Virus genome (UHGV): UHGV-0332176
Length of the DNA stretch: 64,000 bases
Strand: one strand, 5' to 3'
Origin: a virus
Below the pieces are notes generated by a model. That model had not been told where the DNA came from. It ran no database searches and was given only the letters and a program-made list of their open reading frames with translations. Every line of letters begins with the position of its first letter. Positions within the stretch are counted from its first letter, which is position 1. Shown here piece by piece: positions 1 through 64,000 of this stretch. Both the position numbers and the translations under genes were made by a program.

Positions 1-201
1 GCTGGATACGTAAATATACTCCAAAACGTTATATTTCAGAAGATGAATTAAATAGAATCATTGAAAGCTCTAAAACTTTTAATGATAGAGATGATGGTGA
101 AATTTATTTGTTAGAAAATGCGTTTCCAGGTTATGAAATTATTACAACTGATAAAAATGTTTTCTTAATTAAAAATAATAAAATTTTAATGATGGTTTAA
201 A

Positions 202-963
202 ATGAAATTATATAGAGGTTATAATAAAGATTATTCAAATTGGGGAATTAGACCAAATCAAAATTATATTTGGACGACTGATGATATTGATTATGCATTA
301 GAATATGCTAAATTATTTAATAATGGCGGTTTAGTTGAATTTGATGTAGATGACAATCAATTAAATTTAGCAAATGATTATGATGGTGAAGAATTATTTG
401 GCGATGAATGGTATGATTTTGGTGGTTTGATTGATGCTGATAATGATATGATTCAAGTTTTTATAGATAATGGTTTTAATTCAGCATTATTAGATAATAG
501 TGGGATTGATTGTTATTTATTATTTGATAAAAAATTAATTAAATCCGCAAAAGAATTACCAATAGAATATGATGAAAATGCTATTAATGAAGTTTTAAAA
601 ATTGCTGGTGTTCAAATAAATGAAAGCAAATATACTGTTAAAGGCGTTACATTTTATGAAGACCCATCAATAAATTGGATTAAATCACAATTAAATAATG
701 GTAAAGAACTAAGAATTGCTATTGATGGTGATTTAAATGAGCCTTATTTTGGACAATGGTTGGTATGGGACGCAATGTCTGCTAATCATCAAAAAGCATT
801 TCAAATACTTGGTATGGATGAAGAAGATAATATCTGTTTAAGATTATCAAAAGATGCTATAACCTATTGGGGATATTATAATCATCAAATAAATAAATTA
901 TCTCAAGATGAAAAAATACAAAAAATATATCCAAATGGATACAAACTTATTAAGGAATGGTAA
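202..963 (+). CDS. hypothetical protein; paralog of the N-terminal regions of 2540..3946 and 23930..26890, possible ADP-ribosyltransferase-like fold
   Basis: 253-aa ORF. Shares a C-terminal motif (EVLKIAGVQINE) with ORF 2540..3946 (EVLKRAGIQINE). The N-terminal segment YRGY..IWTTDD is reminiscent of the R-S-E class of ADP-ribosyltransferases. This is weak, motif-level evidence only. Confidence 0.55.
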   Translation: MKLYRGYNKDYSNWGIRPNQNYIWTTDDIDYALEYAKLFNNGGLVEFDVDDNQLNLANDYDGEELFGDEWYDFGGLIDADNDMIQVFIDNGFNSALLDNSGIDCYLLFDKKLIKSAKELPIEYDENAINEVLKIAGVQINESKYTVKGVTFYEDPSINWIKSQLNNGKELRIAIDGDLNEPYFGQWLVWDAMSANHQKAFQILGMDEEDNICLRLSKDAITYWGYYNHQINKLSQDEKIQKIYPNGYKLIKEW

Positions 964-1344
964 ATGAACATATTTTTAAAATTTCTACCATATTTGTTAA
1001 TAATTGCATTAGGTGCTGGTATCTATGGTGGTTTTAGATATATGTCAAATGAATTATCTATTACTAAAGAACAAAATCAAACTCTTATTATTAAAAATAA
1101 TGAATTACAAAATCAAATTAAAACAATTTCAACAACAGCTAATGTAACTGTTGAACAATTGGAACAGATTAGAAAAAATGAAAAAGAATCATTAAAATAT
1201 ATTTCTGAAACTAATTTAAAAATAGATGCGTTGGAATTAAATGAAGATTCAAACATTATACTTATGAAAATTAATAACTATGAAGTATGTATGGCAAAAA
1301 ATTCATTAAATCCTGAAATTAAATGTGAATTAAATATAAAATAG
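964..1344 (+). CDS. membrane-anchored coiled-coil protein
   Basis: Start is abutted to the previous stop. N-terminal hydrophobic helix (LPYLLIIALGAGIYGGF) followed by a coiled-coil-like segment. Confidence 0.55.
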   Translation: MNIFLKFLPYLLIIALGAGIYGGFRYMSNELSITKEQNQTLIIKNNELQNQIKTISTTANVTVEQLEQIRKNEKESLKYISETNLKIDALELNEDSNIILMKINNYEVCMAKNSLNPEIKCELNIK

Positions 1345-1355
1345 TTTATTTTCTC

Positions 1356-1383
1356 TTGACAAGTAATTTTTATATGTTATATT
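1356..1383 (+). promoter_or_regulatory. sigma70-type early promoter (TTGACA, 16-nt spacer, TATATT)
   Basis: ctcTTGACAagtaatttttatatgtTATATT. The promoter and downstream leader are near-identical to the element at 53321. Confidence 0.6.
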
Positions 1384-1419
1384 AACCTTATCAACAACAA
1401 ATAATGAAAGGTTAAACAA

Positions 1420-1788
1420 ATGATTACTTCAACTGAATTAGAAAATTTGATGGCTTATGCAACAGGTACAGAAAATTATTACAGATATAACTGTGGTAAT
1501 GAAATTCTTATTACTGATGGAGTAAAAATTTTTGCAGAAAATGCAGAAGCATTTTGGTTCTTAAATGATTTTTGTATTTTTATGCCTAAATGGATTAAAA
1601 AAACCGAAGAAGAATTCTTTTCTATTAAACTTATTGTTAAAAATGGTAAAGGTGATATGATTATTTCTGATGGTAATGATAAACCTCTTTATAAAAAACA
1701 TTATTCATATACCGATTGCCCAAATGGAGAATGGCTATTCTTTTATGATAATTATTCAAAAGTTCTTATGTGGCACAATGAATATTAA
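1420..1788 (+). CDS. hypothetical early protein
   Basis: 122-aa ORF preceded by the conserved promoter/leader. No recognisable motifs. Confidence 0.55.
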   Translation: MITSTELENLMAYATGTENYYRYNCGNEILITDGVKIFAENAEAFWFLNDFCIFMPKWIKKTEEEFFSIKLIVKNGKGDMIISDGNDKPLYKKHYSYTDCPNGEWLFFYDNYSKVLMWHNEY

Positions 1789-1793
1789 GATTA

Positions 1794-1828
1794 AAAACCT
1801 CTCTAATAAATATTTAGAGAGGTTTTTT
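1794..1828 (+). terminator. rho-independent terminator
   Basis: aaacctctctaa..ttagagaggtttttt: a hairpin followed by a T-run. Confidence 0.7.
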
Positions 1829-1841
1829 ACTTGGAGATATA

Positions 1842-2539
1842 ATGAAAATTTCAGAACATATGCGAAAAATATTAGAAATGGCTGGTATTGAAGAACCATT
1901 AGAAGAAATGGCATATCCAACAAATTTTAATTTAAATGAATTTTCTCAAATTCCAACATTTATTGGAAGAAAAAATATTGTGATGAACGTTTACAAAAAA
2001 TAGGTGCTGGTTCTTCAAGAATTGTTTATAGGGTTGATGATGAAAAAGTTTTAAAAATTGCAAAAAATAAAAAAGGATTAGCTCAAAATGAACACGAAGC
2101 TGATTGGGGAAGAAATAATTATGAAATTTTTGCAAAAATTTATGAAGCGGATACTAATAACTATACTTGGATTGAAATGGAATTAGCTACAAAAGCTAAA
2201 CCAACAGATTTTAAAAGATTAGTTGGTATTTCGTGGCAAGAATTATGTTTGACAATAGAATATATTTATGATATATATAAACCTAATAAAAATCCTTATT
2301 ACGTTAAAAGATATGATAGTAGATTAATGGATGAATTTATGGAAAAAGAAGTTTATTCAGAAAAGAATGATTTTCTTTATAATTTATATACTTATATGAC
2401 GGATTATCAACCAATGATTATTGGTGATTGGACGAGAATTACAAACTGGGGGATAGTTGAACGTAATGGAAAAGAATTGCCCGTTATTATTGATGATGGA
2501 TTAGATGAATTAATTTATAAAACATATTATGGATGGTAA
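1842..2539 (+). pseudogene. protein-kinase-like (PKL fold, RIO/Kdo-kinase-like) gene split by a -1 frameshift at A_AAA_AAT (1970-1976)
   Basis: Frame 0 (1842-2003): MKISEHMRKILEMAGIEEPLEEMAYPTNFNLNEFSQIPTFIGRKNIV.. then a stop. Frame -1 is open from 1940 and reads ..KKYCDERLQKIGAGSSRIVYRVDDEKVLKIAKN (glycine-rich loop plus the VAIK-like lysine), ..WIEMELA (hinge), IIGDWTRITNWGI (catalytic loop) and PVIIDDGL (DFG-like). The table ORF 2177..2539 is the C-terminal part of this frame. Either a pseudogene or sequencing error, or programmed/transcriptional slippage. Confidence 0.45.
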
Positions 2540-3946
2540 TTGAAAATGGTAGAATTTATTGCATATCACGGAAGTCAAACAAGTAAATTAAAAATGTATG
2601 AAAATTCAGCATTATATTTTACAACTAATTATAATCAAGCAAAATCTTATGCTAAAAGAGAATGGGATGAAGGACTAATTGAAGGACAAATTCCTGTTGT
2701 ATATAAAGCTAAATTAAATATTGAAAATCCTTATAAAATTAAAGATTATGATGAATTTATGATGGATTTTACTGATACAGGTATGTATGAATATTTTAGG
2801 GAAGAATTGATTGAAAAAGGATATGATTCAGCAATTTATGATGATAAAAAACATAAGTCACAATTAATAGTTATTTTTTATCCATCTCAATATAAAATTT
2901 TAGAAATGGAAAAATTACCACCATCTTTAGAATATTATTATAATGGTGAATTAGAAGACGATGAAGATATAAATGATTACTATTATGAAGATGATTATGA
3001 TGATGAGATTGATGAAGTTTTAAAAAGAGCTGGTATTCAAATTAATGAAGAAAAGATAGATGCTCCATTTCAAATTCCAGAAGTTATTAAAGACAATTTT
3101 AAAATTACTAATTCATTAAAAGATGCAAGTAAATGGAAAGCCAAAATTATTGAAAACAATAGTAATGGTGATGAATCAATTGGTATTGGTGATTGGAATA
3201 ATATTGGTTATGTAATGATTTCATTAAAAGATAATACAATTATTCCTATTGCTCGTGCAGATGAGCATAAACAAGGTTATGAACTTTTATATGAATTACA
3301 AGAGAAATATGGAATAAATGCATCAGATTATTATAGTGTTTGGTGCTTAAAAAATTCAGCAAATTATCCTTATAATAAAGAAGAAGGAGATTTATTGAAA
3401 AAAGCATTAATTAAATGTAAAAGTTATGGTATGGATTTATCAAAATCTTTGGTTTATATGAAATATATAGACCCACTTTATAGAGATAAATCTTATGATG
3501 ATTCTATGATTACAGCTGAAGATTTTATAAATGATAATTATCAAACAGTTGAAAAATTAAATACCTCAATTACAAATACTGGAAATAAATTAATTGATGC
3601 TTTTAAATTGTTAAGTGAAAGTTTTTCTAAAACAAATATTCGTGGCAAGTATTCAATTGTTAATATTAATAAAGCAATAAAGAATTTATATAATGTTGGA
3701 AGTAAAATAATTTTAAAAGATAATTTTAAACTGGTTAGTGATATGGATTTAGAACAAATGCAAGAATTTGTGCAACAGTATAAAGAAGGATATTATAATA
3801 ACAATCAATTGTCAAAAGTATTTTTTGGATTTATGGGATTTAGAAATAATTTTCATCAACGTTTAAGAAAAAACATTGATAATAAAATGCTTGAAAAACA
3901 ATTAGGGTCAGTTGAAAAAATTATAGAAATAATAGGAAGTATATAA
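2540..3946 (+). CDS. hypothetical 468-aa protein with an ART-fold-like N-terminal region (YHGS .. LYFTT)
   Basis: The N-terminal AYHGSQ..ALYFTTNYNQAKSYAK resembles the H-Y-[E] clade of ADP-ribosyltransferases (PARP/Arr-like HGS and YF[ST] motifs). It is paralogous to the N-terminal region of 23930..26890(-) and shares a C-terminal motif with 202..963. Confidence 0.6.
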   Translation: MKMVEFIAYHGSQTSKLKMYENSALYFTTNYNQAKSYAKREWDEGLIEGQIPVVYKAKLNIENPYKIKDYDEFMMDFTDTGMYEYFREELIEKGYDSAIYDDKKHKSQLIVIFYPSQYKILEMEKLPPSLEYYYNGELEDDEDINDYYYEDDYDDEIDEVLKRAGIQINEEKIDAPFQIPEVIKDNFKITNSLKDASKWKAKIIENNSNGDESIGIGDWNNIGYVMISLKDNTIIPIARADEHKQGYELLYELQEKYGINASDYYSVWCLKNSANYPYNKEEGDLLKKALIKCKSYGMDLSKSLVYMKYIDPLYRDKSYDDSMITAEDFINDNYQTVEKLNTSITNTGNKLIDAFKLLSESFSKTNIRGKYSIVNINKAIKNLYNVGSKIILKDNFKLVSDMDLEQMQEFVQQYKEGYYNNNQLSKVFFGFMGFRNNFHQRLRKNIDNKMLEKQLGSVEKIIEIIGSI

Positions 3947-4275
3947 TGATGAAAAAAATATTTTTATTATTAATAGCATTAATGTTATGTGCTTGTGCAA
4001 CTAAAACAGAAGTAATTTATCAACCTGTTTATCCAAATTTGCCACAACTTGAATCACCATTAATTTTGTCAAATATTCCTTGTAAATTTTCAATGCCAGA
4101 AAATCAGACTGAACAAATTTTTATTGGTTTTAATAAAGAAAATTTTAAATGTTATTTAAAAAATCAAGAAATAAACCGTGAACAAAAATTATTATTTGAA
4201 AAATTTGTCAATGAAGTTAATAAAGAACGAAAAATTTGGAATAATGCAAATAAAAAGGTTGACAATAAAAAATAA
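3946..4275 (+). CDS. lipoprotein
   Basis: The signal peptide MMKKIFLLLIALMLCACATK contains a lipobox-like LMLC sequence. Confidence 0.6.
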   Translation: MMKKIFLLLIALMLCACATKTEVIYQPVYPNLPQLESPLILSNIPCKFSMPENQTEQIFIGFNKENFKCYLKNQEINREQKLLFEKFVNEVNKERKIWNNANKKVDNKK

Positions 4276-4312
4276 ATGATATAGTATAACCTTAATTTAA
4301 GAGGTATTATTT

Positions 4313-4984
4313 ATGTCATTTTTTAATTTAACTAAAATAAAATCAATAACAAAATTAAATAAAATATATAGATTACTTAGTAAAACATATCATCCTGACA
4401 ATAAAGAAACAGGTGATAAAGATAAATTTATTGAGTTAAAAGAAGAATATGATAATGCAAAAAAAGTAATTTCTTCTTCACCAACACCAATTTTAATCAA
4501 TATTTCAACTTCAAAAGCATTCACAGGCTGTGAAGTTAATTATAATAATTGTGGCGATTCTGCCATAATTAAAATTCCTGCTAAATTTTATGATACTATG
4601 GATAGTGCCCTTATTTGTGATAATAATGGAAAATCATATATTGTATCCGTTAAGATAAAACCAGAAAAAGATGAAGCAATTACTTATTCACGAAATGGTG
4701 ATATAATTATTACCAAATATATTGAAATTACACCATTTGATTTAATTGGAAATAATGTTATATCATTTAATTTATTTAATGAAGAAAAACAAATTTTATT
4801 AACAAATAAATTAATAAAAAATATTCAACAACCACTAACATTATTAAATATCGGATACCCTTTGAAAAAAAATAGAAAAAAACGTGGAATTGTTAGAATA
4901 AGATTTAAAATTAAACCTTTATCTATTAAAGATGAAGATAAAAAATTATTAAAAGTTATTGAGGAAAAATATAAATGCCAGTAG
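4313..4984 (+). CDS. J-domain (DnaJ-like) co-chaperone
   Basis: YRLLSKTYHPDNKETGDKDKFIELKEEYDN matches the J-domain helix II/III with its invariant HPD tripeptide. Confidence 0.65.
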   Translation: MSFFNLTKIKSITKLNKIYRLLSKTYHPDNKETGDKDKFIELKEEYDNAKKVISSSPTPILINISTSKAFTGCEVNYNNCGDSAIIKIPAKFYDTMDSALICDNNGKSYIVSVKIKPEKDEAITYSRNGDIIITKYIEITPFDLIGNNVISFNLFNEEKQILLTNKLIKNIQQPLTLLNIGYPLKKNRKKRGIVRIRFKIKPLSIKDEDKKLLKVIEEKYKCQ

Positions 4985-7263
4985 ATGTATATGAAGAAAA
5001 ACTTTTAACCGAAATTGCTATTAAAGCATCGGATATTGCTAAAGAAACAAAATCAAAAATTTTATTACCAGAACATTTTTTATCAGTTATTTTACAAGAT
5101 AAATTTATAGTAAATCTTCTTACAAAAAAAGATACTGAAAAATATGAAAATGTTGTTAAAATGTTAAATGATTTTTGTATGAATTCAAATGATATTGACC
5201 GTATAACGGATGAAGATTCTTCTGATGAATTAATAATTAGTCCATTAATTAGTATATATATTTCATATGTAACTGTATGTAATAAAAGTTGTTTAGATAT
5301 TTTATCAAAAAATAAAGATTTTTATAAAATTAATTTATTGGGAGCTTTTTTATTTATGCATTCAACTTATGCTAATAAAGTTTTAAGAGATAATGGTTTT
5401 GATGTTAATTATATAGATGAAACAGTTGAAAATTTGGCATCAAATATTATTTTTGATGACCGTATTAAACCATTATTAGAAGAAAAAACTTCAAATACTA
5501 AAAATGATAATAATTTTGAAGAAGAATATTTAAATGCATTTACAATTAATTTAACAAATAAAGTTAAACAAAAAGATTGGATTCATATTGTTGGAAGAAA
5601 TGAAGAAATTGATTTAATTAAACAAATTTTATTAAGAAAAGATAAACCAAATGTTATTTTAGTTGGATATTCTGGTGTAGGTAAAACTAAAATTGTTGAA
5701 GGAATTGCGTTTGATTATATTAAAAAACATCCTGAAATTACATTTTTACAATTAGATACTCTTTCATTATTTTCTAATATCGGTATTAAAGGTGAATTAG
5801 AAAATAGAATAAAAAATATATATAATATTATTTCAAAAAAAGGTAATATTATTCTTTTTATTGATGAAATTCATTCTATTTGTAATTCATCTAACAATGC
5901 AAGTCAACCAGATGTTGCTAATTTATTAAAACCATTATTAACAGATGGTAAATTAAAAATTATTGGAGCAACAACTTTTGAAGAATATAGAAAATATATG
6001 GAAAATGATGAAGCATTTACAAGAAGATTTTATAAAATGATAATAAATGAACCTTCTATTGATGAAACGAGAAAGATTATTGCCCAAATTTCAACTAAAT
6101 ATGAAGAATTTTATCATATTAAATATTTACGGAGAGCAAGAGAAACTATTCTTGATTTAACAAAGAAATATATTTTTGATAAACATTTTCCAGAAAAAGC
6201 GATTGATGTATTAGATATGGCTGGTGCATATTGTAAATATATTGATAATTCTGTTTGCGATGTTTTAGAAATTCAGAAAACAATTTCAAGAATGTTAAAT
6301 ATTCCGTTATCTAATATTTCACAATCTGAAGAAGACATTTATCAACACCTTGAAGATAATCTTAAAAAAGAAATTATTGGTCAAGATGAAGCTGTTAACC
6401 AAGTAAGTGATGCCGTTATTATTGCAAGGTCTGGCTTACGAGAAGCAAATAAAACAGCAACTTCGCTAATGTTTAAAGGTTCTTCTGGTGTTGGTAAAAC
6501 AGAAATTTGTAAAGTGTTATCAAAAATTATGAATATTCCATTAGTTAGATTTGATATGTCGGAGTTTATGGAAGAACATAGTGTACCAAAATTAATTGGT
6601 GCTCCTCCTGGATATAAAGATGCGGGTGATGGAAAAGCAGGAAATGGTTTACTAATTAATGCAATTGATGAAAATCCATATTGTATTTTATTATTAGATG
6701 AAATAGAAAAAGCTCATCCAAAAATTCATAATTTATTATTACAAGTAATGGATAATGGTAAATTAACATCTTCAATGGGTAAAAGTGTTTCTTTTGAAAA
6801 TGTATTTTTAATAATGACTTCAAATGTTGGTTCATATAATAGTCATAAAATTGGAATAGGTTTTGGAAATTCAGAAACATCACCATCTGATAAAGATTTT
6901 GAAGATAGCTTTTTACCAGAATTTAGAAATCGTATAGATTCAGTCATTACATTTAACACATTGCCTGAAAGTGTAATGAAGAAAATCTGTAAAAAATTTC
7001 TTAATGAATTAAAAGATATGTTAAGAAATAAAAAGATTGATTTTAAATATAATGATGATATAATAAATTATATAGTTTCAAAAGTTGGTTCTTCTGAAAA
7101 TGGAGCAAGACCAATGAAACATATCATTACTAATGAAATCAAAAATAAAATAGCTAAAAATCTTGTATTTGGAAAATACAAAGAAAACAGTATTATTAAT
7201 TTAACAATGAATGAAAATATTATTAATTTTGAGGTTGAAGAAAAATGTTTGAAAGAAGATTAA
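4975..7263 (+). CDS. ClpA/ClpC-like Hsp100 AAA+ chaperone with two nucleotide-binding domains
   Basis: NBD1 shows GRNEEIDLIKQILLRKDKPNVILVGYSGVGKTKIVEGIAF and IGATTFEEYRKY..AFTRRF. NBD2 shows IIGQDEAVNQVSDAV, GSSGVGKTEICKVLS, RFDMSEFMEEHSV.KLIGAPPGY and LLLDEIEKAHP. At 762 aa it is about the length of ClpA. Confidence 0.8.
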   Translation: MPVDVYEEKLLTEIAIKASDIAKETKSKILLPEHFLSVILQDKFIVNLLTKKDTEKYENVVKMLNDFCMNSNDIDRITDEDSSDELIISPLISIYISYVTVCNKSCLDILSKNKDFYKINLLGAFLFMHSTYANKVLRDNGFDVNYIDETVENLASNIIFDDRIKPLLEEKTSNTKNDNNFEEEYLNAFTINLTNKVKQKDWIHIVGRNEEIDLIKQILLRKDKPNVILVGYSGVGKTKIVEGIAFDYIKKHPEITFLQLDTLSLFSNIGIKGELENRIKNIYNIISKKGNIILFIDEIHSICNSSNNASQPDVANLLKPLLTDGKLKIIGATTFEEYRKYMENDEAFTRRFYKMIINEPSIDETRKIIAQISTKYEEFYHIKYLRRARETILDLTKKYIFDKHFPEKAIDVLDMAGAYCKYIDNSVCDVLEIQKTISRMLNIPLSNISQSEEDIYQHLEDNLKKEIIGQDEAVNQVSDAVIIARSGLREANKTATSLMFKGSSGVGKTEICKVLSKIMNIPLVRFDMSEFMEEHSVPKLIGAPPGYKDAGDGKAGNGLLINAIDENPYCILLLDEIEKAHPKIHNLLLQVMDNGKLTSSMGKSVSFENVFLIMTSNVGSYNSHKIGIGFGNSETSPSDKDFEDSFLPEFRNRIDSVITFNTLPESVMKKICKKFLNELKDMLRNKKIDFKYNDDIINYIVSKVGSSENGARPMKHIITNEIKNKIAKNLVFGKYKENSIINLTMNENIINFEVEEKCLKED

Positions 7264-7769
7264 GTTATGAGGAAACTTTAAAACTCATTGAAAGAGGGGT
7301 GTTATGTGAGAGTAATGTGCATATTTGCATTGATAAATTATCTAAACACTCAACAGATGAATATTATATCAATAAAATTGAAATTGAAGAAAGTGCGACT
7401 AAAAAAGAAATTTTGTTTGATGTGATTAAATGTGATGAAGCCGTAACGAATAATAGAGAACCAGTATGGATTCCATATAATTGGATTAAAGAAATTAGTA
7501 ATATGCCGATTGAATGTTTATTAGAAGCATATGATATGGCTGAAAGTAATAGAATTGTTGAAGTTTATTTAGAAACTGATATTGAAAAAGATATTATTGG
7601 GAAAGAGGAAGCAGAATTAGAAGGTTATGAATTATATGATGGTTTAAAGTTTATTTTTTATAAAGATAAAAATGAAAAATACTGTGGTAAAACATTAACT
7701 GTTAAAGGAGTTGGAGAATCAATTAGATTTGTTGCGAATAGGGGTCGTCCAAGAAAAAAGAGAAATTAA
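7245..7769 (+). CDS. hypothetical protein
   Basis: 174-aa ORF overlapping the end of the ClpA-like gene. Confidence 0.5.
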   Translation: MFERRLSYEETLKLIERGVLCESNVHICIDKLSKHSTDEYYINKIEIEESATKKEILFDVIKCDEAVTNNREPVWIPYNWIKEISNMPIECLLEAYDMAESNRIVEVYLETDIEKDIIGKEEAELEGYELYDGLKFIFYKDKNEKYCGKTLTVKGVGESIRFVANRGRPRKKRN

Positions 7770-7788
7770 ACCATTAAATTAGACCTTT

Positions 7789-7829
7789 AAAATCCTTATA
7801 AATATAATTATAGTTTATAAGGATTTTTT
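7789..7829 (+). terminator. hairpin terminator overlapping a T4-type late promoter TATAAATA (7797-7804)
   Basis: aaatccttataaatataattatagtttataaggatttttt. TATAAATA lies 26 nt upstream of the ATG at 7830. Confidence 0.6.
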
Positions 7830-9143
7830 ATGAGTAATATTGTTTATGAATATCGTACAGGTGTGTGTGCAATTGATTCTCCCTGCAAAGACCAAACTGT
7901 ATCTGTAAAAAAGCAGGCGATTGATGCATCAAATAAAAAACCTAAAACCAAGAATCCAACTCCATTAATACCTGTTCAGCCAACAAAACCAAGATATATG
8001 GGGGCAAATCATAGTCATTATGAAAGTTCAGTTACTGATAAAAGAGTTTATTTAAATGTTTCTCCATTAGCTAAAAATAATGAAGAATATTTAGATAGAA
8101 TACGTTATGTTTTAGGAAGTGAGAAAAGAGCATATAATGGTTCTAACATATATGGATTTTTATATAAATGTTTGAAACCTACCGTTGGTATTGTATTTCC
8201 ATATACACCAAGAATTTCAATAAATCATCAAGTTAATTATGAAAGAACTGAAATTATACATTCTAATTTAGCGGTTAGCCATTATAAAAATACTCCACCA
8301 CCAACATATAGTATAGATGCGGTATTTACTGCGGATTCAAAAGAAATGGCTCGTCATATGTTATCTGCAATATGGTTTATGAGAGCTGTTACAAAATGTG
8401 ATTTTGGTGAAGCTGCTAATAGTAGAAATGGAAAAGTTGATGGAATGAGTACAGCAGGTATGCCACCACCAATTTTATATTTGAATGGATGGAATAATTT
8501 ATTAGATAATATACCTGTTGTTGTAAAATCTTTTAGTTATACTTTACCAGATGACCAAGATTATGTTGGTTTAGGTTTAAATTTAAATCTTGCATCTTTT
8601 GAAAATATTAATCAATTATATTCAGATGCAATTACTGGTGATTTTTATGATACTGGATATGGGGATAAAATTAATATGAATAATACTTCAGAAACCAGAT
8701 ATATTAATGGTATTCCAGTAAATACATCAAATATTACAACAAATCCAACAACGATTGGTGTTAATAAAAATGATAGATTTTATTTAAAAAATTGGCTTCC
8801 AGTTGAATTACAAATGCATATAGAATTAGAAGTTCAACCAAATTTACAAAAATATAAAAAACGTTTTGATTTAGATTATTATAAAATGGGTGTTATGTAT
8901 TTAGATAGTTATAAAGGTGGTCAAACAATATTAGTTCCTGACCAGAATGGTTGTTTCCTAAGAGTTGCAAAGGATGCAACAACAGGAGAAATATTAAGTT
9001 CTGAAACACGTAGAACTTCTTTACAGGCAATTCAAAAAGAAATGAATGAAAATCCAAATGTAACCGCATCAGATGAAGTTAAATCAGGTTTTTCAATAAT
9101 GCCAACAAAATATACATTTGATAGAGCTGGTTGGACTTGGTAA
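7830..9143 (+). CDS. virion structural protein (late; putative baseplate module)
   Basis: 437-aa ORF downstream of the TATAAATA motif and the first gene of a block of large, contiguous, overlapping ORFs. No specific motif recognised. Confidence 0.55.
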   Translation: MSNIVYEYRTGVCAIDSPCKDQTVSVKKQAIDASNKKPKTKNPTPLIPVQPTKPRYMGANHSHYESSVTDKRVYLNVSPLAKNNEEYLDRIRYVLGSEKRAYNGSNIYGFLYKCLKPTVGIVFPYTPRISINHQVNYERTEIIHSNLAVSHYKNTPPPTYSIDAVFTADSKEMARHMLSAIWFMRAVTKCDFGEAANSRNGKVDGMSTAGMPPPILYLNGWNNLLDNIPVVVKSFSYTLPDDQDYVGLGLNLNLASFENINQLYSDAITGDFYDTGYGDKINMNNTSETRYINGIPVNTSNITTNPTTIGVNKNDRFYLKNWLPVELQMHIELEVQPNLQKYKKRFDLDYYKMGVMYLDSYKGGQTILVPDQNGCFLRVAKDATTGEILSSETRRTSLQAIQKEMNENPNVTASDEVKSGFSIMPTKYTFDRAGWTW

Positions 9144-9447
9144 GGAATTTAAAATGGTAGAATTTAGTGAATATAGTTTATATACAAATACTCCTGTTAA
9201 TCAATTTTATCGTGGATATTATCAACCGATTGATATTCCAAAAGATTCAAGTGATTTATTTATATTAATTCCATCTGAATATCATCATAAACCAGGTAAA
9301 ATGGCTTATACAATGTACGGAACAGCAAGATTAAGTTGGATTTTTTCATACTTTAATAGAGAAATTATATCTGACCCATTATTTGATTTTGAAGAAGGTT
9401 TAATTATTCGTTGCCCAACAAAAGAACGTGTTATGTCTTATTTTTAA
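9118..9447 (+). CDS. hypothetical structural-module protein
   Basis: 109-aa ORF translationally coupled within the late block. Confidence 0.5.
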   Translation: MIELVGLGKEFKMVEFSEYSLYTNTPVNQFYRGYYQPIDIPKDSSDLFILIPSEYHHKPGKMAYTMYGTARLSWIFSYFNREIISDPLFDFEEGLIIRCPTKERVMSYF

Positions 9448-9458
9448 AGGTTAATTAA

Positions 9459-11606
9459 ATGGCATTTTATGATGAACAAGTAGAAAAAGAATTAAAACAA
9501 TGGAATTATCAGCCTAATTTGTTACAATTTTATGATAATGTAACATATAATATTCGTTGGTATATGATTCCACAAGATATACACGATTATATTGTTGAAC
9601 AAAATAAAAAAGGATTAAATTCTGTTTATGTTCCAGATAGTTCAAAAATTATCATTATGGAAACAGGAGTTAGTTCAAATTATTCTTTAAATAGCTTAAC
9701 AATGCGAAATGCATTTGGAGTTATTGGGTCAGATAATTCAATTAATATTAATATGGATATGTCTTTAATTGAAGTAAATGGTTGTTCATTATTTAATAAA
9801 ATTACTGCTATTTCAAAGTTATTAGGTTATGAAAATCCAATGCAACAACCTTTCTTTGTAGATATTTGGTTTTCAGGGTATGAACCACCAAAAAATACAC
9901 CAATAAATCCTATTGGTGGAATAATTACTTATAGCACAATTATTACATCTTGTAATTCAGATACTGTTGATTCTGGTACAAGCTGGCAAATTAAAATGGT
10001 TGGTTCTTCAATGGGAATTGTAACTAAAGATATTAGTTTATTAAATAATATTGCTCCAATTAAAGCAATTACTGTTGAAGATTTTAGAAAGAGTTTAGAA
10101 GAACAAATTAATTTACAATATTTTAATTTACATCCTGAATTAAGAAAATATTTTCCATCGGAAGATTTTGTAACAATTAAATTGTATTCTTCAGAAGAAT
10201 TTTTAAATGATACAACACAATATCAAGATAATCAAACTCATATTAATAATGAAAAAGATTTTAATTCAGTATATGGTTATGATTGGACTTTAAAAAATAC
10301 AAAAAATGGAACATTAGTTAATAATGGAGTAATGTATTCTACAACAAATGATGGAAAATATATTCCAATTGGTTCTGCTATTCCTCAAACAACTCCTGAA
10401 AAAGAAAGACAATACACACCTTATAATAATTTTAAAGAATGTATTTTTGATAAAGTTGGTGAAAATATTGATACTGCTAATAAAGGTCAATTAGTAATGA
10501 AAATGGATAATAACCAATTATTAGAAAATATTTTTCAAGAAGTTTGTTCATTATCTCCACAATTAAGAGATAGGGTTGCAAAAGTTATTTTTAATTCTAA
10601 ACCAATTGCTAATCGTGAAGGTCGTGAAATTTATAAATTAACAATGAATGTATTTTTTAAAAAAAATTATTGGTTAAAATGGTTCATTGAAACAAGTAAA
10701 CAATTTTCATATCAAAATAGTAATAATGCTAATGCTATGGCAATTGATGCATATAATAAAACTATACAACAAATGCAATTAGATTCTTTATCTGATATGA
10801 AAATAACTAATGGTTTAAAGAAAAGATATAAATTTTTATTTAATGGAGAAGATACAAGTGTATTAGAATTAAATACAAAAATTGATAAATTATGGTATTT
10901 AAATTCTTCACAAAATTACTTGGCAGATACAATTATTAATACACCAATTACTAATATTGCGTTAGATAATGTTCAACGAATTCAAGATTTAATTGATATT
11001 AAAAAAAATGAAAATGAAAAATTATCTGACCAAGAATCTTTTAAAAAAGTATTAGAAGAACATACTGCATATAAAAATTTAAAAAATATTCGTCAATTAG
11101 CAACAGATAAAAGATTATATGTTGATGATATTTACCATTGTTTAAGTGGTAAAGAAAAAATGAAATTATTAGGTTCTCGTAATGTAACAGTTATGAATGA
11201 CCCATTTGGACAAGCAACAACTGCTTCAAAAACTGGTTCAATTGATTATAATTGTGCAAAAGCAGGATTTGCTAATCTTTATAATACTGGTAATTTAATT
11301 AAATTAAAAATTAAAATTTTAGGAGACCCTTATTGGTTAGATTTATTTTCTGAAAAAAATATTAATGGTGATATAAAAACTATGATGAATTTATCTAATG
11401 CAAAATATTTTGTGTTTGATATGAAAACAGCTGTTGAACAAGATATGAAGGGAAATGGTTTATATGATTTAGAATCAGCCGTTGATATTTCAGGTATATA
11501 TCAAGTTTTATATGTAACAAGTTATTTTGAAAATGGTAAATTTACTCAACATATTGAAGGTTCAATACACGCATCATTTATGCATAGTAATTTTATGAAG
11601 GTTTAA
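9459..11606 (+). CDS. large virion structural protein (putative baseplate)
   Basis: 715-aa ORF in the late block. Confidence 0.55.
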   Translation: MAFYDEQVEKELKQWNYQPNLLQFYDNVTYNIRWYMIPQDIHDYIVEQNKKGLNSVYVPDSSKIIIMETGVSSNYSLNSLTMRNAFGVIGSDNSININMDMSLIEVNGCSLFNKITAISKLLGYENPMQQPFFVDIWFSGYEPPKNTPINPIGGIITYSTIITSCNSDTVDSGTSWQIKMVGSSMGIVTKDISLLNNIAPIKAITVEDFRKSLEEQINLQYFNLHPELRKYFPSEDFVTIKLYSSEEFLNDTTQYQDNQTHINNEKDFNSVYGYDWTLKNTKNGTLVNNGVMYSTTNDGKYIPIGSAIPQTTPEKERQYTPYNNFKECIFDKVGENIDTANKGQLVMKMDNNQLLENIFQEVCSLSPQLRDRVAKVIFNSKPIANREGREIYKLTMNVFFKKNYWLKWFIETSKQFSYQNSNNANAMAIDAYNKTIQQMQLDSLSDMKITNGLKKRYKFLFNGEDTSVLELNTKIDKLWYLNSSQNYLADTIINTPITNIALDNVQRIQDLIDIKKNENEKLSDQESFKKVLEEHTAYKNLKNIRQLATDKRLYVDDIYHCLSGKEKMKLLGSRNVTVMNDPFGQATTASKTGSIDYNCAKAGFANLYNTGNLIKLKIKILGDPYWLDLFSEKNINGDIKTMMNLSNAKYFVFDMKTAVEQDMKGNGLYDLESAVDISGIYQVLYVTSYFENGKFTQHIEGSIHASFMHSNFMKV

Positions 11607-11608
11607 TT

Positions 11609-13579
11609 ATGGCACGTTTAGATACACGTTTAACACAATCTGAAAAACAATCACGTGATAGAACATTTGATAAAAGTCGTATTTATATGGCAGAAGTGAT
11701 GGATACACGTTCTATTTTACGTGGTGGAGAAATTAAAGTTTGGATTTTAAGTTCAAATAATGATAAAGAAAATCCTGTTAATTGGGTAACAGCATATTAT
11801 GCATCATCAATTTATGGAACAACACCTGTTACACCAAATCAAACAAGTAATTATAAATCTGCTCCTATAAGTTTTGGTTCTTGGTTTCCAATGCCTTATA
11901 TTGGTAATTATGTATTCATTTTTTATCCTTGTATTTCGGGAGAAAATTCAAATCCATATTGGTTTTCTTGTCCTGTTAACCCAAATATGAATTTTATGTT
12001 GCCAGGTATTCCTGGTGCATATACATCAAATGAACACGAAACTTTATGTGAATTGAATATGAAATCATCAAATCCTGAAATTAATTCTGATGCATTAGCA
12101 TATCGTAAAGAACAATATCAAGCACCTTATAAACCAATGATAGATGCATTACAACGTCAAGGATTAGATAAAGATAGATTAAGAGGTATTTCAACTGCTG
12201 GTTCAAAACGAGAATCACCAAGTATGTCTTGGGGATATGTTTCACCAACAGGTCATACTATGGTTATTGATGATGGTTGGGTTGAAGATGATAATAAATT
12301 AAATTGGTTAACAGAAACGACCGATAAAAATATTTTAGGTTTGAAAAATGAAAATGGATTAGACCCTTCTCATATTGAAAATTCTAATAGATATAATTCT
12401 GGATTTAGACTTAGAACACGAAATGGTACACAAATTTTAATTTTAGATACTGGTAATATCTATATGATTAATCGTGATGGTACTGCTTGGTTAGAATTAT
12501 CTGATGATGGTTATATTGATTGTTTTTCTGAAAAAGGTATATCTGCTAATACAAATGGGGATATAAATTTTCATTCCGATGGTAGAATTAAAATGGAAGC
12601 GAAACAAGGTTTTACTTTTAAAACTGATGGAGATATATCAATTGAATCAGCAGGAAATATGAATATTTCATCACCTCGTATTGATACTGATAGTATAATT
12701 TCAGCTCCTGAAATAAATGCTAATATTGGTAATATCAAATCATTTATTTCTGCATTAGCTCAAATAAATGGTGTATTTTCGGGAACTTTACAAGGTACAG
12801 CTTTTTATGCAACAAATGCTGGTATTACTCCTGCTCCACAGCCACAGCCATTAACTCCTGAACCAAATGTTCCATATCCTTTAATTGAAGAAGCACAAGA
12901 ACAGATTGGTAAAATTGGTGAAACAATAGAAACAATTGTTTCAAGAATTCCAACTGCTGAACCTTATGGTGGTCACGATAGAAATGATACTATACCAGTA
13001 TTAGATACTTCTTTTAAAGTTCAAACAACAGAATATTATAATTTGGACACACCATTAATTACAAATCAAATTGAAACAACACCATTACCAACTGCATCAA
13101 CAAATAATATACCAATTCCATCAATGCAGTTATCAGAACATTTTACTTTACAAGATTTATGTTCTTCACAAACTGCAACAAAATATGGAATTAATAATAC
13201 TCCATCAAGTGATATTATTGAAAAATTAAAATTATTAGCTAATAATGTTTTAGAACCTATTTATAAACATTATGGAAAAGTAACAGTTAATAGTGGTTAT
13301 AGAGGACCAGCATTGAATAGTGTTGTTGGTGGAGCTTTAACCTCTCAACATTGTAAAGGTGAAGCTGCTGATATTGAAATACTTGGTGTAAATAATTATG
13401 ATTTAGCAGTATGGATAAGAGATAATATTGATTTTGACCAATTAATTCTTGAATTTGCAACTAATTTATCAAGTGACCCGAATAGTGGTTGGGTACACGT
13501 TAGTTATAAATCATCAAATAATAGACATCAATTATTAACAATTAATAATTATGGTACAAAATCTGGATTAATTAAATAA
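11609..13579 (+). CDS. baseplate hub/spike-like protein with a C-terminal peptidase M15 (cell-wall hydrolase) domain
   Basis: The C-terminus NSGYRGPALNSVVGGALTSQHCKGEAADIEI..WVHVSY matches the zinc D-Ala-D-Ala carboxypeptidase/M15 signature (SxHxxGxAxD). The N-terminal part is OB-fold/gpV-like (weak). The position is consistent with a T4 gp5-like tail lysin. Confidence 0.6.
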   Translation: MARLDTRLTQSEKQSRDRTFDKSRIYMAEVMDTRSILRGGEIKVWILSSNNDKENPVNWVTAYYASSIYGTTPVTPNQTSNYKSAPISFGSWFPMPYIGNYVFIFYPCISGENSNPYWFSCPVNPNMNFMLPGIPGAYTSNEHETLCELNMKSSNPEINSDALAYRKEQYQAPYKPMIDALQRQGLDKDRLRGISTAGSKRESPSMSWGYVSPTGHTMVIDDGWVEDDNKLNWLTETTDKNILGLKNENGLDPSHIENSNRYNSGFRLRTRNGTQILILDTGNIYMINRDGTAWLELSDDGYIDCFSEKGISANTNGDINFHSDGRIKMEAKQGFTFKTDGDISIESAGNMNISSPRIDTDSIISAPEINANIGNIKSFISALAQINGVFSGTLQGTAFYATNAGITPAPQPQPLTPEPNVPYPLIEEAQEQIGKIGETIETIVSRIPTAEPYGGHDRNDTIPVLDTSFKVQTTEYYNLDTPLITNQIETTPLPTASTNNIPIPSMQLSEHFTLQDLCSSQTATKYGINNTPSSDIIEKLKLLANNVLEPIYKHYGKVTVNSGYRGPALNSVVGGALTSQHCKGEAADIEILGVNNYDLAVWIRDNIDFDQLILEFATNLSSDPNSGWVHVSYKSSNNRHQLLTINNYGTKSGLIK

Positions 13580-13588
13580 GGATAAAAT

Positions 13589-14737
13589 ATGGCAAATGGA
13601 AATGATTCTGCAATTGTTGAAAATGGTGGTGAATTAAATACAGATGATTATAGTGATATTAAATTAATTAATAAAATTGAATATGATTCTTTAGAAGATA
13701 CTGAAAAACCTTTATGGGTTAGATATTCTCCATCATTGCAAAGTCAAGCATATGCACAATGGATTGCTGCCCAAAATGAAATGGTAAAAATATTTGGAGA
13801 ATTAGGTCCAGTTTTTGATAAGTTAATGCCATTTACAAAAGGCGGAATGACATTACAACCAATTCCGTTAACAAATTTAATAAATGCTATTAAATCTGTT
13901 ACATCTATTGCTGAAACTATGGGAAGTGTTGTTGAATCAATTGCTTCTGCTCCAGTTATTAGTGTTGTAGCCGAACCTTTAAGAAATTTATTTGGATTAA
14001 TTGGTGCATTAGGTGGAATGATTTATGCCTTATATATGAATCCTTATCAATTTATTGAACCTTATGTGTCAGCTATTAAAGCAGTAGATTTATCAAATTT
14101 AAAAGAACAATTTAATGCAGAAACAACTCCTAATTTAGATTTATATACAACAAAAGTTGAAGAAATTCCAATTCCAGACCCTGATATTAAAGCAGAAATT
14201 GAAGCAGCTAAAAATCAAATTAAAAATTTAAAACCAACTGCTGAAGATATGCTTGCTACTGCTGAAGCATTAGATGAAGCAGCTAAGGCATTAGAAGGAA
14301 TTCCTGAAACATTACAAGCTGTGGCTACAATGGGATGTTCTTGGGCATTTAATGCTGCATTAGATGAATTTAATATTAAATTTGACCAAACAAAATTACC
14401 AAATGTTGACCCAAATAATCAAGCAATGCAATGGGCTAATAATGTTAATACTTTAGTTAATAAATTACCTGCAAAATATATTAAAGTATCTGATTTAGAA
14501 AAATTAAAATCGCAAGAAAAACCTCAACAAACTCCAATACCACCAACTCCAGATACAAATGAAGATTATTTAAATGGTATTAATGATGGATATATTATTG
14601 GTCGTGGGGGAAATGATGGAGCATTTTTAGAAAAAACTATTCAACAAATGTCATATAAAAGTGATGAATATATTAAAGGTATGCGAGAAGGTTGGAATGA
14701 AGGGTATGATGATTATTTAAAATATGGAAATAAATAA
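13589..14737 (+). CDS. hypothetical virion protein with central hydrophobic segments
   Basis: 382-aa ORF. Contains VISVVAEPLRNLFGLIGALGGMIYALY. Confidence 0.5.
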   Translation: MANGNDSAIVENGGELNTDDYSDIKLINKIEYDSLEDTEKPLWVRYSPSLQSQAYAQWIAAQNEMVKIFGELGPVFDKLMPFTKGGMTLQPIPLTNLINAIKSVTSIAETMGSVVESIASAPVISVVAEPLRNLFGLIGALGGMIYALYMNPYQFIEPYVSAIKAVDLSNLKEQFNAETTPNLDLYTTKVEEIPIPDPDIKAEIEAAKNQIKNLKPTAEDMLATAEALDEAAKALEGIPETLQAVATMGCSWAFNAALDEFNIKFDQTKLPNVDPNNQAMQWANNVNTLVNKLPAKYIKVSDLEKLKSQEKPQQTPIPPTPDTNEDYLNGINDGYIIGRGGNDGAFLEKTIQQMSYKSDEYIKGMREGWNEGYDDYLKYGNK

Positions 14738-14785
14738 TTGACTTTTTAATTAAATTATTTTAAATTTAATTAAAGGAGAATATTT

Positions 14786-15088
14786 ATGGTTGATATTGAA
14801 AAAATTAAAAAATTAAGTAAAGAATATAATTCATTAAAAGCAATGGAAGACCAACTTGAATGGGTAAAAAATCATCAAAAAGATGTTAAATTACAATTAG
14901 ATAATGATATGACATTTCCTGTATTTGTTGATGAATATAATAATACAATTTGGGCAATGGACTATGAAGATTCTGGTTTAACCGATGAAGATATAGAATT
15001 AAATGAATTCACTTGGTATTTAGGCTGGAATGATGGGGTAAAAATTTTATTAGAATGTTACGGAATTAAAAATTGGGAAGAAGTATAA
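14786..15088 (+). CDS. hypothetical protein
   Basis: 100-aa ORF with an RBS (aaaggag). Confidence 0.5.
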   Translation: MVDIEKIKKLSKEYNSLKAMEDQLEWVKNHQKDVKLQLDNDMTFPVFVDEYNNTIWAMDYEDSGLTDEDIELNEFTWYLGWNDGVKILLECYGIKNWEEV

Positions 15089-15550
15089 ATGTTAAAAATT
15101 ATTAATGGTAATATTTTTGATGGTAATGAAGATATAATATGTCATCAAACAAATTGTTTAGGAATAATGGGTGGTGGAATTGCATTACAAGTTAAAAAAT
15201 TATATCCTAATGTTTATAATGAATATAGTAATTTATGTAAAGATTATAAAGAAAATCCATCTCAATTATTAGGATATACACAATTTGTTAAAACACCTGA
15301 TGACAGAATAATTGCTAATTGTTTTGGTCAATTGGGAATTGGTGCAACAGTACAAACACATTATATGGCATTAGCTATGTCTTTAGCATCGGTCTATCGT
15401 AAAGCAATTCAAGAAAATTTATCAGTTGCTATTCCATATAATATTGGATGTGGTTTAGCAGGTGGTGATTGGAATATTGTTTATGAAATAATTTCTAAAT
15501 TATTTAAAAATACAGATATTAATTGTGTATTATATAAATTTCAGGGTTAA
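15089..15550 (+). CDS. macro domain protein (ADP-ribose binding or hydrolase)
   Basis: INGNIFDGNEDIICHQTNCLGIMGGGIALQVKK matches the macro-domain N-terminal signature (GDIT..D.IVNAAN..L.GGGGV..AI). Confidence 0.6.
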   Translation: MLKIINGNIFDGNEDIICHQTNCLGIMGGGIALQVKKLYPNVYNEYSNLCKDYKENPSQLLGYTQFVKTPDDRIIANCFGQLGIGATVQTHYMALAMSLASVYRKAIQENLSVAIPYNIGCGLAGGDWNIVYEIISKLFKNTDINCVLYKFQG

Positions 15551-15556
15551 TTAAAT

Positions 15557-15997
15557 ATGGCAAAAGAATATAAAAATGATATTTTTGAAGTAATTAAACA
15601 AATTGATAGAAAAAATTATAATTATTATGATTCTTTAACTGATGAACAAAAAAAAGAAATTCAACCTTATACTTTAATGCGTTGGATGTCAACTGTTTCA
15701 GATGAACAGTCACATCAAAAATATAATATAACTATTAATAATAATGTAAATAAGTATTTTTGGGAATTATCCAAATATAAAGATTTACAATTTAAATTAT
15801 TATGTACTTCTGGACAAAGTGGATTTAATAGACATCAATGGATTCCAATTTCTAAAACATTAAATGATAAAACTTTAAATTCTATTAAAGAATATTTTCA
15901 AGGATTAACTTCTCAAGAAATTCAAATGAAGTATCAAAAAATGTCTAAAGAAGAAATTAAAGATATTCAAAATTTTTTGGGTTCTAATATAAAATAA
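15557..15997 (+). CDS. hypothetical protein
   Basis: 146-aa ORF. Confidence 0.5.
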   Translation: MAKEYKNDIFEVIKQIDRKNYNYYDSLTDEQKKEIQPYTLMRWMSTVSDEQSHQKYNITINNNVNKYFWELSKYKDLQFKLLCTSGQSGFNRHQWIPISKTLNDKTLNSIKEYFQGLTSQEIQMKYQKMSKEEIKDIQNFLGSNIK

Positions 15998-16026
15998 ATA
16001 CTTATATATAAATAAAAGGACCTATT

Positions 16027-16527
16027 ATGGAAATATACACCGATGGTAGCCACTCTTTAAAACCAAGAATGAGTGGGGTCGGTGCGGTCATTTTAAATAA
16101 TGGAAAAGAACACCAAATAGGTGGTTATACAGATAGATGTGCTGATAATAATGTGGCAGAAGTTATTGCAATAGCTTATGCCATAAAATATATTAAAGAC
16201 CATAAAATTGTTGATAATACAAAAGATAAAAATATTATCATTTATTCAGATTCTGCTAATGCATTACGAAAAATACATCAATTATCACCTGGTAAAGATG
16301 AATTTGAACAACAAGCATTAGATTTTATTCAAGATTTCTTACAAACAACATCTAAAAAAGTTACTTTATTTCAAATTAAAGGACACGTTCACGATGGGAC
16401 AAAAATAGCCTATTATAATAATATTGCTGATGGTTTAGCATCTGATTATCGTTATATAGGTTTAGTAAAACTTCAAAATAAATTATTTAAACAATCTCTT
16501 AAAAATAAAAAATATAAAAATAGATAA
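16027..16527 (+). CDS. ribonuclease H (RNase HI family)
   Basis: YTDGS..GVGAV, NNVAEVIAIAYAI, IIIYSDSANAL and IKGHVHDGTKIAYYNNIADGLA match the catalytic motifs of RNase HI. Confidence 0.7.
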   Translation: MEIYTDGSHSLKPRMSGVGAVILNNGKEHQIGGYTDRCADNNVAEVIAIAYAIKYIKDHKIVDNTKDKNIIIYSDSANALRKIHQLSPGKDEFEQQALDFIQDFLQTTSKKVTLFQIKGHVHDGTKIAYYNNIADGLASDYRYIGLVKLQNKLFKQSLKNKKYKNR

Positions 16528-16535
16528 ATTATCTT

Positions 16536-16570
16536 GACAATATTAAAAATTATGATAATAATATATCATA
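16536..16570 (+). promoter_or_regulatory. sigma70-like promoter
   Basis: atcTTGACAatattaaaaattatgaTAATAAT upstream of 16598. Confidence 0.4.
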
Positions 16571-16597
16571 TTTTTAATTTGTAGAAGAAGAAATTAA

Positions 16598-16984
16598 ATG
16601 TTTGAAAAATTAATAACAAAATTGATTAATTTTCCTCATTGGTGTAAATTAACATTACGTTATTTTATTCAACGTAAAAAATGGGGATTTGATGATACGG
16701 AAACTTGGAATTTAGATTTATCTTTTTATGAATGGTTATTACCAAGATTAAAAAGATTTACTGAATTAACAAATTCATATGATGATTCAAAAAATTCTTT
16801 TGAAAATTGGAAAAAAGAATTAGAAGAAAATATTAAAAAATTAGAATTAATTATTAAATATCAATTTGATGAAGTTAATTTTCCTGTTAATTATCCAAAT
16901 AAATCTTCATTAAATGCATATATTGAAAACCGTCAAGAATTTATGGAATGGTTTGAAAAAAATATTAGTAATTTATGGTGGTAG
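16598..16984 (+). CDS. hypothetical protein
   Basis: 128-aa ORF. Confidence 0.5.
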   Translation: MFEKLITKLINFPHWCKLTLRYFIQRKKWGFDDTETWNLDLSFYEWLLPRLKRFTELTNSYDDSKNSFENWKKELEENIKKLELIIKYQFDEVNFPVNYPNKSSLNAYIENRQEFMEWFEKNISNLWW

Positions 16985-17472
16985 TAATGAAAAACATATT
17001 ATATATTTTTATGAGAAATGATTTGCCTTCAATGAATGTAGGTAAGGCAATGGCACAAGCATCTCACGCTTCAGCACAATTAGTAACAAATTATTCTTCA
17101 AAATTTGAAGATATTAAAAATTGGGCTGAAGAAGGAAAAGGATTTGGAACAACGATTGTTTTAGAGGGTTCTAAAAATTCTATTAGTCATTTATTATTAA
17201 ATGTAATTAATAAAAGATACTCAATAATTACTGGAAATATTATTGATGAAACATATCCATTTAAAGCTCAAAAAGAAATACTTGATTTATTAAATTTTAA
17301 AGATAATGAATATAATATTCAAATTGTAGATGACACAATGGATAAATTTGGTATGATACTTTGTACAAGAAAAGAACATACTTGTTCTTGGATGTTTTTC
17401 CGTGGTAATGAAGATGAACAAGAACATTTTAAAAAATTATGTGAAACATTTAATATTTCACTACATAAGTAA
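16975..17472 (+). CDS. peptidyl-tRNA hydrolase, PTH2 family
   Basis: MRNDLPSMNVGKAMAQASHAS matches the PTH2 motif (M..V.R.DL.M..GK.AAQ..HA). Confidence 0.55.
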   Translation: MVVVMKNILYIFMRNDLPSMNVGKAMAQASHASAQLVTNYSSKFEDIKNWAEEGKGFGTTIVLEGSKNSISHLLLNVINKRYSIITGNIIDETYPFKAQKEILDLLNFKDNEYNIQIVDDTMDKFGMILCTRKEHTCSWMFFRGNEDEQEHFKKLCETFNISLHK

Positions 17473-17481
17473 AGGAATTAT

Positions 17482-17664
17482 ATGAAAGATAAATTTGAAT
17501 ATGAAGAAGTTGAAAAATTTAATGAAGAATTATTAAAAAAACAAAAAGGTGAATATGATTTAAAGCAAGAACGATTGGATGCTATATATAAAAATAAAGA
17601 CAAGTATAGAAATGCAAAAATTGCTGAAAGATTATATCAACAAGCATTAAAAGAAAGAACATAA
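17482..17664 (+). CDS. hypothetical small protein
   Basis: 60-aa ORF with an RBS. Confidence 0.4.
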   Translation: MKDKFEYEEVEKFNEELLKKQKGEYDLKQERLDAIYKNKDKYRNAKIAERLYQQALKERT

Positions 17665-17666
17665 AA

Positions 17667-17855
17667 ATGAATCGTTATGAAAATAATAAAAAAATTCTTA
17701 CAAAAATTGCTGAATTTATTGAGAGATGTCCAGATATGAGATTTATTCAATTATTATGGGCGTTAGGAATTGTTAATTCTGAAGATAGATTTTATGAAGA
17801 ATCAGAAAAAACTGCTGAAATTGTTGAAGAATATTGTAATAAGGTAATGAATTAA
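17667..17855 (+). CDS. hypothetical small protein
   Basis: 62 aa. Confidence 0.4.
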   Translation: MNRYENNKKILTKIAEFIERCPDMRFIQLLWALGIVNSEDRFYEESEKTAEIVEEYCNKVMN

Positions 17856-18175
17856 TGCAGATTTATAAATGTATGATTAATAGATATATTGATAAACACG
17901 GTAGTATTAGAGAATATGTTGGATATATTCATCAAAAAAAGATGTCAACTCCTGAAAATGAAGATAATTTTTTTAATGTAGATGAATTAAATGGAGAAAC
18001 AAATGGTGGATTAGATATTACACTTCCAAAAAATCCTAAACCATATCAATATTATAAACTAGTGTATGATTTAAAAATAGATACAATTGAAGGTTTAGAT
18101 TATCATTCTTCTTTATCTGGACATACAACATATTATTATCCAACAAATTTTAGATTAGAGGAATATAATGAGTAA
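17855..18175 (+). CDS. hypothetical protein
   Basis: 106 aa. Confidence 0.45.
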   Translation: MQIYKCMINRYIDKHGSIREYVGYIHQKKMSTPENEDNFFNVDELNGETNGGLDITLPKNPKPYQYYKLVYDLKIDTIEGLDYHSSLSGHTTYYYPTNFRLEEYNE

Positions 18176-18614
18176 TAGATTTAAATATAGATTATGGAAT
18201 GAACTTGAACAAAACTTTAAATATTATAATTTATTAAATTCCGAAAGTGTATCTGATTTTGGATATGATGTGGAAGAAGATATGTATGATTATAATGAAA
18301 GAGTTACATATAATCATAATGATAAAACATTTGTTTGTTTAGAACAAGGTTGTAATATTATTGATGATGATAATAAAGATTTATATGAAGGTGATATTGT
18401 TAGTGTAACACGATATAATAGTGATTGGACAGATGAAACATCTGATTATATTGGTATTATTAAATACTTTTCAGAATTTAATTCATTAGGAATTAAAACA
18501 ATTGATAAAAGATATAATACCGCATTTGCTATTGATATGCTTATAAAAAATATTAAATTAATTGGAAATATCCATCAAAATAAAGATATTTTAAAGGAAT
18601 ATAATTATGAGTAA
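18168..18614 (+). CDS. hypothetical protein
   Basis: 148 aa. Confidence 0.45.
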   Translation: MSNRFKYRLWNELEQNFKYYNLLNSESVSDFGYDVEEDMYDYNERVTYNHNDKTFVCLEQGCNIIDDDNKDLYEGDIVSVTRYNSDWTDETSDYIGIIKYFSEFNSLGIKTIDKRYNTAFAIDMLIKNIKLIGNIHQNKDILKEYNYE

Positions 18615-19320
18615 TGAATATAAAGATATGCTTTATGATGATATGTATGATAATGCATTTGAATATGCTTATTTTAAGCATCTAAATCAAAGAAGAAAGT
18701 GGACAGATGAACGATACATTAATCACCCAATAAATGTTCAACAAATTATGTGTGAACATATGAATACAATTGATACTTATGGTTGGTTTGATAGATTGGA
18801 AGAAGTAAATATATTTTCTGCCTGCTTGTTGCACGATACTGTTGAAGATACAGATGCAACTTTTGTTGATATTGAAGAAAAATTTGGTATTTATGTTAGA
18901 AATTTAGTTTATTGGTTAACAAATGTTTCAACACCTGAAATGGGTAATAGAGCATATAGGAAGAAAGTTGATTTACAGCATATTCTTCAAGCACCTATTG
19001 AAGCAATTTGTATTAAGTTGGCAGATGTTATTGATAATTGTTCTAATATTGTTAAATCTGAAAAATTTTATAATGATAATTTAAGAAAAGTTACTGAATT
19101 ACCATCAACATTTTCTGAAAAATATCTTAAAGAAAAGAAAACATTTTTAAAAGCATTGTGGAAACTTAAAAAAGAAAAATTTGATGTGGATTATGAAAAA
19201 TTAGAAGATAATACACCATCTAAAATGTTTTTAAAAAAATGGTTAATTGTTTTTAATAAATTATATAATGATTGTCAAAAAATTGTTGATGAGCAAATGA
19301 AATTATTAAATAATTCTTAA
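18607..19320 (+). CDS. HD-domain phosphohydrolase, RelA/SpoT-type (small alarmone hydrolase-like)
   Basis: YINHPINVQQIM..ACLLHDTVEDTDATFVDIEEKFG matches the SpoT/Mesh1 HD hydrolase motifs (HP..VA, LLHDVVEDT, FG). Confidence 0.6.
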   Translation: MSNEYKDMLYDDMYDNAFEYAYFKHLNQRRKWTDERYINHPINVQQIMCEHMNTIDTYGWFDRLEEVNIFSACLLHDTVEDTDATFVDIEEKFGIYVRNLVYWLTNVSTPEMGNRAYRKKVDLQHILQAPIEAICIKLADVIDNCSNIVKSEKFYNDNLRKVTELPSTFSEKYLKEKKTFLKALWKLKKEKFDVDYEKLEDNTPSKMFLKKWLIVFNKLYNDCQKIVDEQMKLLNNS

Positions 19321-19623
19321 TCCATTTTTCCAATAAAATTCTAAATCATCATCTGAATCATAACGAATTTTGGCAAATTGTAAATGAGAAATAGCATCTT
19401 GCGGTGAAATATTAAACCATTCACCGCAAGATTTTTTATCTTTTAAATCTCTATGAATTAAATGTTCAATTATTCTAACTTTAGAATCTTGTACTTCTTC
19501 TTTATAATATAATTGAAGTTTATTCATATTTCCTGTTTGTAATTGTTTTAATCGTTTTTCAGGAGTTTTTGAAAAACCTATTTTTACTTGATTTTCTGTG
19601 CCTATGACATATATATAACTCAT
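19306..19623 (-). CDS. T5orf172 / GIY-YIG-like domain protein (homing-endonuclease-like)
   Basis: The N-terminal SYIYVIGTENQVKIGFSKTPEKRLKQLQTG matches the T5orf172 (GIY-YIG-related) motif. Confidence 0.5.
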   Translation of the reverse strand: MSYIYVIGTENQVKIGFSKTPEKRLKQLQTGNMNKLQLYYKEEVQDSKVRIIEHLIHRDLKDKKSCGEWFNISPQDAISHLQFAKIRYDSDDDLEFYWKNGLRII

Positions 19624-19659
19624 AAAAATATTTATTTTACATTTTTTTAAAAAAAGTTC

Positions 19660-19688
19660 TTGACAAATGATTTTTTATATATTATAAA
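19660..19688 (+). promoter_or_regulatory. early promoter, member of the aaaaaGTTCTTGACA family
   Basis: aaaaaaagttcTTGACAaatgattttttatatatTATAAA with a 17-nt spacer. Confidence 0.6.
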
Positions 19689-19694
19689 TATAAA

Positions 19695-19922
19695 TGTAAT
19701 CAGAAATGATTATAAATCGCAATAAACCGCTTGAGTTCACTTGACAGACGATTATTTGTATTTTTCAATTTTTAAGCAAATAATACAAGATGAGATTAAA
19801 ATTGACGTTCATAGAATGGGTGAGAAAGTATTGGTATCAACAATCTAATCCCAGAGTGCCGAAGGACGAAGCAGTCGGACAATTTAAATAGGTTGGATTT
19901 GAGTAATCCAACCTATTTTTTA
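19695..19922 (+). ncRNA. candidate small RNA or leadered microORF transcript (promoter 19660 to terminator 19887-19922)
   Basis: About 230 nt with no annotated ORF. It includes a locally GC-rich segment (cccagagtgccgaaggacgaagcagtcggac), a possible 33-codon ORF (19791..19892, MRLKLTFIEWVRKYWYQQSNPRVPKDEAVGQFK) and an intrinsic terminator (aggttggatttgagtaatccaacctattttt). Confidence 0.35.
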
Positions 19923-19933
19923 TAAATATTATT

Positions 19934-20437
19934 ATGAAAATAGATGAACTTTTACATAATACTTTATTAGATTTCTTATTAGAAGCTGAAAAAAATAATA
20001 AAACTTCTTTAGATACTTATAAGCAAATTAATGCATTGAAAAAATATGGTTTTAATGCAAACAAAACTATATGGGATAATGGTTTAACAGTTGCAGATAG
20101 ATATAAAAAGAAAGTTATTGAATTAGTTATTCAACACGCTAAAAATCTTAATAGAGAAATTTATCAATGGATTTCAAAAAATTATAATTTAGGAACAATT
20201 TATTGGAAAACATCAGATAGTTCTATATCTCAATATACATATTTTGTTTTAAAAAATGGTCAGCGTTTGAGCATAAGAATTTCTGACCATAGTAAACAAG
20301 AAAATCCTGATGCTAAAACACATTTATTAGATATTTTTTATAATACAAATTTTAATGATATTATAAAAAATAAAATAGATTATTTTATTAAAAAATATTC
20401 TGGCAATAAAAATTATAAGAAAATGCTTGACAAATAA
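19934..20437 (+). CDS. hypothetical protein
   Basis: 167 aa. Confidence 0.5.
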   Translation: MKIDELLHNTLLDFLLEAEKNNKTSLDTYKQINALKKYGFNANKTIWDNGLTVADRYKKKVIELVIQHAKNLNREIYQWISKNYNLGTIYWKTSDSSISQYTYFVLKNGQRLSIRISDHSKQENPDAKTHLLDIFYNTNFNDIIKNKIDYFIKKYSGNKNYKKMLDK

Positions 20438-20487
20438 ATTTATTGTTTTAATATACAAATAGTATTTAATTTTATGAAAGAAAAATT

Positions 20488-21177
20488 ATGTATATTAAAA
20501 CAATTTATGATTTAATAGAATTTGCTAAAACACATCCAAATTATACTTATACAAATTATGAAGGAGAGAGAATTGTCTATGATGAAAATTGTAGACGTAT
20601 TAGTGATATAAAAATTAATCATTTGATGATGCATTCATTAGAAACTATTGGAATTTTGGATTTTTGTGGTTGTGTAATATCCCATAGAGCTGTTAGAGAT
20701 TACAAAATTTCAAATATTGAAGATTTTGAAGCAAAGGTTAATAAAATTAAAAATGTTATGCAAAATCTTATTAAAAAAAGTAAAGATTTAAAAGTAAAAT
20801 CCATAAAACATTTAAGCGAATATTTTAAAAATGAATATGAAATAATATATGATAAAATGTATATATCATATTCTTATTGGGGTGGGGGAAATGATGAACA
20901 AACATTGTATATTAAGGAATTAAATGCTAATACACTTAATTCAACAATTTTTTATTTTCCTTATTACTATGCTGAAAATTTAAAAAATAAAGGTTTTTAT
21001 AAACATATAATGGATTTTTATATTAAAATATTCAATGGTTTTGATGAAGATTTTAGAGATTATAAAGAATATAAAACTAATAATTCTTTTATAATTAAGC
21101 CAGAATATTATGATTTAAAAAATAAAGCATATGAGTATGCATACAATGAAATTTTACAGGAGAGTAATAATGCCTAA
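20488..21177 (+). CDS. hypothetical protein
   Basis: 229 aa. Confidence 0.5.
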   Translation: MYIKTIYDLIEFAKTHPNYTYTNYEGERIVYDENCRRISDIKINHLMMHSLETIGILDFCGCVISHRAVRDYKISNIEDFEAKVNKIKNVMQNLIKKSKDLKVKSIKHLSEYFKNEYEIIYDKMYISYSYWGGGNDEQTLYIKELNANTLNSTIFYFPYYYAENLKNKGFYKHIMDFYIKIFNGFDEDFRDYKEYKTNNSFIIKPEYYDLKNKAYEYAYNEILQESNNA

Positions 21178-21361
21178 ATGTAATTGTGGTGGTAAATTAA
21201 AAAGTAGTTATTCTCAATATCCGTTAGGTGGTTGGAAATGTATATTATTTTGCTATAAAAGTAAATGGGAAGTTATTGGTGGTGGTTTTGGTTTTTCAAA
21301 ACGTGATGCATATAAAGCTGCATTTGATAAATTACAAAAATATGAAGAAAAATTTAAATAA
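21170..21361 (+). CDS. small zinc-ribbon protein
   Basis: ATG at 21170 with an RBS (ggagag). MPKCNCGG..CILFC contains Cys pairs. The table ORF 21131 is the same frame with a likely later start. Confidence 0.45.
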   Translation: MPKCNCGGKLKSSYSQYPLGGWKCILFCYKSKWEVIGGGFGFSKRDAYKAAFDKLQKYEEKFK

Positions 21362-21438
21362 TTAAATTTTCCTATTGACAAATTAAAAAACTATGATATT
21401 AATATATTATAGTTTTTAATTTTATTGGAGAAATAAAA

Positions 21439-21621
21439 ATGAATAATGAAAAAATTTTTGATTTGTTAATTTTAGAAGATGGTTGTAATTGGCAATTACC
21501 ATATTCAATTTTAATTCAAGAAAAATCTAAAAATTTTATTAAAAAATTAAATAAATTAGAAATTTTTGAAAAAATTATGGATGAATATAATCCATATTTG
21601 GAAATTAGACGTATTAAATAA
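21439..21621 (+). CDS. hypothetical small protein
   Basis: 60 aa with an RBS (ggagaaa). Confidence 0.4.
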   Translation: MNNEKIFDLLILEDGCNWQLPYSILIQEKSKNFIKKLNKLEIFEKIMDEYNPYLEIRRIK

Positions 21622-21648
21622 TATAATGGATTAAAAAGGAATAATATT

Positions 21649-22071
21649 ATGGCTTTGCAAAATGATTATATTCACATAGTTGTTAATCCTGATGAAACCA
21701 GAGATATATATTTTTTTGATGATAAATTAAAAGGTAAGCAAAAAAATGATTGGAAAACATATTTTGATAAAGATTTTTTAAAATCTAAAAATATTGCAAC
21801 TTTTAAAGTTGAAGATAAAAAAATATTTGCAAAATTTCATACTCTTGTTAAAATAGAAGAATGGCAGGAAATAAATGAAGCCAAAATGAAAGAAGATATT
21901 AAATTTGACGAATATGAACTATCAAAATTTAAAAAATTAACTGAAATAGAAATAGAATTTAAAAAACAAGAAAAAGTTGATATTTATAATGCATATGATG
22001 TTATTATGTATGCTTATTGGAGATTTTATGAACAATATCCTGAATTTATAAGAATTACTAAACAGGAGTAA
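21649..22071 (+). CDS. hypothetical protein
   Basis: 140 aa. Confidence 0.5.
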   Translation: MALQNDYIHIVVNPDETRDIYFFDDKLKGKQKNDWKTYFDKDFLKSKNIATFKVEDKKIFAKFHTLVKIEEWQEINEAKMKEDIKFDEYELSKFKKLTEIEIEFKKQEKVDIYNAYDVIMYAYWRFYEQYPEFIRITKQE

Positions 22072-22076
22072 TATTA

Positions 22077-23330
22077 ATGAAAACTTATTTAGTTGGTGGA
22101 GCAGTTAGAGATAAATTACTTGGAAAAGAACCACACGATAAAGATTATGTTGTAGTGGGTTCAACTATTGAAGAAATGCTATCACTTGGTTTTACACAAG
22201 TTGGTAAAGATTTTCCTGTATTCCTTCATCCTAAAACAGGGGAAGAATATGCTCTTGCTCGTACTGAACGTAAAACAGGTAGTAAACATACTGATTTTTC
22301 ATTTGAATTTTCTTCTAATATAACTCTTGAAGAAGATTTAATAAGACGTGATTTTACAATTAATGCAATGGCAATGAATATGGAAACAGGTGAAATCATT
22401 GATTATTTTAATGGAAAACAAGATTTAGAAAATAAAATCCTGCGTGCAGTAAGACCTGAAACTTTTATTGAAGACCCTCTTAGAGTATTGCGTGGATGTC
22501 GTTTTGCTGCTCAATTAGATTTTTCTATTGCTCCTGAAACAATGGAATTATTTAAACAAATGGTTTTAGATGGTATGCTAGAACATTTAACTGCAGAAAG
22601 AGTTTGGAAAGAAACTGAAAAAGCATTAGCAATAGTTTATCAATCTGAAAAATATTTTGAAAATTTAAGAAAATGTGGAGCATTAAAACTTTTAATGCCT
22701 GAAGTTAATAGATTATTTGATACTCCCGAACAACTTAAATATCATCCATCGGGAAATTCAGGTAAACATACAATGATTGCATTAACACGAGTTCAAAATG
22801 AAAATTCTTTAACAAAATTCATTGTATTATGTCACGATTTTGGTAAAGGTGTCACACCTGCTGATATTTTGCCAAAACATAGTGGACACGATGAAAGAGG
22901 GTTAGCTGAAATTGATGCTTTTTGTGATAGATTAAAAGTTCCTAATAATTATCGTGAAAATGCAAAAACATTTTGTAAAAATCATATGCGTATGGCTCGT
23001 TTTCCTGAAATGAATGTTAAAAAGCAATATGATATGATTAAAGAACTTTCTAATAATTTTAAAAATATTGAAACTTTACAAATGTTTATTGAAGGTTTTT
23101 ATGCTGATTGGACAGGTGAAAATGAACAAACAGCGTGGAATGATACAAAAGAAGCTGATGATATTACATATGTAATGAAAAAAATTTTTAATATTATGTA
23201 TGGTATTACTTTAAAAGATTTACCAGAAAAAACACAAGAAGATTTAAGTAAACAAAAAGGTGAAAAATTTGGTAAACTTTATCGTGATGCAATGATAAGT
23301 TATTTAAAATTTAATTTGAAAAATTCTTAA
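22077..23330 (+). CDS. cca: tRNA nucleotidyltransferase (CCA-adding enzyme) with an HD domain
   Basis: The N-terminal YLVGGAVRDKLLGKEPHDKDYVVVGS is the class II nucleotidyltransferase head motif. A downstream HD-like motif is present (LCHDFGKG). At 417 aa it is similar to bacterial CCA enzymes. Confidence 0.75.
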   Translation: MKTYLVGGAVRDKLLGKEPHDKDYVVVGSTIEEMLSLGFTQVGKDFPVFLHPKTGEEYALARTERKTGSKHTDFSFEFSSNITLEEDLIRRDFTINAMAMNMETGEIIDYFNGKQDLENKILRAVRPETFIEDPLRVLRGCRFAAQLDFSIAPETMELFKQMVLDGMLEHLTAERVWKETEKALAIVYQSEKYFENLRKCGALKLLMPEVNRLFDTPEQLKYHPSGNSGKHTMIALTRVQNENSLTKFIVLCHDFGKGVTPADILPKHSGHDERGLAEIDAFCDRLKVPNNYRENAKTFCKNHMRMARFPEMNVKKQYDMIKELSNNFKNIETLQMFIEGFYADWTGENEQTAWNDTKEADDITYVMKKIFNIMYGITLKDLPEKTQEDLSKQKGEKFGKLYRDAMISYLKFNLKNS

Positions 23331-23367
23331 AAATATGCAATAAATAATTCTTGTAAGAGATGCCTTA

Positions 23368-23904
23368 TTGGGTTTCTTACAAGAATTTAACTTGCTTTTT
23401 AAGGAGATAAAAATGACTAAAAATAATTTAGTATCATTATTTGATGATATTTTTGATAATAAAAATTCTTTTATTGGTTTTAACGAACTTTTTAACGATT
23501 TATCTAAATTTGATTTAAATCTTACAGAACGTGGTATTAAAGATTCTTTTCCACCATATAATGTTTATACAAAAGATGTTGATGTTTCTGGTAAAGATGA
23601 ACCAGAAATGTTATTAACTCATACTTTTATTGAAGTTGCTTGTGCAGGATTTAGAAAAGAAGAACTTTCAATAAAATTTGATGAAGACAGTTCAATTTTA
23701 ACTGTTGAAGGAAATGCTAAACATAAACCAGATATTGAAGATGTAAAATATTCTTATAAAGGTATTGCAACAAGATTATTTCAACGCCAATGGAAATTAT
23801 CTGGAAAATTAAAATTTGTTAAAGCATCTTATGAAGATGGAATTTTAAAAATGGAATTTGAACCACGAATGGAAGATAAAGTTACATCACTTCCGATTGA
23901 ATAA
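23368..23904 (+). CDS. small heat-shock protein (Hsp20/alpha-crystallin family)
   Basis: LTVEGNAKHK..YKGIATRLFQRQWKLSGKLKFVKASYEDGILKMEF matches the alpha-crystallin domain. Confidence 0.65.
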   Translation: MGFLQEFNLLFKEIKMTKNNLVSLFDDIFDNKNSFIGFNELFNDLSKFDLNLTERGIKDSFPPYNVYTKDVDVSGKDEPEMLLTHTFIEVACAGFRKEELSIKFDEDSSILTVEGNAKHKPDIEDVKYSYKGIATRLFQRQWKLSGKLKFVKASYEDGILKMEFEPRMEDKVTSLPIE

Positions 23905-23932
23905 AAAAGAGGAGCAAAAGCTCCTCTTTTTA
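23905..23932. terminator. bidirectional hairpin terminator between convergent genes
   Basis: aaagaggagcaaaagctcctcttttt. Confidence 0.7.
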
Positions 23933-26890
23933 ATCATTTATACCCCATTTGATATTATCAAGATTTCCATATAATTGTTTTAAGAACCATCCAAATTTTT
24001 CTTTTGTTATTCTAACAGCATCTTCAAAATCTTCATCAGGTGAAATATATATCCATATTAAAACTTCATTATTATCACATAGTGTCCCTGCTATATCACC
24101 ATCAACGTCAAAATCATTATTAATAACACCGTGGACAGCTTCATCAGCATCCCAAATAAATAATGTTTTATTAAATGAATTGTAAAAAAATCTAAATGCA
24201 CCATATGCTGTTTTTGAAAAAGAATTTTTTATCCATTCAGCAGAAGGATTTTTCCAAATAGTTAAATATTTATTTTCTTCTGTCCAATCATCATAAAAAT
24301 CACCTTTATAAAAAATTGATTCGTTAATTTGTTTATCTTTATATATGTTATAAAGTTTTAATCCTGATTCTTTTGGCAATTCATTATATAATGAAAATTG
24401 ACCAACTTTAAATTCTGTATTTCCATCTTGTGAAACAATAAACCATTCTTTTCTTAAAGTTTTAATATCTGGTAAAATATATCTATCTTTATTATAAAGA
24501 ATAGCAACAGGTATATCTACATTAGGTTCTTTCCTTTTAACAGAAGCAACTCTATGTCTTCCTTCGTGATTTGTTACAATAAGTTTTTTATTTTTTTCAT
24601 CAACATCAACTTTTAAAAATGGAATACCATATGGTTTTCTTTCATCAATTTGTTTATCAAACCATTCATCATCGCCATATGAATATTTCGGACAAAGTTT
24701 TAAAAATTGAAATGGATACATAGTAGCAAATAAATTATGACCAATTGTTGCAGGAACATTACCTAATGCATCCATATTATTTTGCCAATTAACATTTCCA
24801 TACCAAGATGATTCATTAATTGAATTGTCCCACATTTTATGTAAAGTTTTATAAATCAAATTTATTTGATGTTTATCAAATTTCCATAATTTATTAATGT
24901 TTTCATCTGCCCATTCAAATGGAGTATTACCATATTTTTTAGACATTGCACACCAATCAGCACACATTTCAATTATTGCATCGTCAGGCATTTTGCCACA
25001 AACATCAGGTATTTGACCATCGTGTGTCCAAGATTTATCCCAAAATTGAGAATGATGAGATGCTTGCTTATAATGTTTATCTTGTGTATTTTTAAATTCT
25101 TTCCATTCATTAGGATTTAATGATTGCTTACCTATCACAAATCCTTTAACATATGGAATAAACATATCAGGTTTTAATTTATCTAAATCGTGATTTGGAT
25201 AATTTTTTCCAACTTTAGATGCATAATAATTAACTAATTGACGATGTTTAGCTAATATTTGTAAAAATTCTTGTTTATCTTCTTCTGATACAATAGTTTG
25301 ATTATATTTTAAATTATTTGATTCATCTAGTAAACCTAAATCGTCATCGGCATATAATTCTTCCCATTTTTCTTTTGGAATAGTATTTGTAGAATTATCT
25401 TTTGAATTATATCCTAATTTATTAAACCAATCACTAAATGTAAAACCCCAAATATCATAATCATTTTTTCTAAACATTACATTAGCAAAACCATCTCTGA
25501 ATTTTTTATCAACTGGATAAATGTATCTTCTAAAAATATCATCGTGAGTTCCGTAATATGCATCCCAAACATAAATATCATCATTAAAATGAGGACCAAC
25601 AATTGCTCTTAATTGTTTATTCTTGGAATTTTTTAATAAATCATTAAATTCTTTTTTAGTAGGATTTTTTAAAATAGTGAAAAAAACGTCATCACCTTGT
25701 ACATCTTTCCATTGAGTAGCATAAAAAAGACTTTCTTCTAAAAATCCATTATTTTTTAAATATTGAGGAATTAAAGTATTATAATAATTAAAAGTTTTTT
25801 TAAAATCTGATATTGCATCAAATTTATTACATTCATAAATTTTACGATAAATTTTATTTTGTGTATATATGACTATTTCAGATGATTCATTGATATTATT
25901 TTGTTGATTTGTATGAGCAATATCTTCTTTTTTGAAAAAACGCTCATCATAAATAGGATGTTTTATATCTAAATCAAAAATATCAATATTTAATATTAAT
26001 GATGAAATAATATCAGTATCACCAGTTTCGCTTTCCACTCTACAATATTGGTCTCCATCTTTATCTACATTGACAGCTTTAACAATCCATTTAATATTAT
26101 TTTCATCTATATATGCCATACCTGGTTCAAATTCAATATAATCATTATCAAACATTACACCAGTATTACCAAATTCAGATTTTCTTTTAACATATCCTTC
26201 ATCTAAATTTCTTGGTTGTTTTTTTATTAAATGAATAAGTTTATTATCTAAAATTGCAACATTATTTGTTCCGCCTTCAGTTAATAAAACTGAATTAAAA
26301 CTTTTTTTAATAATATCTAAATATTGTTCTGTAATTTCCCAATTATCAAGAAAATTAATATCATCATTTTTAAAATCCATCCAAGAATTATAATAATGAA
26401 TATTATACATATCATCATAATATTTAATTTTACCAACTTTTGATTCAAGCCATTCATAATGTGACTTGCTTGATAAATCAAAACAGTTGGATAAATCTAA
26501 TTGGGCAATATAAACCCATTTTCCATATTGTTCAGCAAAATTAATATCTGAAGACCAAAAACTTGGTGTTTTAAATTTATTAATATTATTGACGGGTGAA
26601 CCGTGATAATATACGTTAGAATATGCTGTTTCAAATATTGGTCTGGCAATTATTTTTACATAATCATTTTCAAATACTAATGAATTTTTAACATTTTCAT
26701 TAAGATTTTTAAAAGATTCTGATAAATTTTGAGGTTTATTAAATTGAATTTTTTGACAATTTTTTTTAATATCATCAAAAGAAAACCAATTTAATATGTT
26801 ATTATTATTTAATAATATATTATTATTTTTAATACATTCTACAATAAAAATTTGATGACCAAAACGTATTTTGTTTCCGACTTTTAACAT
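23930..26890 (-). CDS. 986-aa late protein with an ART-fold-like N-terminal region (candidate Alt-like packaged ADP-ribosyltransferase)
   Basis: The N-terminal ..SNVYYHGSPVNNINKFKTPSFWSSDINFAEQYGKW is paralogous to the N-terminus of 2540..3946. A TATAAATA late-promoter motif lies upstream on the minus strand (26926-26933). This is the only long minus-strand gene in the region. Confidence 0.6.
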   Translation of the reverse strand: MLKVGNKIRFGHQIFIVECIKNNNILLNNNNILNWFSFDDIKKNCQKIQFNKPQNLSESFKNLNENVKNSLVFENDYVKIIARPIFETAYSNVYYHGSPVNNINKFKTPSFWSSDINFAEQYGKWVYIAQLDLSNCFDLSSKSHYEWLESKVGKIKYYDDMYNIHYYNSWMDFKNDDINFLDNWEITEQYLDIIKKSFNSVLLTEGGTNNVAILDNKLIHLIKKQPRNLDEGYVKRKSEFGNTGVMFDNDYIEFEPGMAYIDENNIKWIVKAVNVDKDGDQYCRVESETGDTDIISSLILNIDIFDLDIKHPIYDERFFKKEDIAHTNQQNNINESSEIVIYTQNKIYRKIYECNKFDAISDFKKTFNYYNTLIPQYLKNNGFLEESLFYATQWKDVQGDDVFFTILKNPTKKEFNDLLKNSKNKQLRAIVGPHFNDDIYVWDAYYGTHDDIFRRYIYPVDKKFRDGFANVMFRKNDYDIWGFTFSDWFNKLGYNSKDNSTNTIPKEKWEELYADDDLGLLDESNNLKYNQTIVSEEDKQEFLQILAKHRQLVNYYASKVGKNYPNHDLDKLKPDMFIPYVKGFVIGKQSLNPNEWKEFKNTQDKHYKQASHHSQFWDKSWTHDGQIPDVCGKMPDDAIIEMCADWCAMSKKYGNTPFEWADENINKLWKFDKHQINLIYKTLHKMWDNSINESSWYGNVNWQNNMDALGNVPATIGHNLFATMYPFQFLKLCPKYSYGDDEWFDKQIDERKPYGIPFLKVDVDEKNKKLIVTNHEGRHRVASVKRKEPNVDIPVAILYNKDRYILPDIKTLRKEWFIVSQDGNTEFKVGQFSLYNELPKESGLKLYNIYKDKQINESIFYKGDFYDDWTEENKYLTIWKNPSAEWIKNSFSKTAYGAFRFFYNSFNKTLFIWDADEAVHGVINNDFDVDGDIAGTLCDNNEVLIWIYISPDEDFEDAVRITKEKFGWFLKQLYGNLDNIKWGIND

Positions 26891-26895
26891 ATTTC

Positions 26896-26924
26896 TTGAC
26901 TTTTCCTAAAAATTATTATATAAA
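26896..26924 (+). promoter_or_regulatory. sigma70-like promoter for 26954, divergent from the late promoter of 23930..26890
   Basis: TTGACTtttcctaaaaattattaTATAAA. Confidence 0.4.
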
Positions 26925-26953
26925 GTATTTATAGATTAAATTTAGGAGAAATA

Positions 26954-27160
26954 ATGACATTAAAAGAAATTATGGAAAAATCAAAACAAGATAATCGTGG
27001 TTATATAAAGAGAAAATCTTCTTTGGAAAAAAATGATTATTTTTGTTTAGATAGTCATTTATCGGCAGTTGATAATAATGGATATTTAAAAGTATTTACA
27101 AATGAAGAATTGATAGCAACAGATTGGGAAATACTTGATTGGGAAACTTTAAATGCTTAA
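26954..27160 (+). CDS. hypothetical small protein
   Basis: 68 aa with an RBS (aggagaa). Confidence 0.45.
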   Translation: MTLKEIMEKSKQDNRGYIKRKSSLEKNDYFCLDSHLSAVDNNGYLKVFTNEELIATDWEILDWETLNA

Positions 27161-27731
27161 ATGTAAATTTTGTAATAAAGAATTTAAAACAACTTCTGGT
27201 TATGAACGACATATGTGTGAAAAGAAAAATAGATATGTAAATTTTAATCATACAGCATTTTCGTATTATAATGATTTTTTAATATGGTCACATACTAAAA
27301 AAAGTAAAAATCCTGAAGAACAAAAAATGGGGTTTATTAAATCTTCTTTTTATAAAGATTTCGTGAATTTATCTGATTGGTTATCAGAAATAAATGCTTT
27401 TTCTCCTCATTTATATATTCAATGGGTAGTAAAAAATAATGTTTCAATTAAAGATTGGATAAAAAGTCGGACTTATCATAGTTTTTTATTTGAATATTTA
27501 AAGTTAGAAAATGATGATGAAGCTATTTTTCGTAGTCAACAATTTTTAGATAATAAAAATGAAACTCTTGAAACTATTGCACCATATGATTTATATATGG
27601 CATTATATTATGGACATATTAGTTTTAAATATATTAAAAAAAAGAATTTTGATTATAAAAATAAAATTGATATTGTTGTAACAAAAGAAGAATTAAATCA
27701 GCTTGAATTTTTTTTGGAGAGTTTATTATAA
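27153..27731 (+). CDS. hypothetical protein with an N-terminal C2H2-like zinc finger
   Basis: CKFCNKEFKTTSGYERHMC. Confidence 0.5.
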   Translation: MLKCKFCNKEFKTTSGYERHMCEKKNRYVNFNHTAFSYYNDFLIWSHTKKSKNPEEQKMGFIKSSFYKDFVNLSDWLSEINAFSPHLYIQWVVKNNVSIKDWIKSRTYHSFLFEYLKLENDDEAIFRSQQFLDNKNETLETIAPYDLYMALYYGHISFKYIKKKNFDYKNKIDIVVTKEELNQLEFFLESLL

Positions 27732-27961
27732 TGTATGCTTTATTAAGTTTTATAATTTCAATGACATTATATGTATTAATATCTTATCCAGTAATGGCAT
27801 TTTTAATATTAGATATAAGTCCAGAAGATTTTTGTGCTTGGTTTGCATTTAATAATGAAAATCTAGCAAAAATATATTTTTATTTTTCTCCAATTACTTT
27901 ACCAATTTTATTTTTATATTTAGTTTATAAAGGAATATTAGATATAAAATGGAAGAAATAA
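27731..27961 (+). CDS. small membrane protein
   Basis: Two hydrophobic helices. Confidence 0.45.
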   Translation: MYALLSFIISMTLYVLISYPVMAFLILDISPEDFCAWFAFNNENLAKIYFYFSPITLPILFLYLVYKGILDIKWKK

Positions 27962-28548
27962 AAAAATATAATCTCCCTGACCTTGATATTGATATGGGTC
28001 AAACAACACGTGATGCAATTTTAAATAAATTGCATCACATTCCTGCATCTAAAATAAATGATAAAGGAATTAATCCGCACGGAGTGGGAATTTATTTTTG
28101 TAATATACCATATGATAGATTAACAGGTTTAGCTTCAATAGATTATAAGCACGCTGAAGAAGATTTAGGATATATTAAATTAGATTTTCTTCATAATACT
28201 GTTTATGATAAATTTACTTCTCGTCAACAAATTTTAAATATTATTAATAATGAACCAAATTGGAATTTATTATATAAAAAAGAAATTGTTGAACAATTAC
28301 CGCATATTAATAATTATTTTACTTTATTAAATCAATTACCGAAAATTAATTCTATTGAAAAATTAGCAATGTTTATTGCTATCATTAGACCTGCAAAAAA
28401 ATATTTAATTGATGAAGTTATTAAAAATGATTGGGAATCTATTAATGATAGAATATGGTTAAAAGAAGATTCAGGATATATGTATAAAAAATCACACGCT
28501 ATTGCATATGCGTTATCAATTATTGTTGCTCTTGGTCAAATTAATTAA
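27949..28548 (+). CDS. hypothetical protein
   Basis: 199 aa. The stop overlaps the stop of the convergent gene 28545..28973 at TTAA. Confidence 0.5.
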   Translation: MEEIKKYNLPDLDIDMGQTTRDAILNKLHHIPASKINDKGINPHGVGIYFCNIPYDRLTGLASIDYKHAEEDLGYIKLDFLHNTVYDKFTSRQQILNIINNEPNWNLLYKKEIVEQLPHINNYFTLLNQLPKINSIEKLAMFIAIIRPAKKYLIDEVIKNDWESINDRIWLKEDSGYMYKKSHAIAYALSIIVALGQIN

Positions 28549-28973
28549 TATCCGCTTGCATACCAAAATGAACCATTTGAAGTATCACCTGCTTTACTTC
28601 CTGATGAAAAATAAGTAAAATTATTTTTAGTTCTTGAATCCCATTTAATCCATCCATATATCCAACTACCAGAAGAATTATAAACTGTTATAACTGGAAT
28701 ATAACTTGTAGTGTTAAATGGAGTTAAAAAATTAATTGTTCCTTCACCAGCATTATTTAAATTAATAATAATATTTCCACCTTGTTCAATAAATCCATCA
28801 TTCCATTTACGATACCATCTATTGCCATCGGTTGAAGCATCAACAACATATTTCATTGAATTAATTTTTGAATCAATATTATTTAATAAATTTGTAAAAT
28901 TTAATGTTATTTCATTAAATTTATCAATTAATCCATTGATTCTTTCCATATCTATTTTACTTATATCAGCCAT
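28545..28973 (-). CDS. small late protein, paralog family A (coiled-coil N-terminus, beta-rich C-terminus; candidate fibre/adhesin or decoration protein)
   Basis: Paralogous to 32053..32532(-) and 47601..48050(-). It shares NxxWYRKWNDGxIEQGG with the 47601 paralog. Confidence 0.6.
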   Translation of the reverse strand: MADISKIDMERINGLIDKFNEITLNFTNLLNNIDSKINSMKYVVDASTDGNRWYRKWNDGFIEQGGNIIINLNNAGEGTINFLTPFNTTSYIPVITVYNSSGSWIYGWIKWDSRTKNNFTYFSSGSKAGDTSNGSFWYASGY

Positions 28974-28983
28974 CTATATATCC

Positions 28984-29014
28984 TTTGTAAGATATTTAAT
29001 AAATATCTTACAAA
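28984..29014. promoter_or_regulatory. 31-bp perfect palindrome directly upstream of minus-strand gene 28545..28973
   Basis: tttgtaagatatttaataaatatcttacaaa. This is a variant of the palindromes at 32541 and 48059 and contains AATAAATA (late-promoter-like). Confidence 0.5.
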
Positions 29015-29032
29015 ATAATGTTTTATGCTGAA

Positions 29033-29341
29033 TTATTTTATTTTTGATAAATCAATAAGATTCATAAATTTATTTTTATATTTCCTATCACCATCAGTTA
29101 ATTCTTCATCTGTTTTTGATAAAAATTCATCAAAAACATAAGTTAAATAATTTTTAATTTCTTTTTCGTGGTCAACAATTGGTTTGCTGGAATATCCATC
29201 ATTAATAGATGGAATGCTAAATTCTGAAAATTTGGTTTTTAAATCATTGGCTAAAAAATCATTAATGTAAATTTTTAAAGGTTCTTTAAATTTATAAGTT
29301 TTTCTTTTATAAACAAATTTTTTAATTGGATATACAGCCAT
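29033..29341 (-). CDS. hypothetical protein
   Basis: 102 aa on the minus strand, operonic with 29350..29694. Confidence 0.45.
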   Translation of the reverse strand: MAVYPIKKFVYKRKTYKFKEPLKIYINDFLANDLKTKFSEFSIPSINDGYSSKPIVDHEKEIKNYLTYVFDEFLSKTDEELTDGDRKYKNKFMNLIDLSKIK

Positions 29342-29349
29342 TATTCACC

Positions 29350-29694
29350 TCAATCTAAATGTATTATCTTTCTTTTTATACGCTTTTCTGAAAGATTTTT
29401 CAATTTGATTCCTTCAAATCCAGATGTTATAATATAATCATTATTAGAGAGGTGTTGTTTGCAATATTCAAATTGTTCAAAAATATTTTGATAATAAAGA
29501 GAAATAGGAATGTTAGAAGAATTTTTCCACCAGTTATCAGCTAATCTAAAAAATTTTTCAATGTCCATTGGTTTAAGTTCTTGAAGATTATAAAAAGAAA
29601 TATAGTTTTTAGAAACAGATTGAATTAAACATATTGTTTTTGTTTCAAATTTTTTATTATATATTTCAGTTAAATATGGATATTTTTCTAACAT
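29350..29694 (-). CDS. hypothetical protein (late; TATAAATA upstream on the minus strand at 29716-29723)
   Basis: 114 aa. RBS (aggag) and a late-promoter motif. Confidence 0.5.
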   Translation of the reverse strand: MLEKYPYLTEIYNKKFETKTICLIQSVSKNYISFYNLQELKPMDIEKFFRLADNWWKNSSNIPISLYYQNIFEQFEYCKQHLSNNDYIITSGFEGIKLKNLSEKRIKRKIIHLD

Positions 29695-29772
29695 TTTTTC
29701 TCCTTAATATGAAAATATTTATAACCCAAAATCAAGGATTTCGTAATAGAAAAGTTTTTATAAAGGAATTTT

Positions 29773-30399
29773 ATGAATTGGAATATAGACAGAAATAAAA
29801 ATAAAATAATGATAGATTATTCATTATATTTAAAAAATATTAATAAACAAATAATTAGAAGAATTATAATTAAATCTATTAAAAGAATTTGTAATATTTT
29901 TCAAGTATCTATTAATCAAATAATATTTGACAATAATTTTATTATAGTTATAATAAATGAAGATAATGTTCCTGCGTTATTTGAATTTTTATATTCAATT
30001 AAAACAGCTTTAGAATTATATATTATTGAAAAGGAAAATAATATGAAAGATTTATATCAATTTAAATCTATGTCAGATTTAGAAAATGTAATTAATAAAA
30101 TGCGACTTAATTATGGAGATGAAGAAAATTCTTCGTTAACTGATACCTTTATTATTGAAGGAAATTCTGGATTAACTTATGGTTGGTTAAAAAATGTTGC
30201 TAAATATGTTGGTCCAACAAATGTATATATTGTAGAAAGTGATTATAACAATATTATGGAAGGTGATTTAGATTTCATTGATGAATTATATATTGATATA
30301 AAAAATATTGATTGGTTATCTCCGAAAAATTATGTTGATATTACTGCAAGTGAAATATCATTTGATAATAATGGTTTAATGAGATTATGGTGGGATTAA
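29773..30399 (+). CDS. hypothetical protein
   Basis: 208 aa. Confidence 0.5.
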   Translation: MNWNIDRNKNKIMIDYSLYLKNINKQIIRRIIIKSIKRICNIFQVSINQIIFDNNFIIVIINEDNVPALFEFLYSIKTALELYIIEKENNMKDLYQFKSMSDLENVINKMRLNYGDEENSSLTDTFIIEGNSGLTYGWLKNVAKYVGPTNVYIVESDYNNIMEGDLDFIDELYIDIKNIDWLSPKNYVDITASEISFDNNGLMRLWWD

Positions 30400-30779
30400 T
30401 GTGGTGGCAAATTTTTAAACGGTTTTGGCATTGTGATAAAACTAAATTAAGTATTCAAACTCAATTTAAAGCTGATATGCCTGATACAAAATATACTGCT
30501 GAAATATGTAACACAATAAAATTAGATGATTTATATTTTTCTGTTTATATATCTAAATGTTGGTATACTGATGGATATAGTGTTTATGGATATTCAATTA
30601 AATTTAATGATGAAGAAATTTGTATTTATGGAATAAAATATTTAATTTTATTTTCTTTAATAGAAATAGTTATTAATTATTATAATTGGAAAAAAGAAAT
30701 TATAAAAAAAATTAATCAAAAAAAAGAATATAAAAAAAGATTAAAAGAAATTACAAATAAAATTAAGGAAGGGGAATAA
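30387..30779 (+). CDS. hypothetical protein
   Basis: 130 aa. Confidence 0.45.
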   Translation: MVGLMWWQIFKRFWHCDKTKLSIQTQFKADMPDTKYTAEICNTIKLDDLYFSVYISKCWYTDGYSVYGYSIKFNDEEICIYGIKYLILFSLIEIVINYYNWKKEIIKKINQKKEYKKRLKEITNKIKEGE

Positions 30780-30781
30780 TT

Positions 30782-31174
30782 ATGGTATATTTAGAGGAAT
30801 TGTTGCCCGAGTTCAAAAAAGGGATAAAGATTAGACGGAAACCTTGGCGTGAGGGTAGATATATTAAATTAAAAGGATTGTACGCCAGAGATGAGTACGG
30901 CAACTGCTACTTTTTAGAACCTGATGAGATAGCAGCCGATGATTGGGAATTTTACCAAGAACCTATTGACTGGGACTACATCATCAAGAACAAGTGCTTA
31001 TGCTGGTTTTGGAATAATGATAATGAAGGTATTGGAAACGTTGGAATATTATCAGATGTTTGTCAAGAAATGGAGTATCCTTTTACCAGTTTTTATCAAG
31101 GAAATAAATTTATTTGGAAATTTTGTCGTCCTGTCTACCGAAACGAGGTAATTTTTTATAATAATAAACAATAA
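30782..31174 (+). CDS. DUF2829-like protein (Thoeris anti-defence Tad2-like)
   Basis: The N-terminal LEELLPEFKKGIKIRRKPWREGRYIKL and C-terminal EPDEIAADDWEF match the DUF2829 pattern (gKkvrR.gW..g.yi ... DllAeDWe). The first ~220 nt are visibly GC-richer than the flanks. Confidence 0.55.
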   Translation: MVYLEELLPEFKKGIKIRRKPWREGRYIKLKGLYARDEYGNCYFLEPDEIAADDWEFYQEPIDWDYIIKNKCLCWFWNNDNEGIGNVGILSDVCQEMEYPFTSFYQGNKFIWKFCRPVYRNEVIFYNNKQ

Positions 31175-31202
31175 AGCAATAAAAAGCTATCATTCTTTTT
31201 TA

Positions 31203-31210
31203 TATAAATA
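31203..31210 (+). promoter_or_regulatory. T4-type late promoter motif TATAAATA
   Basis: 27 nt upstream of the ATG at 31238. Confidence 0.5.
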
Positions 31211-31237
31211 TTATTATTAAATAAGGATGGTAAACGT

Positions 31238-32056
31238 ATGCAAAAAATATATTTGTTTGTAAAAAAAGGATATTATTATAATTTATCATCTGGTCAAACA
31301 GGAGAAACACGTATGTTTAATGTTCCAATGTATAATACAGATTTTAAATTATGGAAAGGTATTGATAATAAAATACAATTTTCTATTCGTGACCACGACC
31401 GTAAAGCATATCCTTTAAGAGATAGAGAAATCTTTTTAAATATTATAAATCCAAAATTAAACACTAAATTAGTTAAAAAATTATGGTGTTTAGATGCATA
31501 TAAAGGTTTATATGAAACGACAATAACGGAAGTTGAATTAAGAGATTTTGAACCAACTGCATATCAAGCATCAGTAATTACTAAAGACCCAGAAGGGTGT
31601 GAAGATATGTTATATACTGGTGTTGATTGGAATCCAATATTTAATATTATTGTTGAAGAAGGATTTAGAGATGTTTTTAAACCATCTATTGAATTAGACC
31701 CTTCAAAATTTTTACATAATTTTTATATCAATAGAGAAGACGGACAACGTTATGACTATTATGTTTCTTCAAGAATTAAAGCTGATGAAACAAATTCTCA
31801 TACAGCATCTATAACTGTTAAGGATTATTTTTTAGGAACAATAACTATGGAAGGTTCAGCTGAAGTTAATCCACAAGAAAATAGTGATATAGATTGGTTT
31901 CCAATAGAAACAAAAGAATATACTGATGAAACAAAAGTTGAAGCTGAAACATTTCAATTTAATAAACAATTAAATTGTATGTGGGTACGTTTTAAATATA
32001 CTATTAAATCAGCAAATTATAAGGGTATAGTTTCTGAAATTTTTTATAGAAATTAG
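31238..32056 (+). CDS. hypothetical late protein
   Basis: 272 aa. The stop overlaps the convergent gene 32053..32532. Confidence 0.5.
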   Translation: MQKIYLFVKKGYYYNLSSGQTGETRMFNVPMYNTDFKLWKGIDNKIQFSIRDHDRKAYPLRDREIFLNIINPKLNTKLVKKLWCLDAYKGLYETTITEVELRDFEPTAYQASVITKDPEGCEDMLYTGVDWNPIFNIIVEEGFRDVFKPSIELDPSKFLHNFYINREDGQRYDYYVSSRIKADETNSHTASITVKDYFLGTITMEGSAEVNPQENSDIDWFPIETKEYTDETKVEAETFQFNKQLNCMWVRFKYTIKSANYKGIVSEIFYRN

Positions 32057-32532
32057 ATTTCATAAACAATAAATTGTGGAGATTGTGCATATATATTCTC
32101 TTCAGTAAATTGAATAATTCCATCACCTAAAACATATTTAACTTTAAAGGTATAAGTTCCACTTGGAATTATATCTAAATATTGTAATGAAAATGGATTA
32201 TTTGAAGAAGCTGATGGAGAAACACAAGTTTGCTGACATAATAATGAATCATCTCTATAAAAATATATTTTAAACCAAGATGTACTATTGTTATTAGAAT
32301 TGGCATCTCCACAAGTTGATAAAAAAATTGGTCTTCCTTTTGATGTTATAACAATTTCTTTGATAATTTCTGGATTTGAACTTGATAATGTTGAACCATT
32401 TTCTAATTTAATCATATTATAATTGCGATTAAATTTATCATTTACATTAATTATATTACTTGTTAAATTATTTAATGTTTCTGTTAATTCATTAATACGT
32501 GAAATAGGTAATTTACTTGTATCATTCATCAT
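32053..32532 (-). CDS. small late protein, paralog family A
   Basis: The N-terminal MMNDTSKLPISRINELTETLNNL is paralogous to 47601 and 28545. Confidence 0.6.
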   Translation of the reverse strand: MMNDTSKLPISRINELTETLNNLTSNIINVNDKFNRNYNMIKLENGSTLSSSNPEIIKEIVITSKGRPIFLSTCGDANSNNNSTSWFKIYFYRDDSLLCQQTCVSPSASSNNPFSLQYLDIIPSGTYTFKVKYVLGDGIIQFTEENIYAQSPQFIVYEI

Positions 32533-32540
32533 TTAACCCC

Positions 32541-32569
32541 TTTGTTTGTATTTAATAAATACAAACAAA
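32541..32569. promoter_or_regulatory. 29-bp perfect palindrome upstream of minus-strand gene 32053..32532
   Basis: tttgtttgtatttaataaatacaaacaaa, identical to 48059-48087. Confidence 0.55.
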
Positions 32570-32599
32570 TATTTTAGTTAAAAAATAATGGTATAAATA

Positions 32600-33811
32600 C
32601 TAATAATCCCTTCTAAATTCATTTCCCCAAAAGTTATAATTACCACCAGTATTATAACCTTTAAAATATGATGCTCTGCCATATTTGTCATAAGTTTGAT
32701 AAGTTTTTTGTGATAAACTTATTGCCATTGAAACATCGTGTGTTTTATTTTTTGGATATTTATATACTAAATAATAATTTCCTCTATTTGTATGAACATA
32801 AATTCTATCATTTTTAGCATCATAAAATAAAGTTCCATTTAATTTTTGAGAATCTTTAACATTTTTACTATTTCCAACTCTAAATGTTGGAGCAACAGTT
32901 AATATTGCATCACGAACAGCAATATCTCCAACTGAACCCATACCATTTTTAGGAGCTTCATCAAAATAATAGATAACATTTGATGTTGATTTCCATTCAT
33001 CATCTATTTTTTTATATAATGTTTGTAAAATAGCAACACTTGAATACATACCATTAGTAAAGGTATATTGGGATAAATTATCAGATTTTGTTAATTGGGC
33101 AGCATTTATAAAAATACCATATGAATCATTAATAGTTGAAAATATAGGGTTATTATTTTTATCTAACAATTTAATAATACATTTTAAAATTAATGATGTT
33201 TTAAATTTTGCTGTAACATAGACCCTATAAATATCATCGCTAATTTTGGAAATTCCGCCATTATGTATTTGAATTTCTCCAAAATCAGTATCAATTTTTT
33301 GAACTGTAGCATTATTTTTTGAAATATCACATAAAACATTTACACCAAAAATTTCTTTATTATCCATTAAACATACAGCAATATTTGTTAATTCAACTGT
33401 TTTAACATATAAACTAAATGTAAAAGTTGATGTTAAATCATTATAAAAAATATATTCTGCTCTATGTTCTGCATTAACTGTTGATGATGTCATTTTTGAA
33501 CATTGATTATATGGAAATAAAACTAATGGTTCTTTGGTTATTTTTGTATTTGTTTTAATCCAATTAGGAGCATTAAAATTTTCTGAATATTTAATATAAT
33601 TGTATAATCTTATATATTTTGCATAATAATCACCATTAATACCAATATCATTTGTTGGTAATTTTTTTTCATTTTTATATAAATGTTGATTAATTGATTC
33701 CCATTTTGTTGTATTTTTTACCCATAATGAACCATCAAATGAAGGGAAAATTAAATCTTTTTTATGGTCAATATTAATTGAATTTTGCATATTAATCCTA
33801 TATTTTAACAA
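32600..33811 (-). CDS. hypothetical virion protein
   Basis: 403 aa on the minus strand with an RBS. Confidence 0.5.
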   Translation of the reverse strand: MLKYRINMQNSINIDHKKDLIFPSFDGSLWVKNTTKWESINQHLYKNEKKLPTNDIGINGDYYAKYIRLYNYIKYSENFNAPNWIKTNTKITKEPLVLFPYNQCSKMTSSTVNAEHRAEYIFYNDLTSTFTFSLYVKTVELTNIAVCLMDNKEIFGVNVLCDISKNNATVQKIDTDFGEIQIHNGGISKISDDIYRVYVTAKFKTSLILKCIIKLLDKNNNPIFSTINDSYGIFINAAQLTKSDNLSQYTFTNGMYSSVAILQTLYKKIDDEWKSTSNVIYYFDEAPKNGMGSVGDIAVRDAILTVAPTFRVGNSKNVKDSQKLNGTLFYDAKNDRIYVHTNRGNYYLVYKYPKNKTHDVSMAISLSQKTYQTYDKYGRASYFKGYNTGGNYNFWGNEFRRDY

Positions 33812-33917
33812 ATTTATAATAATATTTACCCACTTATTAAAACAAAATAGTTATTGACTTTTTCATTTTGATAATATAAATTAAGTAAATAAATTTACAA
33901 CAACTTAAAAAGGTTAA

Positions 33918-34622
33918 ATGAGAATATTAAAAAAACTTGGGTTTGTTGTTTTGTTTTTATGTATCTTTTCAACTCCATTGTTGTATTCATCATCGTATGC
34001 ACATACTTTTAATGGGTTACAGATGGAAAGTAATATTCAAACAAGTGACCTTCAAACTCAAAAGAAAAAAGAAATATTAGATATTCTTGAAAAAGAAAAT
34101 TTAATATTAACCGAAATAAAGGCGTTGAGGAAAGATAAGCAGGAAGATGTGGTGTGTCTTGCTTTGAATATGTACCACGAAAATAGGGGTTCCTCACTTG
34201 AAGACCGAATAGCATCAACATATGTTGTTTATAATAGGCAATATGATAAACCTTCTAAATCGTTATGTGATGTTATTTTTGAGAAATGGCAATTTTGTTG
34301 GACAAATAATACAAAAATTCCTGTTCCTAAAGAATTACAAGTATGGAATAAAATACAACAAGATGCTTATAAAATGTATTTAAATCCTAAGTTTAAAAAT
34401 TTGGCAAAAGAATTTCGTTTAAAACATTATGTTGCATCATATATGATACCAATGAAAAATAAGCCAAAATGGATTGATAAAAGATTATTTAAAATAGACA
34501 TTGGTAAACATTCTTATATATCATTGAATAAAGAAGATATGAAATATAAAGGTTCAATGATAAAAATTGTTCAACAAGGTAAACATTTATTAGAAAACAA
34601 AATATATATTAAAAAGAGATAA
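33918..34622 (+). CDS. secreted cell-wall hydrolase (SleB/Hydrolase_2 family)
   Basis: Signal peptide MRILKKLGFVVLFLCIFS. VVCLALNMYHENRGSSLEDRIASTYVVYNR matches the SleB-family motif (A..iY.EArgE....q.AVa.VvlNR). Confidence 0.55.
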   Translation: MRILKKLGFVVLFLCIFSTPLLYSSSYAHTFNGLQMESNIQTSDLQTQKKKEILDILEKENLILTEIKALRKDKQEDVVCLALNMYHENRGSSLEDRIASTYVVYNRQYDKPSKSLCDVIFEKWQFCWTNNTKIPVPKELQVWNKIQQDAYKMYLNPKFKNLAKEFRLKHYVASYMIPMKNKPKWIDKRLFKIDIGKHSYISLNKEDMKYKGSMIKIVQQGKHLLENKIYIKKR

Positions 34623-34642
34623 AGAAATTTATCTCTTTTTTG
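34611..34642 (+). terminator. rho-independent terminator
   Basis: aaagagataaagaaatttatctctttttt. Confidence 0.7.
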
Positions 34643-34723
34643 TTAATATAATACTTTATGCTTATACCTTTATAACACTTTATTTTTAAGTAAATATTTA
34701 AAGATATACTTAAAGGATAAAGA

Positions 34724-35038
34724 ATGAGTTTACAACAATATCAATGGAGAATTAAACCAAATAGATTATATGTTGTACGAAAATTAAATAGTTTAGTTTC
34801 TAACCAGCAAATAGAGCCAAATATAATGGTTAATGGTAAAGTAAATATTTACGGTTTGAATTCTGATGAAAAACCAACATTAATTGATGAAATGTGTTTA
34901 CCAATTGTTAATCATAATGTTTCTGGTTTTGCATCATTTGAAATTATACCAACATATTTATATTGTCGTGGAAATGCTGAAGATATTATTCTTACAGGTA
35001 TTGAAGTATTAGAAGATTTAGGTGAATTACAAGGATAA
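34724..35038 (+). CDS. hypothetical tail-fibre-module protein
   Basis: 104 aa preceding the fibre genes. Confidence 0.45.
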   Translation: MSLQQYQWRIKPNRLYVVRKLNSLVSNQQIEPNIMVNGKVNIYGLNSDEKPTLIDEMCLPIVNHNVSGFASFEIIPTYLYCRGNAEDIILTGIEVLEDLGELQG

Positions 35039-35040
35039 AA

Positions 35041-36219
35041 ATGGTAAAGTTATTCCAATACACAAATTATATAGATTATAATGAATTAATCAATAAACCA
35101 TTAATTAATAAAGTTGTTGTTGAAGGTGATAAATCATTAGCTGATTATGGTATTCAACCTGCTGGTAATTATGCTCATTTAAATGATAATGGAAAAGTAC
35201 CATTAGAAGAATTAGATGATTCTATTTTAGGTAATTTACAATTTCAAGATGTCTGGGATGCTAAAAATAATAATCCTCAATTACCATTAGTACCAACAAA
35301 AAAAGGTCAATATTGGATTGTTTCAACAGCAGGAGAACAATTTGGATTATCTTTTAATACGGGCGATTGGTTAGTTGCTGGTGATAGTGTATGGCAAAAA
35401 GTTGATAATTCAGATGCTGTTACTTCAGTTAATGGTAAAATTGGAAATGTTATTCTAACAGCTAATGATATTAATTATAATAATGAAACTGTTAGTGACG
35501 CTCTTGATTCTAAACAAAATCAATTAACAGCTGGTAAAAATATTAAAATTGAAAATAATATTATTTCTGCTGAATTTAATACAGCTATTATTGATTATAA
35601 TTTAACTTATAATAAACCATCAATTAATGGTGTTGAATTAATTAATAATAAAGCATTAGAAGATTTTGATATTCAAAGAACTATTAAAGCTGGAAATAAT
35701 GTTTATCTAACAAAATCTGAAACAGATAAAATGTTAGATACTATTAATGTATATGATGCAACTGAAACAAGAAAAGGTGTTTCTGAAATTGCAACTCAAG
35801 CAGAAGTAACAGCAGGAACAGATGATTTTAGATATATTACACCAAAAAAATTAAAAATTGTAACTGATGAAATTGATACAACTATACAAAATCAATATGA
35901 TACATTACATAGCGAAATAATTGAAGAATCACAAAGAGCAATTAGAGCAGAAAATTCTCTTTTATCTGAAATTCAATCAGAAGAACTAAGAGCATCAACA
36001 GCAGAAACTAATATTAATAATGATTTAACATCTCATAAAAATAATACAAATAACCCACATAATGTAACTGCTGAACAATTAAGTGTATATACAAAAACAG
36101 AAATTGATAATTTATTATCAACTATTAATACAAATTATCAAGAAATATTAAAAACAATTTCAGATTTAGATGCCCGTCTTACTAAAATGGAAACTAATAT
36201 TGATGGGGGCGGAGCTTAA
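35041..36219 (+). CDS. tail fibre protein with Phage_fiber_2-type repeats
   Basis: DYNELINKPLINKV.. is an N-terminal motif shared with 36866 and 38170. There is a coiled-coil-like C-terminus. Confidence 0.55.
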   Translation: MVKLFQYTNYIDYNELINKPLINKVVVEGDKSLADYGIQPAGNYAHLNDNGKVPLEELDDSILGNLQFQDVWDAKNNNPQLPLVPTKKGQYWIVSTAGEQFGLSFNTGDWLVAGDSVWQKVDNSDAVTSVNGKIGNVILTANDINYNNETVSDALDSKQNQLTAGKNIKIENNIISAEFNTAIIDYNLTYNKPSINGVELINNKALEDFDIQRTIKAGNNVYLTKSETDKMLDTINVYDATETRKGVSEIATQAEVTAGTDDFRYITPKKLKIVTDEIDTTIQNQYDTLHSEIIEESQRAIRAENSLLSEIQSEELRASTAETNINNDLTSHKNNTNNPHNVTAEQLSVYTKTEIDNLLSTINTNYQEILKTISDLDARLTKMETNIDGGGA

Positions 36220-36267
36220 CATTTAATAAATATTTTTATAAAATATATTTTATAAGGAAAAAGTAAA

Positions 36268-36855
36268 ATGATTCAAGGAACAAAAATTTATAGTGTATCT
36301 GTAGCTAATGCTGCTGGTTCTACAAATGAAGAAAAAGGATTTTTAGATAATAAAAAAGTATCTGATTATTCTGATTTTGATATTTCTACACAACCAGTTG
36401 AAGGTGAAACATTAGAACAATATAAAATTAAAGCTCGTGGATTGGTTAGATATAATCAAATGTGCTTAAATTTACAAAGAGGATTAGATTATTTAGGTGA
36501 AGTTGAAACAACTGGTGCAAATCATATTACTCCACCAACAAAATTAGAATTTAAAGTTGCTTATAGTCAACCAGATGGTTTATGTGTTCAAGTTGCTGAT
36601 TCTGATTATGAAGAAGATGAGGAAATTTTTAAAACACGAGATGGCAGAGTATTCTTTAAAGGAACAAAAGCAATTAAACGTTTAATTGCTATGGTATTAG
36701 TTGATGATTATACTGTTATTGCTAATTATTTTGATAATACTAAAACTCCATCAGGAAATCCATTAGGTTGGCAATTAAAAGAATTAGTAGTTAAAGGTCC
36801 AATTGCTGATTTAGAAACTGCTGAAGCATTAGTAACAGTAACTGAACTTTTATAA
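36268..36855 (+). CDS. hypothetical virion protein
   Basis: 195 aa. Confidence 0.5.
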   Translation: MIQGTKIYSVSVANAAGSTNEEKGFLDNKKVSDYSDFDISTQPVEGETLEQYKIKARGLVRYNQMCLNLQRGLDYLGEVETTGANHITPPTKLEFKVAYSQPDGLCVQVADSDYEEDEEIFKTRDGRVFFKGTKAIKRLIAMVLVDDYTVIANYFDNTKTPSGNPLGWQLKELVVKGPIADLETAEALVTVTELL

Positions 36856-36865
36856 GGAGTAAATA

Positions 36866-38152
36866 ATGGCTAATGAAAATGCAACTAAAATTCAATTAAG
36901 ACACGATTCATCTGCAAATTGGTTTGCTAATAATCCAATTTTAGCTGAAGGTGAAGTTGGTATTGAAATTGATAAAAATAGAATGAAAGTTGGTAATGGT
37001 GTAAGTCATTACAATGATTTAGAATATTTTTCTGATACTGTTGATTATAATGAATTAATTAATAAACCACAAATTAATAGTATCGGTTTGATGGGTAACT
37101 TATCTTTACACGAATTAGGTATTCAAGCAGAAGGCGATTATGCAACTGTATTAACTTTAACAGAAGGTTTATCAGAAAAAGCTGATAAAGCTGATACTTA
37201 TACTAAAACTGAAATTGATACTGAATTTTCTTCACTTATTAAAGTTCCAGCTATTGATGGACACGATGGAGAATGGTTAACTAATAAAGATGGAGTAGTT
37301 AAATGGGAAAATCTTGGTGATTCAGTTGTTACTAATGAAGAATTAACAACTGCATTAGAACCATATGCTTTAAAAACTAATATACCTACAAAAAATTCTC
37401 AATTAGAAAATGATTCTGACTTTGTAACTTTAACTGAATTAGCAGAATCTGATTATGTAACAAATACAAATTTAACAACTAAATTAGGTGAATATGTTAC
37501 TAATACTGCATTAGCTGAAGAAGGATATGCAAAAAATAGTGAATTAGCTCAAGTTGCAAAATCAGGTTCATATAATGATTTAACAAATAAACCAACTATT
37601 CCAACTGTTCCTGAAAATATTACAACTCAAGGAAATACTTTTAACGGAGCTAATCAATTAGTAAAATTAGAAGCTGATGGTAAATTACCAGCATTAGATG
37701 GAAGTAAATTAACTGGAATAAGTTCTGGAACATCTGATTATTCTGTATTATCTAATAAGCCACAAATTAATTCAGTTGAATTATCAGGTAATAAAACATT
37801 AGACCAATTAGGAATTCAAGCTAAAGGAGATTTTGCAGTTAAATCAACTACATTATCTGGATATGGTATTACAGATGCATATACAAAGACTGAATCTGAT
37901 AATAAATATGCAACTCAAACTTCTTTGAATTCTTATTTAACAACTGCATCAGCTTCTACAACTTATGCTACTAAAACAGAATTAGTAGATAAAGCTGATG
38001 TTGAAGATATTCCACAAGGAAATCAATTAATGGCTGGACAAGCTCCTACTGTTGCCGATATTAGTGCAGAAACAGTTACAGATATTCCAGGTTTAATTAG
38101 TGCAATTAATGCAATTTTAGCTCAATTAAGAACACGTAATGTTATTGAATAA
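36866..38152 (+). CDS. tail fibre protein (repeat-containing; paralog of 38170..38925)
   Basis: Repeats YTKTEIDTEF, LSEKADKADTYTKTE and SNKPQINSVELSGNKTLDQLGIQAKG. The C-terminus LAQLRTRNVIE is shared with 38170. Confidence 0.6.
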   Translation: MANENATKIQLRHDSSANWFANNPILAEGEVGIEIDKNRMKVGNGVSHYNDLEYFSDTVDYNELINKPQINSIGLMGNLSLHELGIQAEGDYATVLTLTEGLSEKADKADTYTKTEIDTEFSSLIKVPAIDGHDGEWLTNKDGVVKWENLGDSVVTNEELTTALEPYALKTNIPTKNSQLENDSDFVTLTELAESDYVTNTNLTTKLGEYVTNTALAEEGYAKNSELAQVAKSGSYNDLTNKPTIPTVPENITTQGNTFNGANQLVKLEADGKLPALDGSKLTGISSGTSDYSVLSNKPQINSVELSGNKTLDQLGIQAKGDFAVKSTTLSGYGITDAYTKTESDNKYATQTSLNSYLTTASASTTYATKTELVDKADVEDIPQGNQLMAGQAPTVADISAETVTDIPGLISAINAILAQLRTRNVIE

Positions 38153-38169
38153 ATTAAAGGAATAATTAT

Positions 38170-38925
38170 ATGACAGAAAGAATTGATATTAAATATGTAT
38201 TAAAAGATACAAAAGCAAATTGGACAAGTTTTAATCCAATTTTATCAAAAGGTATTATGGCTTATGAAACTGATACAAATTTAATTAAATTATTTGATGG
38301 TGTTTCTGATTATAATTCATTAGCATATATTGGTGGAACAGGTGGTTCATCTACACCAACTGATTATGCATCTTTATCTAATAAACCACAAATTAATTCA
38401 GTTGAATTATCAGGTAATAAAACATTAGACCAATTAGGAATTCAAGCTAAAGGTAATTATTTGGTTTCATCTGATTTAAATAATTATGCTTTGAAATCTG
38501 AATTACCTACAAATACAAGTGATTTAACAAATGATTCTGGATTTTTAACATCTATTCCTTCAGAATATGTTACTGAAACAGAATTAAATAGCAGTTTAGA
38601 AGATAAAGCTGATACTGCAACAACTTTATCTGGATATGGTATTACAGATGCATATACAAAAACTGAAGCTGATGGTAAATATGCAACAAAAACTGAATTA
38701 TCTAATAAAGCTGATACAAGTGCATTATCTAATTATGCAACTACATCTGCTTTAACAGAAGGATTAGCAGAAAAAGCCGATACAAGTGCATTACCTGCTT
38801 CAACTTCTTTAATGAATGGAACTGCTCCTTCTGTTGCTGATTTTGCAGGAGCTGATGCAGAAGGATTAAAAACAGAATTAAATGCATTTTTAGCCCAACT
38901 TAAAACTCGTGGTGTAATTGCATAA
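38170..38925 (+). CDS. tail fibre protein (paralog of 36866..38152)
   Basis: Shares a 77-bp near-identical DNA block (38377-38453 versus 37751-37827) and the C-terminus LAQLKTRGVIA. Confidence 0.6.
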   Translation: MTERIDIKYVLKDTKANWTSFNPILSKGIMAYETDTNLIKLFDGVSDYNSLAYIGGTGGSSTPTDYASLSNKPQINSVELSGNKTLDQLGIQAKGNYLVSSDLNNYALKSELPTNTSDLTNDSGFLTSIPSEYVTETELNSSLEDKADTATTLSGYGITDAYTKTEADGKYATKTELSNKADTSALSNYATTSALTEGLAEKADTSALPASTSLMNGTAPSVADFAGADAEGLKTELNAFLAQLKTRGVIA

Positions 38926-38946
38926 TAAAAATTTAAATTGTATAAA

Positions 38947-38984
38947 TAAAAACACTTATGTTATATTTCATAAGTGTTTTTTAT
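38947..38984 (+). terminator. rho-independent terminator
   Basis: aaaacacttatgttatatttcataagtgtttttt. Confidence 0.7.
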
Positions 38985-38997
38985 TGGAGAAAAATAA

Positions 38998-40257
38998 ATG
39001 AAAAAAATTAAATGGTCAGCTTTAATAACAATGATTGTTTCATTGTTAATTTCAATAGTTTCTGGATATTGTACAGTTGTAGGTATGGGAAATGTTTTTA
39101 TTTCAGCTGCATCAGTAACAATGTTTATTGCATCAGTTATTGAATTGGGTCGTGTTGTTTTAATTTATGATTTACACCATTATTGGGATAAAATGAAATT
39201 ATATCAAAAAATTCCTGGTGTCTGTATGTTATTAGTTGCCATTACTTTATCTGCAATGGGTATTTTTGGTTTTATGTCTAATGCTCATTCTCAACGAACC
39301 CAAGAAATTATTCCTATTGAAATGGAAATAAAACAAAAACAAACTGAAATTAAAATTTTAAATGATGCTATTTTAATTAATAATCAACAATTAAATCAAT
39401 TTAATAACAAAGCATTAGACAAATATACAGAAATGGGTTATGTAACAAAAGCTGTTAATTTACAAAAAGAACAGCAAAAAATTACAGATAAATTATATGA
39501 TGATAATAGACAAAAACAAAATGAAATTACAAAATTAAATCAAGAAATATTAAATTTACAATTAACGGCTGAACAAAAAGCTCCAACATTAGCCCATTTA
39601 AAATATTATGCAAAATTATTTAATGTTGATAATGATACAGCCATAATAATTTTTATTGTAATGATAATGACGGTATTTGATACATTAGCAATGTATTTAA
39701 TGATTACTTCTGATTGGATTTCAAAATTAGATGATGAAATTAAAATTATAAATAATAATCAAATAAATTATGATACAAATGAATTAAATAAAATTGAAAC
39801 AAAACTTAATCAACTCTTGGATATGAAGCCAATAGAAAAAATTAATAATAATCAAGATATTGATTTTTCACCTGTTTTTAATGCAATAAAGCAAGATTCA
39901 GATTATCAAATTGATTCATTAAAAAAGGTTGTAAATGAAAATAGTAAAATAACTATTAATAAATTAAATGAAGAATTTATTAAATTACAAAATAATTTAA
40001 AAGATAATACACTTATTGATAAATTGACAACAATTGAAGAAAATTTAAAAGAAGTTCAAAATAAATCTAATAAAATTGAAGTTAATAATATTGACGAACA
40101 ACTTGATAATTTGATAAACTCCATTAATGATAATGATAGTATCATTGGAACAAACTCATTTAAAAAATATATTTTAGATAATCCGTTAGTATTAGATTAT
40201 TTAAAAGATTATTTTAAAAATGATAAAAAAGTATTAACAAAATTAAATAAATTATAA
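38998..40257 (+). CDS. membrane protein with a long coiled-coil region
   Basis: Multiple N-terminal TM helices, then a Q/N/K-rich coiled coil. Confidence 0.5.
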   Translation: MKKIKWSALITMIVSLLISIVSGYCTVVGMGNVFISAASVTMFIASVIELGRVVLIYDLHHYWDKMKLYQKIPGVCMLLVAITLSAMGIFGFMSNAHSQRTQEIIPIEMEIKQKQTEIKILNDAILINNQQLNQFNNKALDKYTEMGYVTKAVNLQKEQQKITDKLYDDNRQKQNEITKLNQEILNLQLTAEQKAPTLAHLKYYAKLFNVDNDTAIIIFIVMIMTVFDTLAMYLMITSDWISKLDDEIKIINNNQINYDTNELNKIETKLNQLLDMKPIEKINNNQDIDFSPVFNAIKQDSDYQIDSLKKVVNENSKITINKLNEEFIKLQNNLKDNTLIDKLTTIEENLKEVQNKSNKIEVNNIDEQLDNLINSINDNDSIIGTNSFKKYILDNPLVLDYLKDYFKNDKKVLTKLNKL

Positions 40258-40270
40258 TTAGTGAGGGAAA

Positions 40271-40492
40271 ATGAAAACATATAATCCAAAAAAATCTGGA
40301 AATGTCATTTATGTTATAGATAATGATATTACAAAAGCATTAAATAGATTACGTCACGAAACTGCACCTTTATTAAAAGAATTAAAGATGAAAAGATTTT
40401 TTGAATCAAATTCTGAAAAGAAAAGACGTAAAAAGAAAGAAGCAATTGCTCGTGAAAAAATGAGACAACGAAAAGCTGAAATGTTTTTTTAA
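40271..40492 (+). CDS. rpsU: ribosomal protein bS21 homolog (phage-encoded)
   Basis: VIYVIDNDITKALNRLRHETAPLLKELKMKRFFESNSEKKRRKKKEAIAREKMRQRK follows the S21 pattern (V.V..NE....ALRRFKR.....G.L.E.RRR.YEKPS..RKRK...A). Confidence 0.6.
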   Translation: MKTYNPKKSGNVIYVIDNDITKALNRLRHETAPLLKELKMKRFFESNSEKKRRKKKEAIAREKMRQRKAEMFF

Positions 40493-40494
40493 TA

Positions 40495-40536
40495 TGAAAA
40501 AATGATTCTTTTAAAAAGAATCATTTTTTATTTTTG
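40495..40536 (+). terminator. rho-independent terminator
   Basis: gaaaaaatgattctttttaaaaagaatcatttttt. Confidence 0.7.
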
Positions 40537-40714
40537 CATACCTCTTAATGTTTGTGATATTATTCAAATATCAAGAAAATCCTTGATAAATACGTATTGT
40601 GGGGATTTAGAAAAGCTAATAGAATTTTTACAGACAAGCATTTAGAAAAGCTAATAGAATTTTTTTAGAAACGCACAATAGACAAGCAAATAGACAAGCA
40701 TTTAGGAGAGAAAA

Positions 40715-41845
40715 ATGAATACAATTGAAGAATTAAGAAAAAAAATTAACGCTAAAGTTGCAAAAGCAGAATCTAATACATCAACTCTTGGTGGTACAAT
40801 TTTCCCATTTAATACATTAAAAGCAGGTGATACCGTAACCATTCGTTTTATTAATGATGGTGAAGATAATGATGTGTTTTGGCGTGAACGTAGAACAAGA
40901 ACATTTGAATTTCCATCAGTAAAGCAAGCTAATGGTCAAGTAATATATAATAGATGTTTCGTAGATGTTCCAGCATTTAATTTAAAATATGATGAAGTAA
41001 TTTATAGTGATTTACCAGAAGATTATCTATATAAATCTGAAGATGATGTTATTCAAAAAAGAATTAAAGGATTTTGGGGTGAAACTGATGAAGAAAAAGC
41101 ATTATATTATAAATTTGCTAGAAGAAAATCTTATGTATTTCAAGGTTTTATAAGAAGTGGATATGAAAATAATAAAGCATTAGAACCAAATAAACTTTAT
41201 CGTTTTTATATTGGCGAAGATTTATTTAATGCTATTAAGACTTTCTTAAATCCACAAATGGGTATTAATTGTATGCCAACTGACCCTGAAAACGGTTTAG
41301 ATTTTATTTTATCAGTTACAAGTAAAAAATCTGGTAATAAAGAGTTTAAAGATTATTCAATTTCTCAATGGGCAAGAGCAAATTCTTCATTAACTAATGA
41401 TGAAAAAACTGCATTAGAAATTAATAAACCATTTGTATTAAAGAATTTTATTTTTAAAAGACCAACTGCTGAAGAAGAAAATGTTATGATGGAAATGTTT
41501 GAAGCATCATATAATTCTGAACCTTATGATGTTGTAAAATGGAGTAAATTTTTTAAACCAAATAATGTATTTTTTGATGCAGATGGTAATATTAAAGATT
41601 TAAAATCAAATACTAATGCTACTACTCAAGCAAGAGAAATACCTACAAGTCAAGTACAACAATTTGTTCAAGAAACTGTTAGTACAACAGTTCAACAACC
41701 TATTGTTCAACAAACTGTTGTTCAGCAACCAACTATGACTGCTCCACAAATTATTTCTCAACATACTGAAGCAGTAAGTGGTGAAAATCCAAAAGATGTT
41801 ATTAATAGTATTTTAGGAAAATATAATATTCAAACAAATAACTAA
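40715..41845 (+). CDS. gp32: single-stranded DNA-binding protein, T4 gp32-like
   Basis: TIFPFNTLKAGDTVTIRFIN, YRFYIGEDLFNAIKTFL and GINCMPTDPENGLDFILSVTSKKSGNKEFKDYSISQW align with the T4 gp32 core ([43 protein letters not shown]). Confidence 0.6.
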   Translation: MNTIEELRKKINAKVAKAESNTSTLGGTIFPFNTLKAGDTVTIRFINDGEDNDVFWRERRTRTFEFPSVKQANGQVIYNRCFVDVPAFNLKYDEVIYSDLPEDYLYKSEDDVIQKRIKGFWGETDEEKALYYKFARRKSYVFQGFIRSGYENNKALEPNKLYRFYIGEDLFNAIKTFLNPQMGINCMPTDPENGLDFILSVTSKKSGNKEFKDYSISQWARANSSLTNDEKTALEINKPFVLKNFIFKRPTAEEENVMMEMFEASYNSEPYDVVKWSKFFKPNNVFFDADGNIKDLKSNTNATTQAREIPTSQVQQFVQETVSTTVQQPIVQQTVVQQPTMTAPQIISQHTEAVSGENPKDVINSILGKYNIQTNN

Positions 41846-41931
41846 TCAAAATTAATAAGTCGGGGAAAATAATATTGTTTTATTTTCCCGAAATAAATTA
41901 TAATTTAATTATTAACTAAGGAGAATATTAT

Positions 41932-43017
41932 ATGAGACCAATTGATATTAGTAAATTTCAAAAAAGTGCATTAAAAAATGTTGATGGTATTTCAGCAGGT
42001 TTTAGTAATCCAGATACTTGGATACATACAGGAAACTATGCTTTAAATTTTAGAGTTTCTGGTGATTTTTATAAAGGATTTCCGCTTGAAGGTAAAATGA
42101 CATTATTAGCTGGTGATTCTGGAACAGGTAAATCATATATTGCTATTGGTAATATTGCTAAATGGTGTCAAGATAATAATGTATTACCTTTAATTATAGA
42201 TACAGAAAATGCTTTAGATAGAGATTGGGTTGAAGCATTTAATTTTGACCCAGATGGATATTGTTTATATTATCGTGCATCTATTTTAGATAAAATTGCA
42301 GGTATTATGTCTGATTTTATTGAAGGATATAAAAAAGAATATTCAGATATGCCATATAATGAAAGACCTAAAGTTCTAATTATTATTGATTCATTAGGTA
42401 TGGCAATTACACCAACTGAACAAAAGCAATTTGAAGATGGAGATATGAAAGGCGATTTAGGTCGTAAACAAAAACAAATCTATTCAATTTGTCGTAATTT
42501 TATGGCTTCTTGTGGAGCAGAACCAATTGGTATGTTATGTACTCAACATACTTATGCATCACAAGATTTATTTAATCCTGATGCTGTTATTGCAGGTGGT
42601 AAAGGTCTTGAGTTCACACCATCTATTGTTATAGCAATGTCAAAAAATAAATTAAAAGAAGATGAAGATGGTAAAAAAACTACTGATGTTAAAGGTATTA
42701 AAGTAAGAGCGACTGTTAGAAAAACAAGATATACACAACCATTTCAAGATGTAAAATTTAATATCCCTTGGGATAGTGGTATGGACCCATATTCAGGATT
42801 ATTTGAATTATTTGCTGAACAATTAATGTTTAAAGGAAAATATATTCTTTCAAAAGAAGGTTCTTGGGTTGCATATTATTCACTACATACAGGTGAACAA
42901 ATTTTCAAAAAATATCGTAAAGATATTACCAATGAAGATTATGATATGATTATGAAAGATTATGTAAATGCCACTTCTTCAACTTTATTAGTTACAGAAG
43001 AAGGTAATAAAGAATAA
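41932..43017 (+). CDS. uvsX: RecA-like recombinase UvsX
   Basis: Walker A GDSGTGKSY. IIDSLGMAITP, CTQHTYASQ, AGGKGLEFTPSIV and GMDPYSGLFEL match T4 UvsX (IDSLGNLAS, INHTYET, GGGTGPMYSADTV, GIDPYSGLLD). Confidence 0.8.
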   Translation: MRPIDISKFQKSALKNVDGISAGFSNPDTWIHTGNYALNFRVSGDFYKGFPLEGKMTLLAGDSGTGKSYIAIGNIAKWCQDNNVLPLIIDTENALDRDWVEAFNFDPDGYCLYYRASILDKIAGIMSDFIEGYKKEYSDMPYNERPKVLIIIDSLGMAITPTEQKQFEDGDMKGDLGRKQKQIYSICRNFMASCGAEPIGMLCTQHTYASQDLFNPDAVIAGGKGLEFTPSIVIAMSKNKLKEDEDGKKTTDVKGIKVRATVRKTRYTQPFQDVKFNIPWDSGMDPYSGLFELFAEQLMFKGKYILSKEGSWVAYYSLHTGEQIFKKYRKDITNEDYDMIMKDYVNATSSTLLVTEEGNKE

Positions 43018-43025
43018 AAAAGTTC

Positions 43026-43060
43026 TTGACAAATATTTTTTTCTAATATATCTTATACTC
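43026..43060 (+). promoter_or_regulatory. early promoter (aaaaaGTTCTTGACA family)
   Basis: aaaaagttcTTGACAaatattttttctaatatatcttatact upstream of 43103. Confidence 0.5.
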
Positions 43061-43102
43061 ATCAAAGCAATTTGATGAGTTTATTTTTAAAGGAAATTAA
43101 TA

Positions 43103-43324
43103 ATGCCATTTAGTATTTTTTGTGTTCTTTTGACAATAGGTATCGTTAGTTTTGGTATCTGTCGTTATAAAAATTGGGTAACTAAAGAAAATTTTAATCA
43201 GAAGTTACTTGAAAATAAAAAATTTATGGATATGTATAAAGAATATGAAGATTTTGTATCAAAATATCCAGAATTTGAAAAAGAAAAAAATGTTATTGAA
43301 AAATTTATGAAAGGGAAAAAATAA
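43103..43324 (+). CDS. small membrane protein
   Basis: N-terminal TM helix, 73 aa. Confidence 0.45.
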   Translation: MPFSIFCVLLTIGIVSFGICRYKNWVTKENFNQKLLENKKFMDMYKEYEDFVSKYPEFEKEKNVIEKFMKGKK

Positions 43325-44478
43325 TGATTAAACAATTTGTGGGAATTTTTGGAATTATTGGAGCAGTAGTTGCAATTTTTTGTTCTGCTTCTTTATTTGA
43401 AACAAACACTTTTGGTAATTATCAAATTAAACAAGCAGCAATGTCTGGAACAATTTCAGTAAGAAATGATGCTGGTTTATATTGGCAAGGTTTTGGTTCA
43501 ATTACCACTTATCCAGTATCTGAAGATATTGATTTTGAAAAACAGAAATTAGAAGTTCGTTTTAATGATGGTTCAGTTGCACAAGTTATTGGTACTGTTA
43601 AATTTAAGATGCCTTCAAATCCTGAAAAACAAAAAGAATTACATAGAGATTATGGAAATTATGCGAATGTTGAAAGAGATTTAATTGTTCGTAATGTAAG
43701 TGAAGCTCTATCTAATACTGCAACATATATGGTAGCTGAAGATTCTTATGCTTCTGGTCGTGCTGTCTTTTCAGATTTAGCTATGCAACAATTAAAAGAA
43801 GGTATTTTTAAAACATCTACAAAAACTGTTGAAGTTGTTGATACTGATGGAACAAAATTTAAGAAAAAGGAAATTCGTGTAGTTTATGATGAAAATGGTA
43901 ATCCTGTTATCCAAAAACCTTCTTTACTTAAACATTACGGCATTGAAATTCTTCAATTTGTTGTTAATGACTTCAAATATGACGCAAAAATTGATGATTT
44001 GATTGCCCGTAAGAAAGACGCTGAACAAAATAAAGTTGTAGCTATGGCAAATGCCGAAAAAGCAAAGCAGGATGCTATTACAGCTGAAGAACAAGGTAAA
44101 GCAAAAATTGCTGAAGCTAAAGCCCAAGCAGAAGTTGCAAAAATTACCGCTGTTGTTGAAGCTCAAAAGAAAGCAGAAGTTGCAAAATTAGAAGCTGAAC
44201 AAGCAAAATATGAAGCTCAAAAGATTGCTGAAAAAGGTAAAGCAGAAGCAGAAGTTGCAAAACAAAAAGTTGCTGCTGGTTTAACTCCACTTGAAAAAGC
44301 AACTATTGAAAAAGAAACTGCCATCGGTGTTGCTCAACAGTTAGCAAATGTTAAATTCCCTGATACAATGGTTATTAGTGGTGGTTCAGATGGAAAAGCT
44401 AATCCTTGGGATGCGGTTGGTTTGAATCAAATGATGGAAATTACTTCTAAAATTAAAAATGCTAAAATGATTCAGTAA
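43324..44478 (+). CDS. SPFH/band-7 (prohibitin/flotillin-like) membrane protein with an Ala/Lys-rich coiled-coil tail
   Basis: N-terminal TM helix, a band-7 core, and a C-terminal AKIAEAKAQAEVAKITAVVEAQKKAEVAKLEAEQAKYEAQKIAEKGKAEAEVAK. Confidence 0.6.
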   Translation: MIKQFVGIFGIIGAVVAIFCSASLFETNTFGNYQIKQAAMSGTISVRNDAGLYWQGFGSITTYPVSEDIDFEKQKLEVRFNDGSVAQVIGTVKFKMPSNPEKQKELHRDYGNYANVERDLIVRNVSEALSNTATYMVAEDSYASGRAVFSDLAMQQLKEGIFKTSTKTVEVVDTDGTKFKKKEIRVVYDENGNPVIQKPSLLKHYGIEILQFVVNDFKYDAKIDDLIARKKDAEQNKVVAMANAEKAKQDAITAEEQGKAKIAEAKAQAEVAKITAVVEAQKKAEVAKLEAEQAKYEAQKIAEKGKAEAEVAKQKVAAGLTPLEKATIEKETAIGVAQQLANVKFPDTMVISGGSDGKANPWDAVGLNQMMEITSKIKNAKMIQ

Positions 44479-44482
44479 AATA

Positions 44483-44510
44483 AAGGTGGGTTATAACCCA
44501 CCTTTTTTGT
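44483..44510 (+). terminator. rho-independent terminator
   Basis: aggtgggttataacccaccttttttg. Confidence 0.75.
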
Positions 44511-44538
44511 TGACAATATATTTTTTCTGATATATTAT
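44510..44538 (+). promoter_or_regulatory. sigma70-like promoter
   Basis: TTGACAatatattttttctgataTATTAT. Confidence 0.5.
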
Positions 44539-44566
44539 CATTTAACATTAAATAAAGGAGAAATTA

Positions 44567-44746
44567 ATGGGAATTAATGCTATAAAATTTATTTTAGAAA
44601 AATGTGAAAGAATGATTAGAGAAGCTGATTATGAATATGATTGTGAAAATGAATTAAAATCTTGGTGGGATGAATATACTAAAAAACCAAGCGTATATGA
44701 ACAATGGAAAGAACGGGCTTCAAAAATTCGGAAATATCAAAGATAA
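44567..44746 (+). CDS. unlisted small ORF (59 aa) with a strong RBS
   Basis: aaaggag, 7 nt spacer, then ATG. Translation: MGINAIKFILEKCERMIREADYEYDCENELKSWWDEYTKKPSVYEQWKERASKIRKYQR. It is absent from the supplied ORF track (below its size cutoff) but fills an otherwise empty gap downstream of a promoter. Confidence 0.5.
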   Translation: MGINAIKFILEKCERMIREADYEYDCENELKSWWDEYTKKPSVYEQWKERASKIRKYQR

Positions 44747-44809
44747 TTATTTTTGATTTTTATTTAAAGTGATGATAAATTATTATGTGTTTATTATAGG
44801 AGATTTTTT

Positions 44810-45043
44810 ATGAGAGACGAAGATATATATTATATTTGGAATATTTTAAAAGAATTCATTCAAATTAAAGATAGAGAAGAAGCAGCATTAGCTATGCTTG
44901 AATATGTTTATAATAATGATGGAGATGTTGGATTAATTAAAGATACAGCTCAAGAAGAAGACGATGAATTTTTATCAAAATTAATTGAAAAACATCGTGA
45001 AGATTTATTAGATGAATATGATGAACCAGAGGAAGATTGGTAA
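44810..45043 (+). CDS. small acidic protein
   Basis: 77 aa, D/E-rich. Confidence 0.45.
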   Translation: MRDEDIYYIWNILKEFIQIKDREEAALAMLEYVYNNDGDVGLIKDTAQEEDDEFLSKLIEKHREDLLDEYDEPEEDW

Positions 45044-45501
45044 AAATGGAATATTTTAAATTAATTAAAAAAGATGAAACTAAATTAGAAGATGTATTAA
45101 ATCATTTTAATGAAGAATATGAAATTGCTCGTGAAGAAATTAAAATTAAAGGAAAATTAAATAGATGTATTGCAGAATTGCCATCATTATTTGAAATTAG
45201 ATTTTCTCAATTACAAGAATTAGAAGCAATTTTAGCTTATTTTACAAATAAATTAAATGGTTTAAGAGGTTCTATTTACAGACAACTTCAGGAACATTCA
45301 AAAAGACAATTAACATCAACTGATATAAAACAGTATGTTGATAGTGATGATAAAGTATTAGCAATGCAAACAATTATTAATGAAATTGCATTGGTTAGAA
45401 ATAAATTTATTTCTTTATCTAAAGGATTTGAAACAAAAAATTGGCAATTAAGTAATTTAACAAAATTACAATGTGCAGGTTTAGATGATATTCAAATTTA
45501 A
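45037..45501 (+). CDS. uvsY: possible UvsY-like recombination mediator
   Basis: It sits near uvsX and gp32. DKVLAMQTIINEIAL..LSKGFETKNWQLSNL is loosely similar to T4 UvsY (DKDVLKVDTSLQYWGILL..IKSRGFAIKHIQDM). Weak evidence. Confidence 0.35.
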   Translation: MVKMEYFKLIKKDETKLEDVLNHFNEEYEIAREEIKIKGKLNRCIAELPSLFEIRFSQLQELEAILAYFTNKLNGLRGSIYRQLQEHSKRQLTSTDIKQYVDSDDKVLAMQTIINEIALVRNKFISLSKGFETKNWQLSNLTKLQCAGLDDIQI

Positions 45502-45513
45502 TTGTGAGGAATT

Positions 45514-45921
45514 ATGAAAGTTTATACAAAAGTTAAAACACATTATAATCATAGTGATGTTGGTATTGTTTTATTAAGTGATAAAAATGATATTTATTTA
45601 CAAGAAGGATTTAAAATACAAAATACTGATAATATTGAAGCACATACATATGGAATTAAACGAGCTTTAAGTTTTGTTAAAAATATGAAACCTTTATATG
45701 CAAAAAATGATTTAGAAGTATTAATACCTGAAGATGTAAATGAAAAATTATTTCAATCAAGATTAAAAACAGATTCTTATATTTCTTATATTCAAGAAAA
45801 TTTGAATATTAAAATTATCCCTCAACAAACCATATTAGAGAATGATGAATATTTCAAAATGATTGCAGGGCATCAATTATTAAATATGAATATTCCTTTA
45901 TTATCAACAAAAGAAAGATAG
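45514..45921 (+). CDS. hypothetical protein
   Basis: 135 aa. Confidence 0.45.
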   Translation: MKVYTKVKTHYNHSDVGIVLLSDKNDIYLQEGFKIQNTDNIEAHTYGIKRALSFVKNMKPLYAKNDLEVLIPEDVNEKLFQSRLKTDSYISYIQENLNIKIIPQQTILENDEYFKMIAGHQLLNMNIPLLSTKER

Positions 45922-45945
45922 TAAATAACTAAAAAGGATATTTTA

Positions 45946-46182
45946 ATGAATAAAGAACAAGCATATTTAAGCATTATTAATGCAACAATAAAAACATTAA
46001 ATGAATGTATTCAACGTATGGATTCTCATATTAGAAATTATTCTCAAACCCATCAAGTTTCTTCTAAAGAAAGCGATGAACATATGACTTATGTTGAAAA
46101 TGTTGTAAAAGTATTAACACGAATTGCAAAAGTAATAAGTTCCAGAGCAGATACTGTTTACAAAGCTGGAAAATATGATTAA
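45946..46182 (+). CDS. hypothetical small protein
   Basis: 78 aa. Confidence 0.45.
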   Translation: MNKEQAYLSIINATIKTLNECIQRMDSHIRNYSQTHQVSSKESDEHMTYVENVVKVLTRIAKVISSRADTVYKAGKYD

Positions 46183-46248
46183 GTTAAATAAATATTTAAA
46201 GATAATAAAATAAATTGTTATCTGTATAATTTATTTAAGGAGAATTTT

Positions 46249-47010
46249 ATGGGAAGACCTCTTGCTGGTTTTGGATTTTTTAATGCCGAAAAAAGATTCG
46301 ATGCTGAAACAGAAAACTTTGAAAAAGTTAAAATTCACGCATTTTTAGAACAAGATGCTGAACCATCTGCTTGGGTTGCTAATACTCAATATAATGTTGG
46401 TGATAAAGTTAAAAATGGTTCAAAATATTATGTTTGTAAAACAGCAAATTCACAATCATCATTTTTAGCTGTTGAAGCTACTCCTGCTGCTTGGAAAGCA
46501 TCAACATTATATCACGTTGGTGATAAAGTTTCTAATGCTGGTTCAAATTATATTTGTAAAACTGAACATACATCAACTGATGATTTTTCTGCTGATTCTG
46601 CTAATTGGGATGCTTATACATTAATTACTTATTGGACAGAATATACATTAGGTGGTGGAGCAATTGAAGATTGTAAAATTATTAAACAAACAGGTTTTAA
46701 TAAATATTTAGTTTCTGCTTCTGCTGATGAAAATCGTCAAGGTATTGTTATGTTAGTTGACAAAACTGATGCAACAGTAGCTGGAACTGCTTATATTACA
46801 ATTACTAAGTTAGCAGATTCATCAACAAAATATGCAAGAAAAATTGTTAGAAATATTATTGAAACATTTGATGGTGAAGCATTAGCATATCAATATGATT
46901 TAACAGAAACAGATGGCGTTTTTGCAGGTGCATTTAATAAAGATAAAACTGTTACTGAATGTTATCCTGAAGTTTTTGCATCAGCTAAATCTAAATCAAG
47001 AAAAAAATAA
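46249..47010 (+). CDS. protein with two tandem CBM5/12-like carbohydrate-binding repeats
   Basis: AWVANTQYNVGDKVKNGSKYYVCKTANSQSS and AWKASTLYHVGDKVSNAGSNYICKTEHTSTDDFSADSANW match CBM5/12 (AW.a.T.Y..GD.V.y.G..Y.C...HTS....P...W). The codon usage is GC-richer, suggesting high expression. Confidence 0.55.
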   Translation: MGRPLAGFGFFNAEKRFDAETENFEKVKIHAFLEQDAEPSAWVANTQYNVGDKVKNGSKYYVCKTANSQSSFLAVEATPAAWKASTLYHVGDKVSNAGSNYICKTEHTSTDDFSADSANWDAYTLITYWTEYTLGGGAIEDCKIIKQTGFNKYLVSASADENRQGIVMLVDKTDATVAGTAYITITKLADSSTKYARKIVRNIIETFDGEALAYQYDLTETDGVFAGAFNKDKTVTECYPEVFASAKSKSRKK

Positions 47011-47083
47011 AAAATATTGAAATTATATAAAAATAAACCTATTATTAATTTAATAGGTTTATTTTTTATAAGGAGAAATATAT

Positions 47084-47575
47084 ATGACAATTAGAGTTGG
47101 TAAATTTGAAAAAATTAGTTTAAAACAATGGCATAAAGATTATCTTTCATTAGATGATAAAATGCTTAATGAAATCATTAAAATTCCAACAAGAGCAACA
47201 AAAGGTTCAGCAGGTTACGATATTGTAACTCCATTTGATATTGATTTAAAAGTTGGTGAATCTATGAAAGTTCCAACAGGATTAAAATGTAAAGTTGATA
47301 ATGGTTGGTTTCTTGGTATTTTTCCAAAATCAGGGCTTGGTTTTAAATATTCATTAAGATTGGGTAATTCTATTGGAGTTATTGATGAAGATTATTATAA
47401 TAATGAAAATAATGAAGGTCATATTTGGGTAAAAATTCAAAATGATGGTGATAAAGATTTTCATTTAGATGCAGGAAAAGCATTTTGTCAAGGTATTTTT
47501 TTGCCATATGGAATTACTTATGATGATGAATCAGAAGGCGTAAGAATTGGTGGGTTAGGCTCAACTAATGCTTAA
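47084..47575 (+). CDS. dut: dUTPase
   Basis: ATKGSAGYDI (motif 1/2), PKSGLGFK (motif 3), GVIDEDY (motif 4) and RIGGLGSTNA (motif 5). Confidence 0.7.
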   Translation: MTIRVGKFEKISLKQWHKDYLSLDDKMLNEIIKIPTRATKGSAGYDIVTPFDIDLKVGESMKVPTGLKCKVDNGWFLGIFPKSGLGFKYSLRLGNSIGVIDEDYYNNENNEGHIWVKIQNDGDKDFHLDAGKAFCQGIFLPYGITYDDESEGVRIGGLGSTNA

Positions 47576-47604
47576 AAAAGAGAGGATTAATCCTCTCTTT
47601 TTAA
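47574..47604. terminator. bidirectional hairpin terminator
   Basis: aaaaagagaggattaatcctctcttttt, between convergent genes. Confidence 0.75.
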
Positions 47605-48050
47605 TATCCACAAGCATACCAGTTAGCCATTTGGATTGATTCATTATAAGTGCTATTAATATACCAACGAATTTTAACACTATCATTTTTAAATGAATAA
47701 AATCCCATCATTGCTGTACATAAACCATTACCTTCATTATCTCTATCTGTTCTAAAAGGTGTAGCAAATATTTGATAATTGACATTTGAAAAATTAATTA
47801 AAAAATTAATATTAGCTCCACCTAAATCTTTAATAAATGAACCATAATTATATACTCCGCCTTGTTCAATCCATCCATCATTCCATTTACGATACCATTG
47901 AGTATTATTTTCATTAGAACCAGATTCAATAACATATTTCATTGAATCTAATTTATTATTAATAATATTAAAATTGTTATTAATTTCATTTAATTTATCA
48001 ATTAATTTATCAACACGTGAAATAGGTAATTTACTTGTATCTGCCATCAT
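47601..48050 (-). CDS. small late protein, paralog family A
   Basis: MMADTSKLPISRVDKLIDKLNEI...WYRKWNDGWIEQGG. Paralogous to 28545 and 32053. Confidence 0.6.
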   Translation of the reverse strand: MMADTSKLPISRVDKLIDKLNEINNNFNIINNKLDSMKYVIESGSNENNTQWYRKWNDGWIEQGGVYNYGSFIKDLGGANINFLINFSNVNYQIFATPFRTDRDNEGNGLCTAMMGFYSFKNDSVKIRWYINSTYNESIQMANWYACGY

Positions 48051-48058
48051 TTATCCCC

Positions 48059-48087
48059 TTTGTTTGTATTTAATAAATACAAACAAA
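48059..48087. promoter_or_regulatory. 29-bp perfect palindrome in the divergent intergenic region upstream of 47601..48050
   Basis: tttgtttgtatttaataaatacaaacaaa, identical to 32541-32569. Confidence 0.55.
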
Positions 48088-48144
48088 CTTTATAAAGCAA
48101 ATCCAAAGGAATAAATATTATTATATTAATAGGAGAATATAATA

Positions 48145-48669
48145 ATGTTTGAAGAAATTGTTACTCAATATGGGTCATCAGAACCAATACAATCATCAAA
48201 TAATTTAATTATGTCAGATAAATCTGATAAAAAAATAGTTATCTCTTTCCCTCTTTTAATGAGAATAATGGAATGGTGTCACGAAGATGCTAAAGATGAT
48301 GTTGAATTACATAAAGTTATGGAAAAATTAATTGCATTTAATGATGGAATCAATCCGCTAACAATTGATGTTTATGATTGTTTAATTGATGGTGTTGAAT
48401 TATCAAATACATCTGAATTAAATGATTTAGTAGAACCAATGAAAGCAGGTTGTTTTTCAGAATATGATATGTCAGATGCTGTTAATACAGTAAAAAAATC
48501 ATATGATGAAATGAAACCTTTAGTTCCAACATTTTCTTGGGAACAAGGTTTAGATGATAATTCAACGATTATTAATTTAAATAATGAAGATTGTTCAAAC
48601 CAAGCACAAGAAATTGATTCAGATATGGAAAAAGAAATTCAAAATTTAATTAATTTAAGTAAATTATAA
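48145..48669 (+). CDS. acidic hypothetical protein
   Basis: 174 aa. Confidence 0.5.
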   Translation: MFEEIVTQYGSSEPIQSSNNLIMSDKSDKKIVISFPLLMRIMEWCHEDAKDDVELHKVMEKLIAFNDGINPLTIDVYDCLIDGVELSNTSELNDLVEPMKAGCFSEYDMSDAVNTVKKSYDEMKPLVPTFSWEQGLDDNSTIINLNNEDCSNQAQEIDSDMEKEIQNLINLSKL

Positions 48670-48681
48670 TTAGGATATTAA

Positions 48682-51420
48682 ATGGCAATTAATTGGATAA
48701 CTGCACAAGGAATTTTATTAAAAGATTATGAAGAAGCACCTGCTAATAATATTTTTATACAGGTTGAACCAACAACTTCAATAATCAAAAAAATAGCAGG
48801 AGAATATCCATTAAATATGGATTTAGTTTATGTTGAACCAGGAAAGTATCAATTAATAAGTACAACTGGTAAATTGCCAATTGTTAATGAAGAAACAACT
48901 TATTATTTTACATTAAGAGCTGAAAATGAAGATGAATATTCAGACAGATGGTTTGGAATAACTATTTTAAATAAACAAACTGATTGGGATATGCCAGAAA
49001 CATATTTTGAATATTCAGAAACATCTTATGTTTCATTACAAATGAAATTATTAAATGCTCAAGGAAATGAAGAATTTTTTAAAATATCTGGTGAAATGCC
49101 ACCAAGTTTATTAATTAATAAATCTGGATTAATTTATGGAATAGTTGATGAACAAGATAAAGAAAAAACATTTTATTTTACAATTGGTGTTCGCCGTGAT
49201 GATAACATTATCTTAACAAAAGATTTTAGTATAAAAGTTGTTAAATTATCATCATTAAATGAACCGATTTGGATTACTGAAGCAGGTTTTTTAGGTGTTT
49301 TAGAATATGATGAATCTTCTAATTTATTTGTTAAAGCGTATGACCCGAATGGTTTACCAATAACGTATACTTTATCAACATCAGGTAATGATAATTTACC
49401 ACCTGGTTTATATTTAGATGAAAATACAGGTAAAATTAAGGGTCGCTTATCAACTCGTTATACTGATACTTGGAATTTTACTATTAATGTAACTAATGGA
49501 GATTATACAGTTTCTCGTGATTTTTATATTAATACGAATGTAATTTCAGAAAATAATAAAATTGAATGGGTTTCTGAATCTTTATTAGGGAATATTGCTA
49601 TTGGAAATAATGTATATATTCAATTAGAAACTAATTCTAAAAAAACAGTAAATTATACTATTGTTAGTGGAAATTTACCAGCGGGTTTATCATTTTCATC
49701 AACTGGTTCAATAAATGGTGTTCTGGAATATCAAGAAATTAAACCTTACTCTTTTATTGTTGAAGCATCTAATGGTTCAAATGTTATTCAAAAAGAATTT
49801 ACAATTAATGTTATTAAAGGGTTAGGTCAAAATGCATTAAAATGTTTTTATTATATTAATAATGAATATATGGTTGAATATAATGAAATGAAAAACTCTT
49901 TTGATACAGAAACTGCTTATCAACCATTAAATAGCAAATATGATATTAATACAAAACCTCGTTTAGATATTTGTACATTAAATTGCTTTGATAAAATTTT
50001 ATTAAAACATATATTAAATTTTAATTCAACAGATTCTTATCATTGGAAACGAACTGTTAAACAAGATTTTAATAATATATATTCAGTTTATTATAAAGAA
50101 TTACAAGAAGTTAATAGTGATTCAAACACTTATCATATAAATGGAAATAAAACTTTTATTAAACAATCAGAAACTTCACCAACTGGTTGGGTTACTGAAT
50201 ATGGAAATACTCCAATTCAACCTAATTCAACATTAGGTAATGATTGGATAGATGGTAAAAAATATTATATTAATTCTTTTAATGAAAAAATTTATATAGA
50301 ATTTTTAAATGATTCAATGTATTATGAAATAGAAACTTTAAAAATTGTACCTTTTGGAACACCTATTTTTAAAGAACAAAAAACTTTTCAAAATGAATTA
50401 ATTGAATATCTTTATATTTTAAATAATGAAAATAAAATTTATGTAACACAAGCTGCTGATAATCAATTATTAAATATTGAAACACAAACAGTTTTATCAG
50501 ATACAAAAGAAAATATTGAAGTATTACAAGATGAAAGAACAAGAAGATGGTATTTTATTCCTGATAGTTCTTTAAATATTGTACCTGCATCAGTAACAGG
50601 TATTAGAGATGCTTTAAATACTCAAATTTTTGTTGAAAAGAATAATAATTTAAATGTTGTTTATGATGTAGCAACACAAGTTATTATAAATGGAATTGAT
50701 ACATCTAAAAAATTTATAATTAAATGGGATAATGAACGAAAAACTTATTATACAGAATTTAATGGGGAAGAAGTTTATTTAGATGTATATGCTGTATTAG
50801 AAACTGACCCAACAAAAACACCAATTCAAGTTGAAGGATTTATTAATGGTACAAATTATCAATTAGTTAGAGTATGGCAACAATTTAATAACACAGATGT
50901 TGATTATTTAAATTATTTGGTTTATGAAAAAGGTACTAATAAATTAGAAGAAAATATTATTTTTGAATTAGATTGGAATAAAGGAAGTGAATTCATTATT
51001 CAAAATGGTGTTGTTCATTTTATTAGTTATATTGATACTCCTTGGATGTATAAACCAGAATTAAATGAATCAGTTGGTTATGGTGAAGAAATAGTTTTAC
51101 CTTATATTTTAGATTATGATGTTAGAGATATAAATTCAAAGCCATATATCTATTTTTTTGATAAAGAAAATGAATCTTTAATTGAATGGAAAAATAGATA
51201 TTATCCAACACTTGATTTATTTTATTCAATACCAAATACAAATGTTGTATCATTATCTAATTTAAATCAACAAGAACGTGATGGAAAATATTGGACTGGT
51301 AAAAAATTTGTATTTTTTGAAGTAACATTTGAACCTATTTATAATAAAAATATTGACATTTTCTCAATACAATTTTACAATCATAATCAAGAATATTCAC
51401 CAGAATTTCAATTAATTTAG
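48682..51420 (+). CDS. large virion structural protein (912 aa)
   Basis: Long ORF with repeated Ig-like segments (..LPPGLYLDENTGKIKG.., ..LPAGLSFSSTGSINGV..). Confidence 0.55.
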   Translation: MAINWITAQGILLKDYEEAPANNIFIQVEPTTSIIKKIAGEYPLNMDLVYVEPGKYQLISTTGKLPIVNEETTYYFTLRAENEDEYSDRWFGITILNKQTDWDMPETYFEYSETSYVSLQMKLLNAQGNEEFFKISGEMPPSLLINKSGLIYGIVDEQDKEKTFYFTIGVRRDDNIILTKDFSIKVVKLSSLNEPIWITEAGFLGVLEYDESSNLFVKAYDPNGLPITYTLSTSGNDNLPPGLYLDENTGKIKGRLSTRYTDTWNFTINVTNGDYTVSRDFYINTNVISENNKIEWVSESLLGNIAIGNNVYIQLETNSKKTVNYTIVSGNLPAGLSFSSTGSINGVLEYQEIKPYSFIVEASNGSNVIQKEFTINVIKGLGQNALKCFYYINNEYMVEYNEMKNSFDTETAYQPLNSKYDINTKPRLDICTLNCFDKILLKHILNFNSTDSYHWKRTVKQDFNNIYSVYYKELQEVNSDSNTYHINGNKTFIKQSETSPTGWVTEYGNTPIQPNSTLGNDWIDGKKYYINSFNEKIYIEFLNDSMYYEIETLKIVPFGTPIFKEQKTFQNELIEYLYILNNENKIYVTQAADNQLLNIETQTVLSDTKENIEVLQDERTRRWYFIPDSSLNIVPASVTGIRDALNTQIFVEKNNNLNVVYDVATQVIINGIDTSKKFIIKWDNERKTYYTEFNGEEVYLDVYAVLETDPTKTPIQVEGFINGTNYQLVRVWQQFNNTDVDYLNYLVYEKGTNKLEENIIFELDWNKGSEFIIQNGVVHFISYIDTPWMYKPELNESVGYGEEIVLPYILDYDVRDINSKPYIYFFDKENESLIEWKNRYYPTLDLFYSIPNTNVVSLSNLNQQERDGKYWTGKKFVFFEVTFEPIYNKNIDIFSIQFYNHNQEYSPEFQLI

Positions 51421-51429
51421 GAGAATAAA

Positions 51430-51693
51430 ATGACAATGATTTTCTTTGAAGCAGATAAATTGAAAAATTTATCTAATATAGAGCTTATTAATAAAAGACA
51501 AGAATTAGAAGAACAATTATCTTCTGTTAAAAAAAATATAGTTTCATCTGATATTTTAAATTCAATGAATATGATACTTGAATATTATACTAATGAAATT
51601 GATGTAAGAATTGCATCGGGAACATTAGATATGGATGAAATTGAAGAATTAGAAGAAGAAAACTTTTTTAAGAAAATGAATGACAGAAAATAA
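51430..51693 (+). CDS. hypothetical small protein
   Basis: 87 aa. Confidence 0.45.
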   Translation: MTMIFFEADKLKNLSNIELINKRQELEEQLSSVKKNIVSSDILNSMNMILEYYTNEIDVRIASGTLDMDEIEELEEENFFKKMNDRK

Positions 51694-52213
51694 AGTAATT
51701 AATTTAGGAAATAGAGTTATTGATAATGATGGTAATGTTGTCTATTGTGTAGATGCATTAATAGAATTATTATATAATGGAGAAATACCATCTGAAATCT
51801 TATTTCCATATAATAATGAAGATGTTTTATTATTTAATAAATTTTCTTATGAAAATTTTGATGATATACAATATACATTACCAAAAAAATTATTAAGTGT
51901 GGAAGAAAGAAAAAATTTTTGGTTTTATCCCGATAGATATGATAATATTAATTTAGAAGAATATTTTTTAAATCTTTGTCAAACAGATATTGAACGACAA
52001 CGAGTTAAAGAAGAATTAGAACTTTATAAAGAAAAAGGATTTGAAAAATTTTTAAGATTTTGTATCTTTTTTTCCGATAAAATTATAGAAAATGATTGGG
52101 TAATTGGAGTTGGGCGTGGCTCATCTTGTGCTTCATACTTATTATATCTATTAAAAATACATTTAGTTGATTCAATAAAATATAATTTAGATATAAAGGA
52201 ATTTTTAAAATAA
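51680..52213 (+). CDS. hypothetical protein
   Basis: 177 aa. Confidence 0.45.
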   Translation: MTENKVINLGNRVIDNDGNVVYCVDALIELLYNGEIPSEILFPYNNEDVLLFNKFSYENFDDIQYTLPKKLLSVEERKNFWFYPDRYDNINLEEYFLNLCQTDIERQRVKEELELYKEKGFEKFLRFCIFFSDKIIENDWVIGVGRGSSCASYLLYLLKIHLVDSIKYNLDIKEFLK

Positions 52214-52941
52214 TGATTTTATATAATGATGATTGTTTAAAAATATTACCAATAATTGAAAGTAAATCAATTGATATGATTTGTTCTGATTTACCTTATG
52301 AAGTTACACAAAATAAATCAGATATTAAAATTCCTTTTGAACCATTGTGGAAAGAATATGAAAGAATAATTAAAGATAATGGATGTATTGCATTATTTGG
52401 TCAAGGAATTTTTTATGTTGATTTAGTAAATTCAAATCGTAAATTATTTAGATATGATTTAATTTGGAATAAAGTTTTAACAAGTGGTTTTTTAAATGCT
52501 AAAAGAATGCCTTTAAGACAACACGAACAAATTGCAATTTTTTATAAAAAATTGCCAACATATAACCCTCAATTTATTCAAGGAAAACCATCTCACGATA
52601 AAGGAACTGCTTATAAAACAAAAGAAACAGTAAATCAAAATTATGGTTATTATAAAGCAGTTGACGATGAACGCAAAGGTTCAACAGAAAAATATCCAAC
52701 AAGTATTTTAAAATTTATTAAACCTCATCCAAGTATTGCTAAACATAGAACAGAAAAATCTATTGAATGCTTAGAATGGCTTATTAAAACTTATACAAAT
52801 GAAGGTGAAACAGTTTTAGATAATTGTATGGGAGCAGGTTCGTGTGGTATTGCTTGTAAAAATACTAATAGAAATTTTATAGGTATTGAGTTAGATAAAC
52901 ATTATTTTGATATTGCAAAGGAAAGAATAACTAATGGATAA
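52213..52941 (+). CDS. DNA methyltransferase, beta-class (N6-adenine or N4-cytosine)
   Basis: The N-terminal DLPYEV (DPPY-like motif IV) is followed by a C-terminal LDNCMGAGSCGIA (motif I, FxGxG). This permuted order is typical of the beta group. Confidence 0.65.
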   Translation: MILYNDDCLKILPIIESKSIDMICSDLPYEVTQNKSDIKIPFEPLWKEYERIIKDNGCIALFGQGIFYVDLVNSNRKLFRYDLIWNKVLTSGFLNAKRMPLRQHEQIAIFYKKLPTYNPQFIQGKPSHDKGTAYKTKETVNQNYGYYKAVDDERKGSTEKYPTSILKFIKPHPSIAKHRTEKSIECLEWLIKTYTNEGETVLDNCMGAGSCGIACKNTNRNFIGIELDKHYFDIAKERITNG

Positions 52942-53311
52942 AGAATTTTTAAATAACTTATTTTTATGGTTAGCTGAACAACATATGAAAGATGTTGGTG
53001 GACAATTTGGACATTGGAATGAACGAGAAATTTTTAGTGATACAGAAAAAGATGAATATGGTTGTCCAAAATTTTTGGGAGTTGAAGAACTTCCAATAGA
53101 AGAATTATATGAAATTGTTGATAACCCAGTAGGTGATAAACAAGAATATAATGATTTATTTTTAGAAGAAACACCTGATGAATATAAATTTATCACATAT
53201 GAATATGTTGACCAGCAGGTTAATGGTGGTTATTCTGGTGATGATTATGCTGGCTATATATATTATCCATTACCAAATGGTAAATTTATGAAAGTTTATT
53301 ATAATTGTTAA
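52934..53311 (+). CDS. hypothetical acidic protein
   Basis: 125 aa. Confidence 0.45.
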   Translation: MDKEFLNNLFLWLAEQHMKDVGGQFGHWNEREIFSDTEKDEYGCPKFLGVEELPIEELYEIVDNPVGDKQEYNDLFLEETPDEYKFITYEYVDQQVNGGYSGDDYAGYIYYPLPNGKFMKVYYNC

Positions 53312-53320
53312 ATTTTTCTC

Positions 53321-53348
53321 TTGACAAGTAATTTTTCTATGTTATATT
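53321..53348 (+). promoter_or_regulatory. sigma70-type early promoter duplicated with its leader (compare 1356)
   Basis: ctcTTGACAagtaatttttctatgtTATATT, then a leader with the taacctt..aaggtta hairpin. Confidence 0.6.
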
Positions 53349-53384
53349 AACCTTATTAGAAACAAACAATGAAAGGTTAAAACA

Positions 53385-53843
53385 ATGGAAAAATATTTTA
53401 ATAAAAAACTTTATACAGATGTTCAATCTTGGAAAGTAATTGAACTTGATGAAGTTAAAGGTGAAGCAACAGTAATAGCTGTTGAAAAAGAACCTCAAAA
53501 TTTAGAATTTGTTGAAGGTGGATTTGCTGCTCATTGTGTAAACAATTATGAAGCATTTCAAAATGCTCCTATTGTTGAAGTTAAAGGTGCACAACCTTTC
53601 AAAGTTTACCGTAAAAAAGATGGTGTTTGGTATAAAAAGAACAAGGTTGGTTATTCTCTTGATAAAAGATTTGTTGATTTGGATGATTTAAAATCTAAAA
53701 TTGAAGATAATGAAGTAATTGAAGTTGATGAGTTCAGCGTTTACGTTTTAAAAGTTAAGAAAAATGGTCAATTACGAACAACTTTCACAAAATTTGGTGA
53801 AATGGAAGATGTTTGCCGTTATTTTTATGATTACAACTTTTAA
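53385..53843 (+). CDS. hypothetical early protein
   Basis: 152 aa. Confidence 0.5.
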   Translation: MEKYFNKKLYTDVQSWKVIELDEVKGEATVIAVEKEPQNLEFVEGGFAAHCVNNYEAFQNAPIVEVKGAQPFKVYRKKDGVWYKKNKVGYSLDKRFVDLDDLKSKIEDNEVIEVDEFSVYVLKVKKNGQLRTTFTKFGEMEDVCRYFYDYNF

Positions 53844-53857
53844 GAAGGAGAATAAAA

Positions 53858-54253
53858 ATGACTTCTAAAATTGATGAATTAAAAAGGCAATATGATGAAA
53901 TTGGTTTACAAATTGAATCATTGTATACTCAACGAATGAATATTGTAAATGAAATACATAATATTATTTTAAAAAATCATTTATATGAAACTGATTCAAT
54001 AAAATATGCTGAAAAGCATTTAGAAGAAATATCATTAATAATTGATAATGGCACAAGTATTGAAGTTGAGCATTTTAGAAATGTTAGTGTTGATGATGAT
54101 GGACATTTTAGTGCATATGATTGGGGAGAAATGAGTCATTCTGGTTATCGTTGGAGTGATTTAAAAAATTCTTATGTTACTGATAATTGTTTTGGTGATG
54201 ATAATGTACCTGTAAAAATTATTGGATTTTTTGATGTAAAAGTTGAAGAATAA
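53858..54253 (+). CDS. hypothetical protein
   Basis: 131 aa. Confidence 0.5.
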   Translation: MTSKIDELKRQYDEIGLQIESLYTQRMNIVNEIHNIILKNHLYETDSIKYAEKHLEEISLIIDNGTSIEVEHFRNVSVDDDGHFSAYDWGEMSHSGYRWSDLKNSYVTDNCFGDDNVPVKIIGFFDVKVEE

Positions 54254-54280
54254 AAAAATAAAAAAAATTAAAAAAAGTTC

Positions 54281-54309
54281 TTGACAAGTAAAATTATTTA
54301 TATTATATA
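54281..54309 (+). promoter_or_regulatory. early promoter (aaaaaGTTCTTGACA family)
   Basis: aaaaaagttcTTGACAagtaaaattatttatatTATATA. Confidence 0.55.
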
Positions 54310-54533
54310 TGTAAAAACAGAGAGGAAATGAGGTGAGATACCTTATTGAAAAAATTGAGTAAGAAGTACAATGAAAGATTTTTGATGGTGTATAAAAGCA
54401 ACACTCTGACAGTTATAAAAGTATTTTACAATATTTTTAATAGAGATATTATAAAATATTTTTAAAATTTTTAATTTATTATTATAAATATCTTATGAAT
54501 GAATAAATATTTTTGAAAAGAATAAAAAAAATC

Positions 54534-54562
54534 TTGACAATTAAAATAAATAAGTTTATAAG
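54534..54562 (+). promoter_or_regulatory. early promoter
   Basis: aaaaatcTTGACAattaaaataaataagttTATAAG with a 17-nt spacer. Confidence 0.55.
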
Positions 54563-54589
54563 AAAGTTATTAAAGGAAAAAAGTTTAAA

Positions 54590-54670
54590 ATGATACACAG
54601 TAATGTGGAAAATAATAGAGATTATCAAATGTTTGCGATTAAACCTGCAAGCAAAAGGGCTTATATGTAA
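54590..54670 (+). CDS. possible 26-aa microprotein between promoter 54534 and terminator 54701
   Basis: MIHSNVENNRDYQMFAIKPASKRAYM. Weak RBS (aaagga). Confidence 0.25.
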   Translation: MIHSNVENNRDYQMFAIKPASKRAYM

Positions 54671-54700
54671 CTATACATAGATATAAAAATAGATACAAAA

Positions 54701-54740
54701 TAAGCTCTAAAAAGAAAATCTTTAGAGCTTTTTCTTTTTA
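54701..54740 (+). terminator. rho-independent terminator
   Basis: aagctctaaaaagaaaatctttagagctttttcttttt. Confidence 0.7.
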
Positions 54741-54763
54741 ATAAAAATAAATTAAAAAAGTTC

Positions 54764-54792
54764 TTGACATTAAAAAATAAATGATGTATAAG
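54764..54792 (+). promoter_or_regulatory. early promoter
   Basis: aaaaaagttcTTGACAttaaaaaataaatgatgTATAAG. Confidence 0.55.
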
Positions 54793-54860
54793 AACAAATA
54801 TTGAAAGAAATTGAAAACATAAGTTGAAAAAAATCTTTCAAAAATATTTAAAAAAAGTTC

Positions 54861-54889
54861 TTGACAAACAAAATTAAATAGTTTATAAA
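54861..54889 (+). promoter_or_regulatory. early promoter
   Basis: aaaaaagttcTTGACAaacaaaattaaatagttTATAAA. Confidence 0.55.
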
Positions 54890-54896
54890 GAACACA

Positions 54897-55380
54897 TAAG
54901 AACGAAAGTTCTTGTTATAAAAGAAAAAATGGAGACCTTGCTCCTTGATAAACTTTAAATAATCTAAATCACCAAGGGATAACCTGACGACCATATAGTG
55001 TAACAGCGGATATGGAGAACGGTTTGAGAGAGATAGCAAAAACCTCTCAATTTATATAAATTGTTAATATCTGAAAAGATGAGAACTTTGTTGTATAACG
55101 ATGGCAGTATCGGAGACTGGAAAAATGCTTCGGATTAACAATTTATATAAATTATTCAATTAAAAGAAAAATATTAAATATATCCGTGAAATACCTCCTT
55201 TTTATGTTTCCGAAAATTAAAAACATTGATTGAATAATTTAAATTATGTCTCGACTCTTGAAAGATAGAATATCGGGGCGACAATTTGAAATATAATTGT
55301 CCGTTATGGGTGATGTTGGAAAGGTTAGCGAATCCCGAATCATACGAAAATGATAAAATAAGAAAACCTTTCAATATTTA
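54897..55380 (+). ncRNA. candidate non-coding transcript(s) downstream of promoter 54861, leading into the tRNA cluster
   Basis: No plausible ORF. It contains hairpins and two copies of the 16-bp palindrome caatttatataaattg (55048-55063 and 55139-55153). Confidence 0.25.
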
Positions 55381-55382
55381 AT

Positions 55383-55469
55383 GGGCAGGCTGCGAAGTTG
55401 GAGAGTCGCCTTTGACTGTAAATCAAATCCCTTCGGGGTGAGTGTGTTCGAATCACACCCTGCCCACCA
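55383..55469 (+). tRNA. tRNA-Tyr (anticodon GTA), type II with a long variable arm
   Basis: Acceptor gggcagg/cctgccc, D arm gcga..tcgc, anticodon stem tttga/tcaaa with loop ctGTAaa, variable hairpin, T arm gtgtg ttcgaat cacac, ends ACCA. Confidence 0.8.
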
Positions 55470-55602
55470 TTTAAAATATATTATTTAATTAGTTAATTTG
55501 ATGAAATATATATTTAGTTAATATATAAAATAATCTATGAAAGAAGTGAAAATTCTTTCATATTATTTAACTAATAAACTTTAACTAATTAAATAATATA
55601 TT

Positions 55603-55679
55603 GGACATATAGCTCAGTCCAGTAGAGCACCAGACTGAAAATCTGGGTGTCGGTGGAGCGAAGCCACCTGTGTCCACCA
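55603..55679 (+). tRNA. tRNA-Phe (GAA)
   Basis: Acceptor ggacata/tgtgtcc (one G-U pair), anticodon stem ccaga/tctgg with loop ctGAAaa. The T loop is unusual (agcgaag). Ends CCA. Confidence 0.65.
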
Positions 55680-55820
55680 ATTTTAAAAATATGGAACTCA
55701 TAAAAGTAATATTATTAGTATGCTATTAGCGATATAGACGAAAGTGAAAATAATATGAAATGAACGGAGTTTAAATTCCATAGACTATATTCGAAAAGAT
55801 AGGTATAGTCATTTATAAAT

Positions 55821-55897
55821 GGGCCAGTAGTTCAGCTGGGAGAACGCCTGCTTTGCACGCAGGATGTCGTGGGTTCAAGCCCCACCTGTGTCCACCA
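55821..55897 (+). tRNA. tRNA-Ala (TGC), possibly defective (acceptor stem mismatched)
   Basis: The body matches tRNA-Ala (gttcagctgggagaac, cctgc tttgcac gcagg, gtggg ttcaagc cccac). The 3' strand ctgtgtcc does not pair with the 5' strand gggccag (ctggccc would be expected). The last 21 nt are identical to the 3' end of the tRNA-Phe gene. Confidence 0.45.
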
Positions 55898-55904
55898 ATT
55901 TTAT

Positions 55905-55980
55905 TCCTCGTTAGCTCAATGGTTAGAGCAATCGGCTGTTAACCGATAGGTTTGGGGTTCGAGTCCCTAACGGGGAGCCA
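55905..55980 (+). tRNA. tRNA-Asn (GTT)
   Basis: Acceptor tcctcgt/acgggga, D arm gctc aatggtta gagc, anticodon stem atcgg/ccgat with loop ctGTTaa, T arm tgggg ttcgagt cccta, ends GCCA. Confidence 0.8.
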
Positions 55981-56301
55981 CTTTTTAATAAAAGTTTTGT
56001 ATGAAAACTAGTGAGTAATACAAAAAGTTTAACCCAACTGTACTTCAACAGGGTTCTTACAGAAGAAATAATCTGTCGTAGGATAGAAAATGTCTATGTT
56101 ATGGAAGTGTACACCAAAGTTTTGGCGTTTGAGTGGTAGTTACCAAATAAAACTATAAACTACCATATTTACAGTTTTTAGCTTAACATTATGTTAAGTA
56201 TTACAGAAAAAGTCTTTTGGGTCTCTACCAAAAGCGTTGAACTGGACGGCTATGGGCAGATGGTTCTTATGTAGAATACGATAAATTCTACAATTTTATA
56301 T

Positions 56302-56380
56302 CGGGTAGTCGCCTAATCTGGTATGGCACTTGCTTTGGGAGCAAGAAAAATTGGCGGTTCAAATCCGTCCTACCCGACCA
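56302..56380 (+). tRNA. tRNA-Pro (TGG)
   Basis: Acceptor cgggtag/ctacccg, anticodon stem cttgc/gcaag with loop ttTGGga, T arm ggcgg ttcaaat ccgtc, ends ACCA. Confidence 0.75.
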
Positions 56381-56429
56381 TATATTTAATAAATACTTGT
56401 ATAAATAACAAGTTAAGGATTATTAAGTC

Positions 56430-57011
56430 GTGATTAATAGATTTGAAAAGATAGAAAATGAAAAATTTATAGAAATATTTAATACTTCTGAAAGTAAAGG
56501 TGAAATTTGTCGTAAATTAAATATGCATAATAATGGTAAATCTATGAAATATATTAATGCAATGATTAAAGAACTTGGTTTGAATATAAATATTTTTAAA
56601 GAAAATCATTTCAATAAATATCATATAAAAAAGATTTGCCCTGTATGTGGTAAAGAATTTATTACAACAACAACGGAAAAAGGTAAGAATAAGGTATGTT
56701 GCTCATATTCGTGTGCTAATACTTATTTTCGTAGTGGTGAAAATAATGGAATGTATAAAAATTCTAATCTTTCAGGAAGAAATTCTTATTCAACTATTTG
56801 TTTTAGACATCATCCTCATAAGTGTTGTATATGTGGCGAAGAAAATATAGTTGCTGTTCATCATTATGATGGTAATCATAATAATAATGATATAAGTAAT
56901 TTAATTCCTTTATGTCCAACACATCATTGTTATATACATTCACGATTCAAAAATAAAATACAAGATAAAGTTGATGAATATAGAAATAATTTTATAAAAT
57001 CAAATAGTTAA
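56430..57011 (+). CDS. HNH homing endonuclease with an N-terminal zinc-finger DNA-binding module (GTG start)
   Basis: CPVCGKEF..CCSYSCANTY (zinc finger, homologous to the N-terminus of 59708) and CCICGEENIVAVHHYDGNHNNNDISNLIPLCPTHHCYIH (HNH motif). It lies inside the tRNA cluster. Confidence 0.65.
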   Translation: MINRFEKIENEKFIEIFNTSESKGEICRKLNMHNNGKSMKYINAMIKELGLNINIFKENHFNKYHIKKICPVCGKEFITTTTEKGKNKVCCSYSCANTYFRSGENNGMYKNSNLSGRNSYSTICFRHHPHKCCICGEENIVAVHHYDGNHNNNDISNLIPLCPTHHCYIHSRFKNKIQDKVDEYRNNFIKSNS

Positions 57012-57285
57012 TAATTTTTCTAAATGGTGCTGAATTACCACAAGTACTTATTTCAGTTAAATGTAGTTGCAAAAAATATGGTCGCTCCATAAGAACTCAA
57101 GCCATTTAAACTTTGGGTTAATGCATACCAATAGTCCAAAGCATTCGAAGTCAGCCGCTTCGTAAAATAGGAGTATAGTTTTTTGAATATTTTGACTAGA
57201 CTATAAATATTCTCCATCTATGGAAGAAATAGTCGTGGATATTGACTAACCCGAAGTATTACGAGAAGATACTTCAAATTTTAAT

Positions 57286-57361
57286 GGTTCGGTGACAGAA
57301 CGATTAATGTACTCGCCTGCAAAGCGATGTTTAGTGGGTTTGACTCCCACCCGAATCTCCA
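57286..57361 (+). tRNA. possible tRNA-Cys (GCA) with a non-canonical D and T loop
   Basis: Acceptor ggttcgg/ccgaatc, anticodon loop ctGCAaa, T arm gtggg tttgact cccac, ends TCCA. It lacks the G18G19 and T54-psi55-C56 consensus, so it may be a pseudo-tRNA. Confidence 0.3.
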
Positions 57362-57531
57362 ATTTATTTTTTAAGAATGGTGAGAAATTGATTTACATAG
57401 ACTGGAAATCCGTGTGTAGAAAGTTCGATTCTTTCCCCATCGACCATTTAACGGTGGGTAGCTCATTGGTAGAGCAACGTTAAATGATAATCAATTGTTA
57501 TGTTCCTTCTTAATTTTTTATAAAAAAGTTC

Positions 57532-57560
57532 TTGACATTAAAAAATTATGTGTTATATTA
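57532..57560 (+). promoter_or_regulatory. early promoter (aaaaaGTTCTTGACA family) driving 57606..57839
   Basis: aaaaagttcTTGACAttaaaaaattatgtgtTATATT. Confidence 0.55.
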
Positions 57561-57605
57561 CCATTATCAAATGATGATAACATTTTTTAATGAAAGAAAA
57601 ATAAA

Positions 57606-57839
57606 ATGGCAAATACAAATTCAAATTTAGAATTAGGTAAAATTGAAAACAAATGTGGATTTCATATTCATATGGTTCTTTTTGGTGTTAAAAGTGATAT
57701 TATTCGTTATGATATTACTCTTGAAGAAGCTAAAGATTTAATTAATAAAGCTAAAAAAGAATGCGAAAGAGCAGGAATGGAATTCCAATTAATTGAATTT
57801 GAGGAAGTCAAAGTTTCCGTAAAGAAACTTAAATTTTAA
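57606..57839 (+). CDS. hypothetical small protein (promoter-ORF-terminator cassette inside the tRNA cluster)
   Basis: 77 aa with its own promoter and a downstream hairpin (57854-57892). Confidence 0.5.
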   Translation: MANTNSNLELGKIENKCGFHIHMVLFGVKSDIIRYDITLEEAKDLINKAKKECERAGMEFQLIEFEEVKVSVKKLKF

Positions 57840-57853
57840 AAGTTTTGGTAGTT

Positions 57854-57892
57854 GGAAGTTAAGCTATTAGGGCAGGAGCAACTTAACTTCCA
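57854..57892 (+). terminator. hairpin (putative terminator)
   Basis: ggaagttaagc..gcaacttaacttcc. Confidence 0.45.
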
Positions 57893-58432
57893 TCTATTGA
57901 TACGAATCCTGATTTATTAATTACCTTCACGTGGTTCAGGATGTAAGTAAGAATTGCAGTTTATAACATAAGACAATTTCTGAAACTAAAAATTAATTTT
58001 TAAAATGATTTAATTGAATTATAGTAAATTAAATAAGTTGATTAAATACGTGAGCAATATAGAATCAACAATTGGTATAAAAGCAGATTATAACCGAACT
58101 ACTTAGGCTTACGGTAGACGTAGGGTATAACCACGATTAGGGCAATTTATTTTGAATCTTCATTATGAGTCCTCAACAAATATAATCGTTTTTAAAAAAT
58201 TCTGCATATTTAAATTTTTAAAATTATCTTTATGATGTCTTTCGTTCCTTTCATTGTTGTTACATAAAGATAATTTTGGAGAGATTAATCTCTCCACTTA
58301 TAGAAACATTAAAGATGTCAGTTCGAATCTGACCTGCCTGAATAAAAACTTTTAATATTAAATTGATATTAAAAGTCGGGTGGTAGTAATAACGGTAGAA
58401 TAGTAATGTTGCTATAAATGGAGAATTTTTAT

Positions 58433-58507
58433 GGGTGTATAAGTCAACGGTTAGACTAACAGCCTTTTAAGCTGTAGATGAGGGTTCGATTCCCTCTGCA
58501 CCTACCA
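58433..58507 (+). tRNA. tRNA-Lys (TTT)
   Basis: Acceptor gggtgta/tgcacct, D arm agtc aacggtta gact, anticodon stem acagc/gctgt with loop ctTTTaa, T arm gaggg ttcgatt ccctc, ends ACCA. Confidence 0.8.
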
Positions 58508-58535
58508 ATTTATATTATTGTAGTTAAATACTTTA

Positions 58536-58607
58536 ATGTATCGTCTAATGGCAAGACACCCTCTGTTCGTGTTGAGGGAAATATAGGTTCGAATCCTAAT
58601 AATCATT
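58536..58607 (+). ncRNA. tRNA-like element with a canonical T arm (ggttcgaatcc) but a 10-nt loop on the ccctc/gaggg stem and no CCA
   Basis: gtctaatggcaagac (D-arm-like), then ccctc tgttcgtgtt gaggg, then aataggttcgaatcctaat. It cannot be folded as a standard tRNA by eye. Confidence 0.2.
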
Positions 58608-58873
58608 AAAAATATATAAGAAAAATAACAAGTTTCTTTTTTGATAATTTGGTATTGGAAATTAATGCCCAATTATGACAAGTATTTAACAAAATTTCCT
58701 GACTCTAATCAAAGAATTAGTGATTGATAATTTAATAATTATCTGTGTGCGTGATATGACACCCTTTATCAACGCTTGCATACAAGACTGCATAAATCAA
58801 GATGGGTAGGTGGCTGTTTATCCGTTTCACCTTTCAAATGATAAACAAAACGTTAAAACGGATTGCATTTTAT

Positions 58874-58948
58874 TCTGGTGTAGCTCAATGGTGGAGCAAT
58901 CGGCTGTTAACCGAAAGGTTGTAGGTTCAAGTCCTATCGCCAGAGCCA
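58874..58948 (+). tRNA. tRNA-Asn (GTT), second copy
   Basis: Acceptor tctggtg/cgccaga, anticodon loop ctGTTaa, T arm gtagg ttcaagt cctat, ends GCCA. Confidence 0.8.
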
Positions 58949-59179
58949 ATTATAATAGTAATCATAATATTTAATTTAATAGGATTTTGGTAGCTAGATA
59001 ACCCAAGATATGAAAATTAATATTGATGATATGGTTTAAGATTTTGACCATTAACCGTAATGAAAATCCAGTTTATTTATTGTACTCGGTTAACAATAAC
59101 GTAGAATTGGTAATTCTTAGAAAGGTACGTTAAGCCTTTTATTAAATAAATATCTTATATAATTTATGAGGTATTAAAG

Positions 59180-59602
59180 ATGAGATTAATAGACATATTA
59201 GCATTATTTAAAGCTATTAAAAATACTGCTAAAAAATATCATTGGAAAACAACAGGTTCAACTTTTATGTCAGACCATTTATTATTTGATAGAATTTATG
59301 ATGATATTGATGATGACCAAGTTGATACAATTGTTGAACAATATTATATGGGTGTTGGAAGAAAAGATATTAATGATTTAGATAATTTAATTACATTATC
59401 TGCACAATATGAAGGTAAATCATTTTCTGCAACTTCTGAAAGTATAATTTTAATGTATCAAGAATTAGCAAGAATGATGAATACATTTTTAATTAATATT
59501 GAAAAATTAAATTTATTAAGAGGTATTAATTCTGAATTAGATAATCTTTCTTCAACTATTACACAATTATATGGTTTAGTAACTGCAAGATTATGTCAAT
59601 AA
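59180..59602 (+). CDS. Dps/ferritin-like protein
   Basis: ALFKAIKNTAKKYHWKTTGSTFMSDHLLFDRIYDDIDDDQVDTIVEQY matches the Dps signature (L..L....Y.KTHN.HWNV.G..F..LH..FEE.Y......D.iAERi). Confidence 0.4.
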   Translation: MRLIDILALFKAIKNTAKKYHWKTTGSTFMSDHLLFDRIYDDIDDDQVDTIVEQYYMGVGRKDINDLDNLITLSAQYEGKSFSATSESIILMYQELARMMNTFLINIEKLNLLRGINSELDNLSSTITQLYGLVTARLCQ

Positions 59603-59604
59603 TT

Positions 59605-59682
59605 GGGGCTGTGGGCGAATTGGTAGAGCCACCACCCTTTCAAGGTGGATTCTTGCCCGTTCAAGTCGGGTCAGTCCTACCA
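59605..59682 (+). tRNA. tRNA-Glu (TTC)
   Basis: Acceptor ggggctg/cagtcct (two G-U pairs), anticodon stem ccacc/ggtgg with loop ctTTCaa, T arm gcccg ttcaagt cgggt, ends ACCA. Confidence 0.65.
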
Positions 59683-59707
59683 TTTTTTATTAAGAAAGAA
59701 ATAAAAA

Positions 59708-60423
59708 ATGTATATATGTAAGAATTGTGGTAAAGAATTTTTAGAAAAATATAGCAAATGGTCAAATGGAGATTTTTGTTGTAAAGAATGTGCTAGAAGT
59801 TATTCAACAAAAAATAAAAGACAAGAAATTAATGAAAAAGTTTCTAAAACATTAAAAGGAAGAATTATTGGAAAAAATTCTTTATTAAAAAATATTAATA
59901 TTAAGCAACAATATGAAAAAGCTCCTTTATTATGTCCAATATGTAACAATATAATTTTATATGAAAGATATATTAAACATAGAAAAACTTGTAGTACAGA
60001 ATGTGGTAAAGAATTAGCAAAAAGAAATCATTCTCATCAAGGTGGTGGTTATAGAAAAAGAGCAGGAAGAAGTAAGCACGGATATTACAAAGGAATTTAT
60101 TGTGATTCAACTTATGAGTTAGCTTATTTAATTTATTGTTTAGACCATAATATTAATATTAAAAGATGTGAAGAAACATTTGAATATGAATATAATGGAA
60201 AAAACATAAATATCATCCTGATTTTATTGTTAATGATGAAATTATAGAGATAAAAGGTTATCATAATAATTTGGTCGATATTAAAATGAAATCTATTATA
60301 AATAGAAAATATAAAATATTATATATTAATGATTTATTTAAATCATTTGAATATGTTAGTAAAGCATATAATAAAAAATTTCATAATAAATGGAATAATT
60401 TTTATGAATTATATGATGAATAA
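59708..60423 (+). pseudogene. PD-(D/E)xK-type homing endonuclease with an N-terminal zinc-finger module, interrupted by a -1 frameshift at A_AAA_AAC (60199-60205)
   Basis: Frame 0 (59708..60247) carries CKNCGKEF..CCKECARSY and CPICNN..CSTECGKEL zinc ribbons plus GIYCDSTYELAYL. The -1 frame is open from 60196 and reads KKHKYHPDFIVNDEIIEIKGYHNN.. (PD...EIK nuclease motif) through to 60423. Confidence 0.45.
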
Positions 60424-60424
60424 T

Positions 60425-60504
60425 GGTGTGTGGGAGAGCTGGGTGTTCTCGCCTGCCTGTCACGCAGGAGATTCAGAAGGGTTCGAACCCCTTACACACC
60501 GCCA
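60425..60504 (+). tRNA. tRNA-Asp (GTC)
   Basis: Acceptor ggtgtgt/acacacc, D arm gaga gctgggtgt tctc, anticodon stem cctgc/gcagg with loop ctGTCac, T arm aaggg ttcgaac ccctt, ends GCCA. The variable region is slightly long. Confidence 0.6.
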
Positions 60505-60709
60505 ATTTTTTGAGATATATGCCTAGCAGTTTTCGGTAAAAAATCAAGAAAACAAATGCCTGTATGGTTAAGACATATATCTATCGTCTGTGGAAAATAA
60601 TAGTCCGTAAGGTTCTGTAATACAAGATATTATAGGTTAAATGTTCAGCTATCGAACGGAGAATAGCCAAACCAGCAAATAAGGTGGAAAGCCTTATATT
60701 AATTGTTAT

Positions 60710-60785
60710 GGGTGTGTAGCTTAAATGGTAGAGAAACTGACTCTTAATCAGTATGATGAGGGTTCGAAGCCCTCTGCACCCACCA
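60710..60785 (+). tRNA. tRNA-Lys (CTT)
   Basis: Acceptor gggtgtg/tgcaccc, anticodon stem actga/tcagt with loop ctCTTaa, T arm gaggg ttcgaag ccctc, ends ACCA. Confidence 0.75.
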
Positions 60786-60798
60786 AAAAAATAATTAT

Positions 60799-60874
60799 GC
60801 ACCCATAGGCTAATTGGACAAACCCAAAGTCTTCTAAACTTTTATTACAGGTTCGAGTCCTGTTGGGTGTGCCA
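60799..60874 (+). tRNA. tRNA-Arg (TCT)
   Basis: Acceptor gcaccca/tgggtgt, anticodon stem aaagt/acttt with loop ctTCTaa, T arm cagg ttcgagt cctg, ends GCCA. Confidence 0.8.
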
Positions 60875-61115
60875 GTTATAATTTTATTAAATAATTTGCC
60901 AGCAGGGAAAAGTGAAATGACGCTTCCACCCACTTATTAGGGTTAGATATAGCATCCTTTGCCGTGATGTTTAGTCAGCATCCTTGAAGTTTCATATTGA
61001 GGAAACTTGACATCGTGAAGGAAAGGTTAAACGTCAGACCATAAATAATGGAACAGTTTGTAAAAGAGCCTTTTAAACTGTGGAATAAGTGGCAAATTAT
61101 TTAATAAAATTTTTA

Positions 61116-61247
61116 TGATGAAACGGTGTGGCGGTGTACATATCTGAAAGTAATAGACCTGGTCTTTTAATTTGAAAGTGAAAATTAAACAAAGGTATTA
61201 CCGTTAGAGGAAGTAAGAAGTCAATGGTTCAACTCCATTTTTCATCA
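61116..61247 (+). ncRNA. 132-nt tRNA-like RNA (candidate stable RNA analogous to T4 RNA C/D species)
   Basis: Perfect 8-bp closing stem tgatgaaa/tttcatca and a canonical T arm atgg ttcaact ccat immediately before the 3' strand. The body (~100 nt) is far too long for a tRNA and there is no ORF. Confidence 0.35.
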
Positions 61248-61252
61248 TTTAT

Positions 61253-61328
61253 GCTCGGTTAGTTCAGCTGGAAGAACATCGCTTTTACACAGCGAGGGTC
61301 GGGAGTTCAAACCTCTCACCGAGTACCA
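61253..61328 (+). tRNA. tRNA-Val (TAC)
   Basis: Acceptor gctcggt/accgagt, D arm gttc agctggaa gaac, anticodon stem tcgct/agcga with loop ttTACac, T arm gggag ttcaaac ctctc, ends ACCA. Confidence 0.8.
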
Positions 61329-61330
61329 AT

Positions 61331-61404
61331 TTCGGGGTCGTCTAGTGGTAGGACATTGCACTTTGACTGCAATAACGTTGGTTCGAATCCAGCTCCCGAA
61401 GCCA
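61331..61404 (+). tRNA. tRNA-Gln (TTG)
   Basis: Acceptor ttcgggg/tcccgaa, anticodon stem ttgca/tgcaa with loop ctTTGac, T arm gttgg ttcgaat ccagc, ends GCCA. Confidence 0.8.
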
Positions 61405-61683
61405 ATTTTTAACTTGGGTTTTAACATTTTTATCCCTTTTCCGAAAAAGAAAATGTTAATAGTTGTAATTACAACTCGTTGAGGAATACTATCGTGAAAA
61501 AGTATTGGTTTATTGATTGTTTTTTATATGCTTTGGAACTCCCAGAGACCTGAAATCAATAAGGTATAATAAAGCATCTTAATTTAATAATGGGTAAGAT
61601 TGTAGAATCTCTGATATTAAATTTTAAAGTTTTATTCGTGAATACGGAAACAATGTTAAGTACGTTAATCTTAACAATTTTAT

Positions 61684-61775
61684 GGTGAGTTGGTAGAGTC
61701 AGGTTTAATACAGCAGTTTGCTAAACTGTCGCTTCCGAAAGGTTGCCAGAGGTTCAAATCCTCTACTCACCGCCA
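61684..61775 (+). tRNA. tRNA-Ser (GCT), type II
   Basis: Acceptor ggtgagt/actcacc, anticodon stem gcagt/actgt with loop ttGCTaa, a ~17-nt variable arm, T arm agagg ttcaaat cctct, ends GCCA. Confidence 0.75.
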
Positions 61776-61814
61776 TTAAAAATTAAAAAAATAAAAAAAG
61801 TTCTTGACAATTAA

Positions 61815-61843
61815 GAATTTAAAGAATATATTCTTTATATAAG
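61815..61843 (+). promoter_or_regulatory. early promoter (aaaaaGTTCTTGACA family)
   Basis: aaaaaaagttcTTGACAattaagaatttaaagaaTATATT. Confidence 0.55.
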
Positions 61844-61849
61844 GTGCTG

Positions 61850-62005
61850 ATATGCCTTAAATCAAAATTATCAGTCCGAGTTTAAAGTTTGGGGTGAGAT
61901 AAACTTTGGTTTAAAGTAATCCAGAAACTTTGGTTTCAATATTTCGCATTAAAATATTGCGTTGGACTGATTATCCCAAAACCATTACGATAAGATGGTT
62001 TATTT
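61850..62005 (+). ncRNA. candidate small RNA or leader with triple aaactttgg(t) repeats, upstream of tRNA-Ile
   Basis: gtttaaagtttggggtgagataaactttggtttaaagtaatccagaaactttggtttcaa. No ORF. Confidence 0.25.
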
Positions 62006-62008
62006 AAT

Positions 62009-62085
62009 AGGCTCGTGGTGGAAGTGGTTAACACGTTGCTCTGATAAAGCAAAGATTCCCAGTTCGATTCTGGGCGAGCCTACCA
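62009..62085 (+). tRNA. tRNA-Ile (GAT)
   Basis: Acceptor aggctcg/cgagcct, anticodon stem ttgct/agcaa with loop ctGATaa, T arm cccag ttcgatt ctggg, ends ACCA. Confidence 0.75.
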
Positions 62086-62119
62086 AATTTAAAATAATTT
62101 ATTTGTGGGAGTATTATAA

Positions 62120-62332
62120 ATGCCAATGGAAAAGAAAGTTTTAACTGATGCAGAAAAAGAATTAAAAAAGAAAGAACACGAATTTAATAAGAAAATTAAT
62201 CAAGTTTGGAAGTTAAGACCATATAAAATTAATGGAATTTCTAAAAATGTTGGTAAAGCTCCAAAATGCAATACAAAAGTTAAAACTGAAAAACCAGTAG
62301 AAATGGTAAATCAGAAAAAGAAAAAGAGATAA
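62120..62332 (+). CDS. small lysine-rich basic protein
   Basis: 70 aa with an RBS (gggag). Confidence 0.45.
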   Translation: MPMEKKVLTDAEKELKKKEHEFNKKINQVWKLRPYKINGISKNVGKAPKCNTKVKTEKPVEMVNQKKKKR

Positions 62333-62340
62333 AAATAAAT

Positions 62341-62416
62341 GCTCCGATAGGCTATGTGGTTAAACCAGGGAGCTTATATCTCTCAATGCACGGTTCGAGT
62401 CCGTGTCGGAGTACCA
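62341..62416 (+). tRNA. tRNA with anticodon TAT (AUA-decoding Ile-like)
   Basis: Acceptor gctccga/tcggagt, anticodon stem gggag/ctctc with loop ctTATat, T arm cacgg ttcgagt ccgtg, ends ACCA. The D-arm pairing is ambiguous by eye. Confidence 0.55.
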
Positions 62417-62422
62417 TATTTT

Positions 62423-62498
62423 TCTCCGATAGCTAAACGGTTAAAGCTGTCCGCTCATAACGGAAAGATTGGGGGTTCGATTCCCTCTCGGAGAACCA
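62423..62498 (+). tRNA. tRNA-Met (CAT) or tRNA-Ile2 (CAT modified to LAU)
   Basis: Acceptor tctccga/tcggaga, anticodon loop ctCATaa, T arm ggggg ttcgatt ccctc, ends ACCA. Confidence 0.7.
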
Positions 62499-62808
62499 TT
62501 TTTATAAAAGTTTTGGTTCAGACAATACGCACAAGGTGAAGATAGCACAACGGTGATGAACCATTGATATAAAAAGAATGATTTAGCGGTCATAAACTAT
62601 TATATTATAAAAGTGTCTGATGACTTTAGTTCTTTTCAATAAGGAAAAGAGTTGCAACAACCATTAATTTAAATGTTTGCTAACAAGTTCATTTAAATTA
62701 AGTATGGTAATAATGTTAGAGGAAAAATTTATTGATTTGACTATGTTAAAATCAATCGGTGAATTTTAATAATTCTCATAAATCATCTGTTAAGTGATTA
62801 TTATATAT

Positions 62809-62883
62809 AGCGGGATAGAGCAGGGGTAGCTCACTTGGCTCATAACCAAGAGGTCGGGTGTTCGAGTCACTCTCCCGCAACCA
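62809..62883 (+). tRNA. initiator-like tRNA-fMet (CAT)
   Basis: Strong similarity to bacterial initiator tRNA: 1-72 mismatch (A1/A72), agcggga..tcccgca acceptor, gagc aggggta gctc, anticodon stem cttgg/ccaag with loop ctCATaa, ends AACCA. Confidence 0.7.
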
Positions 62884-62993
62884 TTTAATAGGTAGGTACG
62901 AAGATAGCTCAAATACCTCGTAAAACTAAATAGTCGTGCTATCCGCAAACTTTTGTAGAGTAAATGGCGATATAAGTAACTCTACATTTTAAT

Positions 62994-63069
62994 GGCAGAT
63001 TAGTGAAATGGTTTATCACGGCTGACTCATATTCAGCAATTACAAGTTCAATTCTTGTATCTGCTACCA
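62994..63069 (+). tRNA. tRNA (CAT): Met elongator or Ile2
   Basis: Acceptor ggcagat/atctgct, D arm gtga aatggttta tcac, anticodon stem gctga/tcagc with loop ctCATat, T arm acaag ttcaatt cttgt, ends ACCA. Confidence 0.75.
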
Positions 63070-63094
63070 ATAATTTTTTTGTGGGAAATAATCA

Positions 63095-64000
63095 ATGACA
63101 AATTATATTGTAAATAATAATAATGTTAGAATATTTGGTGATGAAGAAGTTAATATTCAACCAAATTTGCCATTAGGTACATATTTAGTAAAAGAAAATC
63201 CTATGTCTGGTGAATTATATTTAGAAAAAACAGTCAATTTTACAAAGCCAACAAAAATTTATGGAGATTGTGAATTTCAATCTGAAAGAATTATTACAAC
63301 ATTTAAAGATAGACCAAAGAATACAGGTGTATTATTAAATGGTGCAAAAGGGTCAGGAAAAACATTTTTAGCAAAATATATTTCTTATAAGTTGTTAAAT
63401 GAAAATTATTCAACAATTGTTATTAATGAAATTTTTAATCCAACAAAATTGTCATTATTATTACAAACAATTTCTGAACCTTGTGTAATTATTTTTGATG
63501 AATTTGAAAAAATTTATCAACCAAGTAAAAATGATAATAATAATCCTCAAAATGGTTTATTATCATTATTAGATGGTTTATTTCAAACAAAAAAATTATT
63601 TATTTTTACTTGTAATGATGATAATAATATTTCTGATTTAATGAAAAATAGACCAGGTCGTGTTTATTATAAATTAGAATTTAAAGGTATTAACGATAAA
63701 GCTATTGAAGAATACTGTGAAGAAAAATTAATTAATAAAAAATATCTTTCACAAATTTTTAGTATCAAAAAAATGATTAAAGATTTTACATTTGATATTC
63801 TTCAAACAATCGTAGAAGAAGTTAACAGATATAATGAAACTCCATTGGATGCTGTTAAAATGTTAAATGTTACTCCACAATCATTATATACAAGATATAG
63901 TATTTCTGTTAAACCTTTACAAGGTCAAAAAATTATTAATTATGAAAAAACAATATGGATGAATCCTTTATCTTCAGATGAAGAATCAGTTTGGATTAAA
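63095..64000 (+). CDS. AAA+ ATPase (partial; continues past the window end)
   Basis: ATG at 63095 with an RBS (gggaaa). Walker A GAKGSGKTFLAKY and Walker B VIIFDEFEK. There is no stop within the window. Confidence 0.65.
   Translation, partial: MTNYIVNNNNVRIFGDEEVNIQPNLPLGTYLVKENPMSGELYLEKTVNFTKPTKIYGDCEFQSERIITTFKDRPKNTGVLLNGAKGSGKTFLAKYISYKLLNENYSTIVINEIFNPTKLSLLLQTISEPCVIIFDEFEKIYQPSKNDNNNPQNGLLSLLDGLFQTKKLFIFTCNDDNNISDLMKNRPGRVYYKLEFKGINDKAIEEYCEEKLINKKYLSQIFSIKKMIKDFTFDILQTIVEEVNRYNETPLDAVKMLNVTPQSLYTRYSISVKPLQGQKIINYEKTIWMNPLSSDEESVWIK

Follow-up and report, generated by a model that had tools for sequence, protein, structure and literature searches.

The locus studied here raises the question why a phage should carry a gene for a J-domain co-chaperone directly in front of, and overlapping with, a gene for a ClpA-like Hsp100 unfoldase. 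Jumbo phages produce their hundreds of proteins rapidly, and chaperone and protease parts of their own are found in many of them. In the present case, the pair lies in a window of 64 kb (the whole stretch of DNA analysed), which belongs to the ~285-kb genome of a large gut phage. A sequence-only reading of this window had called the juxtaposition unusual and had offered a dedicated disaggregase as one possible role.

Both genes are encoded on the plus strand. The DnaJ-like ORF (4313..4984, 223 aa, a compact class-B Hsp40/DnaJ-like co-chaperone) and the clp ORF (4975..7263, 762 aa, a ClpA-like Hsp100 unfoldase) have exactly the coordinates given before and share 10 nt (4975-4984), with the clp ATG at 4975-4977 and the J-ORF stop codon TAG at 4982-4984. 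Within the 3' end of the J ORF, a GAGGA ribosome-binding site (4961..4965, +) is placed 9 nt before the clp ATG, and this site together with the overlap suggests translational coupling of the two genes, in agreement with the tight coupling that had been claimed. Relatives of the window clade show overlaps of 1 to 17 nt. The J gene itself is preceded by a Shine-Dalgarno-like AGAGG (4300..4304, +; read from the sequence) 8 nt before its ATG, while a promoter-like TTGACA-17-TAGTAT at 4259-4287 is not above chance, as the scan returned 71 sites with 69.3 expected. The GC content of both genes is that of the genome.

Directly 5' of the J gene lies a gene for a 109-aa Rz1/o-spanin-like lipoprotein (3946..4275, +), which has a lipobox-like N-terminus and weak matches to Rz-like spanin PHROGs. 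Homologues of this gene are found directly 5' of DnaJ in the Agrobacterium phage Atu_ph07 (gp294) and in the Sinorhizobium phage Phosso, both as weak LysC matches, and we regard it as a syntenic neighbour and a putative functional member of the module. On the other side, the 3' end of clp is overlapped by 19 nt by a 174-aa ORF (7245..7769, +), a clade-specific neighbour with an AT-hook-like C-terminus (RGRPRKKRN) that matched no Pfam or PHROG family. Virion and baseplate genes are located immediately 3' of the pair, and a weak ART-PolyVal-like gene is present upstream in the window.

Taken alone, the 223-aa protein reaches 22.5 bits against Pfam DnaJ PF00226 (E 1.2e-4, profile positions 8-50 of 63) and falls below the gathering score of 27.8 bits; the relatives P0004 and P0005 also have only a weak precomputed match to PF00226 (E at most 1e-3). 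Taken literally, failure in J-domain HMMs, which the sequence-only reading had named as a refutation, thus occurs at the curated threshold for the single sequence, but evidence from the family and from structure outweighs it. All five members of the J-protein family match PF00226 (best 3.7e-6), three of the five match PF01556 DnaJ_C (best 2e-5), and in a search of the family profile against the PDB, J-domains top the list (best 1.1e-6). The AF2 model of the protein (pLDDT 78) has T. thermophilus DnaJ 4j80 as its top Foldseek match (8e-11), and its C-terminal domains match those of DNAJB1, Sis1 and Brucella DnaJ with TM up to 0.73, and further the CbpA-like 3lz8, although identity in the structural alignments to class-B Hsp40s is as low as 11-18%. 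Besides, hhalign aligns the family with Atu_ph07 gp293 over both domains (95.5%, E 1.5e-8).

The J-domain covers residues ~2-55 (4316..4477, +), as judged from the AF2 secondary structure and from alignments to the J-domains of DnaJ, DNAJB1 and Sis1. In the model it consists of a short helix I, reduced to a 3-residue remnant, a long helix II (12-26), the HPD loop and a long helix III (36-55); the core hairpin of helix II, HPD and helix III is present and helix IV is absent. The HPD tripeptide, the Hsp70-activating motif, was correctly recognised before: H27 P28 D29 (4391..4399, +) sits between the two long helices and is invariant in the five aligned family members. The G/F linker is missing in the model, as the first beta-strand, at residue 58, follows immediately on helix III. 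There begins a DnaJ_C-type, beta-rich and putative client-binding region with CTD I and II (residues ~58-200; 4484..4912, +), which is indicated by Foldseek, by Pfam matches within the family and by hhalign, followed by a modelled C-terminal helix (residues 207-221; 4931..4975, +) that may serve dimerisation, by analogy with DnaJ or CbpA. A zinc finger is absent, with no CxxCxGxG repeats in the translation and no DnaJ_CXXCXGXG Pfam match. Family profile, predicted fold and orthology support the assignment of the protein as a compact class-B Hsp40.

For the ATPase, the earlier description as a 762-aa two-ring, ClpA-like enzyme holds. The ClpA model TIGR02639 matches in a single stretch over residues 11-743 with 622.3 bits, which is below the NCBIfam equivalog cut-off of 993.15 bits, and the protein is ClpA-like but of a divergent phage lineage. 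Further matches are the PDB entry of ClpA 1ksf (E 7e-132) and phrog_4871 (E 3e-198). Pfam finds AAA, AAA_lid_9, AAA_2 and ClpB_D2-small, and the Walker A and B motifs of both AAA+ modules are intact: in D1 GYSGVGKT (5665..5688, +) and ILFIDEIH (5851-5874, +), in D2 GSSGVGKT (6478..6501, +) and LLLDEIEKAH (6688-6717, +). D1 further contains RRF (6022-6030, +), and D2 the Arg-finger region PEFRNRID (6916-6939, +) and the sensor-2 motif GARPM (7102-7116, +). Residues ~1-150 (4975..5424, +) form a ClpA-type N-domain according to profile and hhalign (97.2%): the single sequence remains below the Pfam Clp_N threshold (18.3 vs 20.7), and the family profile finds the ClpA N-domain structures 1lzw, 1k6k and 1mbu with E 2e-12.

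To separate ClpA from ClpB, the sequence-only reading had pointed to the M-domain and the ClpP-docking loop, and both speak for ClpA. The M-domain, through which ClpB and Hsp104 are coupled to Hsp70, is absent here, since residues 180-745 align unbroken to E. coli ClpA 163-735, and the protein aligns as one stretch to the ClpA model and in two pieces to ClpB models. A predicted ClpP-docking loop is marked by the tripeptide I628 G629 F630 (6856..6864, +), which HMMER aligns to the IGL of E. coli ClpA. In an alignment of 93 sequences this position reads IGF in 80, LGF in six, IGL in three, and IGV, VGF and IGY in one each; G629 is invariant in the phage ClpA alignment, and [ILV]-G-[FLYV] is kept in 91/91 other loci covering the stretch. 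The missing M-domain and the IGF loop speak for an unfoldase coupled to ClpP and against a disaggregase of the ClpB kind, and the suggestion of a dedicated disaggregase is not supported. From its sequence, the phage ATPase is predicted to be built for docking on ClpP, supplied either by the host or by a phage gene in another part of the ~285-kb genome.

At other sites the window enzyme departs from its relatives. The D1 pore-1 loop is G-I-K (5782..5790, +) instead of K-[Y/F]-R as in ClpA and other phage ClpAs, and throughout the window clade Ile, Leu or Val (Phe in L012) stands in place of the pore-loop tyrosine. The D2 pore-1 loop GYKD (6610..6621, +) retains the Tyr of the canonical GYVG, which is present in other phage ClpAs. 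The residues of ClpA that contact ClpS are E23, E28, T81 and R86 (PMC12493166). In the window ClpA (SKILLPEH at 5053-5076), the E28 equivalent alone is kept, while E23 is changed to Lys and T81 and R86 are not conserved, the latter two being less certain due to an alignment at low identity. In E. coli ClpA, the Y259A exchange abolishes or hinders the degradation of all substrates tested (Zuromski 2021, PMC8666677). Since the D1 tyrosine is lost here, the window enzyme may differ in its behaviour from canonical ClpA.

With E. coli queries, tblastn found no ClpP, ClpS, DnaK or GrpE in the 64-kb window, and Atu_ph07 queries for ClpP and ClpS were negative as well, in accordance with the earlier remark that the window contains no ClpP. 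The sequence-only reading had also asked whether the pair might be part of an ordinary protease, with a docking loop and a clpP gene just outside the window. The predicted loop is there; however, among the called genes of the flanks (~10 kb on the upstream side and ~6 kb on the downstream side of the window) none has a CLP_protease match, and ClpS was not found in these flanks either. In total, the inspected sequence amounts to ~80 kb of the ~285-kb genome. In large relatives such as Atu_ph07, genes for ClpP and ClpS do exist, at a long distance from the DnaJ/ClpA pair.

How unusual the arrangement is depends on the reference. Among 80 bacterial ClpA loci, the upstream gene is ClpS in 62 and DnaJ in none. 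By contrast, a DnaJ-type gene lies upstream in 69/80 ClpA-like loci of IMG/VR, and as eight of the 11 negative loci lack upstream sequence, this corresponds to 69 of ~72 scorable loci. Conversely, ClpA is found downstream in 79 of 80 DnaJ-type loci of IMG/VR, giving a linkage of 96-99%. A peptide deformylase gene (def) stands between the two in 40 of the 69 positive loci and is the sole common insertion. The pair is kept in four lineages of the window clade with J-protein identity down to 41%, and adjacency holds at 33-42% ClpA and about 20-25% J-protein identity with both flanks replaced; flanking genes also vary among sub-clades in which the pair stays together. In published genomes, it occurs in Atu_ph07 (gp293/gp292) and Phosso, while Rak2-like phages, XaC1, SCTP-2 and Vibrio jumbo phages have a ClpA without adjacent DnaJ. 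The claimed unusualness is therefore valid against bacteria only; in this phage lineage the two genes are normally paired, and the window pair is an expected member of a conserved jumbo-phage module DnaJ-(Def)-ClpA. Both proteins are already correctly named by public annotation pipelines and mentioned in the literature, in which we found no description of the DnaJ-ClpA linkage. The pair is ordinary in kind and modestly interesting as a module.

Based on these data, we lean, without great assurance, towards the explanation that the pair represents the form taken here by a proteostasis operon conserved among jumbo phages and composed of a DnaJ-type gene, an optional peptide deformylase and a ClpA-type gene, with a folding arm acting through host DnaK and a degradation arm coupled to ClpP. 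The minimal class-B Hsp40 would bind non-native clients by its beta-rich C-terminal domains, and its HPD-bearing J-domain would activate the ATPase of host DnaK, leaving the folding or holding of clients to the host Hsp70 system. The ClpA-like protein of 762 aa would form a ClpA-type double-ring hexamer that unfolds proteins, and its IGF loops would dock the ClpP peptidase, from the host or from the rest of the phage genome, into which clients are fed. With both genes presumably co-transcribed and translationally coupled, the two arms would be made together in the burst of phage protein synthesis. As baseplate and virion genes follow directly on the pair, quality control of virion proteins is the most likely task, and the peptide deformylase between the genes fits the theme of new-protein processing. 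Predictions in the literature are that jumbo-phage DnaJ recruits host Hsp70 and that ClpA has a translocase or assembly role (PMC7824862, PMC6102473).

Several observations stand against this explanation: the J-domain lies under the Pfam cut-off and has neither helix IV nor a G/F linker, ~80 of ~285 kb contained no ClpP or DnaK partner, and the window clade is devoid of the D1 pore tyrosine and ClpS-contact residues. Moreover, a linkage of 96-99% is tighter than two independent arms would strictly require. An alternative is a direct hand-off, in which the DnaJ-type protein serves as dedicated adaptor of the phage ClpA in the role of bacterial ClpS: the CTDs would bind clients, with or without host DnaK, and pass them to the N-domain or pore of ClpA for unfolding and degradation. 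The DnaJ-type gene indeed occupies the clpS position, the linkage outlives flanking synteny, the genes overlap in the window clade, and the loss of the ClpS contacts and of the D1 tyrosine on which direct substrate engagement depends would fit reliance on a delivery factor. Nevertheless, physical contact between J protein and ClpA is conjectural, the invariant HPD argues that Hsp70 interaction is still under selection, and ClpA occurs without adjacent DnaJ in the Rak2-like, XaC1, SCTP-2 and Vibrio jumbo phages. In addition, Atu_ph07 and aquatic relatives keep the ClpS contacts, and Atu_ph07 even encodes ClpS, with DnaJ upstream nonetheless, which means that DnaJ is not a simple ClpS replacement. 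We consider the hand-off unlikely, and give slightly less credence to the broader proposal that the DnaJ-type co-chaperone took both the genomic and the functional place of ClpS as a dedicated delivery factor coupling Hsp70-style capture to ClpA(P). If it were true, the window clade would represent the extreme form, with overlapping genes, a J protein reduced to J-domain and CTDs, and a ClpA without ClpS contacts and D1 tyrosine, and the J-protein-to-Clp triage pathway would be one undescribed in cells.

A host takeover or counter-defence function, improbable but the least so among the alternatives, would use the same biochemistry on host clients, with the J protein redirecting or titrating host DnaK and the ATPase aiming ClpP at host regulators or defence proteins. 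Stabilisation of sigma-32 by RB43 Rki (PMC3486835) is a precedent, the targeting of host proteins by phage ClpP and ClpS is discussed by Iyer et al., DnaJ-dependent defence sensing is cited in PMC12619734, and the ART-PolyVal-like gene could be added. Yet the pair is situated in a virion-gene neighbourhood and not in an early or host-takeover block, the complete CTD, like that of housekeeping class-B Hsp40s, suggests a broad range of clients, and the frequent association with peptide deformylase points to the processing of new proteins. Quite unlikely in our view is a ClpP-independent bichaperone disaggregase, in which J protein and host DnaK would work with the Hsp100 as with ClpB or Hsp104 and dissolve aggregates or remodel assemblies without proteolysis. 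The operon dnaK-grpE-dnaJ-dafA-clpB of T. thermophilus links a class-B DnaJ to an Hsp100, ClpA reportedly acts as a chaperone without ClpP in P1 RepA activation (work ascribed to Wickner et al. in 1994), and clpP was not found in about 80 kb around the pair; but the M-domain is missing, relatives encode ClpP, and conservation of the docking tripeptide in all phage homologues examined would be difficult to understand if no ClpP were bound. Finally, the positive loci may all stem from one ancestral arrangement, and phage genes often overlap anyway, as does the next ORF with clp. That common descent and compact packing alone account for the adjacency is nevertheless very unlikely, given its persistence at the divergence described above with the flanks replaced and given that the only common insertion, def, is another protein-maturation gene.

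Returning to the proposed proteostasis operon, its significance is that DnaJ-type and ClpA-type genes, often with peptide deformylase, form a tightly linked unit instead of scattered extras, and that this unit spans a large, mostly uncultured phage lineage. This raises the testable question whether Hsp70-type capture is tied to Clp-type degradation physically or by co-expression only, for which Atu_ph07 on A. tumefaciens C58 is available as a cultured relative.

Compared with known systems, the ATPase resembles E. coli ClpA in its N-domain, D1, D2 and D2-small, the absence of an M-domain, intact Walker, Arg-finger and sensor-2 motifs and a docking tripeptide in the same position; it differs by the exchanges of D1 KYR to GIK and D2 GYVG to GYKD, by the non-conserved E23, T81 and R86, and by a DnaJ-type gene upstream instead of clpS. 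ClpB and Hsp104 with DnaK-DnaJ are likewise two-ring Hsp100s genetically associated with a J-protein, whereas the window Clp has no M-domain and carries the ClpP-docking loop, on account of which an assignment to ClpB was rejected. Class-B (type II) Hsp40s such as T. thermophilus DnaJ, E. coli CbpA, Sis1 and DNAJB1 share with the window protein the N-terminal J-domain with HPD, two beta-sandwich CTDs, the C-terminal helix and the lack of a zinc finger, but with about 280-340 aa they are longer and possess the G/F-rich linker and helix IV. The first functional phage-encoded J-domain protein, Rki (gene 057w) of the T4-like phage RB43, is an ORFan product that acts on host DnaK and works by stabilising sigma-32 (PMC3486835); compared by description alone, it differs from the window protein, which has a canonical DnaJ_C region and the Clp linkage.

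The closest system is that of Atu_ph07. Its gp293 is a full class-B DnaJ of 268 aa with a complete J-domain (79 bits), a linker of ~45 aa, which appears as a gap opposite the window family in hhalign, and a DnaJ_C region of 127 bits, in contrast to the 223 aa of the window protein. Its ClpA keeps K-F-R, GYVG and the contact pair E23/E28, its two genes are separated by a short gap instead of overlapping, and ClpP and ClpS, neither of which was found in ~80 kb around the window pair, are encoded by this phage. On the other hand, gp292 is 35% identical to the window ClpA over 99% of its length, N-domain included, and conserves the IGF loop. Gene order and strand of gp293 (DnaJ) and gp292 (ClpA) are as in the window, Phosso has the order DnaJ-like, peptide deformylase and Clp, and in both phages the Rz1-like lipoprotein gene precedes the unit, as it does in the window.

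The J gene (4313..4984, + strand; 223 aa, with a TAG stop at 4982-4984) and the clp gene (4975..7263, + strand; 762 aa) have exactly the positions and lengths that the sequence-only reading had assigned to them. The clp ATG (4975-4977) is located within the 3' end of the J ORF, giving a 10-nt overlap, and is preceded by a GAGGA motif 9 nt upstream. With 21.9% and 23.7%, the GC content of the J gene and clp matches that of the window (about 25%), therefore neither gene is a recent import and we reject a recent horizontal acquisition of the pair. A J-Clp fusion by programmed frameshift was rejected as well, because the overlap contains no canonical slippery heptamer and its length differs from one relative to another (-1 to -17, or positive gaps). 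Since promoter-like sites occurred at chance level in our scan (71 vs. 69.3 expected), which also revealed no terminators, nothing more can be said about transcription than that the pair is probably part of one longer transcript.

The window clearly belongs to a jumbo phage, as it carries 19 tRNA genes and downstream virion and baseplate genes, and as the same block is found on metagenomic contigs of 212-289 kb. An identical J-protein sequence is present on 493 contigs; the phage itself was not found in the INPHARED collection, and an exact 27-mer of it is absent from IMG/VR. Just downstream of clp, genes for a virion protein, a baseplate wedge, a second virion protein and an M15-peptidase/baseplate-hub protein (7830-13579, +) are syntenic with gp696-gp699 of Agrobacterium phage Atu_ph07 (L096:30928-37302), where, unlike in the window, this block is far from the DnaJ-ClpA pair. 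This synteny supports a distant kinship of the AT-rich window phage to Atu_ph07-like jumbo phages. The tRNA array (55383-63069) includes three tRNA-Met(cat), two tRNA-Ile (gat, tat), two tRNA-Asn and two tRNA-Lys genes. Beside it, a gene for an nSTAND/NACHT-like NTPase straddles the 3' end of the window (from about position 63095; L094:13388-14542), followed about 2.5 kb further, beyond this end, by a TROVE (Ro60-like) domain protein (L094:16748-18037).

Directly upstream of the J gene lies a gene for a 109-aa lipoprotein (3946-4275, +) with a lipobox-like LCAC and weak matches to Rz-like spanins. Homologues occupy the same position in Atu_ph07 (gp294) and in Sinorhizobium phage Phosso, which thus resemble the window in having an Rz1-like lipoprotein gene upstream of DnaJ, but not in most aquatic relatives. 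It is preceded by a 468-aa ORF with a TTG start (2540-3946, +), whose N-terminus weakly matches ART-PolyVal, the ADP-ribosyltransferase domain of polyvalent proteins (29.7 bits vs. a gathering score of 31.2). On the other side of the pair, a 174-aa ORF (7245-7769, +) with the AT-hook-like end RGRPRKKRN overlaps the 3' end of clp by 19 nt and may be co-translated with the block as its third member; it is conserved solely within the window's clade and matches neither a Pfam nor a PHROG family. In most aquatic relatives (L020, L044, L073 and about 50 other IMG/VR loci), ClpA is directly followed by another conserved gene, of about 230 aa, which matches no Pfam family and is unrelated to the 174-aa ORF.

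The J-domain assigned by the sequence-only reading does not reach the Pfam threshold when the J-protein is searched alone (PF00226, 22.5 bits vs. a curated threshold of 27.8; E 1.2e-4, profile positions 8-50 of 63), but it is identified by the family profile, by Pfam matches across the family and by the fold. Using tblastn, the J-protein found no match in the GenBank phage collection. Its small metagenomic family comprises six 90% clusters and about a dozen 50% clusters at E <1e-30, and the HPD motif (H27-P28-D29) is invariant across the aligned members, with PF00226 detected in five of five and PF01556 (DnaJ_C) in three of five. J-domains also head the list when the family profile is compared with the PDB (best 1e-6). 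In the AlphaFold model (pLDDT 78), a short helix I is followed by the long helices II (12-26) and III (36-55), after which come a beta-rich region spanning residues 58-200 and, at 207-221, a C-terminal helix. With this model, Foldseek retrieved Thermus thermophilus DnaJ (8e-11), a CbpA-like protein and the C-terminal client-binding domains (CTDs) of DNAJB1, Sis1 and Brucella DnaJ (TM up to 0.73), and, among viral models, many DnaJ-class proteins from uncultured tailed phages and giant viruses. Taken together, these data from the family identify the J-protein as a compact class-B Hsp40 consisting of a J-domain and two client-binding CTDs, which in comparison to other class-B Hsp40s is devoid of the G/F linker and helix IV, and likewise has no zinc finger.

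For the ATPase, separating ClpA from ClpB by domain searches led to a ClpA-type protein without M-domain and with a predicted docking loop for ClpP, in line with the ClpA-like label of the sequence-only reading. The ClpA equivalog model matches in one stretch (residues 11-743; 622 bits, cut-off 993), whereas ClpB models match in two separate pieces only, and residues 180-745 align unbroken to E. coli ClpA 163-735 (E 7e-132); therefore, an M-domain is absent. The N-terminal 150 residues form a ClpA-type N-domain (profile matches to 1lzw, 1k6k and 1mbu at 2e-12; hhalign 97%), and the Walker A, Walker B, Arg-finger and sensor-2 motifs are intact in both AAA+ rings, D1 and D2. HMMER aligns I628-G629-F630 to the IGL tripeptide by which E. 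coli ClpA docks to ClpP. In an alignment of 93 sequences, comprising all related loci and an E. coli ClpA fragment, this tripeptide reads IGF in 80 cases, LGF in six, IGL in three and IGV, VGF or IGY in one each, with one sequence truncated there. Judged from this motif, the conserved IGF is the signature of a ClpP-coupled unfoldase and not of a ClpB-type disaggregase.

The predicted partner protease was not found nearby. In agreement with the sequence-only reading we found no ClpP in the 64-kb window, nor is there one just outside it, in about 10 kb upstream or 6 kb downstream, and none occurs within 4-10 kb of the pair in about 170 related loci. In large relatives, ClpP is phage-encoded yet unlinked to the pair: Atu_ph07 has a true ClpP (gp676; PF00574, 4e-80) besides ClpS (gp708) (Attai et al., 2018; PMC6102473), and a 480-kb IMG/VR contig with the module encodes ClpP about 370 kb away, being the one contig with both ClpA and ClpP among the IMG/VR matches listed (best 80 each). 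Because of this unlinked ClpP in large relatives and its absence near the pair, the partner of the window ATPase is predicted to be either a distant phage copy in the ~285-kb genome or the ClpP of the host.

The linkage itself is strongly conserved. Every lineage of the window's clade has the pair, even at a J-protein identity of 41%, with the two genes overlapping or directly adjoining each other (-1 to -17 nt). Across the related loci, the pair stays together while the flanking genes vary between sub-clades. Atu_ph07 encodes a full DnaJ (gp293; J-domain 79 bits, DnaJ_C 127 bits) directly upstream of its ClpA (gp292), and the window J family aligns to gp293 over both domains (hhalign 95.5%, E 1.5e-8). 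Among the best 80 ClpA-like IMG/VR loci, a DnaJ-type gene precedes ClpA on the same strand in 69; of the remaining 11, eight offer under 400 nt of sequence in front of ClpA (three of these end in a fragment of the peptide deformylase gene def), two have an E. coli-like clpS upstream and one (L036) is a true negative. Conversely, a ClpA-like gene is located downstream in 79 of the best 80 DnaJ-type IMG/VR loci (closest to gp293). Either about 0-85 nt or some 450-660 nt separate the two genes, and it is the longer gap that is occupied by def, as seen in 40 of the 69 positive loci (e.g. L021:1851-2360, L043:9454-9966). The same order of DnaJ-like, def and Clp genes exists in Phosso (def at L008:4181-4699), so that the ancestral unit may have been DnaJ-Def-ClpA, combining three functions that act on freshly synthesised proteins; def is missing between DnaJ and ClpA in Atu_ph07 and in the window's clade. 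As the IMG/VR samples consist of nearest relatives, which probably descend from a single ancestral arrangement, these counts demonstrate a conserved linkage and not independent origins.

In bacteria, clpS is situated immediately upstream on the same strand in 62 of the best 80 ClpA loci (L257-L336), and none of these 80 loci most similar to the phage protein has a DnaJ-type gene upstream. The juxtaposition, which the sequence-only reading had called unusual, is thus unusual against bacteria but the rule within this phage lineage. It is not found in other jumbo phages, namely XaC1, SCTP-2 and a Vibrio phage, which have no DnaJ adjacent to ClpA although ClpA is present. The nearest bacterial ClpA relatives are mostly from Alpha- and Gammaproteobacteria and therefore give no clue to the AT-rich host.

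The ClpA of the window's clade is peculiar in its pore loops and in its ClpS-contact residues. The D1 pore-1 loop reads G-I-K in the window (5782-5790) and M-L-K, F-V-K or M-F-K in its clade relatives, in contrast to K-[Y/F]-R in other phage ClpAs and E. coli ClpA; in the D2 pore-1 loop, GYKD (clade GYK[D/G]) replaces GYVG and the tyrosine is kept. Of the four N-domain residues by which E. coli ClpA contacts ClpS (E23, E28, T81 and R86; PMC12493166), the E28 equivalent alone survives, and E23 is changed to Lys within the motif SK[I/Y]LLxEH (window 5053-5076; L001, L003, L005, L012), whereas aquatic phage ClpAs keep all four. Neither the IGF loop nor the ATPase motifs are affected by these changes. 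Given the altered pore loops, the lost ClpS contacts and the finding that the Y259A variant of E. coli ClpA degrades every tested substrate poorly or not at all (Zuromski et al.; PMC8666677), substrate selection in this clade is probably not canonical. A ClpA-like protein of one clade relative (L001:10642-12879) has a degenerate D1, with Walker B FIDDIH and the RRF arginines replaced by LKF, and an intact D2; its D1 ring may bind ATP without hydrolysis.

Building on the architectures, motifs and linkage observed here, we consider a proteostasis operon whose two arms are co-expressed the best-supported reading and give it a slight preference overall. We infer that in the Hsp40 arm the CTDs would capture non-native clients while the HPD motif would activate host DnaK, and that a ClpA-type hexamer would unfold proteins and pass them to ClpP via its IGF loops. 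Through coupled translation, both arms would be made together. The operon would serve to mature freshly synthesised phage proteins and to control their quality, with virion proteins as the probable clients, because baseplate and virion genes adjoin the pair and def is frequent in related loci. Published predictions for DnaJ and ClpA of jumbo phages are in line with this (PMC7824862; PMC6102473).

The same biochemistry could instead be directed against host proteins and serve takeover or counter-defence, which we regard as unlikely. Direct hand-off from the J-protein to ClpA, with the former acting like ClpS, would fit the clpS-like position of the J gene and the fact that this clade has lost the ClpS contacts and the D1 tyrosine; however, the HPD motif is invariant, relatives keep the ClpS contacts alongside DnaJ, and Atu_ph07 keeps its ClpS gene too, making such a hand-off, and with it a role of the J-protein as Clp adaptor, unlikely. 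The sequence-only reading had offered a dedicated disaggregase as one possibility, but the missing M-domain and the conserved IGF loop contradict this, so that a ClpB-like disaggregase is rejected and a ClpP-independent one appears improbable. That the genes are linked through descent alone seems the most doubtful explanation.

Compared with known systems, the operon reading combines familiar components. Phage J-proteins have been described with Rki of RB43 (PMC3486835), and DnaJ is known from jumbo phages (PMC7824862) and moraphages, in which ClpA is near-core (PMC12619734). Phage ClpA is likewise already recorded (phrog_4871; 193 GenBank phage records), and in public pipelines the J-protein of the window already carries the label "DnaJ-class molecular chaperone" or "chaperone protein", and its ATPase the label "ClpA". 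Attai et al. mention gp292 ClpA and gp293 DnaJ in one paragraph and leave their adjacency uncommented (PMC6102473); our literature searches turned up neither a characterised phage ClpA nor a paper that treats DnaJ-(Def)-ClpA as a conserved phage module. Variations specific to the window's clade are the reduced J-protein, the overlap of the two genes, the changed D1 pore loop and the missing ClpS contacts.

Follow-up and report, generated by a model that had tools for sequence, protein, structure and literature searches.

It is worth asking why a phage would gather so many RNA- and nucleotide-modifying enzymes in one short stretch of its genome. The locus considered here lies within a 64,000-nucleotide window (the whole stretch of DNA that was analysed) from an AT-rich jumbo phage of ~284 kb, where it follows closely on the tail and baseplate genes. 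A preliminary description had read it as a counter-defence island, a view that proves partly right. The six genes that it named lie where it had placed them and all six (macro, RNase HI, PTH2, HD_4, T5orf172 and the CCA-adding enzyme) pass Pfam gathering scores, confirming the observation itself. Their clustering exceeds chance: under random placement, three genes would fall into a 5.1-kb span of the 284-kb genome with p ~1e-3, and six into a 7-kb span of the 64-kb window with p ~8e-5, both rough figures since the gene categories were selected afterwards. The block is a composite of four parts, and we favour, with moderate confidence, the reading in which these are a replication pair, a tRNA acceptor-end repair module, a set of variable accessory genes, and Hsp20 with a ROSE-like leader. 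The features, in window coordinates, are:

14786–15088, plus strand: 100-aa ORF immediately 5′ of the macro gene; no family match above threshold
15089–15550, plus strand: predicted macro domain protein, SCO6735/BT1257-type (ALC1-like class), variable; Pfam Macro 27.0 bits (cutoff 22)
15557–15997, plus strand: 146-aa protein adjoining RNase HI, probable gp62-like clamp-loader small subunit by AF2/Foldseek fold similarity
16027–16527, plus strand: RNase HI; Pfam RNase_H 59.2 bits, model positions 4–138 of 141; phrog_531
16598–16984, plus strand: 128-aa lineage-specific ORF; no family match
16987–17472, plus strand: PTH2-type peptidyl-tRNA hydrolase carrying a beta insertion of ~45 residues; Pfam PTH2 31.7 bits (cutoff 23)
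17482–18175, plus strand: three small ORFs (60, 62 and 106 aa); no family matches
18168–18614, plus strand: YopX domain protein, variable; Pfam YopX 31 bits
18607–19320, plus strand: small alarmone hydrolase (SAH), SpoT/Mesh1-type HD_4 domain plus C-terminal extension; Pfam HD_4 33.8 bits (cutoff 27.2)
19306–19623, minus strand: stand-alone T5orf172/MUG113 (GIY-YIG superfamily) protein, 105 aa; Pfam MUG113 55 bits, T5orf172 47.7 bits
19934–22071, plus strand: five ORFs (167, 229, 76, 60 and 140 aa); no family matches
22077–23330, plus strand: class II CCA-adding tRNA nucleotidyltransferase with C-terminal HD region; PolyA_pol 91.4 bits, PolyA_pol_RNAbd 36.1 bits
23354–23418, plus strand: candidate RNA thermometer, ROSE-like, within the 5′ UTR of Hsp20; 32.5 bits against Rfam ROSE_3 (gathering score 43; E 0.0017)
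23413–23904, plus strand: Hsp20 small heat-shock protein, start per gene callers; Pfam HSP20 36 bits; phrog_432
23904–23931, no strand assigned: bidirectional terminator hairpin (12-bp stem, A and T runs on its flanks) that closes the plus-strand block
23930–26890, minus strand: 986-aa DUF5662 polyvalent-type protein neighbouring the block; Pfam DUF5662 60.7 bits
55383–63069, plus strand: 19 tRNA genes (ARAGORN), all 19 encoding the 3′ CCA (ends read directly from the sequence)

The core of the block is conserved and not strain-variable. Across a clade of ~170–290-kb phage contigs, its order (146-aa ORF, RNase HI, PTH2, SAH, CCA-adding enzyme, Hsp20) is kept in synteny shortly after the tail genes, with protein identity down to ~55%, which does not bear out the earlier idea of a variable accessory island. 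Relatives L001–L003 are collinear with the block and lack the macro gene; L026 has the order RNase H, PTH2, a 60-aa ORF, HD_4, CCA, Hsp20, and L024 the order RNase H, PTH2, HD_4, RtcB and then CCA. Most of the same gene set is present in rearranged order in L022, where the tRNA-end trio is dispersed across ~11 kb and interrupted by a large opposite-strand gene, and in L025, where no HD_4 gene was found within a 20-kb stretch around PTH2. No cultured representative of the clade was found in the phage collection searched. Synteny within this one clade reflects shared ancestry and is not independent evidence for functional coupling. The preliminary description had named, as a finding that would speak against it, a conserved core with documented housekeeping roles; the gene set is conserved, and housekeeping roles are not documented for it. 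What varies among the relatives is the macro gene, its 100-aa neighbour, T5orf172, YopX and several small ORFs.

The first two core genes most likely form a replication pair. The 146-aa protein, formerly listed as unannotated, is a probable small subunit of a clamp loader, resembling gp62, a call made from fold similarity only: the best two PDB matches of its AF2 model (pLDDT 82) are T4 gp62 chains (E ~1), annotated clamp-loader small subunits in BFVD are matched at probability at least 0.99, and neither comparison with phrog_225 nor hhalign against T4 gp62 upheld the call. It is 56–78% identical, and lies beside RNase H, in all relatives; RNase HI is 58–86% identical in all clade members. Because RNase HI adjoins this probable clamp-loader subunit and the corresponding position in a distant relative (L016) is occupied by a FEN-type exonuclease, we read RNase HI as a replication gene that would remove RNA primers, and not as the counter-defence gene it had been taken for.

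PTH2, SAH and the CCA-adding enzyme are a coherent tRNA acceptor-end maintenance set; we infer their substrates, as we do those of the other enzymes of the block. The Pfam match of PTH2 covers residues 9–65 only, and is confirmed at the level of predicted structure: the AF2 model (mean pLDDT 91.9) has archaeal and human Pth2 structures (3erj, 1rlk, 1q7s, 2zv3 and 1xty) as its top Foldseek PDB matches at probability 1.0, in agreement with the initial assignment. Gene callers move the start from 16975 to 16987. Residues invariant across 29 homologues include R10, D12, G19, Q24, H27 and D87, with K20 nearly so. In independent lineages, PTH2-like genes lie within a tRNA array (RpAliso), near Thg1 (CcrColossus), or near Thg1, EF-Ts and an aminoacyl-tRNA synthetase (L023); in phiM12 such a gene is one ORF from a Poa1p-like macro gene, with an RNA ligase in the same stretch. 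The enzyme would free tRNA by hydrolysing its peptidyl or N-blocked aminoacyl ester.

The SAH matches Drosophila Mesh1 (1.4e-15), human MESH1 and bacterial SAHs among PDB sequences, its HD, ED and D..N motifs are all intact, and it is 34.6% identical to the SAH of phage SSU5, which, like that of PVP-SE1, neutralises every toxSAS toxin tested (PMC7229694). These features accord with the proposal that the HD protein is an alarmone hydrolase relevant to toxSAS. SAHs remove the toxSAS pyrophosphate from tRNA CCA ends, restoring aminoacylation (bioRxiv 10.1101/2021.04.30.441581). The phage enzyme would strip 3′-pyrophosphate from CCA ends, degrade (p)ppGpp/(p)ppApp, or both; it could also act on alarmones alone, manipulating the host stringent response.

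The CCA-adding enzyme (phrog_2244, 420 bits; HD region 17 bits, under the Pfam cutoff) is 62–86% identical across the clade and 43% identical to PVP-SE1-like phage enzymes. Since every one of the 19 phage tRNA genes (a cluster put at ~20 in the preliminary description) encodes its own CCA, we read the enzyme as serving end repair and not maturation, consistent with the link already drawn to tRNA 3′-end damage; it would rebuild trimmed CCA tails. In L024, the RNA ligase RtcB, whose gene has been inserted between those for SAH and the CCA enzyme, would serve cleaved RNAs. Together, the module would keep the tRNA pool, including the phage's 19, chargeable during infection.

Among the variable genes, macro has the best claim to encode an anti-defence factor that works on its own: its product is a predicted ADP-ribosyl hydrolase with an anti-DarT-like activity. 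The sequence of the macro protein places it in the TARG1/DarG/SCO6735 class: it scores 129 bits against phrog_335, its family is present in 2019 phage records, and its PDB sequence matches are SCO6735 (5e3b, 6e-11), Mtb DarG (5m3i, 7e-10), then Taq DarG, Poa1p and TARG1. It has Asn22, a GCGLAGGDW loop, and Gln replacing the catalytic Lys of DarG and TARG1. SCO6735 reverses DarT ADP-ribosylation (PMC9411070) and the phage macrodomain AdfM counters DarTG2 (PMC13309987), so the suggestion of a possible counter to ADP-ribosylation holds. The 100-aa ORF is missing jointly with the macro gene in L001–L003, and a 54%-identical homologue precedes the macro gene in L022.

The other variable genes offer less to such a role. 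T5orf172, 99% identical in amino acids and ~91% in nucleotides to its L001 counterpart and absent from L022–L026, is under strong purifying selection and has no link to defence, contrary to its proposed role. ORF 18168, once unannotated, is the YopX gene, interrupted in variant L009 by an EcoRI restriction-modification system. The 128-aa ORF has no homologue in L001–L003 or L022–L026; the 60-aa and 62-aa ORFs have counterparts in L001–L003, L022 and L025 (the former in L026 too), and the 106-aa ORF is found in L001–L003 only. Four of the five ORFs before the CCA gene (all save the 76-aa one) have homologues in L001–L003, two of them also in L025. Family profile searches matched no small ORF to known anti-defence families, which does not bear out their nomination as inhibitors. 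Elsewhere, the supposed DUF2829 gene (30782–31174) reaches 19.6 bits where the cutoff is 25, with residues 5–42 only matched.

The Hsp20 gene and its leader would be the fourth part. The candidate thermometer has a conserved hairpin with 4 compensatory pairs, a UUGCU/Shine–Dalgarno hairpin and a folding z-score of −3.8.

Domains, folds, active-site motifs, synteny and variability are established in this block; the source of the pressure on it, host toxins or ordinary tRNA damage, is something that we infer. One could argue for a dedicated counter-defence island in which macro opposes DarT, SAH opposes toxSAS, PTH2 opposes GNAT toxins, the CCA enzyme opposes tRNA-tail nucleases or nucleotidyltransferase toxins, and the intervening small ORFs are inhibitors, and we consider this unlikely. 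Homology to proven anti-toxin proteins (SSU5 SAH; SCO6735/DarG/AdfM) and the known immune mechanism of tRNA-tail cleavage (PMC12851939) speak for the SAH, macro and CCA components. The variation of macro, T5orf172, YopX and small ORFs also speaks for the island, as does the EcoRI insertion, an event typical of accessory hotspots, but the core genes are conserved and syntenic, RNase HI is paired with a probable clamp-loader subunit, and neither T5orf172 nor any small ORF adds support; the independent contexts of PTH2 are translation genes.

Less probable still is host takeover or self-regulation with no immune target, in which SAH lowers host (p)ppGpp to keep transcription and translation high, macro erases or limits ADP-ribosylation by the phage's own ART-PolyVal proteins, and CCA enzyme and PTH2 merely support a high translation load. 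The phage does carry an ART-like protein (ORF 2540–3946, ART-PolyVal 29.7 bits, cutoff 31.2), and the N-termini of the neighbouring 986-aa protein and of an ART-PolyVal+DUF5662 protein of L022 share 37% identity; Pfam, however, makes no ART-PolyVal call in the former. Similarly, macro and the large ART/DUF5662 gene co-occur in the window, L022 and L025 and are jointly missing from L024 and L026, but the L001 lineage encodes a 1507-aa ART-PolyVal+DUF5662 protein while its version of this locus lacks macro. ClpB, a DnaJ-like domain and Hsp20, all encoded by the phage, fit broad proteostasis support, while the phage SAHs tested so far neutralise toxins (PMC7229694). The composite reading remains the one we prefer.

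It is informative to set the block beside known systems. The macro protein shares with SCO6735, its best PDB match, the Gln (Gln85 position), the Asn (Asn27 position) and the Gly-rich loop, but lacks its Lys89. DarG, second among those matches, and AdfM have macrodomains of the same ALC1-like class; however, the catalytic Lys of DarG, TARG1 and PhiKZ AdfM is missing from the phage protein, which has only 22% identity with AdfM and no DarT-binding domain. As a whole the block is a tidy example and no new kind of system, every gene type being already known from large phages.

In T4, Pnkp and Rnl heal and seal the anticodon-loop breaks made by the PrrC anticodon nuclease. Both systems are phage multi-enzyme means of restoring damaged tRNA so that translation can go on, but T4 acts on the anticodon loop whereas the window enzymes would act on the acceptor end (ester, 3′-phosphates, CCA); neither Pnkp nor Rnl was found in the window. 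Like the SAHs of SSU5 and PVP-SE1 (Jimmy et al. 2020; Kurata et al. 2021), the window SAH is a single-domain Mesh1/SpoT-type HD hydrolase of a large lytic phage, with the difference of a predicted ~90-residue C-terminal extension. In PVP-SE1, SAH, PTH2 and macro genes are all missing within 12 kb of the CCA enzyme, whereas here SAH shares a conserved block with PTH2 and CCA. Finally, Iyer, Anantharaman, Krishnan, Burroughs and Aravind (2021; PMC7824862) list CCA-adding enzyme, PTH2, HD-alarmone phosphodiesterase, Macro and RNA ligases as recurrent in a jumbo-phage repertoire of RNA-repair and counter-nucleotide functions. In the parts of that survey considered here these functions are treated separately and no single locus is described, whereas in this clade PTH2, SAH and CCA, with RtcB too in L024, form one conserved syntenic locus.

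The enzyme cluster recorded in the preliminary description is present: all six domains lie where they were placed, each scores above its Pfam curated threshold, and PHROGs agrees. Its reading as an accessory cluster is argued against for the core genes, because comparison with related phages shows this gene set to be conserved across a clade (L001–L003, L022 and L024–L026, contigs from other phages). The genes and elements discussed here are as follows, in window coordinates.

14786-15088, plus strand, 100-aa ORF
15089-15550, plus strand, macro domain protein
15557-15997, plus strand, 146-aa ORF
16027-16527, plus strand, RNase HI
16598-16984, plus strand, 128-aa ORF
16987-17472, plus strand, PTH2-like protein
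from 18168, YopX domain protein
18607-19320, plus strand, HD_4 protein of the small alarmone hydrolase (SAH) type
19306-19623, minus strand, T5orf172 protein, a predicted nuclease
22077-23330, plus strand, CCA-adding enzyme
23354-23418, plus strand, candidate RNA thermometer
23413-23904, Hsp20
23930-26890, minus strand, 986-aa DUF5662 protein

The window has a G+C content of ~25% throughout, and upstream of the block lie tail and baseplate-like genes. Megablast of the 9-kb region found no near-identical relative among 50,697 GenBank phage records. In a public assembly collection, 49 blocks index a protein identical to the CCA enzyme, and among the 24 contigs examined from these matches, the longest with the window's gene order is 284 kb (ERZ27311596 k119_54750, locus L007). 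The presence of this protein in many metagenome blocks, together with the 284-kb contig, identifies the source as a recurrent jumbo phage, for which the phage collection searched contains no cultured relative. A sigma-70 promoter scan gave 129 matches versus 126 in shuffles and thus no enrichment. Elsewhere in the window, a 177-aa ORF in the 51680-52941 region aligns with no more than a piece of the DNA polymerase III alpha NTPase domain (38.9 bits), and a gene for an N6/N4 DNA methyltransferase (96 bits) comes directly after it; the region may hold a split or interrupted polymerase gene.

Table. The block in related phages.
L001–L003 (three IMG/VR contigs, 206-287 kb): most genes 60-86% identical in protein; block collinear, without the 100-aa ORF and macro pair, the 128-aa ORF and a 76-aa ORF, and with two additional ORFs after PTH2.
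L026: PTH2 62% identical; tail hub, 323 aa, 147 aa, 147 aa, RNase H, two small ORFs, PTH2, 60 aa, HD_4, CCA, Hsp20.
L024: PTH2 56% identical; RNase H, PTH2, 86 aa, HD_4, RtcB, 94 aa, 142 aa, CCA.
L025: PTH2 55% identical; Macro, 147 aa, RNase H, two ORFs, PTH2, many small ORFs, CCA, then DUF5662 and ART-PolyVal genes on the minus strand; the stretch examined around PTH2 showed no HD_4 gene.
L022: PTH2 55% identical; same-type genes within ~17 kb in changed order (Macro, RNase H, CCA, Hsp20, an ART-PolyVal+DUF5662 protein, PTH2, HD_4, YopX).
L016: structural genes 46-56% identical; the whole 14786-26890 block absent at the equivalent place, its position occupied by a FEN-type 5'-3' exonuclease.
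L009 (SRR31538558, a variant of the window's own phage): EcoRI restriction-modification system inside the YopX gene.

The gene orders of these relatives define a core that is kept across the clade, namely the 146-aa ORF, RNase HI, PTH2, the SAH (not seen in L025), the CCA enzyme and Hsp20. The macro gene and its 100-aa neighbor, T5orf172, YopX, RtcB and many small ORFs are variable. The EcoRI-type insertion in L009 marks the YopX gene as an insertion hotspot; it comprises a methylase and a split endonuclease (L009 3814-6359) between a 106-aa ORF and the HD gene. Searches for related loci with the HD protein or the 986-aa protein as the sole query returned no matches.

Three of the core enzymes have predicted activities that converge on the 3' end of tRNA. 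The HD protein scores 33.8 bits against HD_4 (cutoff 27.2), has no RelA_SpoT domain, and aligns to Drosophila and human Mesh1, the closest solved relative, and to bacterial SAHs, with the His-Asp, Glu-Asp and Asp..Asn motifs intact (RYINHP, LLHDTVEDTD and KLADVIDN); it is 34.6% identical to the SAH of phage SSU5. By its sequence it is a small alarmone hydrolase of the hydrolase-only RSH type, predicted to hydrolyze (p)ppGpp, (p)ppApp or tRNA 3'-pyrophosphate as is known for homologues. The stand-alone SAHs of phages SSU5 and PVP-SE1 neutralize all toxSAS tested (PMC7229694), and SAHs including Mesh1 make tRNA that toxSAS have pyrophosphorylated at the CCA end chargeable with amino acids again (bioRxiv 10.1101/2021.04.30.441581).

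The CCA-adding enzyme belongs to a family with 506 phage records and has a head domain (91 bits), an RNA-binding domain (36 bits) and a C-terminal HD region that falls below the cutoff (17.3 bits versus 22), with the HD dipeptide present. It shares 51% identity over 321 residues with a Salmonella Cca and ~43% with the enzymes found in PVP-SE1-like phages; addition of CCA rather than of poly(A) or CC/A is predicted only. A cluster of about 20 tRNA genes had been described; the cluster is indeed present at 55.4-63.1 kb, but the count is 19. All 19 of these genes encode their own CCA, which would make the enzyme dispensable for tRNA maturation, so that its role here must, as read from the sequence, be tail repair.

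The PTH2 assignment was the weakest of the six domain calls, since the Pfam match covers only residues 9-65, the N-terminal half of the model, and a sequence search of the PDB found no solved structure for it. An AlphaFold2 model (mean pLDDT 91.9) has 3erj, 1rlk, 2zv3 and 1xty as its top Foldseek matches in the PDB (probability 1.0, target-normalized TM-scores ~0.7), and the best structural matches are Pth2 of Archaeoglobus, Thermoplasma, Methanocaldococcus and Sulfolobus along with human Bit1. Model and matches together indicate that the phage protein is a true PTH2 fold with an insertion, a predicted beta element of ~45 residues that is absent from solved Pth2 structures. Enzymes of this family hydrolyze the ester joining tRNA to a blocked aminoacyl or peptidyl group, and an N-terminal Lys and a central Asp are reported to be catalytic in archaeal Pth2. 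Among 29 sequences aligned from 39 homologues collected, K20 is nearly invariant and D87 invariant.

PTH2-like genes are rare in phages (30 records), and in unrelated phages their surroundings are tRNA-related. In RpAliso the gene is within a tRNA array; the adjoining 'ribonuclease' there was considered as an RNase HI homologue, and comparison shows no homology. It lies 1.3 kb from Thg1 in CcrColossus, and in another phage locus (L023) it has Thg1, EF-Ts and an aminoacyl-tRNA synthetase in its vicinity and a macro homologue ~7 kb away. In phiM12 (L005 4028-13419), an unrelated T4-like Sinorhizobium phage, it is one ORF away from a Poa1p-like macro gene, with NAD salvage genes (NMNAT-Nudix and nicotinamide phosphoribosyltransferase) upstream and an RNA ligase downstream. 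An association of PTH2 with macro genes may thus be recurrent.

The most economical reading of PTH2, the SAH and the CCA enzyme is that they form a set for maintenance and repair of the tRNA acceptor end, in which acyl groups that block the end would be cleared by PTH2 and 3'-pyrophosphates by the SAH, while restoring the tail would fall to the CCA enzyme. In L024 the RNA ligase RtcB is inserted between the SAH and CCA genes; among the window ORFs that were scanned, there was no RtcB, Rnl, Pnkp or Thg1. Random placement of three genes in a 284-kb genome would bring them within 5.1 kb with p ~1e-3, a rough figure given that the gene categories were picked after the fact, and the conservation of the linkage is within one clade and is not independent replication. 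In PVP-SE1, no block protein other than the CCA enzyme was matched within ±12 kb of its CCA gene, and gp162, a 'hydrolase' near that gene, was ruled out as an SAH by comparison. The damage to be repaired may come from host immunity or from ordinary wear. A more ambitious proposal, which we think unlikely, is that these enzymes, with RtcB in some relatives, constitute a dedicated pathway conferring broad resistance to effectors that disable the tRNA 3' end; it would counter CapRel/FaRel2-type toxSAS, GNAT acetyltransferases and MenT/AbiEii nucleotidyltransferases, and also tail-cleaving nucleases such as Cas12a3.

The view that the block as a whole serves counter-defence is supported in part: the SAH and the macro protein have tested homologues, but RNase HI reads as a replication gene. 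RNase HI matches the RNase_H model over its full length (59.2 bits, model positions 4-138 of 141), and its DEDD residues are present on reading by eye. The 146-aa ORF precedes it in every case, and the homologues of this ORF carry no assigned name and are restricted to the clade. Its AlphaFold2 model (pLDDT 82) has chains of T4 gp62 as its two top PDB matches, at E ~1, and clamp-loader and RFC chains recur in the remaining list without a significant E-value; among predicted viral structures (BFVD) it matches proteins annotated as clamp-loader small subunits in the Vibrio phages phi-pp2 and Kuja and in Campylobacter phage CP8 with probability of at least 0.99. The support comes from fold searches only, as phmmer of the PDB and profile searches were negative for gp62, with no phrog_225 match at E≤1 and an hhalign probability of 0.6% against T4 gp62. 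From the predicted fold, the 146-aa protein is probably a clamp-loader small subunit of the T4 gp62 type. Taken together, this gp62-like neighbor, RNase HI beside it, and the FEN gene of analogous function that L016 has in the equivalent position favor a replication role over the counter-defence role that had been suggested for RNase HI.

The family to which the macro protein (27 bits, cutoff 22) belongs is widespread in phages (2019 records). Its best PDB sequence match is SCO6735 (6e-11), and others are DarG of M. tuberculosis and T. aquaticus, BT1257, Poa1p and human TARG1; by sequence, it is of the ALC1-like class. Its HQTN, GQ and GCGLAGGDW motifs align to HVCN, GQ and GCGLAGGTW of SCO6735, and it keeps the equivalents of Asn27, Gln85 and the Gly128-containing loop, as in the SCO6735/ALC1-like Gln type. 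In contrast, DarG, TARG1 and AdfM have a catalytic Lys (K80 in T. aquaticus DarG, K84 in TARG1, K78 in PhiKZ AdfM; residue identities from PMC9411070 and PMC13309987) where the phage protein has Gln (..NCFGQLG..); PhiKZ gp104 (AdfM), to which it is 22% identical, reads ..FPTKDN.. at the aligned position. The Asn and the Gly-rich loop, both kept here, are functionally important in SCO6735, which rescues E. coli from DarT (PMC9411070), and the phage macrodomain AdfM counters DarTG2 (PMC13309987). These two precedents make an anti-DarT-like role plausible by analogy, with hydrolysis of thymidine-linked ADP-ribose predicted only.

Alternatively, the macro protein might erase ADP-ribosylation that ART-PolyVal proteins of the phage itself introduce. 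An ORF at 2540-3946 (plus strand) scores 29.7 bits against ART-PolyVal, just below the cutoff of 31.2, and homology links the 986-aa DUF5662 protein to the 'polyvalent' ART-PolyVal+DUF5662 proteins of the relatives, which range from 1207 to 1736 aa and vary widely in size and domain content; Pfam calls no ART domain in the 986-aa protein itself. Against this, the L001 lineage has an ART protein and lacks the macro gene at the locus, so strict co-occurrence of the two is broken.

The T5orf172 protein (MUG113 55 bits, T5orf172 47.7 bits; GIY-YIG superfamily) is identical to its L001-lineage copy at 104 of 105 residues, which might suggest a recently mobile homing endonuclease. However, DNA identity is only ~91% (flanks ~80% in DNA; neighboring genes ~78% identical), and the combination of high protein and lower DNA identity indicates not recent transfer but purifying selection that appears unusually strong for a small stand-alone GIY-YIG-like protein. 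The 3' end of its gene overlaps that of the HD gene by 15 bases. As for the small ORFs proposed as candidate inhibitors, none matched known anti-defence families, and the case for them rests only on size, lack of annotation and, for some, variability; the ORF at 18168, listed as unannotated, is the YopX domain protein (Pfam). Likewise, the putative DUF2829 gene at 30782-31174 gives a Tad2-like match of 19.6 bits (cutoff 25) over residues 5-42 only, and is not to be taken for a Tad2 homologue on the present match.

It is also worth considering the leader of the Hsp20 gene, where the Rfam model ROSE_3 matches 32.5 bits against a gathering threshold of 43 (E 0.0017), covering the 5' UTR, Shine-Dalgarno sequence and start codon. 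An upstream long hairpin is kept in four phages with 4 compensatory pairs and is followed by a short UUGCU/AAGGAG hairpin, UYGCU being the anti-Shine-Dalgarno motif expected of a ROSE thermometer; the folding z-score is -3.8. The leader could be a phage-encoded RNA thermometer. The phage's chaperone set also includes a ClpB-like double-AAA+ protein (4975-7263; AAA_2 166 bits, ClpB_D2-small), with homologues at the equivalent place in L024–L026, and a DnaJ-domain protein (4313-4984; 22.5 bits, sub-threshold).

If the PTH2, SAH and CCA enzymes cooperate, they would offer a broad-spectrum counter to immunity directed at the tRNA acceptor end, whose effectors are a fast-growing class of abortive-infection systems, and would be ready-made tools with which to probe damage at tRNA 3' ends. 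The locus also provides a natural comparison set of relatives with and without macro, RtcB and T5orf172. Among the recurrent functions of jumbo phages, Iyer et al. 2021 include the CCA-adding enzyme, PTH2, HD-alarmone phosphodiesterase and Macro, which they class as RNA-repair and counter-nucleotide (PMC7824862); phage SAHs and phage macrodomains already have experimental precedents, and on these accounts the enzyme families have all been described before. What the locus adds is the conserved physical linkage of PTH2, SAH and CCA (joined by RtcB in one relative) within a clade that has no cultured relative in the collection searched, a predicted PTH2 variant with an insertion, and a phage macro protein that appears to be of the Gln type. 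The block mainly extends the known RNA-repair and counter-nucleotide repertoires of jumbo phages to this clade.

Follow-up and report, generated by a model that had tools for sequence, protein, structure and literature searches.

The SAH gene and its neighborhood

The window, meaning the whole 64 kb stretch of DNA that was analyzed, has a GC content of 25.8% and contains 19 tRNAs. The phage origin given in the original prediction was borne out by these tRNAs, a baseplate hub/tail lysozyme-like gene, tail-fibre domains and the occurrence of relatives on viral contigs. Relatives lie on contigs of 207-290 kb and related contigs reach 280-290 kb, among them the 286,782-bp IMG/VR contig 3300045988_152025 and a Logan contig of 289,895 bp; the carrier is a jumbo-type phage of low GC. 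A megablast search of window positions 14-24 kb against the cultured-phage collection gave no match, and the tblastn and protein hits of the window in cultured phages were all below 60% identity. Judged by these searches, the lineage is absent from the cultured-phage collection.

The gene is a single ATG open reading frame at 18607..19320 on the plus strand, exactly where the original prediction had placed a candidate small alarmone hydrolase (SAH), and encodes 237 amino acids plus a stop. Its identification draws on the ORF listing, the HD_4 domain, the best PDB match to Mesh1, an AlphaFold model and Foldseek. Both motifs quoted at the outset are present in the translation, NHPINVQQIM as residues 39-48 and LLHDTVEDTDATFVDIEEKFG as residues 74-94. 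A Shine-Dalgarno-like AAGGA was read from the sequence at 18594..18598 (+), 8 nt 5' of the ATG and within the 3' end of the preceding gene. The start codon is fixed by the N-terminus MSNEYKDW, which is common to homologues down to approximately 40% identity. The protein is under purifying selection, since dN/dS was 0.23-0.27 (about 0.25) against relatives at 96% and 78% identity. The promoter scan returned 95 sites where 87 were expected and was uninformative in DNA of 26% GC.

The preceding gene, at 18168..18614 (+), encodes a YopX domain (Pfam YopX, 31 bits) and overlaps the start of the SAH gene by 8 nt; the two are probably co-transcribed. The YopX-SAH arrangement recurs in the related loci L001-L004 and L102-L104. 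On the other side lies a convergent T5orf172/MUG113 (GIY-YIG-like) gene at 19306..19623 on the minus strand, identified by the Pfam MUG113 and T5orf172 models and sharing 15 nt with the 3' end of the SAH gene. In locus L002 its identity is 99%, against just 78% for the SAH, and it is probably a selfish insertion. The place that it holds in the window is taken in locus L005 by a gene for the RNA ligase RtcB.

Two genes of tRNA metabolism flank this group. A PTH2-type peptidyl-tRNA hydrolase at 16975..17472 (+) scored 31.7 bits against a Pfam PTH2 cutoff of 23 and is syntenic in relatives. A CCA-adding tRNA nucleotidyltransferase at 22077..23330 (+) carries the Pfam PolyA_pol and PolyA_pol_RNAbd domains, shares 43% identity with phage proteins annotated as CCA tRNA nucleotidyltransferases and has an HD motif of its own, LCHDFGKG, with the HD at residues 253-254. 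The position of the SAH gene is the same in every lineage relative examined. A 403-residue ORF at 32600-33811(-) was considered as a possible RtcB, the L005 RtcB having the same length, and was rejected for want of a Pfam hit; a tblastn search of the whole window with the L005 RtcB also gave no match. A RelA_SpoT synthetase domain was absent from all scanned ORFs of the 64 kb window and from the genes called in the related loci, and PADLOC returned no hit for SAH.

Family assignment, active site and predicted fold

An HMM search matched SAH to Pfam HD_4 (PF13328) over residues 17-150 with 33.8 bits, above the gathering cutoff of 27.2. The TIGR00691 spoT_relA model matched residues 17-148 with an E-value of 2.8e-16, the aligned model positions 1-122 being the hydrolase part; the score falls under the full-length cutoff because SAH is a single-domain protein, as expected. 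HD_4 and HD are the only Pfam domains above cutoff, and synthetase, TGS and ACT domains are absent. The protein also matches phrog_990 (E 1.3e-31), and 7,456 cluster representatives of a library of 1.84 billion proteins match it at E <= 1e-3. The best sequence matches in the PDB are Drosophila Mesh1 (3nqw, E 1.4e-15) and human Mesh1 (E 1.4e-12), and Lmo0812, Rel/SpoT hydrolase domains and bacterial SAHs are also among them. By these scores the sequence similarity to RelA/SpoT-homologue (RSH) hydrolases is far beyond chance.

The catalytic core corresponds to 18655..19056 (+), as delimited by HD_4, by TIGR00691 and by the Mesh1 alignment, which spans residues 16-148. Three motifs were located within it. 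The stretch from the substrate-binding Arg30-Lys31 to the first metal ligand His40, QRRKWTDERYINH at 18694..18726 (+), aligns with QQRRK...YINH of human MESH1, in which the counterparts are R24 and H35. HDTVED at 18832..18849 (+), which aligns with the identical Mesh1 motif, supplies the HD pair (His76-Asp77) and the ED pair (Glu80-Asp81), and KLADVIDN at 19015..19038 (+), aligned with KLADKLxN of Mesh1, supplies Lys137, the metal ligand Asp140 and Asn144. The metal and catalytic residues of Mesh1 we take to be H35, H61-D62, E65-D66, D122 and N126 in the numbering of Sun et al. 2010. Across 59 homologues H25, R30, Y37, H40, H76, D77, E80, D81, T82, R115, K137, D140 and N144 are invariant and K31 is nearly so. 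The RSH signature is thus complete, with the metal tetrad H40, H76-D77 and D140, the ED dyad E80-D81, and N144. In the proposed mechanism one Mn2+ ion would be bound by His40, His76, Asp77 and Asp140, a water molecule would be activated by the Glu80-Asp81 pair, and the substrate would be positioned by Arg30, Lys31, Lys137 and Asn144, so that the 3'-linked pyrophosphate could be cut from the ribose.

The possibility was considered that the protein is a generic HD phosphohydrolase lacking the ED..D residues specific to SpoT. This was rejected. The generic HD model scored 26.2 bits, below HD_4, the RSH-specific profiles scored highest, the ED dyad is present, and the HD, ED and D..N residues are invariant. 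The SpoT/Mesh1 hydrolase assignment made in the original prediction is therefore upheld, since profiles, sequences and structures alike gave hydrolase domains of RelA/SpoT homologues as their best matches. The gene product is an RSH hydrolase-domain protein with an intact predicted active site, an SAH of the Mesh1/SpoT type.

The AlphaFold model of SAH has a pLDDT of 95.9, a pTM of 0.92 and 11 helices. When it was compared with the PDB by Foldseek, the top 48 matches were all RSH hydrolase domains (Mesh1, SAH, Rel, SpoT and RelA) with a probability of 1.00, and TM-scores normalized to the target reached 0.82. In the model, the all-helical HD fold of SAH matches that of the solved RSH hydrolase domains. 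Two parts are peculiar to this lineage. An insertion at residues 51-66, HMNTIDTYGWFDRLEE (18757..18804, +), lies between the second and third core helices, stands opposite a gap of 10 residues in Mesh1 and 12 in PaSpo, is restricted to the closest homologues (P0001-P0028 of the alignment), and is modelled as a loop at residues 53-62. The last 87 residues are modelled as two helices continuous with the SAH fold; they form an elongated C-terminal hairpin (model helices at residues 169-198 and 204-236; 19111..19314, +), which in the alignment is longer than in SAHs of 165-190 residues. By charge count, the first hairpin helix is Lys-rich with a net charge of +4. The insertion and the long hairpin are without a characterized counterpart and could alter specificity or add partner binding.

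Comparison with characterized hydrolases

The closest functionally tested homologue is PaSpo (SSU5_099) of Salmonella phage SSU5. In a pairwise comparison SAH and PaSpo were 35% identical over 179 aligned positions (E 6e-29). Both are phage-encoded, single-domain proteins without an adjacent toxin, and PaSpo has the HD_4 domain and the same catalytic residues. However, SAH is 24 residues longer, with 12 extra residues after the second core helix, 14 at residues 153-166 and the longer C-terminal hairpin. The carrier phages also differ, since the SSU5 genome is 103 kb, whereas the contigs related to the 25.8% GC window reach 280-290 kb. PaSpo and the SAH of phage PVP-SE1 neutralize all five toxSAS tested, CapRel, PhRel, PhRel2, FaRel2 and FaRel (PMC7229694), and PaSpo undoes the modification that FaRel2 makes on tRNA (PMC11245113). 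By its phage context and the lack of an adjacent synthetase, SAH is a stand-alone phage SAH like those of SSU5 and PVP-SE1.

Mesh1 and human MESH1 (HDDC3; 3nqw, 3nr1, 5vxa) are the best solved matches by both sequence and fold, and QRRK, INHP, LLHDTVEDTD and KLAD..N are identical in Mesh1 and SAH. Mesh1, however, is a eukaryotic cellular enzyme of approximately 179 residues that lacks the insertion and the long hairpin, and the TM-score is no more than 0.5-0.56 when normalized to the query. Besides hydrolysing (p)ppGpp, MESH1 de-pyrophosphorylates tRNA, and both MESH1 and ATfaRel restore the aminoacylation of pyrophosphorylated tRNA (doi 10.1101/2021.04.30.441581). The bacterial SAHs, PaSAH of P. 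aeruginosa (6yvc), RelH of C. glutamicum (7qoc/7qod) and ATfaRel of C. marina (PbcSpo subfamily), share the fold (TM-score normalized to the target 0.73-0.82) and the catalytic motif, but identity in the structural alignments is 17-21%, sequence E-values are weak (5e-4), and these enzymes are chromosomal, ATfaRel being in an operon with its toxin.

Aph1 (7smg), from a Bacteroides caccae prophage, is like SAH a phage-associated HD-domain 3'-pyrophosphohydrolase, and it is specific for (p)ppApp. Its signature residues are D24, R96, D116, R119, K133 and Y134, and it has a compact fold of 8 helices (PMC10083569). SAH did not match Aph1 in sequence at E <= 1, the Foldseek E-value was 1.2e-2, and the SAH model has 11 helices; where Aph1 has Asp24, SAH has the invariant Arg30, a comparison drawn from motif alignment only. 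Aph1 is moreover an immunity protein adjoining its toxin, a neighbor that SAH lacks. SAH does not belong with the Aph1-type (p)ppApp-specific hydrolases as defined by these features, with the D24/Arg30 difference read at the level of the motif alignment. The jumbo-phage 'HD-alarmone PDEases' of group 2/3 jumbo phages (Iyer, Anantharaman, Krishnan, Burroughs and Aravind 2021, PMC7824862) are of the same predicted class. In that survey PTH2, the CCA-adding enzyme and RtcB are jumbo-phage RNA-repair genes, listed apart from the counter-nucleotide systems, whereas in the present lineage the two kinds of gene are adjacent and in conserved order.

Substrate and role of the phage hydrolase

Enzymes of the SAH class are known to act on (p)ppGpp, on (p)ppApp and on tRNA whose CCA end has been 3'-pyrophosphorylated by toxSAS. 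The best explanation of the locus, to which we give a probability of roughly 0.8, is that the gene encodes a catalytically competent, stand-alone SAH of the Mesh1/PaSpo type with which a low-GC jumbo-type phage would erase the products of RSH growth arrest. SAH would be expressed during infection together with its upstream neighbors, would erase RelA/SpoT-type arrest products arising from the stringent response, from abortive-infection toxins of the toxSAS type (CapRel, PhRel, FaRel2) or from both, and would thereby keep host translation and metabolism running. The blunting of the stringent response or of toxSAS-based abortive infection, foreseen in the original prediction, is the published expectation for phage SAHs and was shown for the SSU5 and PVP-SE1 homologues (PMC7229694). 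Specificity nevertheless varies within the class, Aph1 and SAHMex cleaving only (p)ppApp (PMC10083569).

It is possible, although doubtful, that SAH is purely a suppressor of the stringent response that cleaves the (p)ppGpp made by host RelA/SpoT when amino acids or nucleotides are drained, independently of toxSAS defence; the synthesis of rRNA, tRNA and nucleotides would then stay high for phage production. The invariant Arg30 falls at the motif position aligned with QQRRK of Mesh1, the equivalent arginines of Rel-type enzymes stack on guanine, and the (p)ppApp-specific Aph1 has Asp there (PMC10083569); its reading as a guanine-stacking arginine comes, however, from motif alignment and not from superposition. 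In sequence and fold SAH also resembles Mesh1, which cleaves ppGpp, more closely than Aph1 (Foldseek E 4e-6 for Mesh1), and for the jumbo-phage HD-alarmone PDEases the alarmone of the stringent response was the predicted target (PMC7824862). Against so narrow a role, Mesh1-like SAHs are promiscuous, acting on ppGpp, ppApp, pyrophosphorylated tRNA and NADPH, and the SAH sequence excludes none of the other substrates. Another prospect is a metabolite phosphatase apart from alarmones, for instance one that removes the 3'/2'-phosphate of NADPH or PAPS, as in metazoan MESH1, or an HD nucleotidase of the generic kind with an effect on nucleotide pools. Mesh1 proteins are indeed the nearest solved relatives, the complexes of MESH1 with NADPH and PAPS among them (5vxa, 9chy), and MESH1 has been reported as an NADPH phosphatase in work cited in doi 10.1101/2021.04.30.441581. 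This role is nonetheless improbable, as the closest tested homologue by sequence is PaSpo rather than Mesh1, PaSpo counters RSH toxins, HD_4 outscores the generic HD model, and no NAD(P)-metabolism genes were found near SAH. Least probable of all is a type IV antitoxin of a phage-borne toxSAS module, which would keep the toxin from harming the phage or lysogen that encodes it, as ATfaRel and Aph1 do. SAHs do act as antitoxins and immunity proteins (PMC7229694, PMC10083569), but the adjoining genes here are YopX and T5orf172 endonuclease-like, and the lack of a RelA_SpoT domain in the scanned ORFs means that SAH is not the antitoxin of a local pair; an operon of two or three cistrons that includes a toxic SAS was rejected on this ground.

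Those toxSAS families with a known part in phage defence work on the CCA ends of tRNA and not via alarmones (doi 10.1101/2021.04.30.441581), so a tRNA substrate must be considered, and such a substrate fits the flanking tRNA-repair genes. SAH might then be a tRNA 3'-end repair enzyme, with 3'-pyrophosphorylated (or 3'-phosphorylated) tRNA rather than free alarmones as its main substrate, and one step of a cassette with PTH2, the CCA-adding enzyme and, in relatives, RtcB ligase; both parts of this proposal are tentative. In the window, 1.1 kb separates SAH from PTH2 on its 5' side and 2.8 kb from the CCA-adding enzyme on its 3' side. Relatives with SAH identities as low as 48% retain the order RNase H-(PTH2)-SAH-(RtcB)-CCA. 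In L005 and L006 RtcB comes directly after SAH, one small ORF alone separates SAH from the CCA-adding enzyme in L008, and two differently organized phage contigs (L009 and L010) carry RtcB no more than 3-4.5 kb from SAH homologues. Phage XacN1 has four tRNA genes near its SAH, the first of them approximately 0.7 kb away, and SAHs are proven to de-pyrophosphorylate tRNA. However, the whole region is collinear throughout these related phages, so the synteny may reflect mere backbone conservation. Among the best 80 IMG/VR SAH loci, RtcB was found within 10 kb in one and the CCA-adding enzyme in five. tRNA genes were present in the flanks of 35 of the 80 loci but in only 8 of the 27 clusters formed at 70% identity, with neither enrichment nor a gradient toward SAH. 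The SAHs of BcepSaruman and JA29 lie among hypothetical genes, and the tRNA array of the window itself is 36 kb away. Control loci drawn with the window RNase H numbered 7-10, too few for a baseline. These counts do not demonstrate that phage SAHs are generally linked to genes of tRNA repair or to tRNA arrays. The PVP-SE1 'hydrolase' gp162, which adjoins a CCA-adding enzyme, was rejected as the tested SAH of that phage, being weakly PTH2-like with no SAH similarity.

Within the present lineage, the location of SAH between PTH2 and the CCA-adding enzyme, with RtcB alongside in a distant relative, hints at a role in tRNA-end repair. A stronger version, rather unlikely as it stands, would make SAH the tRNA 3'-end 'healing' step of a clustered PTH2 - SAH - RtcB - CCA-adding pathway and not an alarmone scavenger, with the insertion and the Lys-rich hairpin binding tRNA. 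If true, the clustered tRNA-rescue pathway would reverse several host tRNA-directed defences at once.

The concept and chemistry of phage alarmone hydrolases and their occurrence in jumbo phages are already published, and SAH opens no new question in this respect. It is a divergent, well-modelled addition from a low-GC lineage to a small set of phage SAHs, two members of which have been tested. Its placement between PTH2 and the CCA-adding enzyme offers a hint that phage SAHs go with tRNA repair and not with the degradation of nucleotide signals. If active, SAH would provide this uncultivated jumbo phage with a broad-spectrum means of cancelling RelA/SpoT-type growth arrest, whether the arrest comes from the stringent response, from (p)ppApp toxins or from tRNA-pyrophosphorylating toxSAS defence such as CapRel.

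The hydrolase gene and its product

The small alarmone hydrolase (SAH), a single-domain RelA/SpoT-homologue (RSH) hydrolase, is encoded by the sole ATG-initiated ORF at exactly 18607..19320 on the plus strand (237 aa). Both peptides of the original prediction, NHPINVQQIM (aa 39-48) and LLHDTVEDTDATFVDIEEKFG (aa 74-94), were found in this ORF. A Shine-Dalgarno-like AAGGA lies 8 nt 5' of the ATG, and the start codon was confirmed by alignment, since the N-terminus MSNEYKDW is common to homologues down to ~40% identity. The GC content of the gene (24.6% vs. 25.8% for the window) indicates that it is native to the genome, and dN/dS values of 0.23-0.27, relative to orthologues at 96% and 78% identity, showed that it encodes a protein under purifying selection.

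Pfam HD_4, the RelA/SpoT-type HD domain named in the original prediction, matched aa 17-150 with 33.8 bits, over the cutoff of 27.2, and the generic HD model scored lower, at 26.2 bits. The hydrolase part of NCBIfam spoT_relA matched at E 2.8e-16 and PHROG 990, 'metal-dependent phosphohydrolase', at 1.3e-31. The top sequence matches among solved structures were the metazoan SAHs Drosophila Mesh1 (1.4e-15) and human MESH1 (1.4e-12), followed by the Listeria HD protein Lmo0812 (4yf1), Rel/SpoT hydrolase domains and bacterial SAHs. The AlphaFold2 model, built from 59 homologues, was very confident (pLDDT 95.9, pTM 0.92) and has 11 helices. When it was compared with the PDB using Foldseek, the top 48 matches were all RSH hydrolase domains, with a target-normalised TM-score of up to 0.82 for P. 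aeruginosa SAH; the best predicted viral structures were phage HD or '(p)ppGpp hydrolase' proteins. At E <= 1e-3 the family comprises 7,456 cluster representatives, of which 1,267 reach <= 1e-10. Only 9 remain at <= 1e-30, a small clade whose members have, like this protein, an insertion at aa 51-66 and an extended C-terminal hairpin.

The residues H25, R30, Y37, H40, H76, D77, E80, D81, T82, R115, K137, D140 and N144 are invariant in the alignment. This set covers the predicted Mn2+ ligands H40, H76, D77 and D140, the putative catalytic ED pair, and probably the substrate-positioning Arg and Asn of Mesh1; the assignment follows the motif alignment with Mesh1. Because RSH proteins match best and the catalytic residues are invariant, rather than the best hits being generic HD proteins lacking ED..D, the RelA/SpoT-type hydrolase reading holds.

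The phage and its other genes

The source is an uncultivated jumbo-type phage. Near-identical or related SAHs were found on viral contigs of 207-290 kb, and a megablast comparison of 14-24 kb of the window with cultured phages gave no match. The window encodes a baseplate hub/tail lysozyme-like protein, tail-fibre domains and, in a plus-strand array (55383-63069), 19 tRNA genes, including three tRNA-Met and two each of tRNA-Ile (GAT and TAT anticodons), tRNA-Lys and tRNA-Asn, with small ORFs scattered among them.

The 3' end of a YopX-domain gene shares 8 nt with the SAH start. A convergent T5orf172/MUG113 (GIY-YIG-like) gene (19306-19623, minus strand) shares 15 nt with the SAH 3' end. A relative with an SAH of only 78% identity has this gene at 99% identity, and flanking genes in such relatives are only 74-86% identical. 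The gene behaves as a selfish insertion, as would a homing-type element that recently spread horizontally; in the related locus L005 RtcB takes its place.

Upstream, a 153-aa macrodomain protein (15089-15550, with 14786-15088, plus strand) matched Pfam Macro and, at E 5.9e-21, the PADLOC model for the antitoxin DarG. Its gene is a candidate for anti-DarT counter-defence, as an ADP-ribosyl-DNA hydrolase, and looks like a window-specific insertion, since tblastn found no match in the related loci searched, L001-L003, L005 and L102-L104. A chaperone set (4313-7263 and 23368-23904, plus strand) consists of a protein with a weak DnaJ-domain match (22.5 bits, under the Pfam cutoff of 27.8) directly 5' of a 762-aa ClpB-like double-AAA+ protein, whose gene is also kept in the distant relative L005, and an HSP20 small heat-shock protein gene downstream of the CCA-adding enzyme. 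An ART-PolyVal-like ADP-ribosyltransferase domain (2540-3946, plus strand) fell just under the Pfam cutoff. The counterpart of a 986-aa DUF5662 protein (23930-26890, minus strand) in relatives is a 1038-1398-aa polyvalent protein with ART-PolyVal domains. At 51680-52941 (plus strand), a 177-aa fragment-like ORF matching the DNA polymerase III alpha NTPase domain is directly followed by an N6/N4 DNA methylase, and may represent a polymerase gene that has been split or interrupted. Two adjacent Mtd_N (major tropism determinant N-terminal) proteins (36866-38925, plus strand) and two small ORFs with Gp53-like tail-fibre C-terminal domains (28545-28973 and 47601-48050, minus strand; one just under the Pfam cutoff) look like receptor-binding modules, possibly variable.

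Proposed activity and substrate

The best-supported explanation is that the SAH is an Mn2+-dependent 3'-pyrophosphohydrolase acting on (p)ppGpp, (p)ppApp and/or pyrophosphorylated tRNA, by which the phage would cancel RelA/SpoT-type growth arrest. It is supported by the closest functionally tested relative, the stand-alone PaSpo of Salmonella phage SSU5 (35% identity, E 6e-29), which neutralises all five toxic small alarmone synthetases (toxSAS) tested, CapRel, PhRel, PhRel2, FaRel2 and FaRel; phage PVP-SE1 has an SAH with the same effect (PMC7229694). PaSpo also serves routinely to detoxify CapRel, PhRel2 and FaRel2 when these are expressed (PMC9712102).

Pairing with a local toxSAS, with the enzyme as its antitoxin, was also considered. 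The window ORFs scanned and the called genes of related loci contained no RelA_SpoT synthetase domain, and the SAH is therefore stand-alone. Two features argue against an Aph1-like enzyme restricted to adenosine nucleotides: Arg30 is invariant, and the protein resembles Mesh1 more closely than it does Aph1, the (p)ppApp-specific hydrolase. However, Mesh1-like enzymes are promiscuous, and the substrate cannot be read from sequence.

A 2020 paper had already described stand-alone phage SAHs and proposed that they act in counter-defence (PMC7229694); a 2021 survey of jumbo phages lists 'HD-alarmone PDEases', PTH2, CCA-adding enzymes and RtcB (PMC7824862), and such genes are now routinely annotated in phage genome papers (PMC12846349). 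An SAH homologue is present in 112 cultured-phage records. The gene is thus a divergent addition to already known phage enzymes.

The tRNA-maintenance neighbourhood

A PTH2-type peptidyl-tRNA hydrolase gene (16975-17472, plus strand) lies 1.1 kb upstream of the SAH, and a full-length 417-aa CCA-adding enzyme with its own HD motif (22077-23330, plus strand) is encoded 2.8 kb downstream. The order RNase H-(PTH2)-SAH-(RtcB)-CCA recurs in every lineage member examined, even where SAH identity falls to 48%. The RtcB RNA ligase is immediately 3' of the SAH in L005 and L006, and in L008 one small ORF separates SAH and CCA-adding enzyme. In L001 (13468-15649) and L003 (14195-16377) the CCA-adding orthologue is shortened to 246 aa; a TnsA-like endonuclease gene on the reverse strand and a 176-aa ORF come next, suggesting that the orthologue was split by a mobile endonuclease.

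Elsewhere, RtcB lies 3-4.5 kb from SAH homologues on two differently organised contigs, and the SAH of Xanthomonas phage XacN1 adjoins tRNA genes. On one unrelated 110-kb phage contig (L010, 312-4847), where the distance is 3 kb, HAD_SAK_2, Metallophos phosphoesterase and GIY-YIG genes precede RtcB, and the group resembles a further RNA-repair-like cluster. Within 4 kb (12001-16143 of its locus), the unrelated Salmonella phage PVP-SE1 carries RlaP, an RNA-repair nucleotidyltransferase, as well as a CCA-adding enzyme and a weak PTH2-like 'hydrolase'; together with the PTH2 of the window, this suggests a recurrent phage tRNA-maintenance module.

Other jumbo-phage SAHs have hypothetical genes as neighbours. 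Among the best 80 IMG/VR SAH loci, RtcB was within 10 kb in only one and a CCA-adding enzyme in five. tRNA genes occurred in 35 of the 80 flanks (8/27 after clustering at 70% identity), with no enrichment close to the SAH; a control set of loci around the window's RNase H yielded only 7-10 loci, too few to serve as a baseline. With the whole SAH region also collinear among related phages, clustering beyond backbone synteny could not be demonstrated. SAHs are proven able to strip toxSAS-added 3'-pyrophosphate from tRNA CCA ends (doi 10.1101/2021.04.30.441581; PMC11245113), and clustering with tRNA-maintenance genes would fit this activity. Its conserved place within a tRNA-maintenance cluster, the sole mildly new element of this gene, suggests a possible tRNA-directed role.
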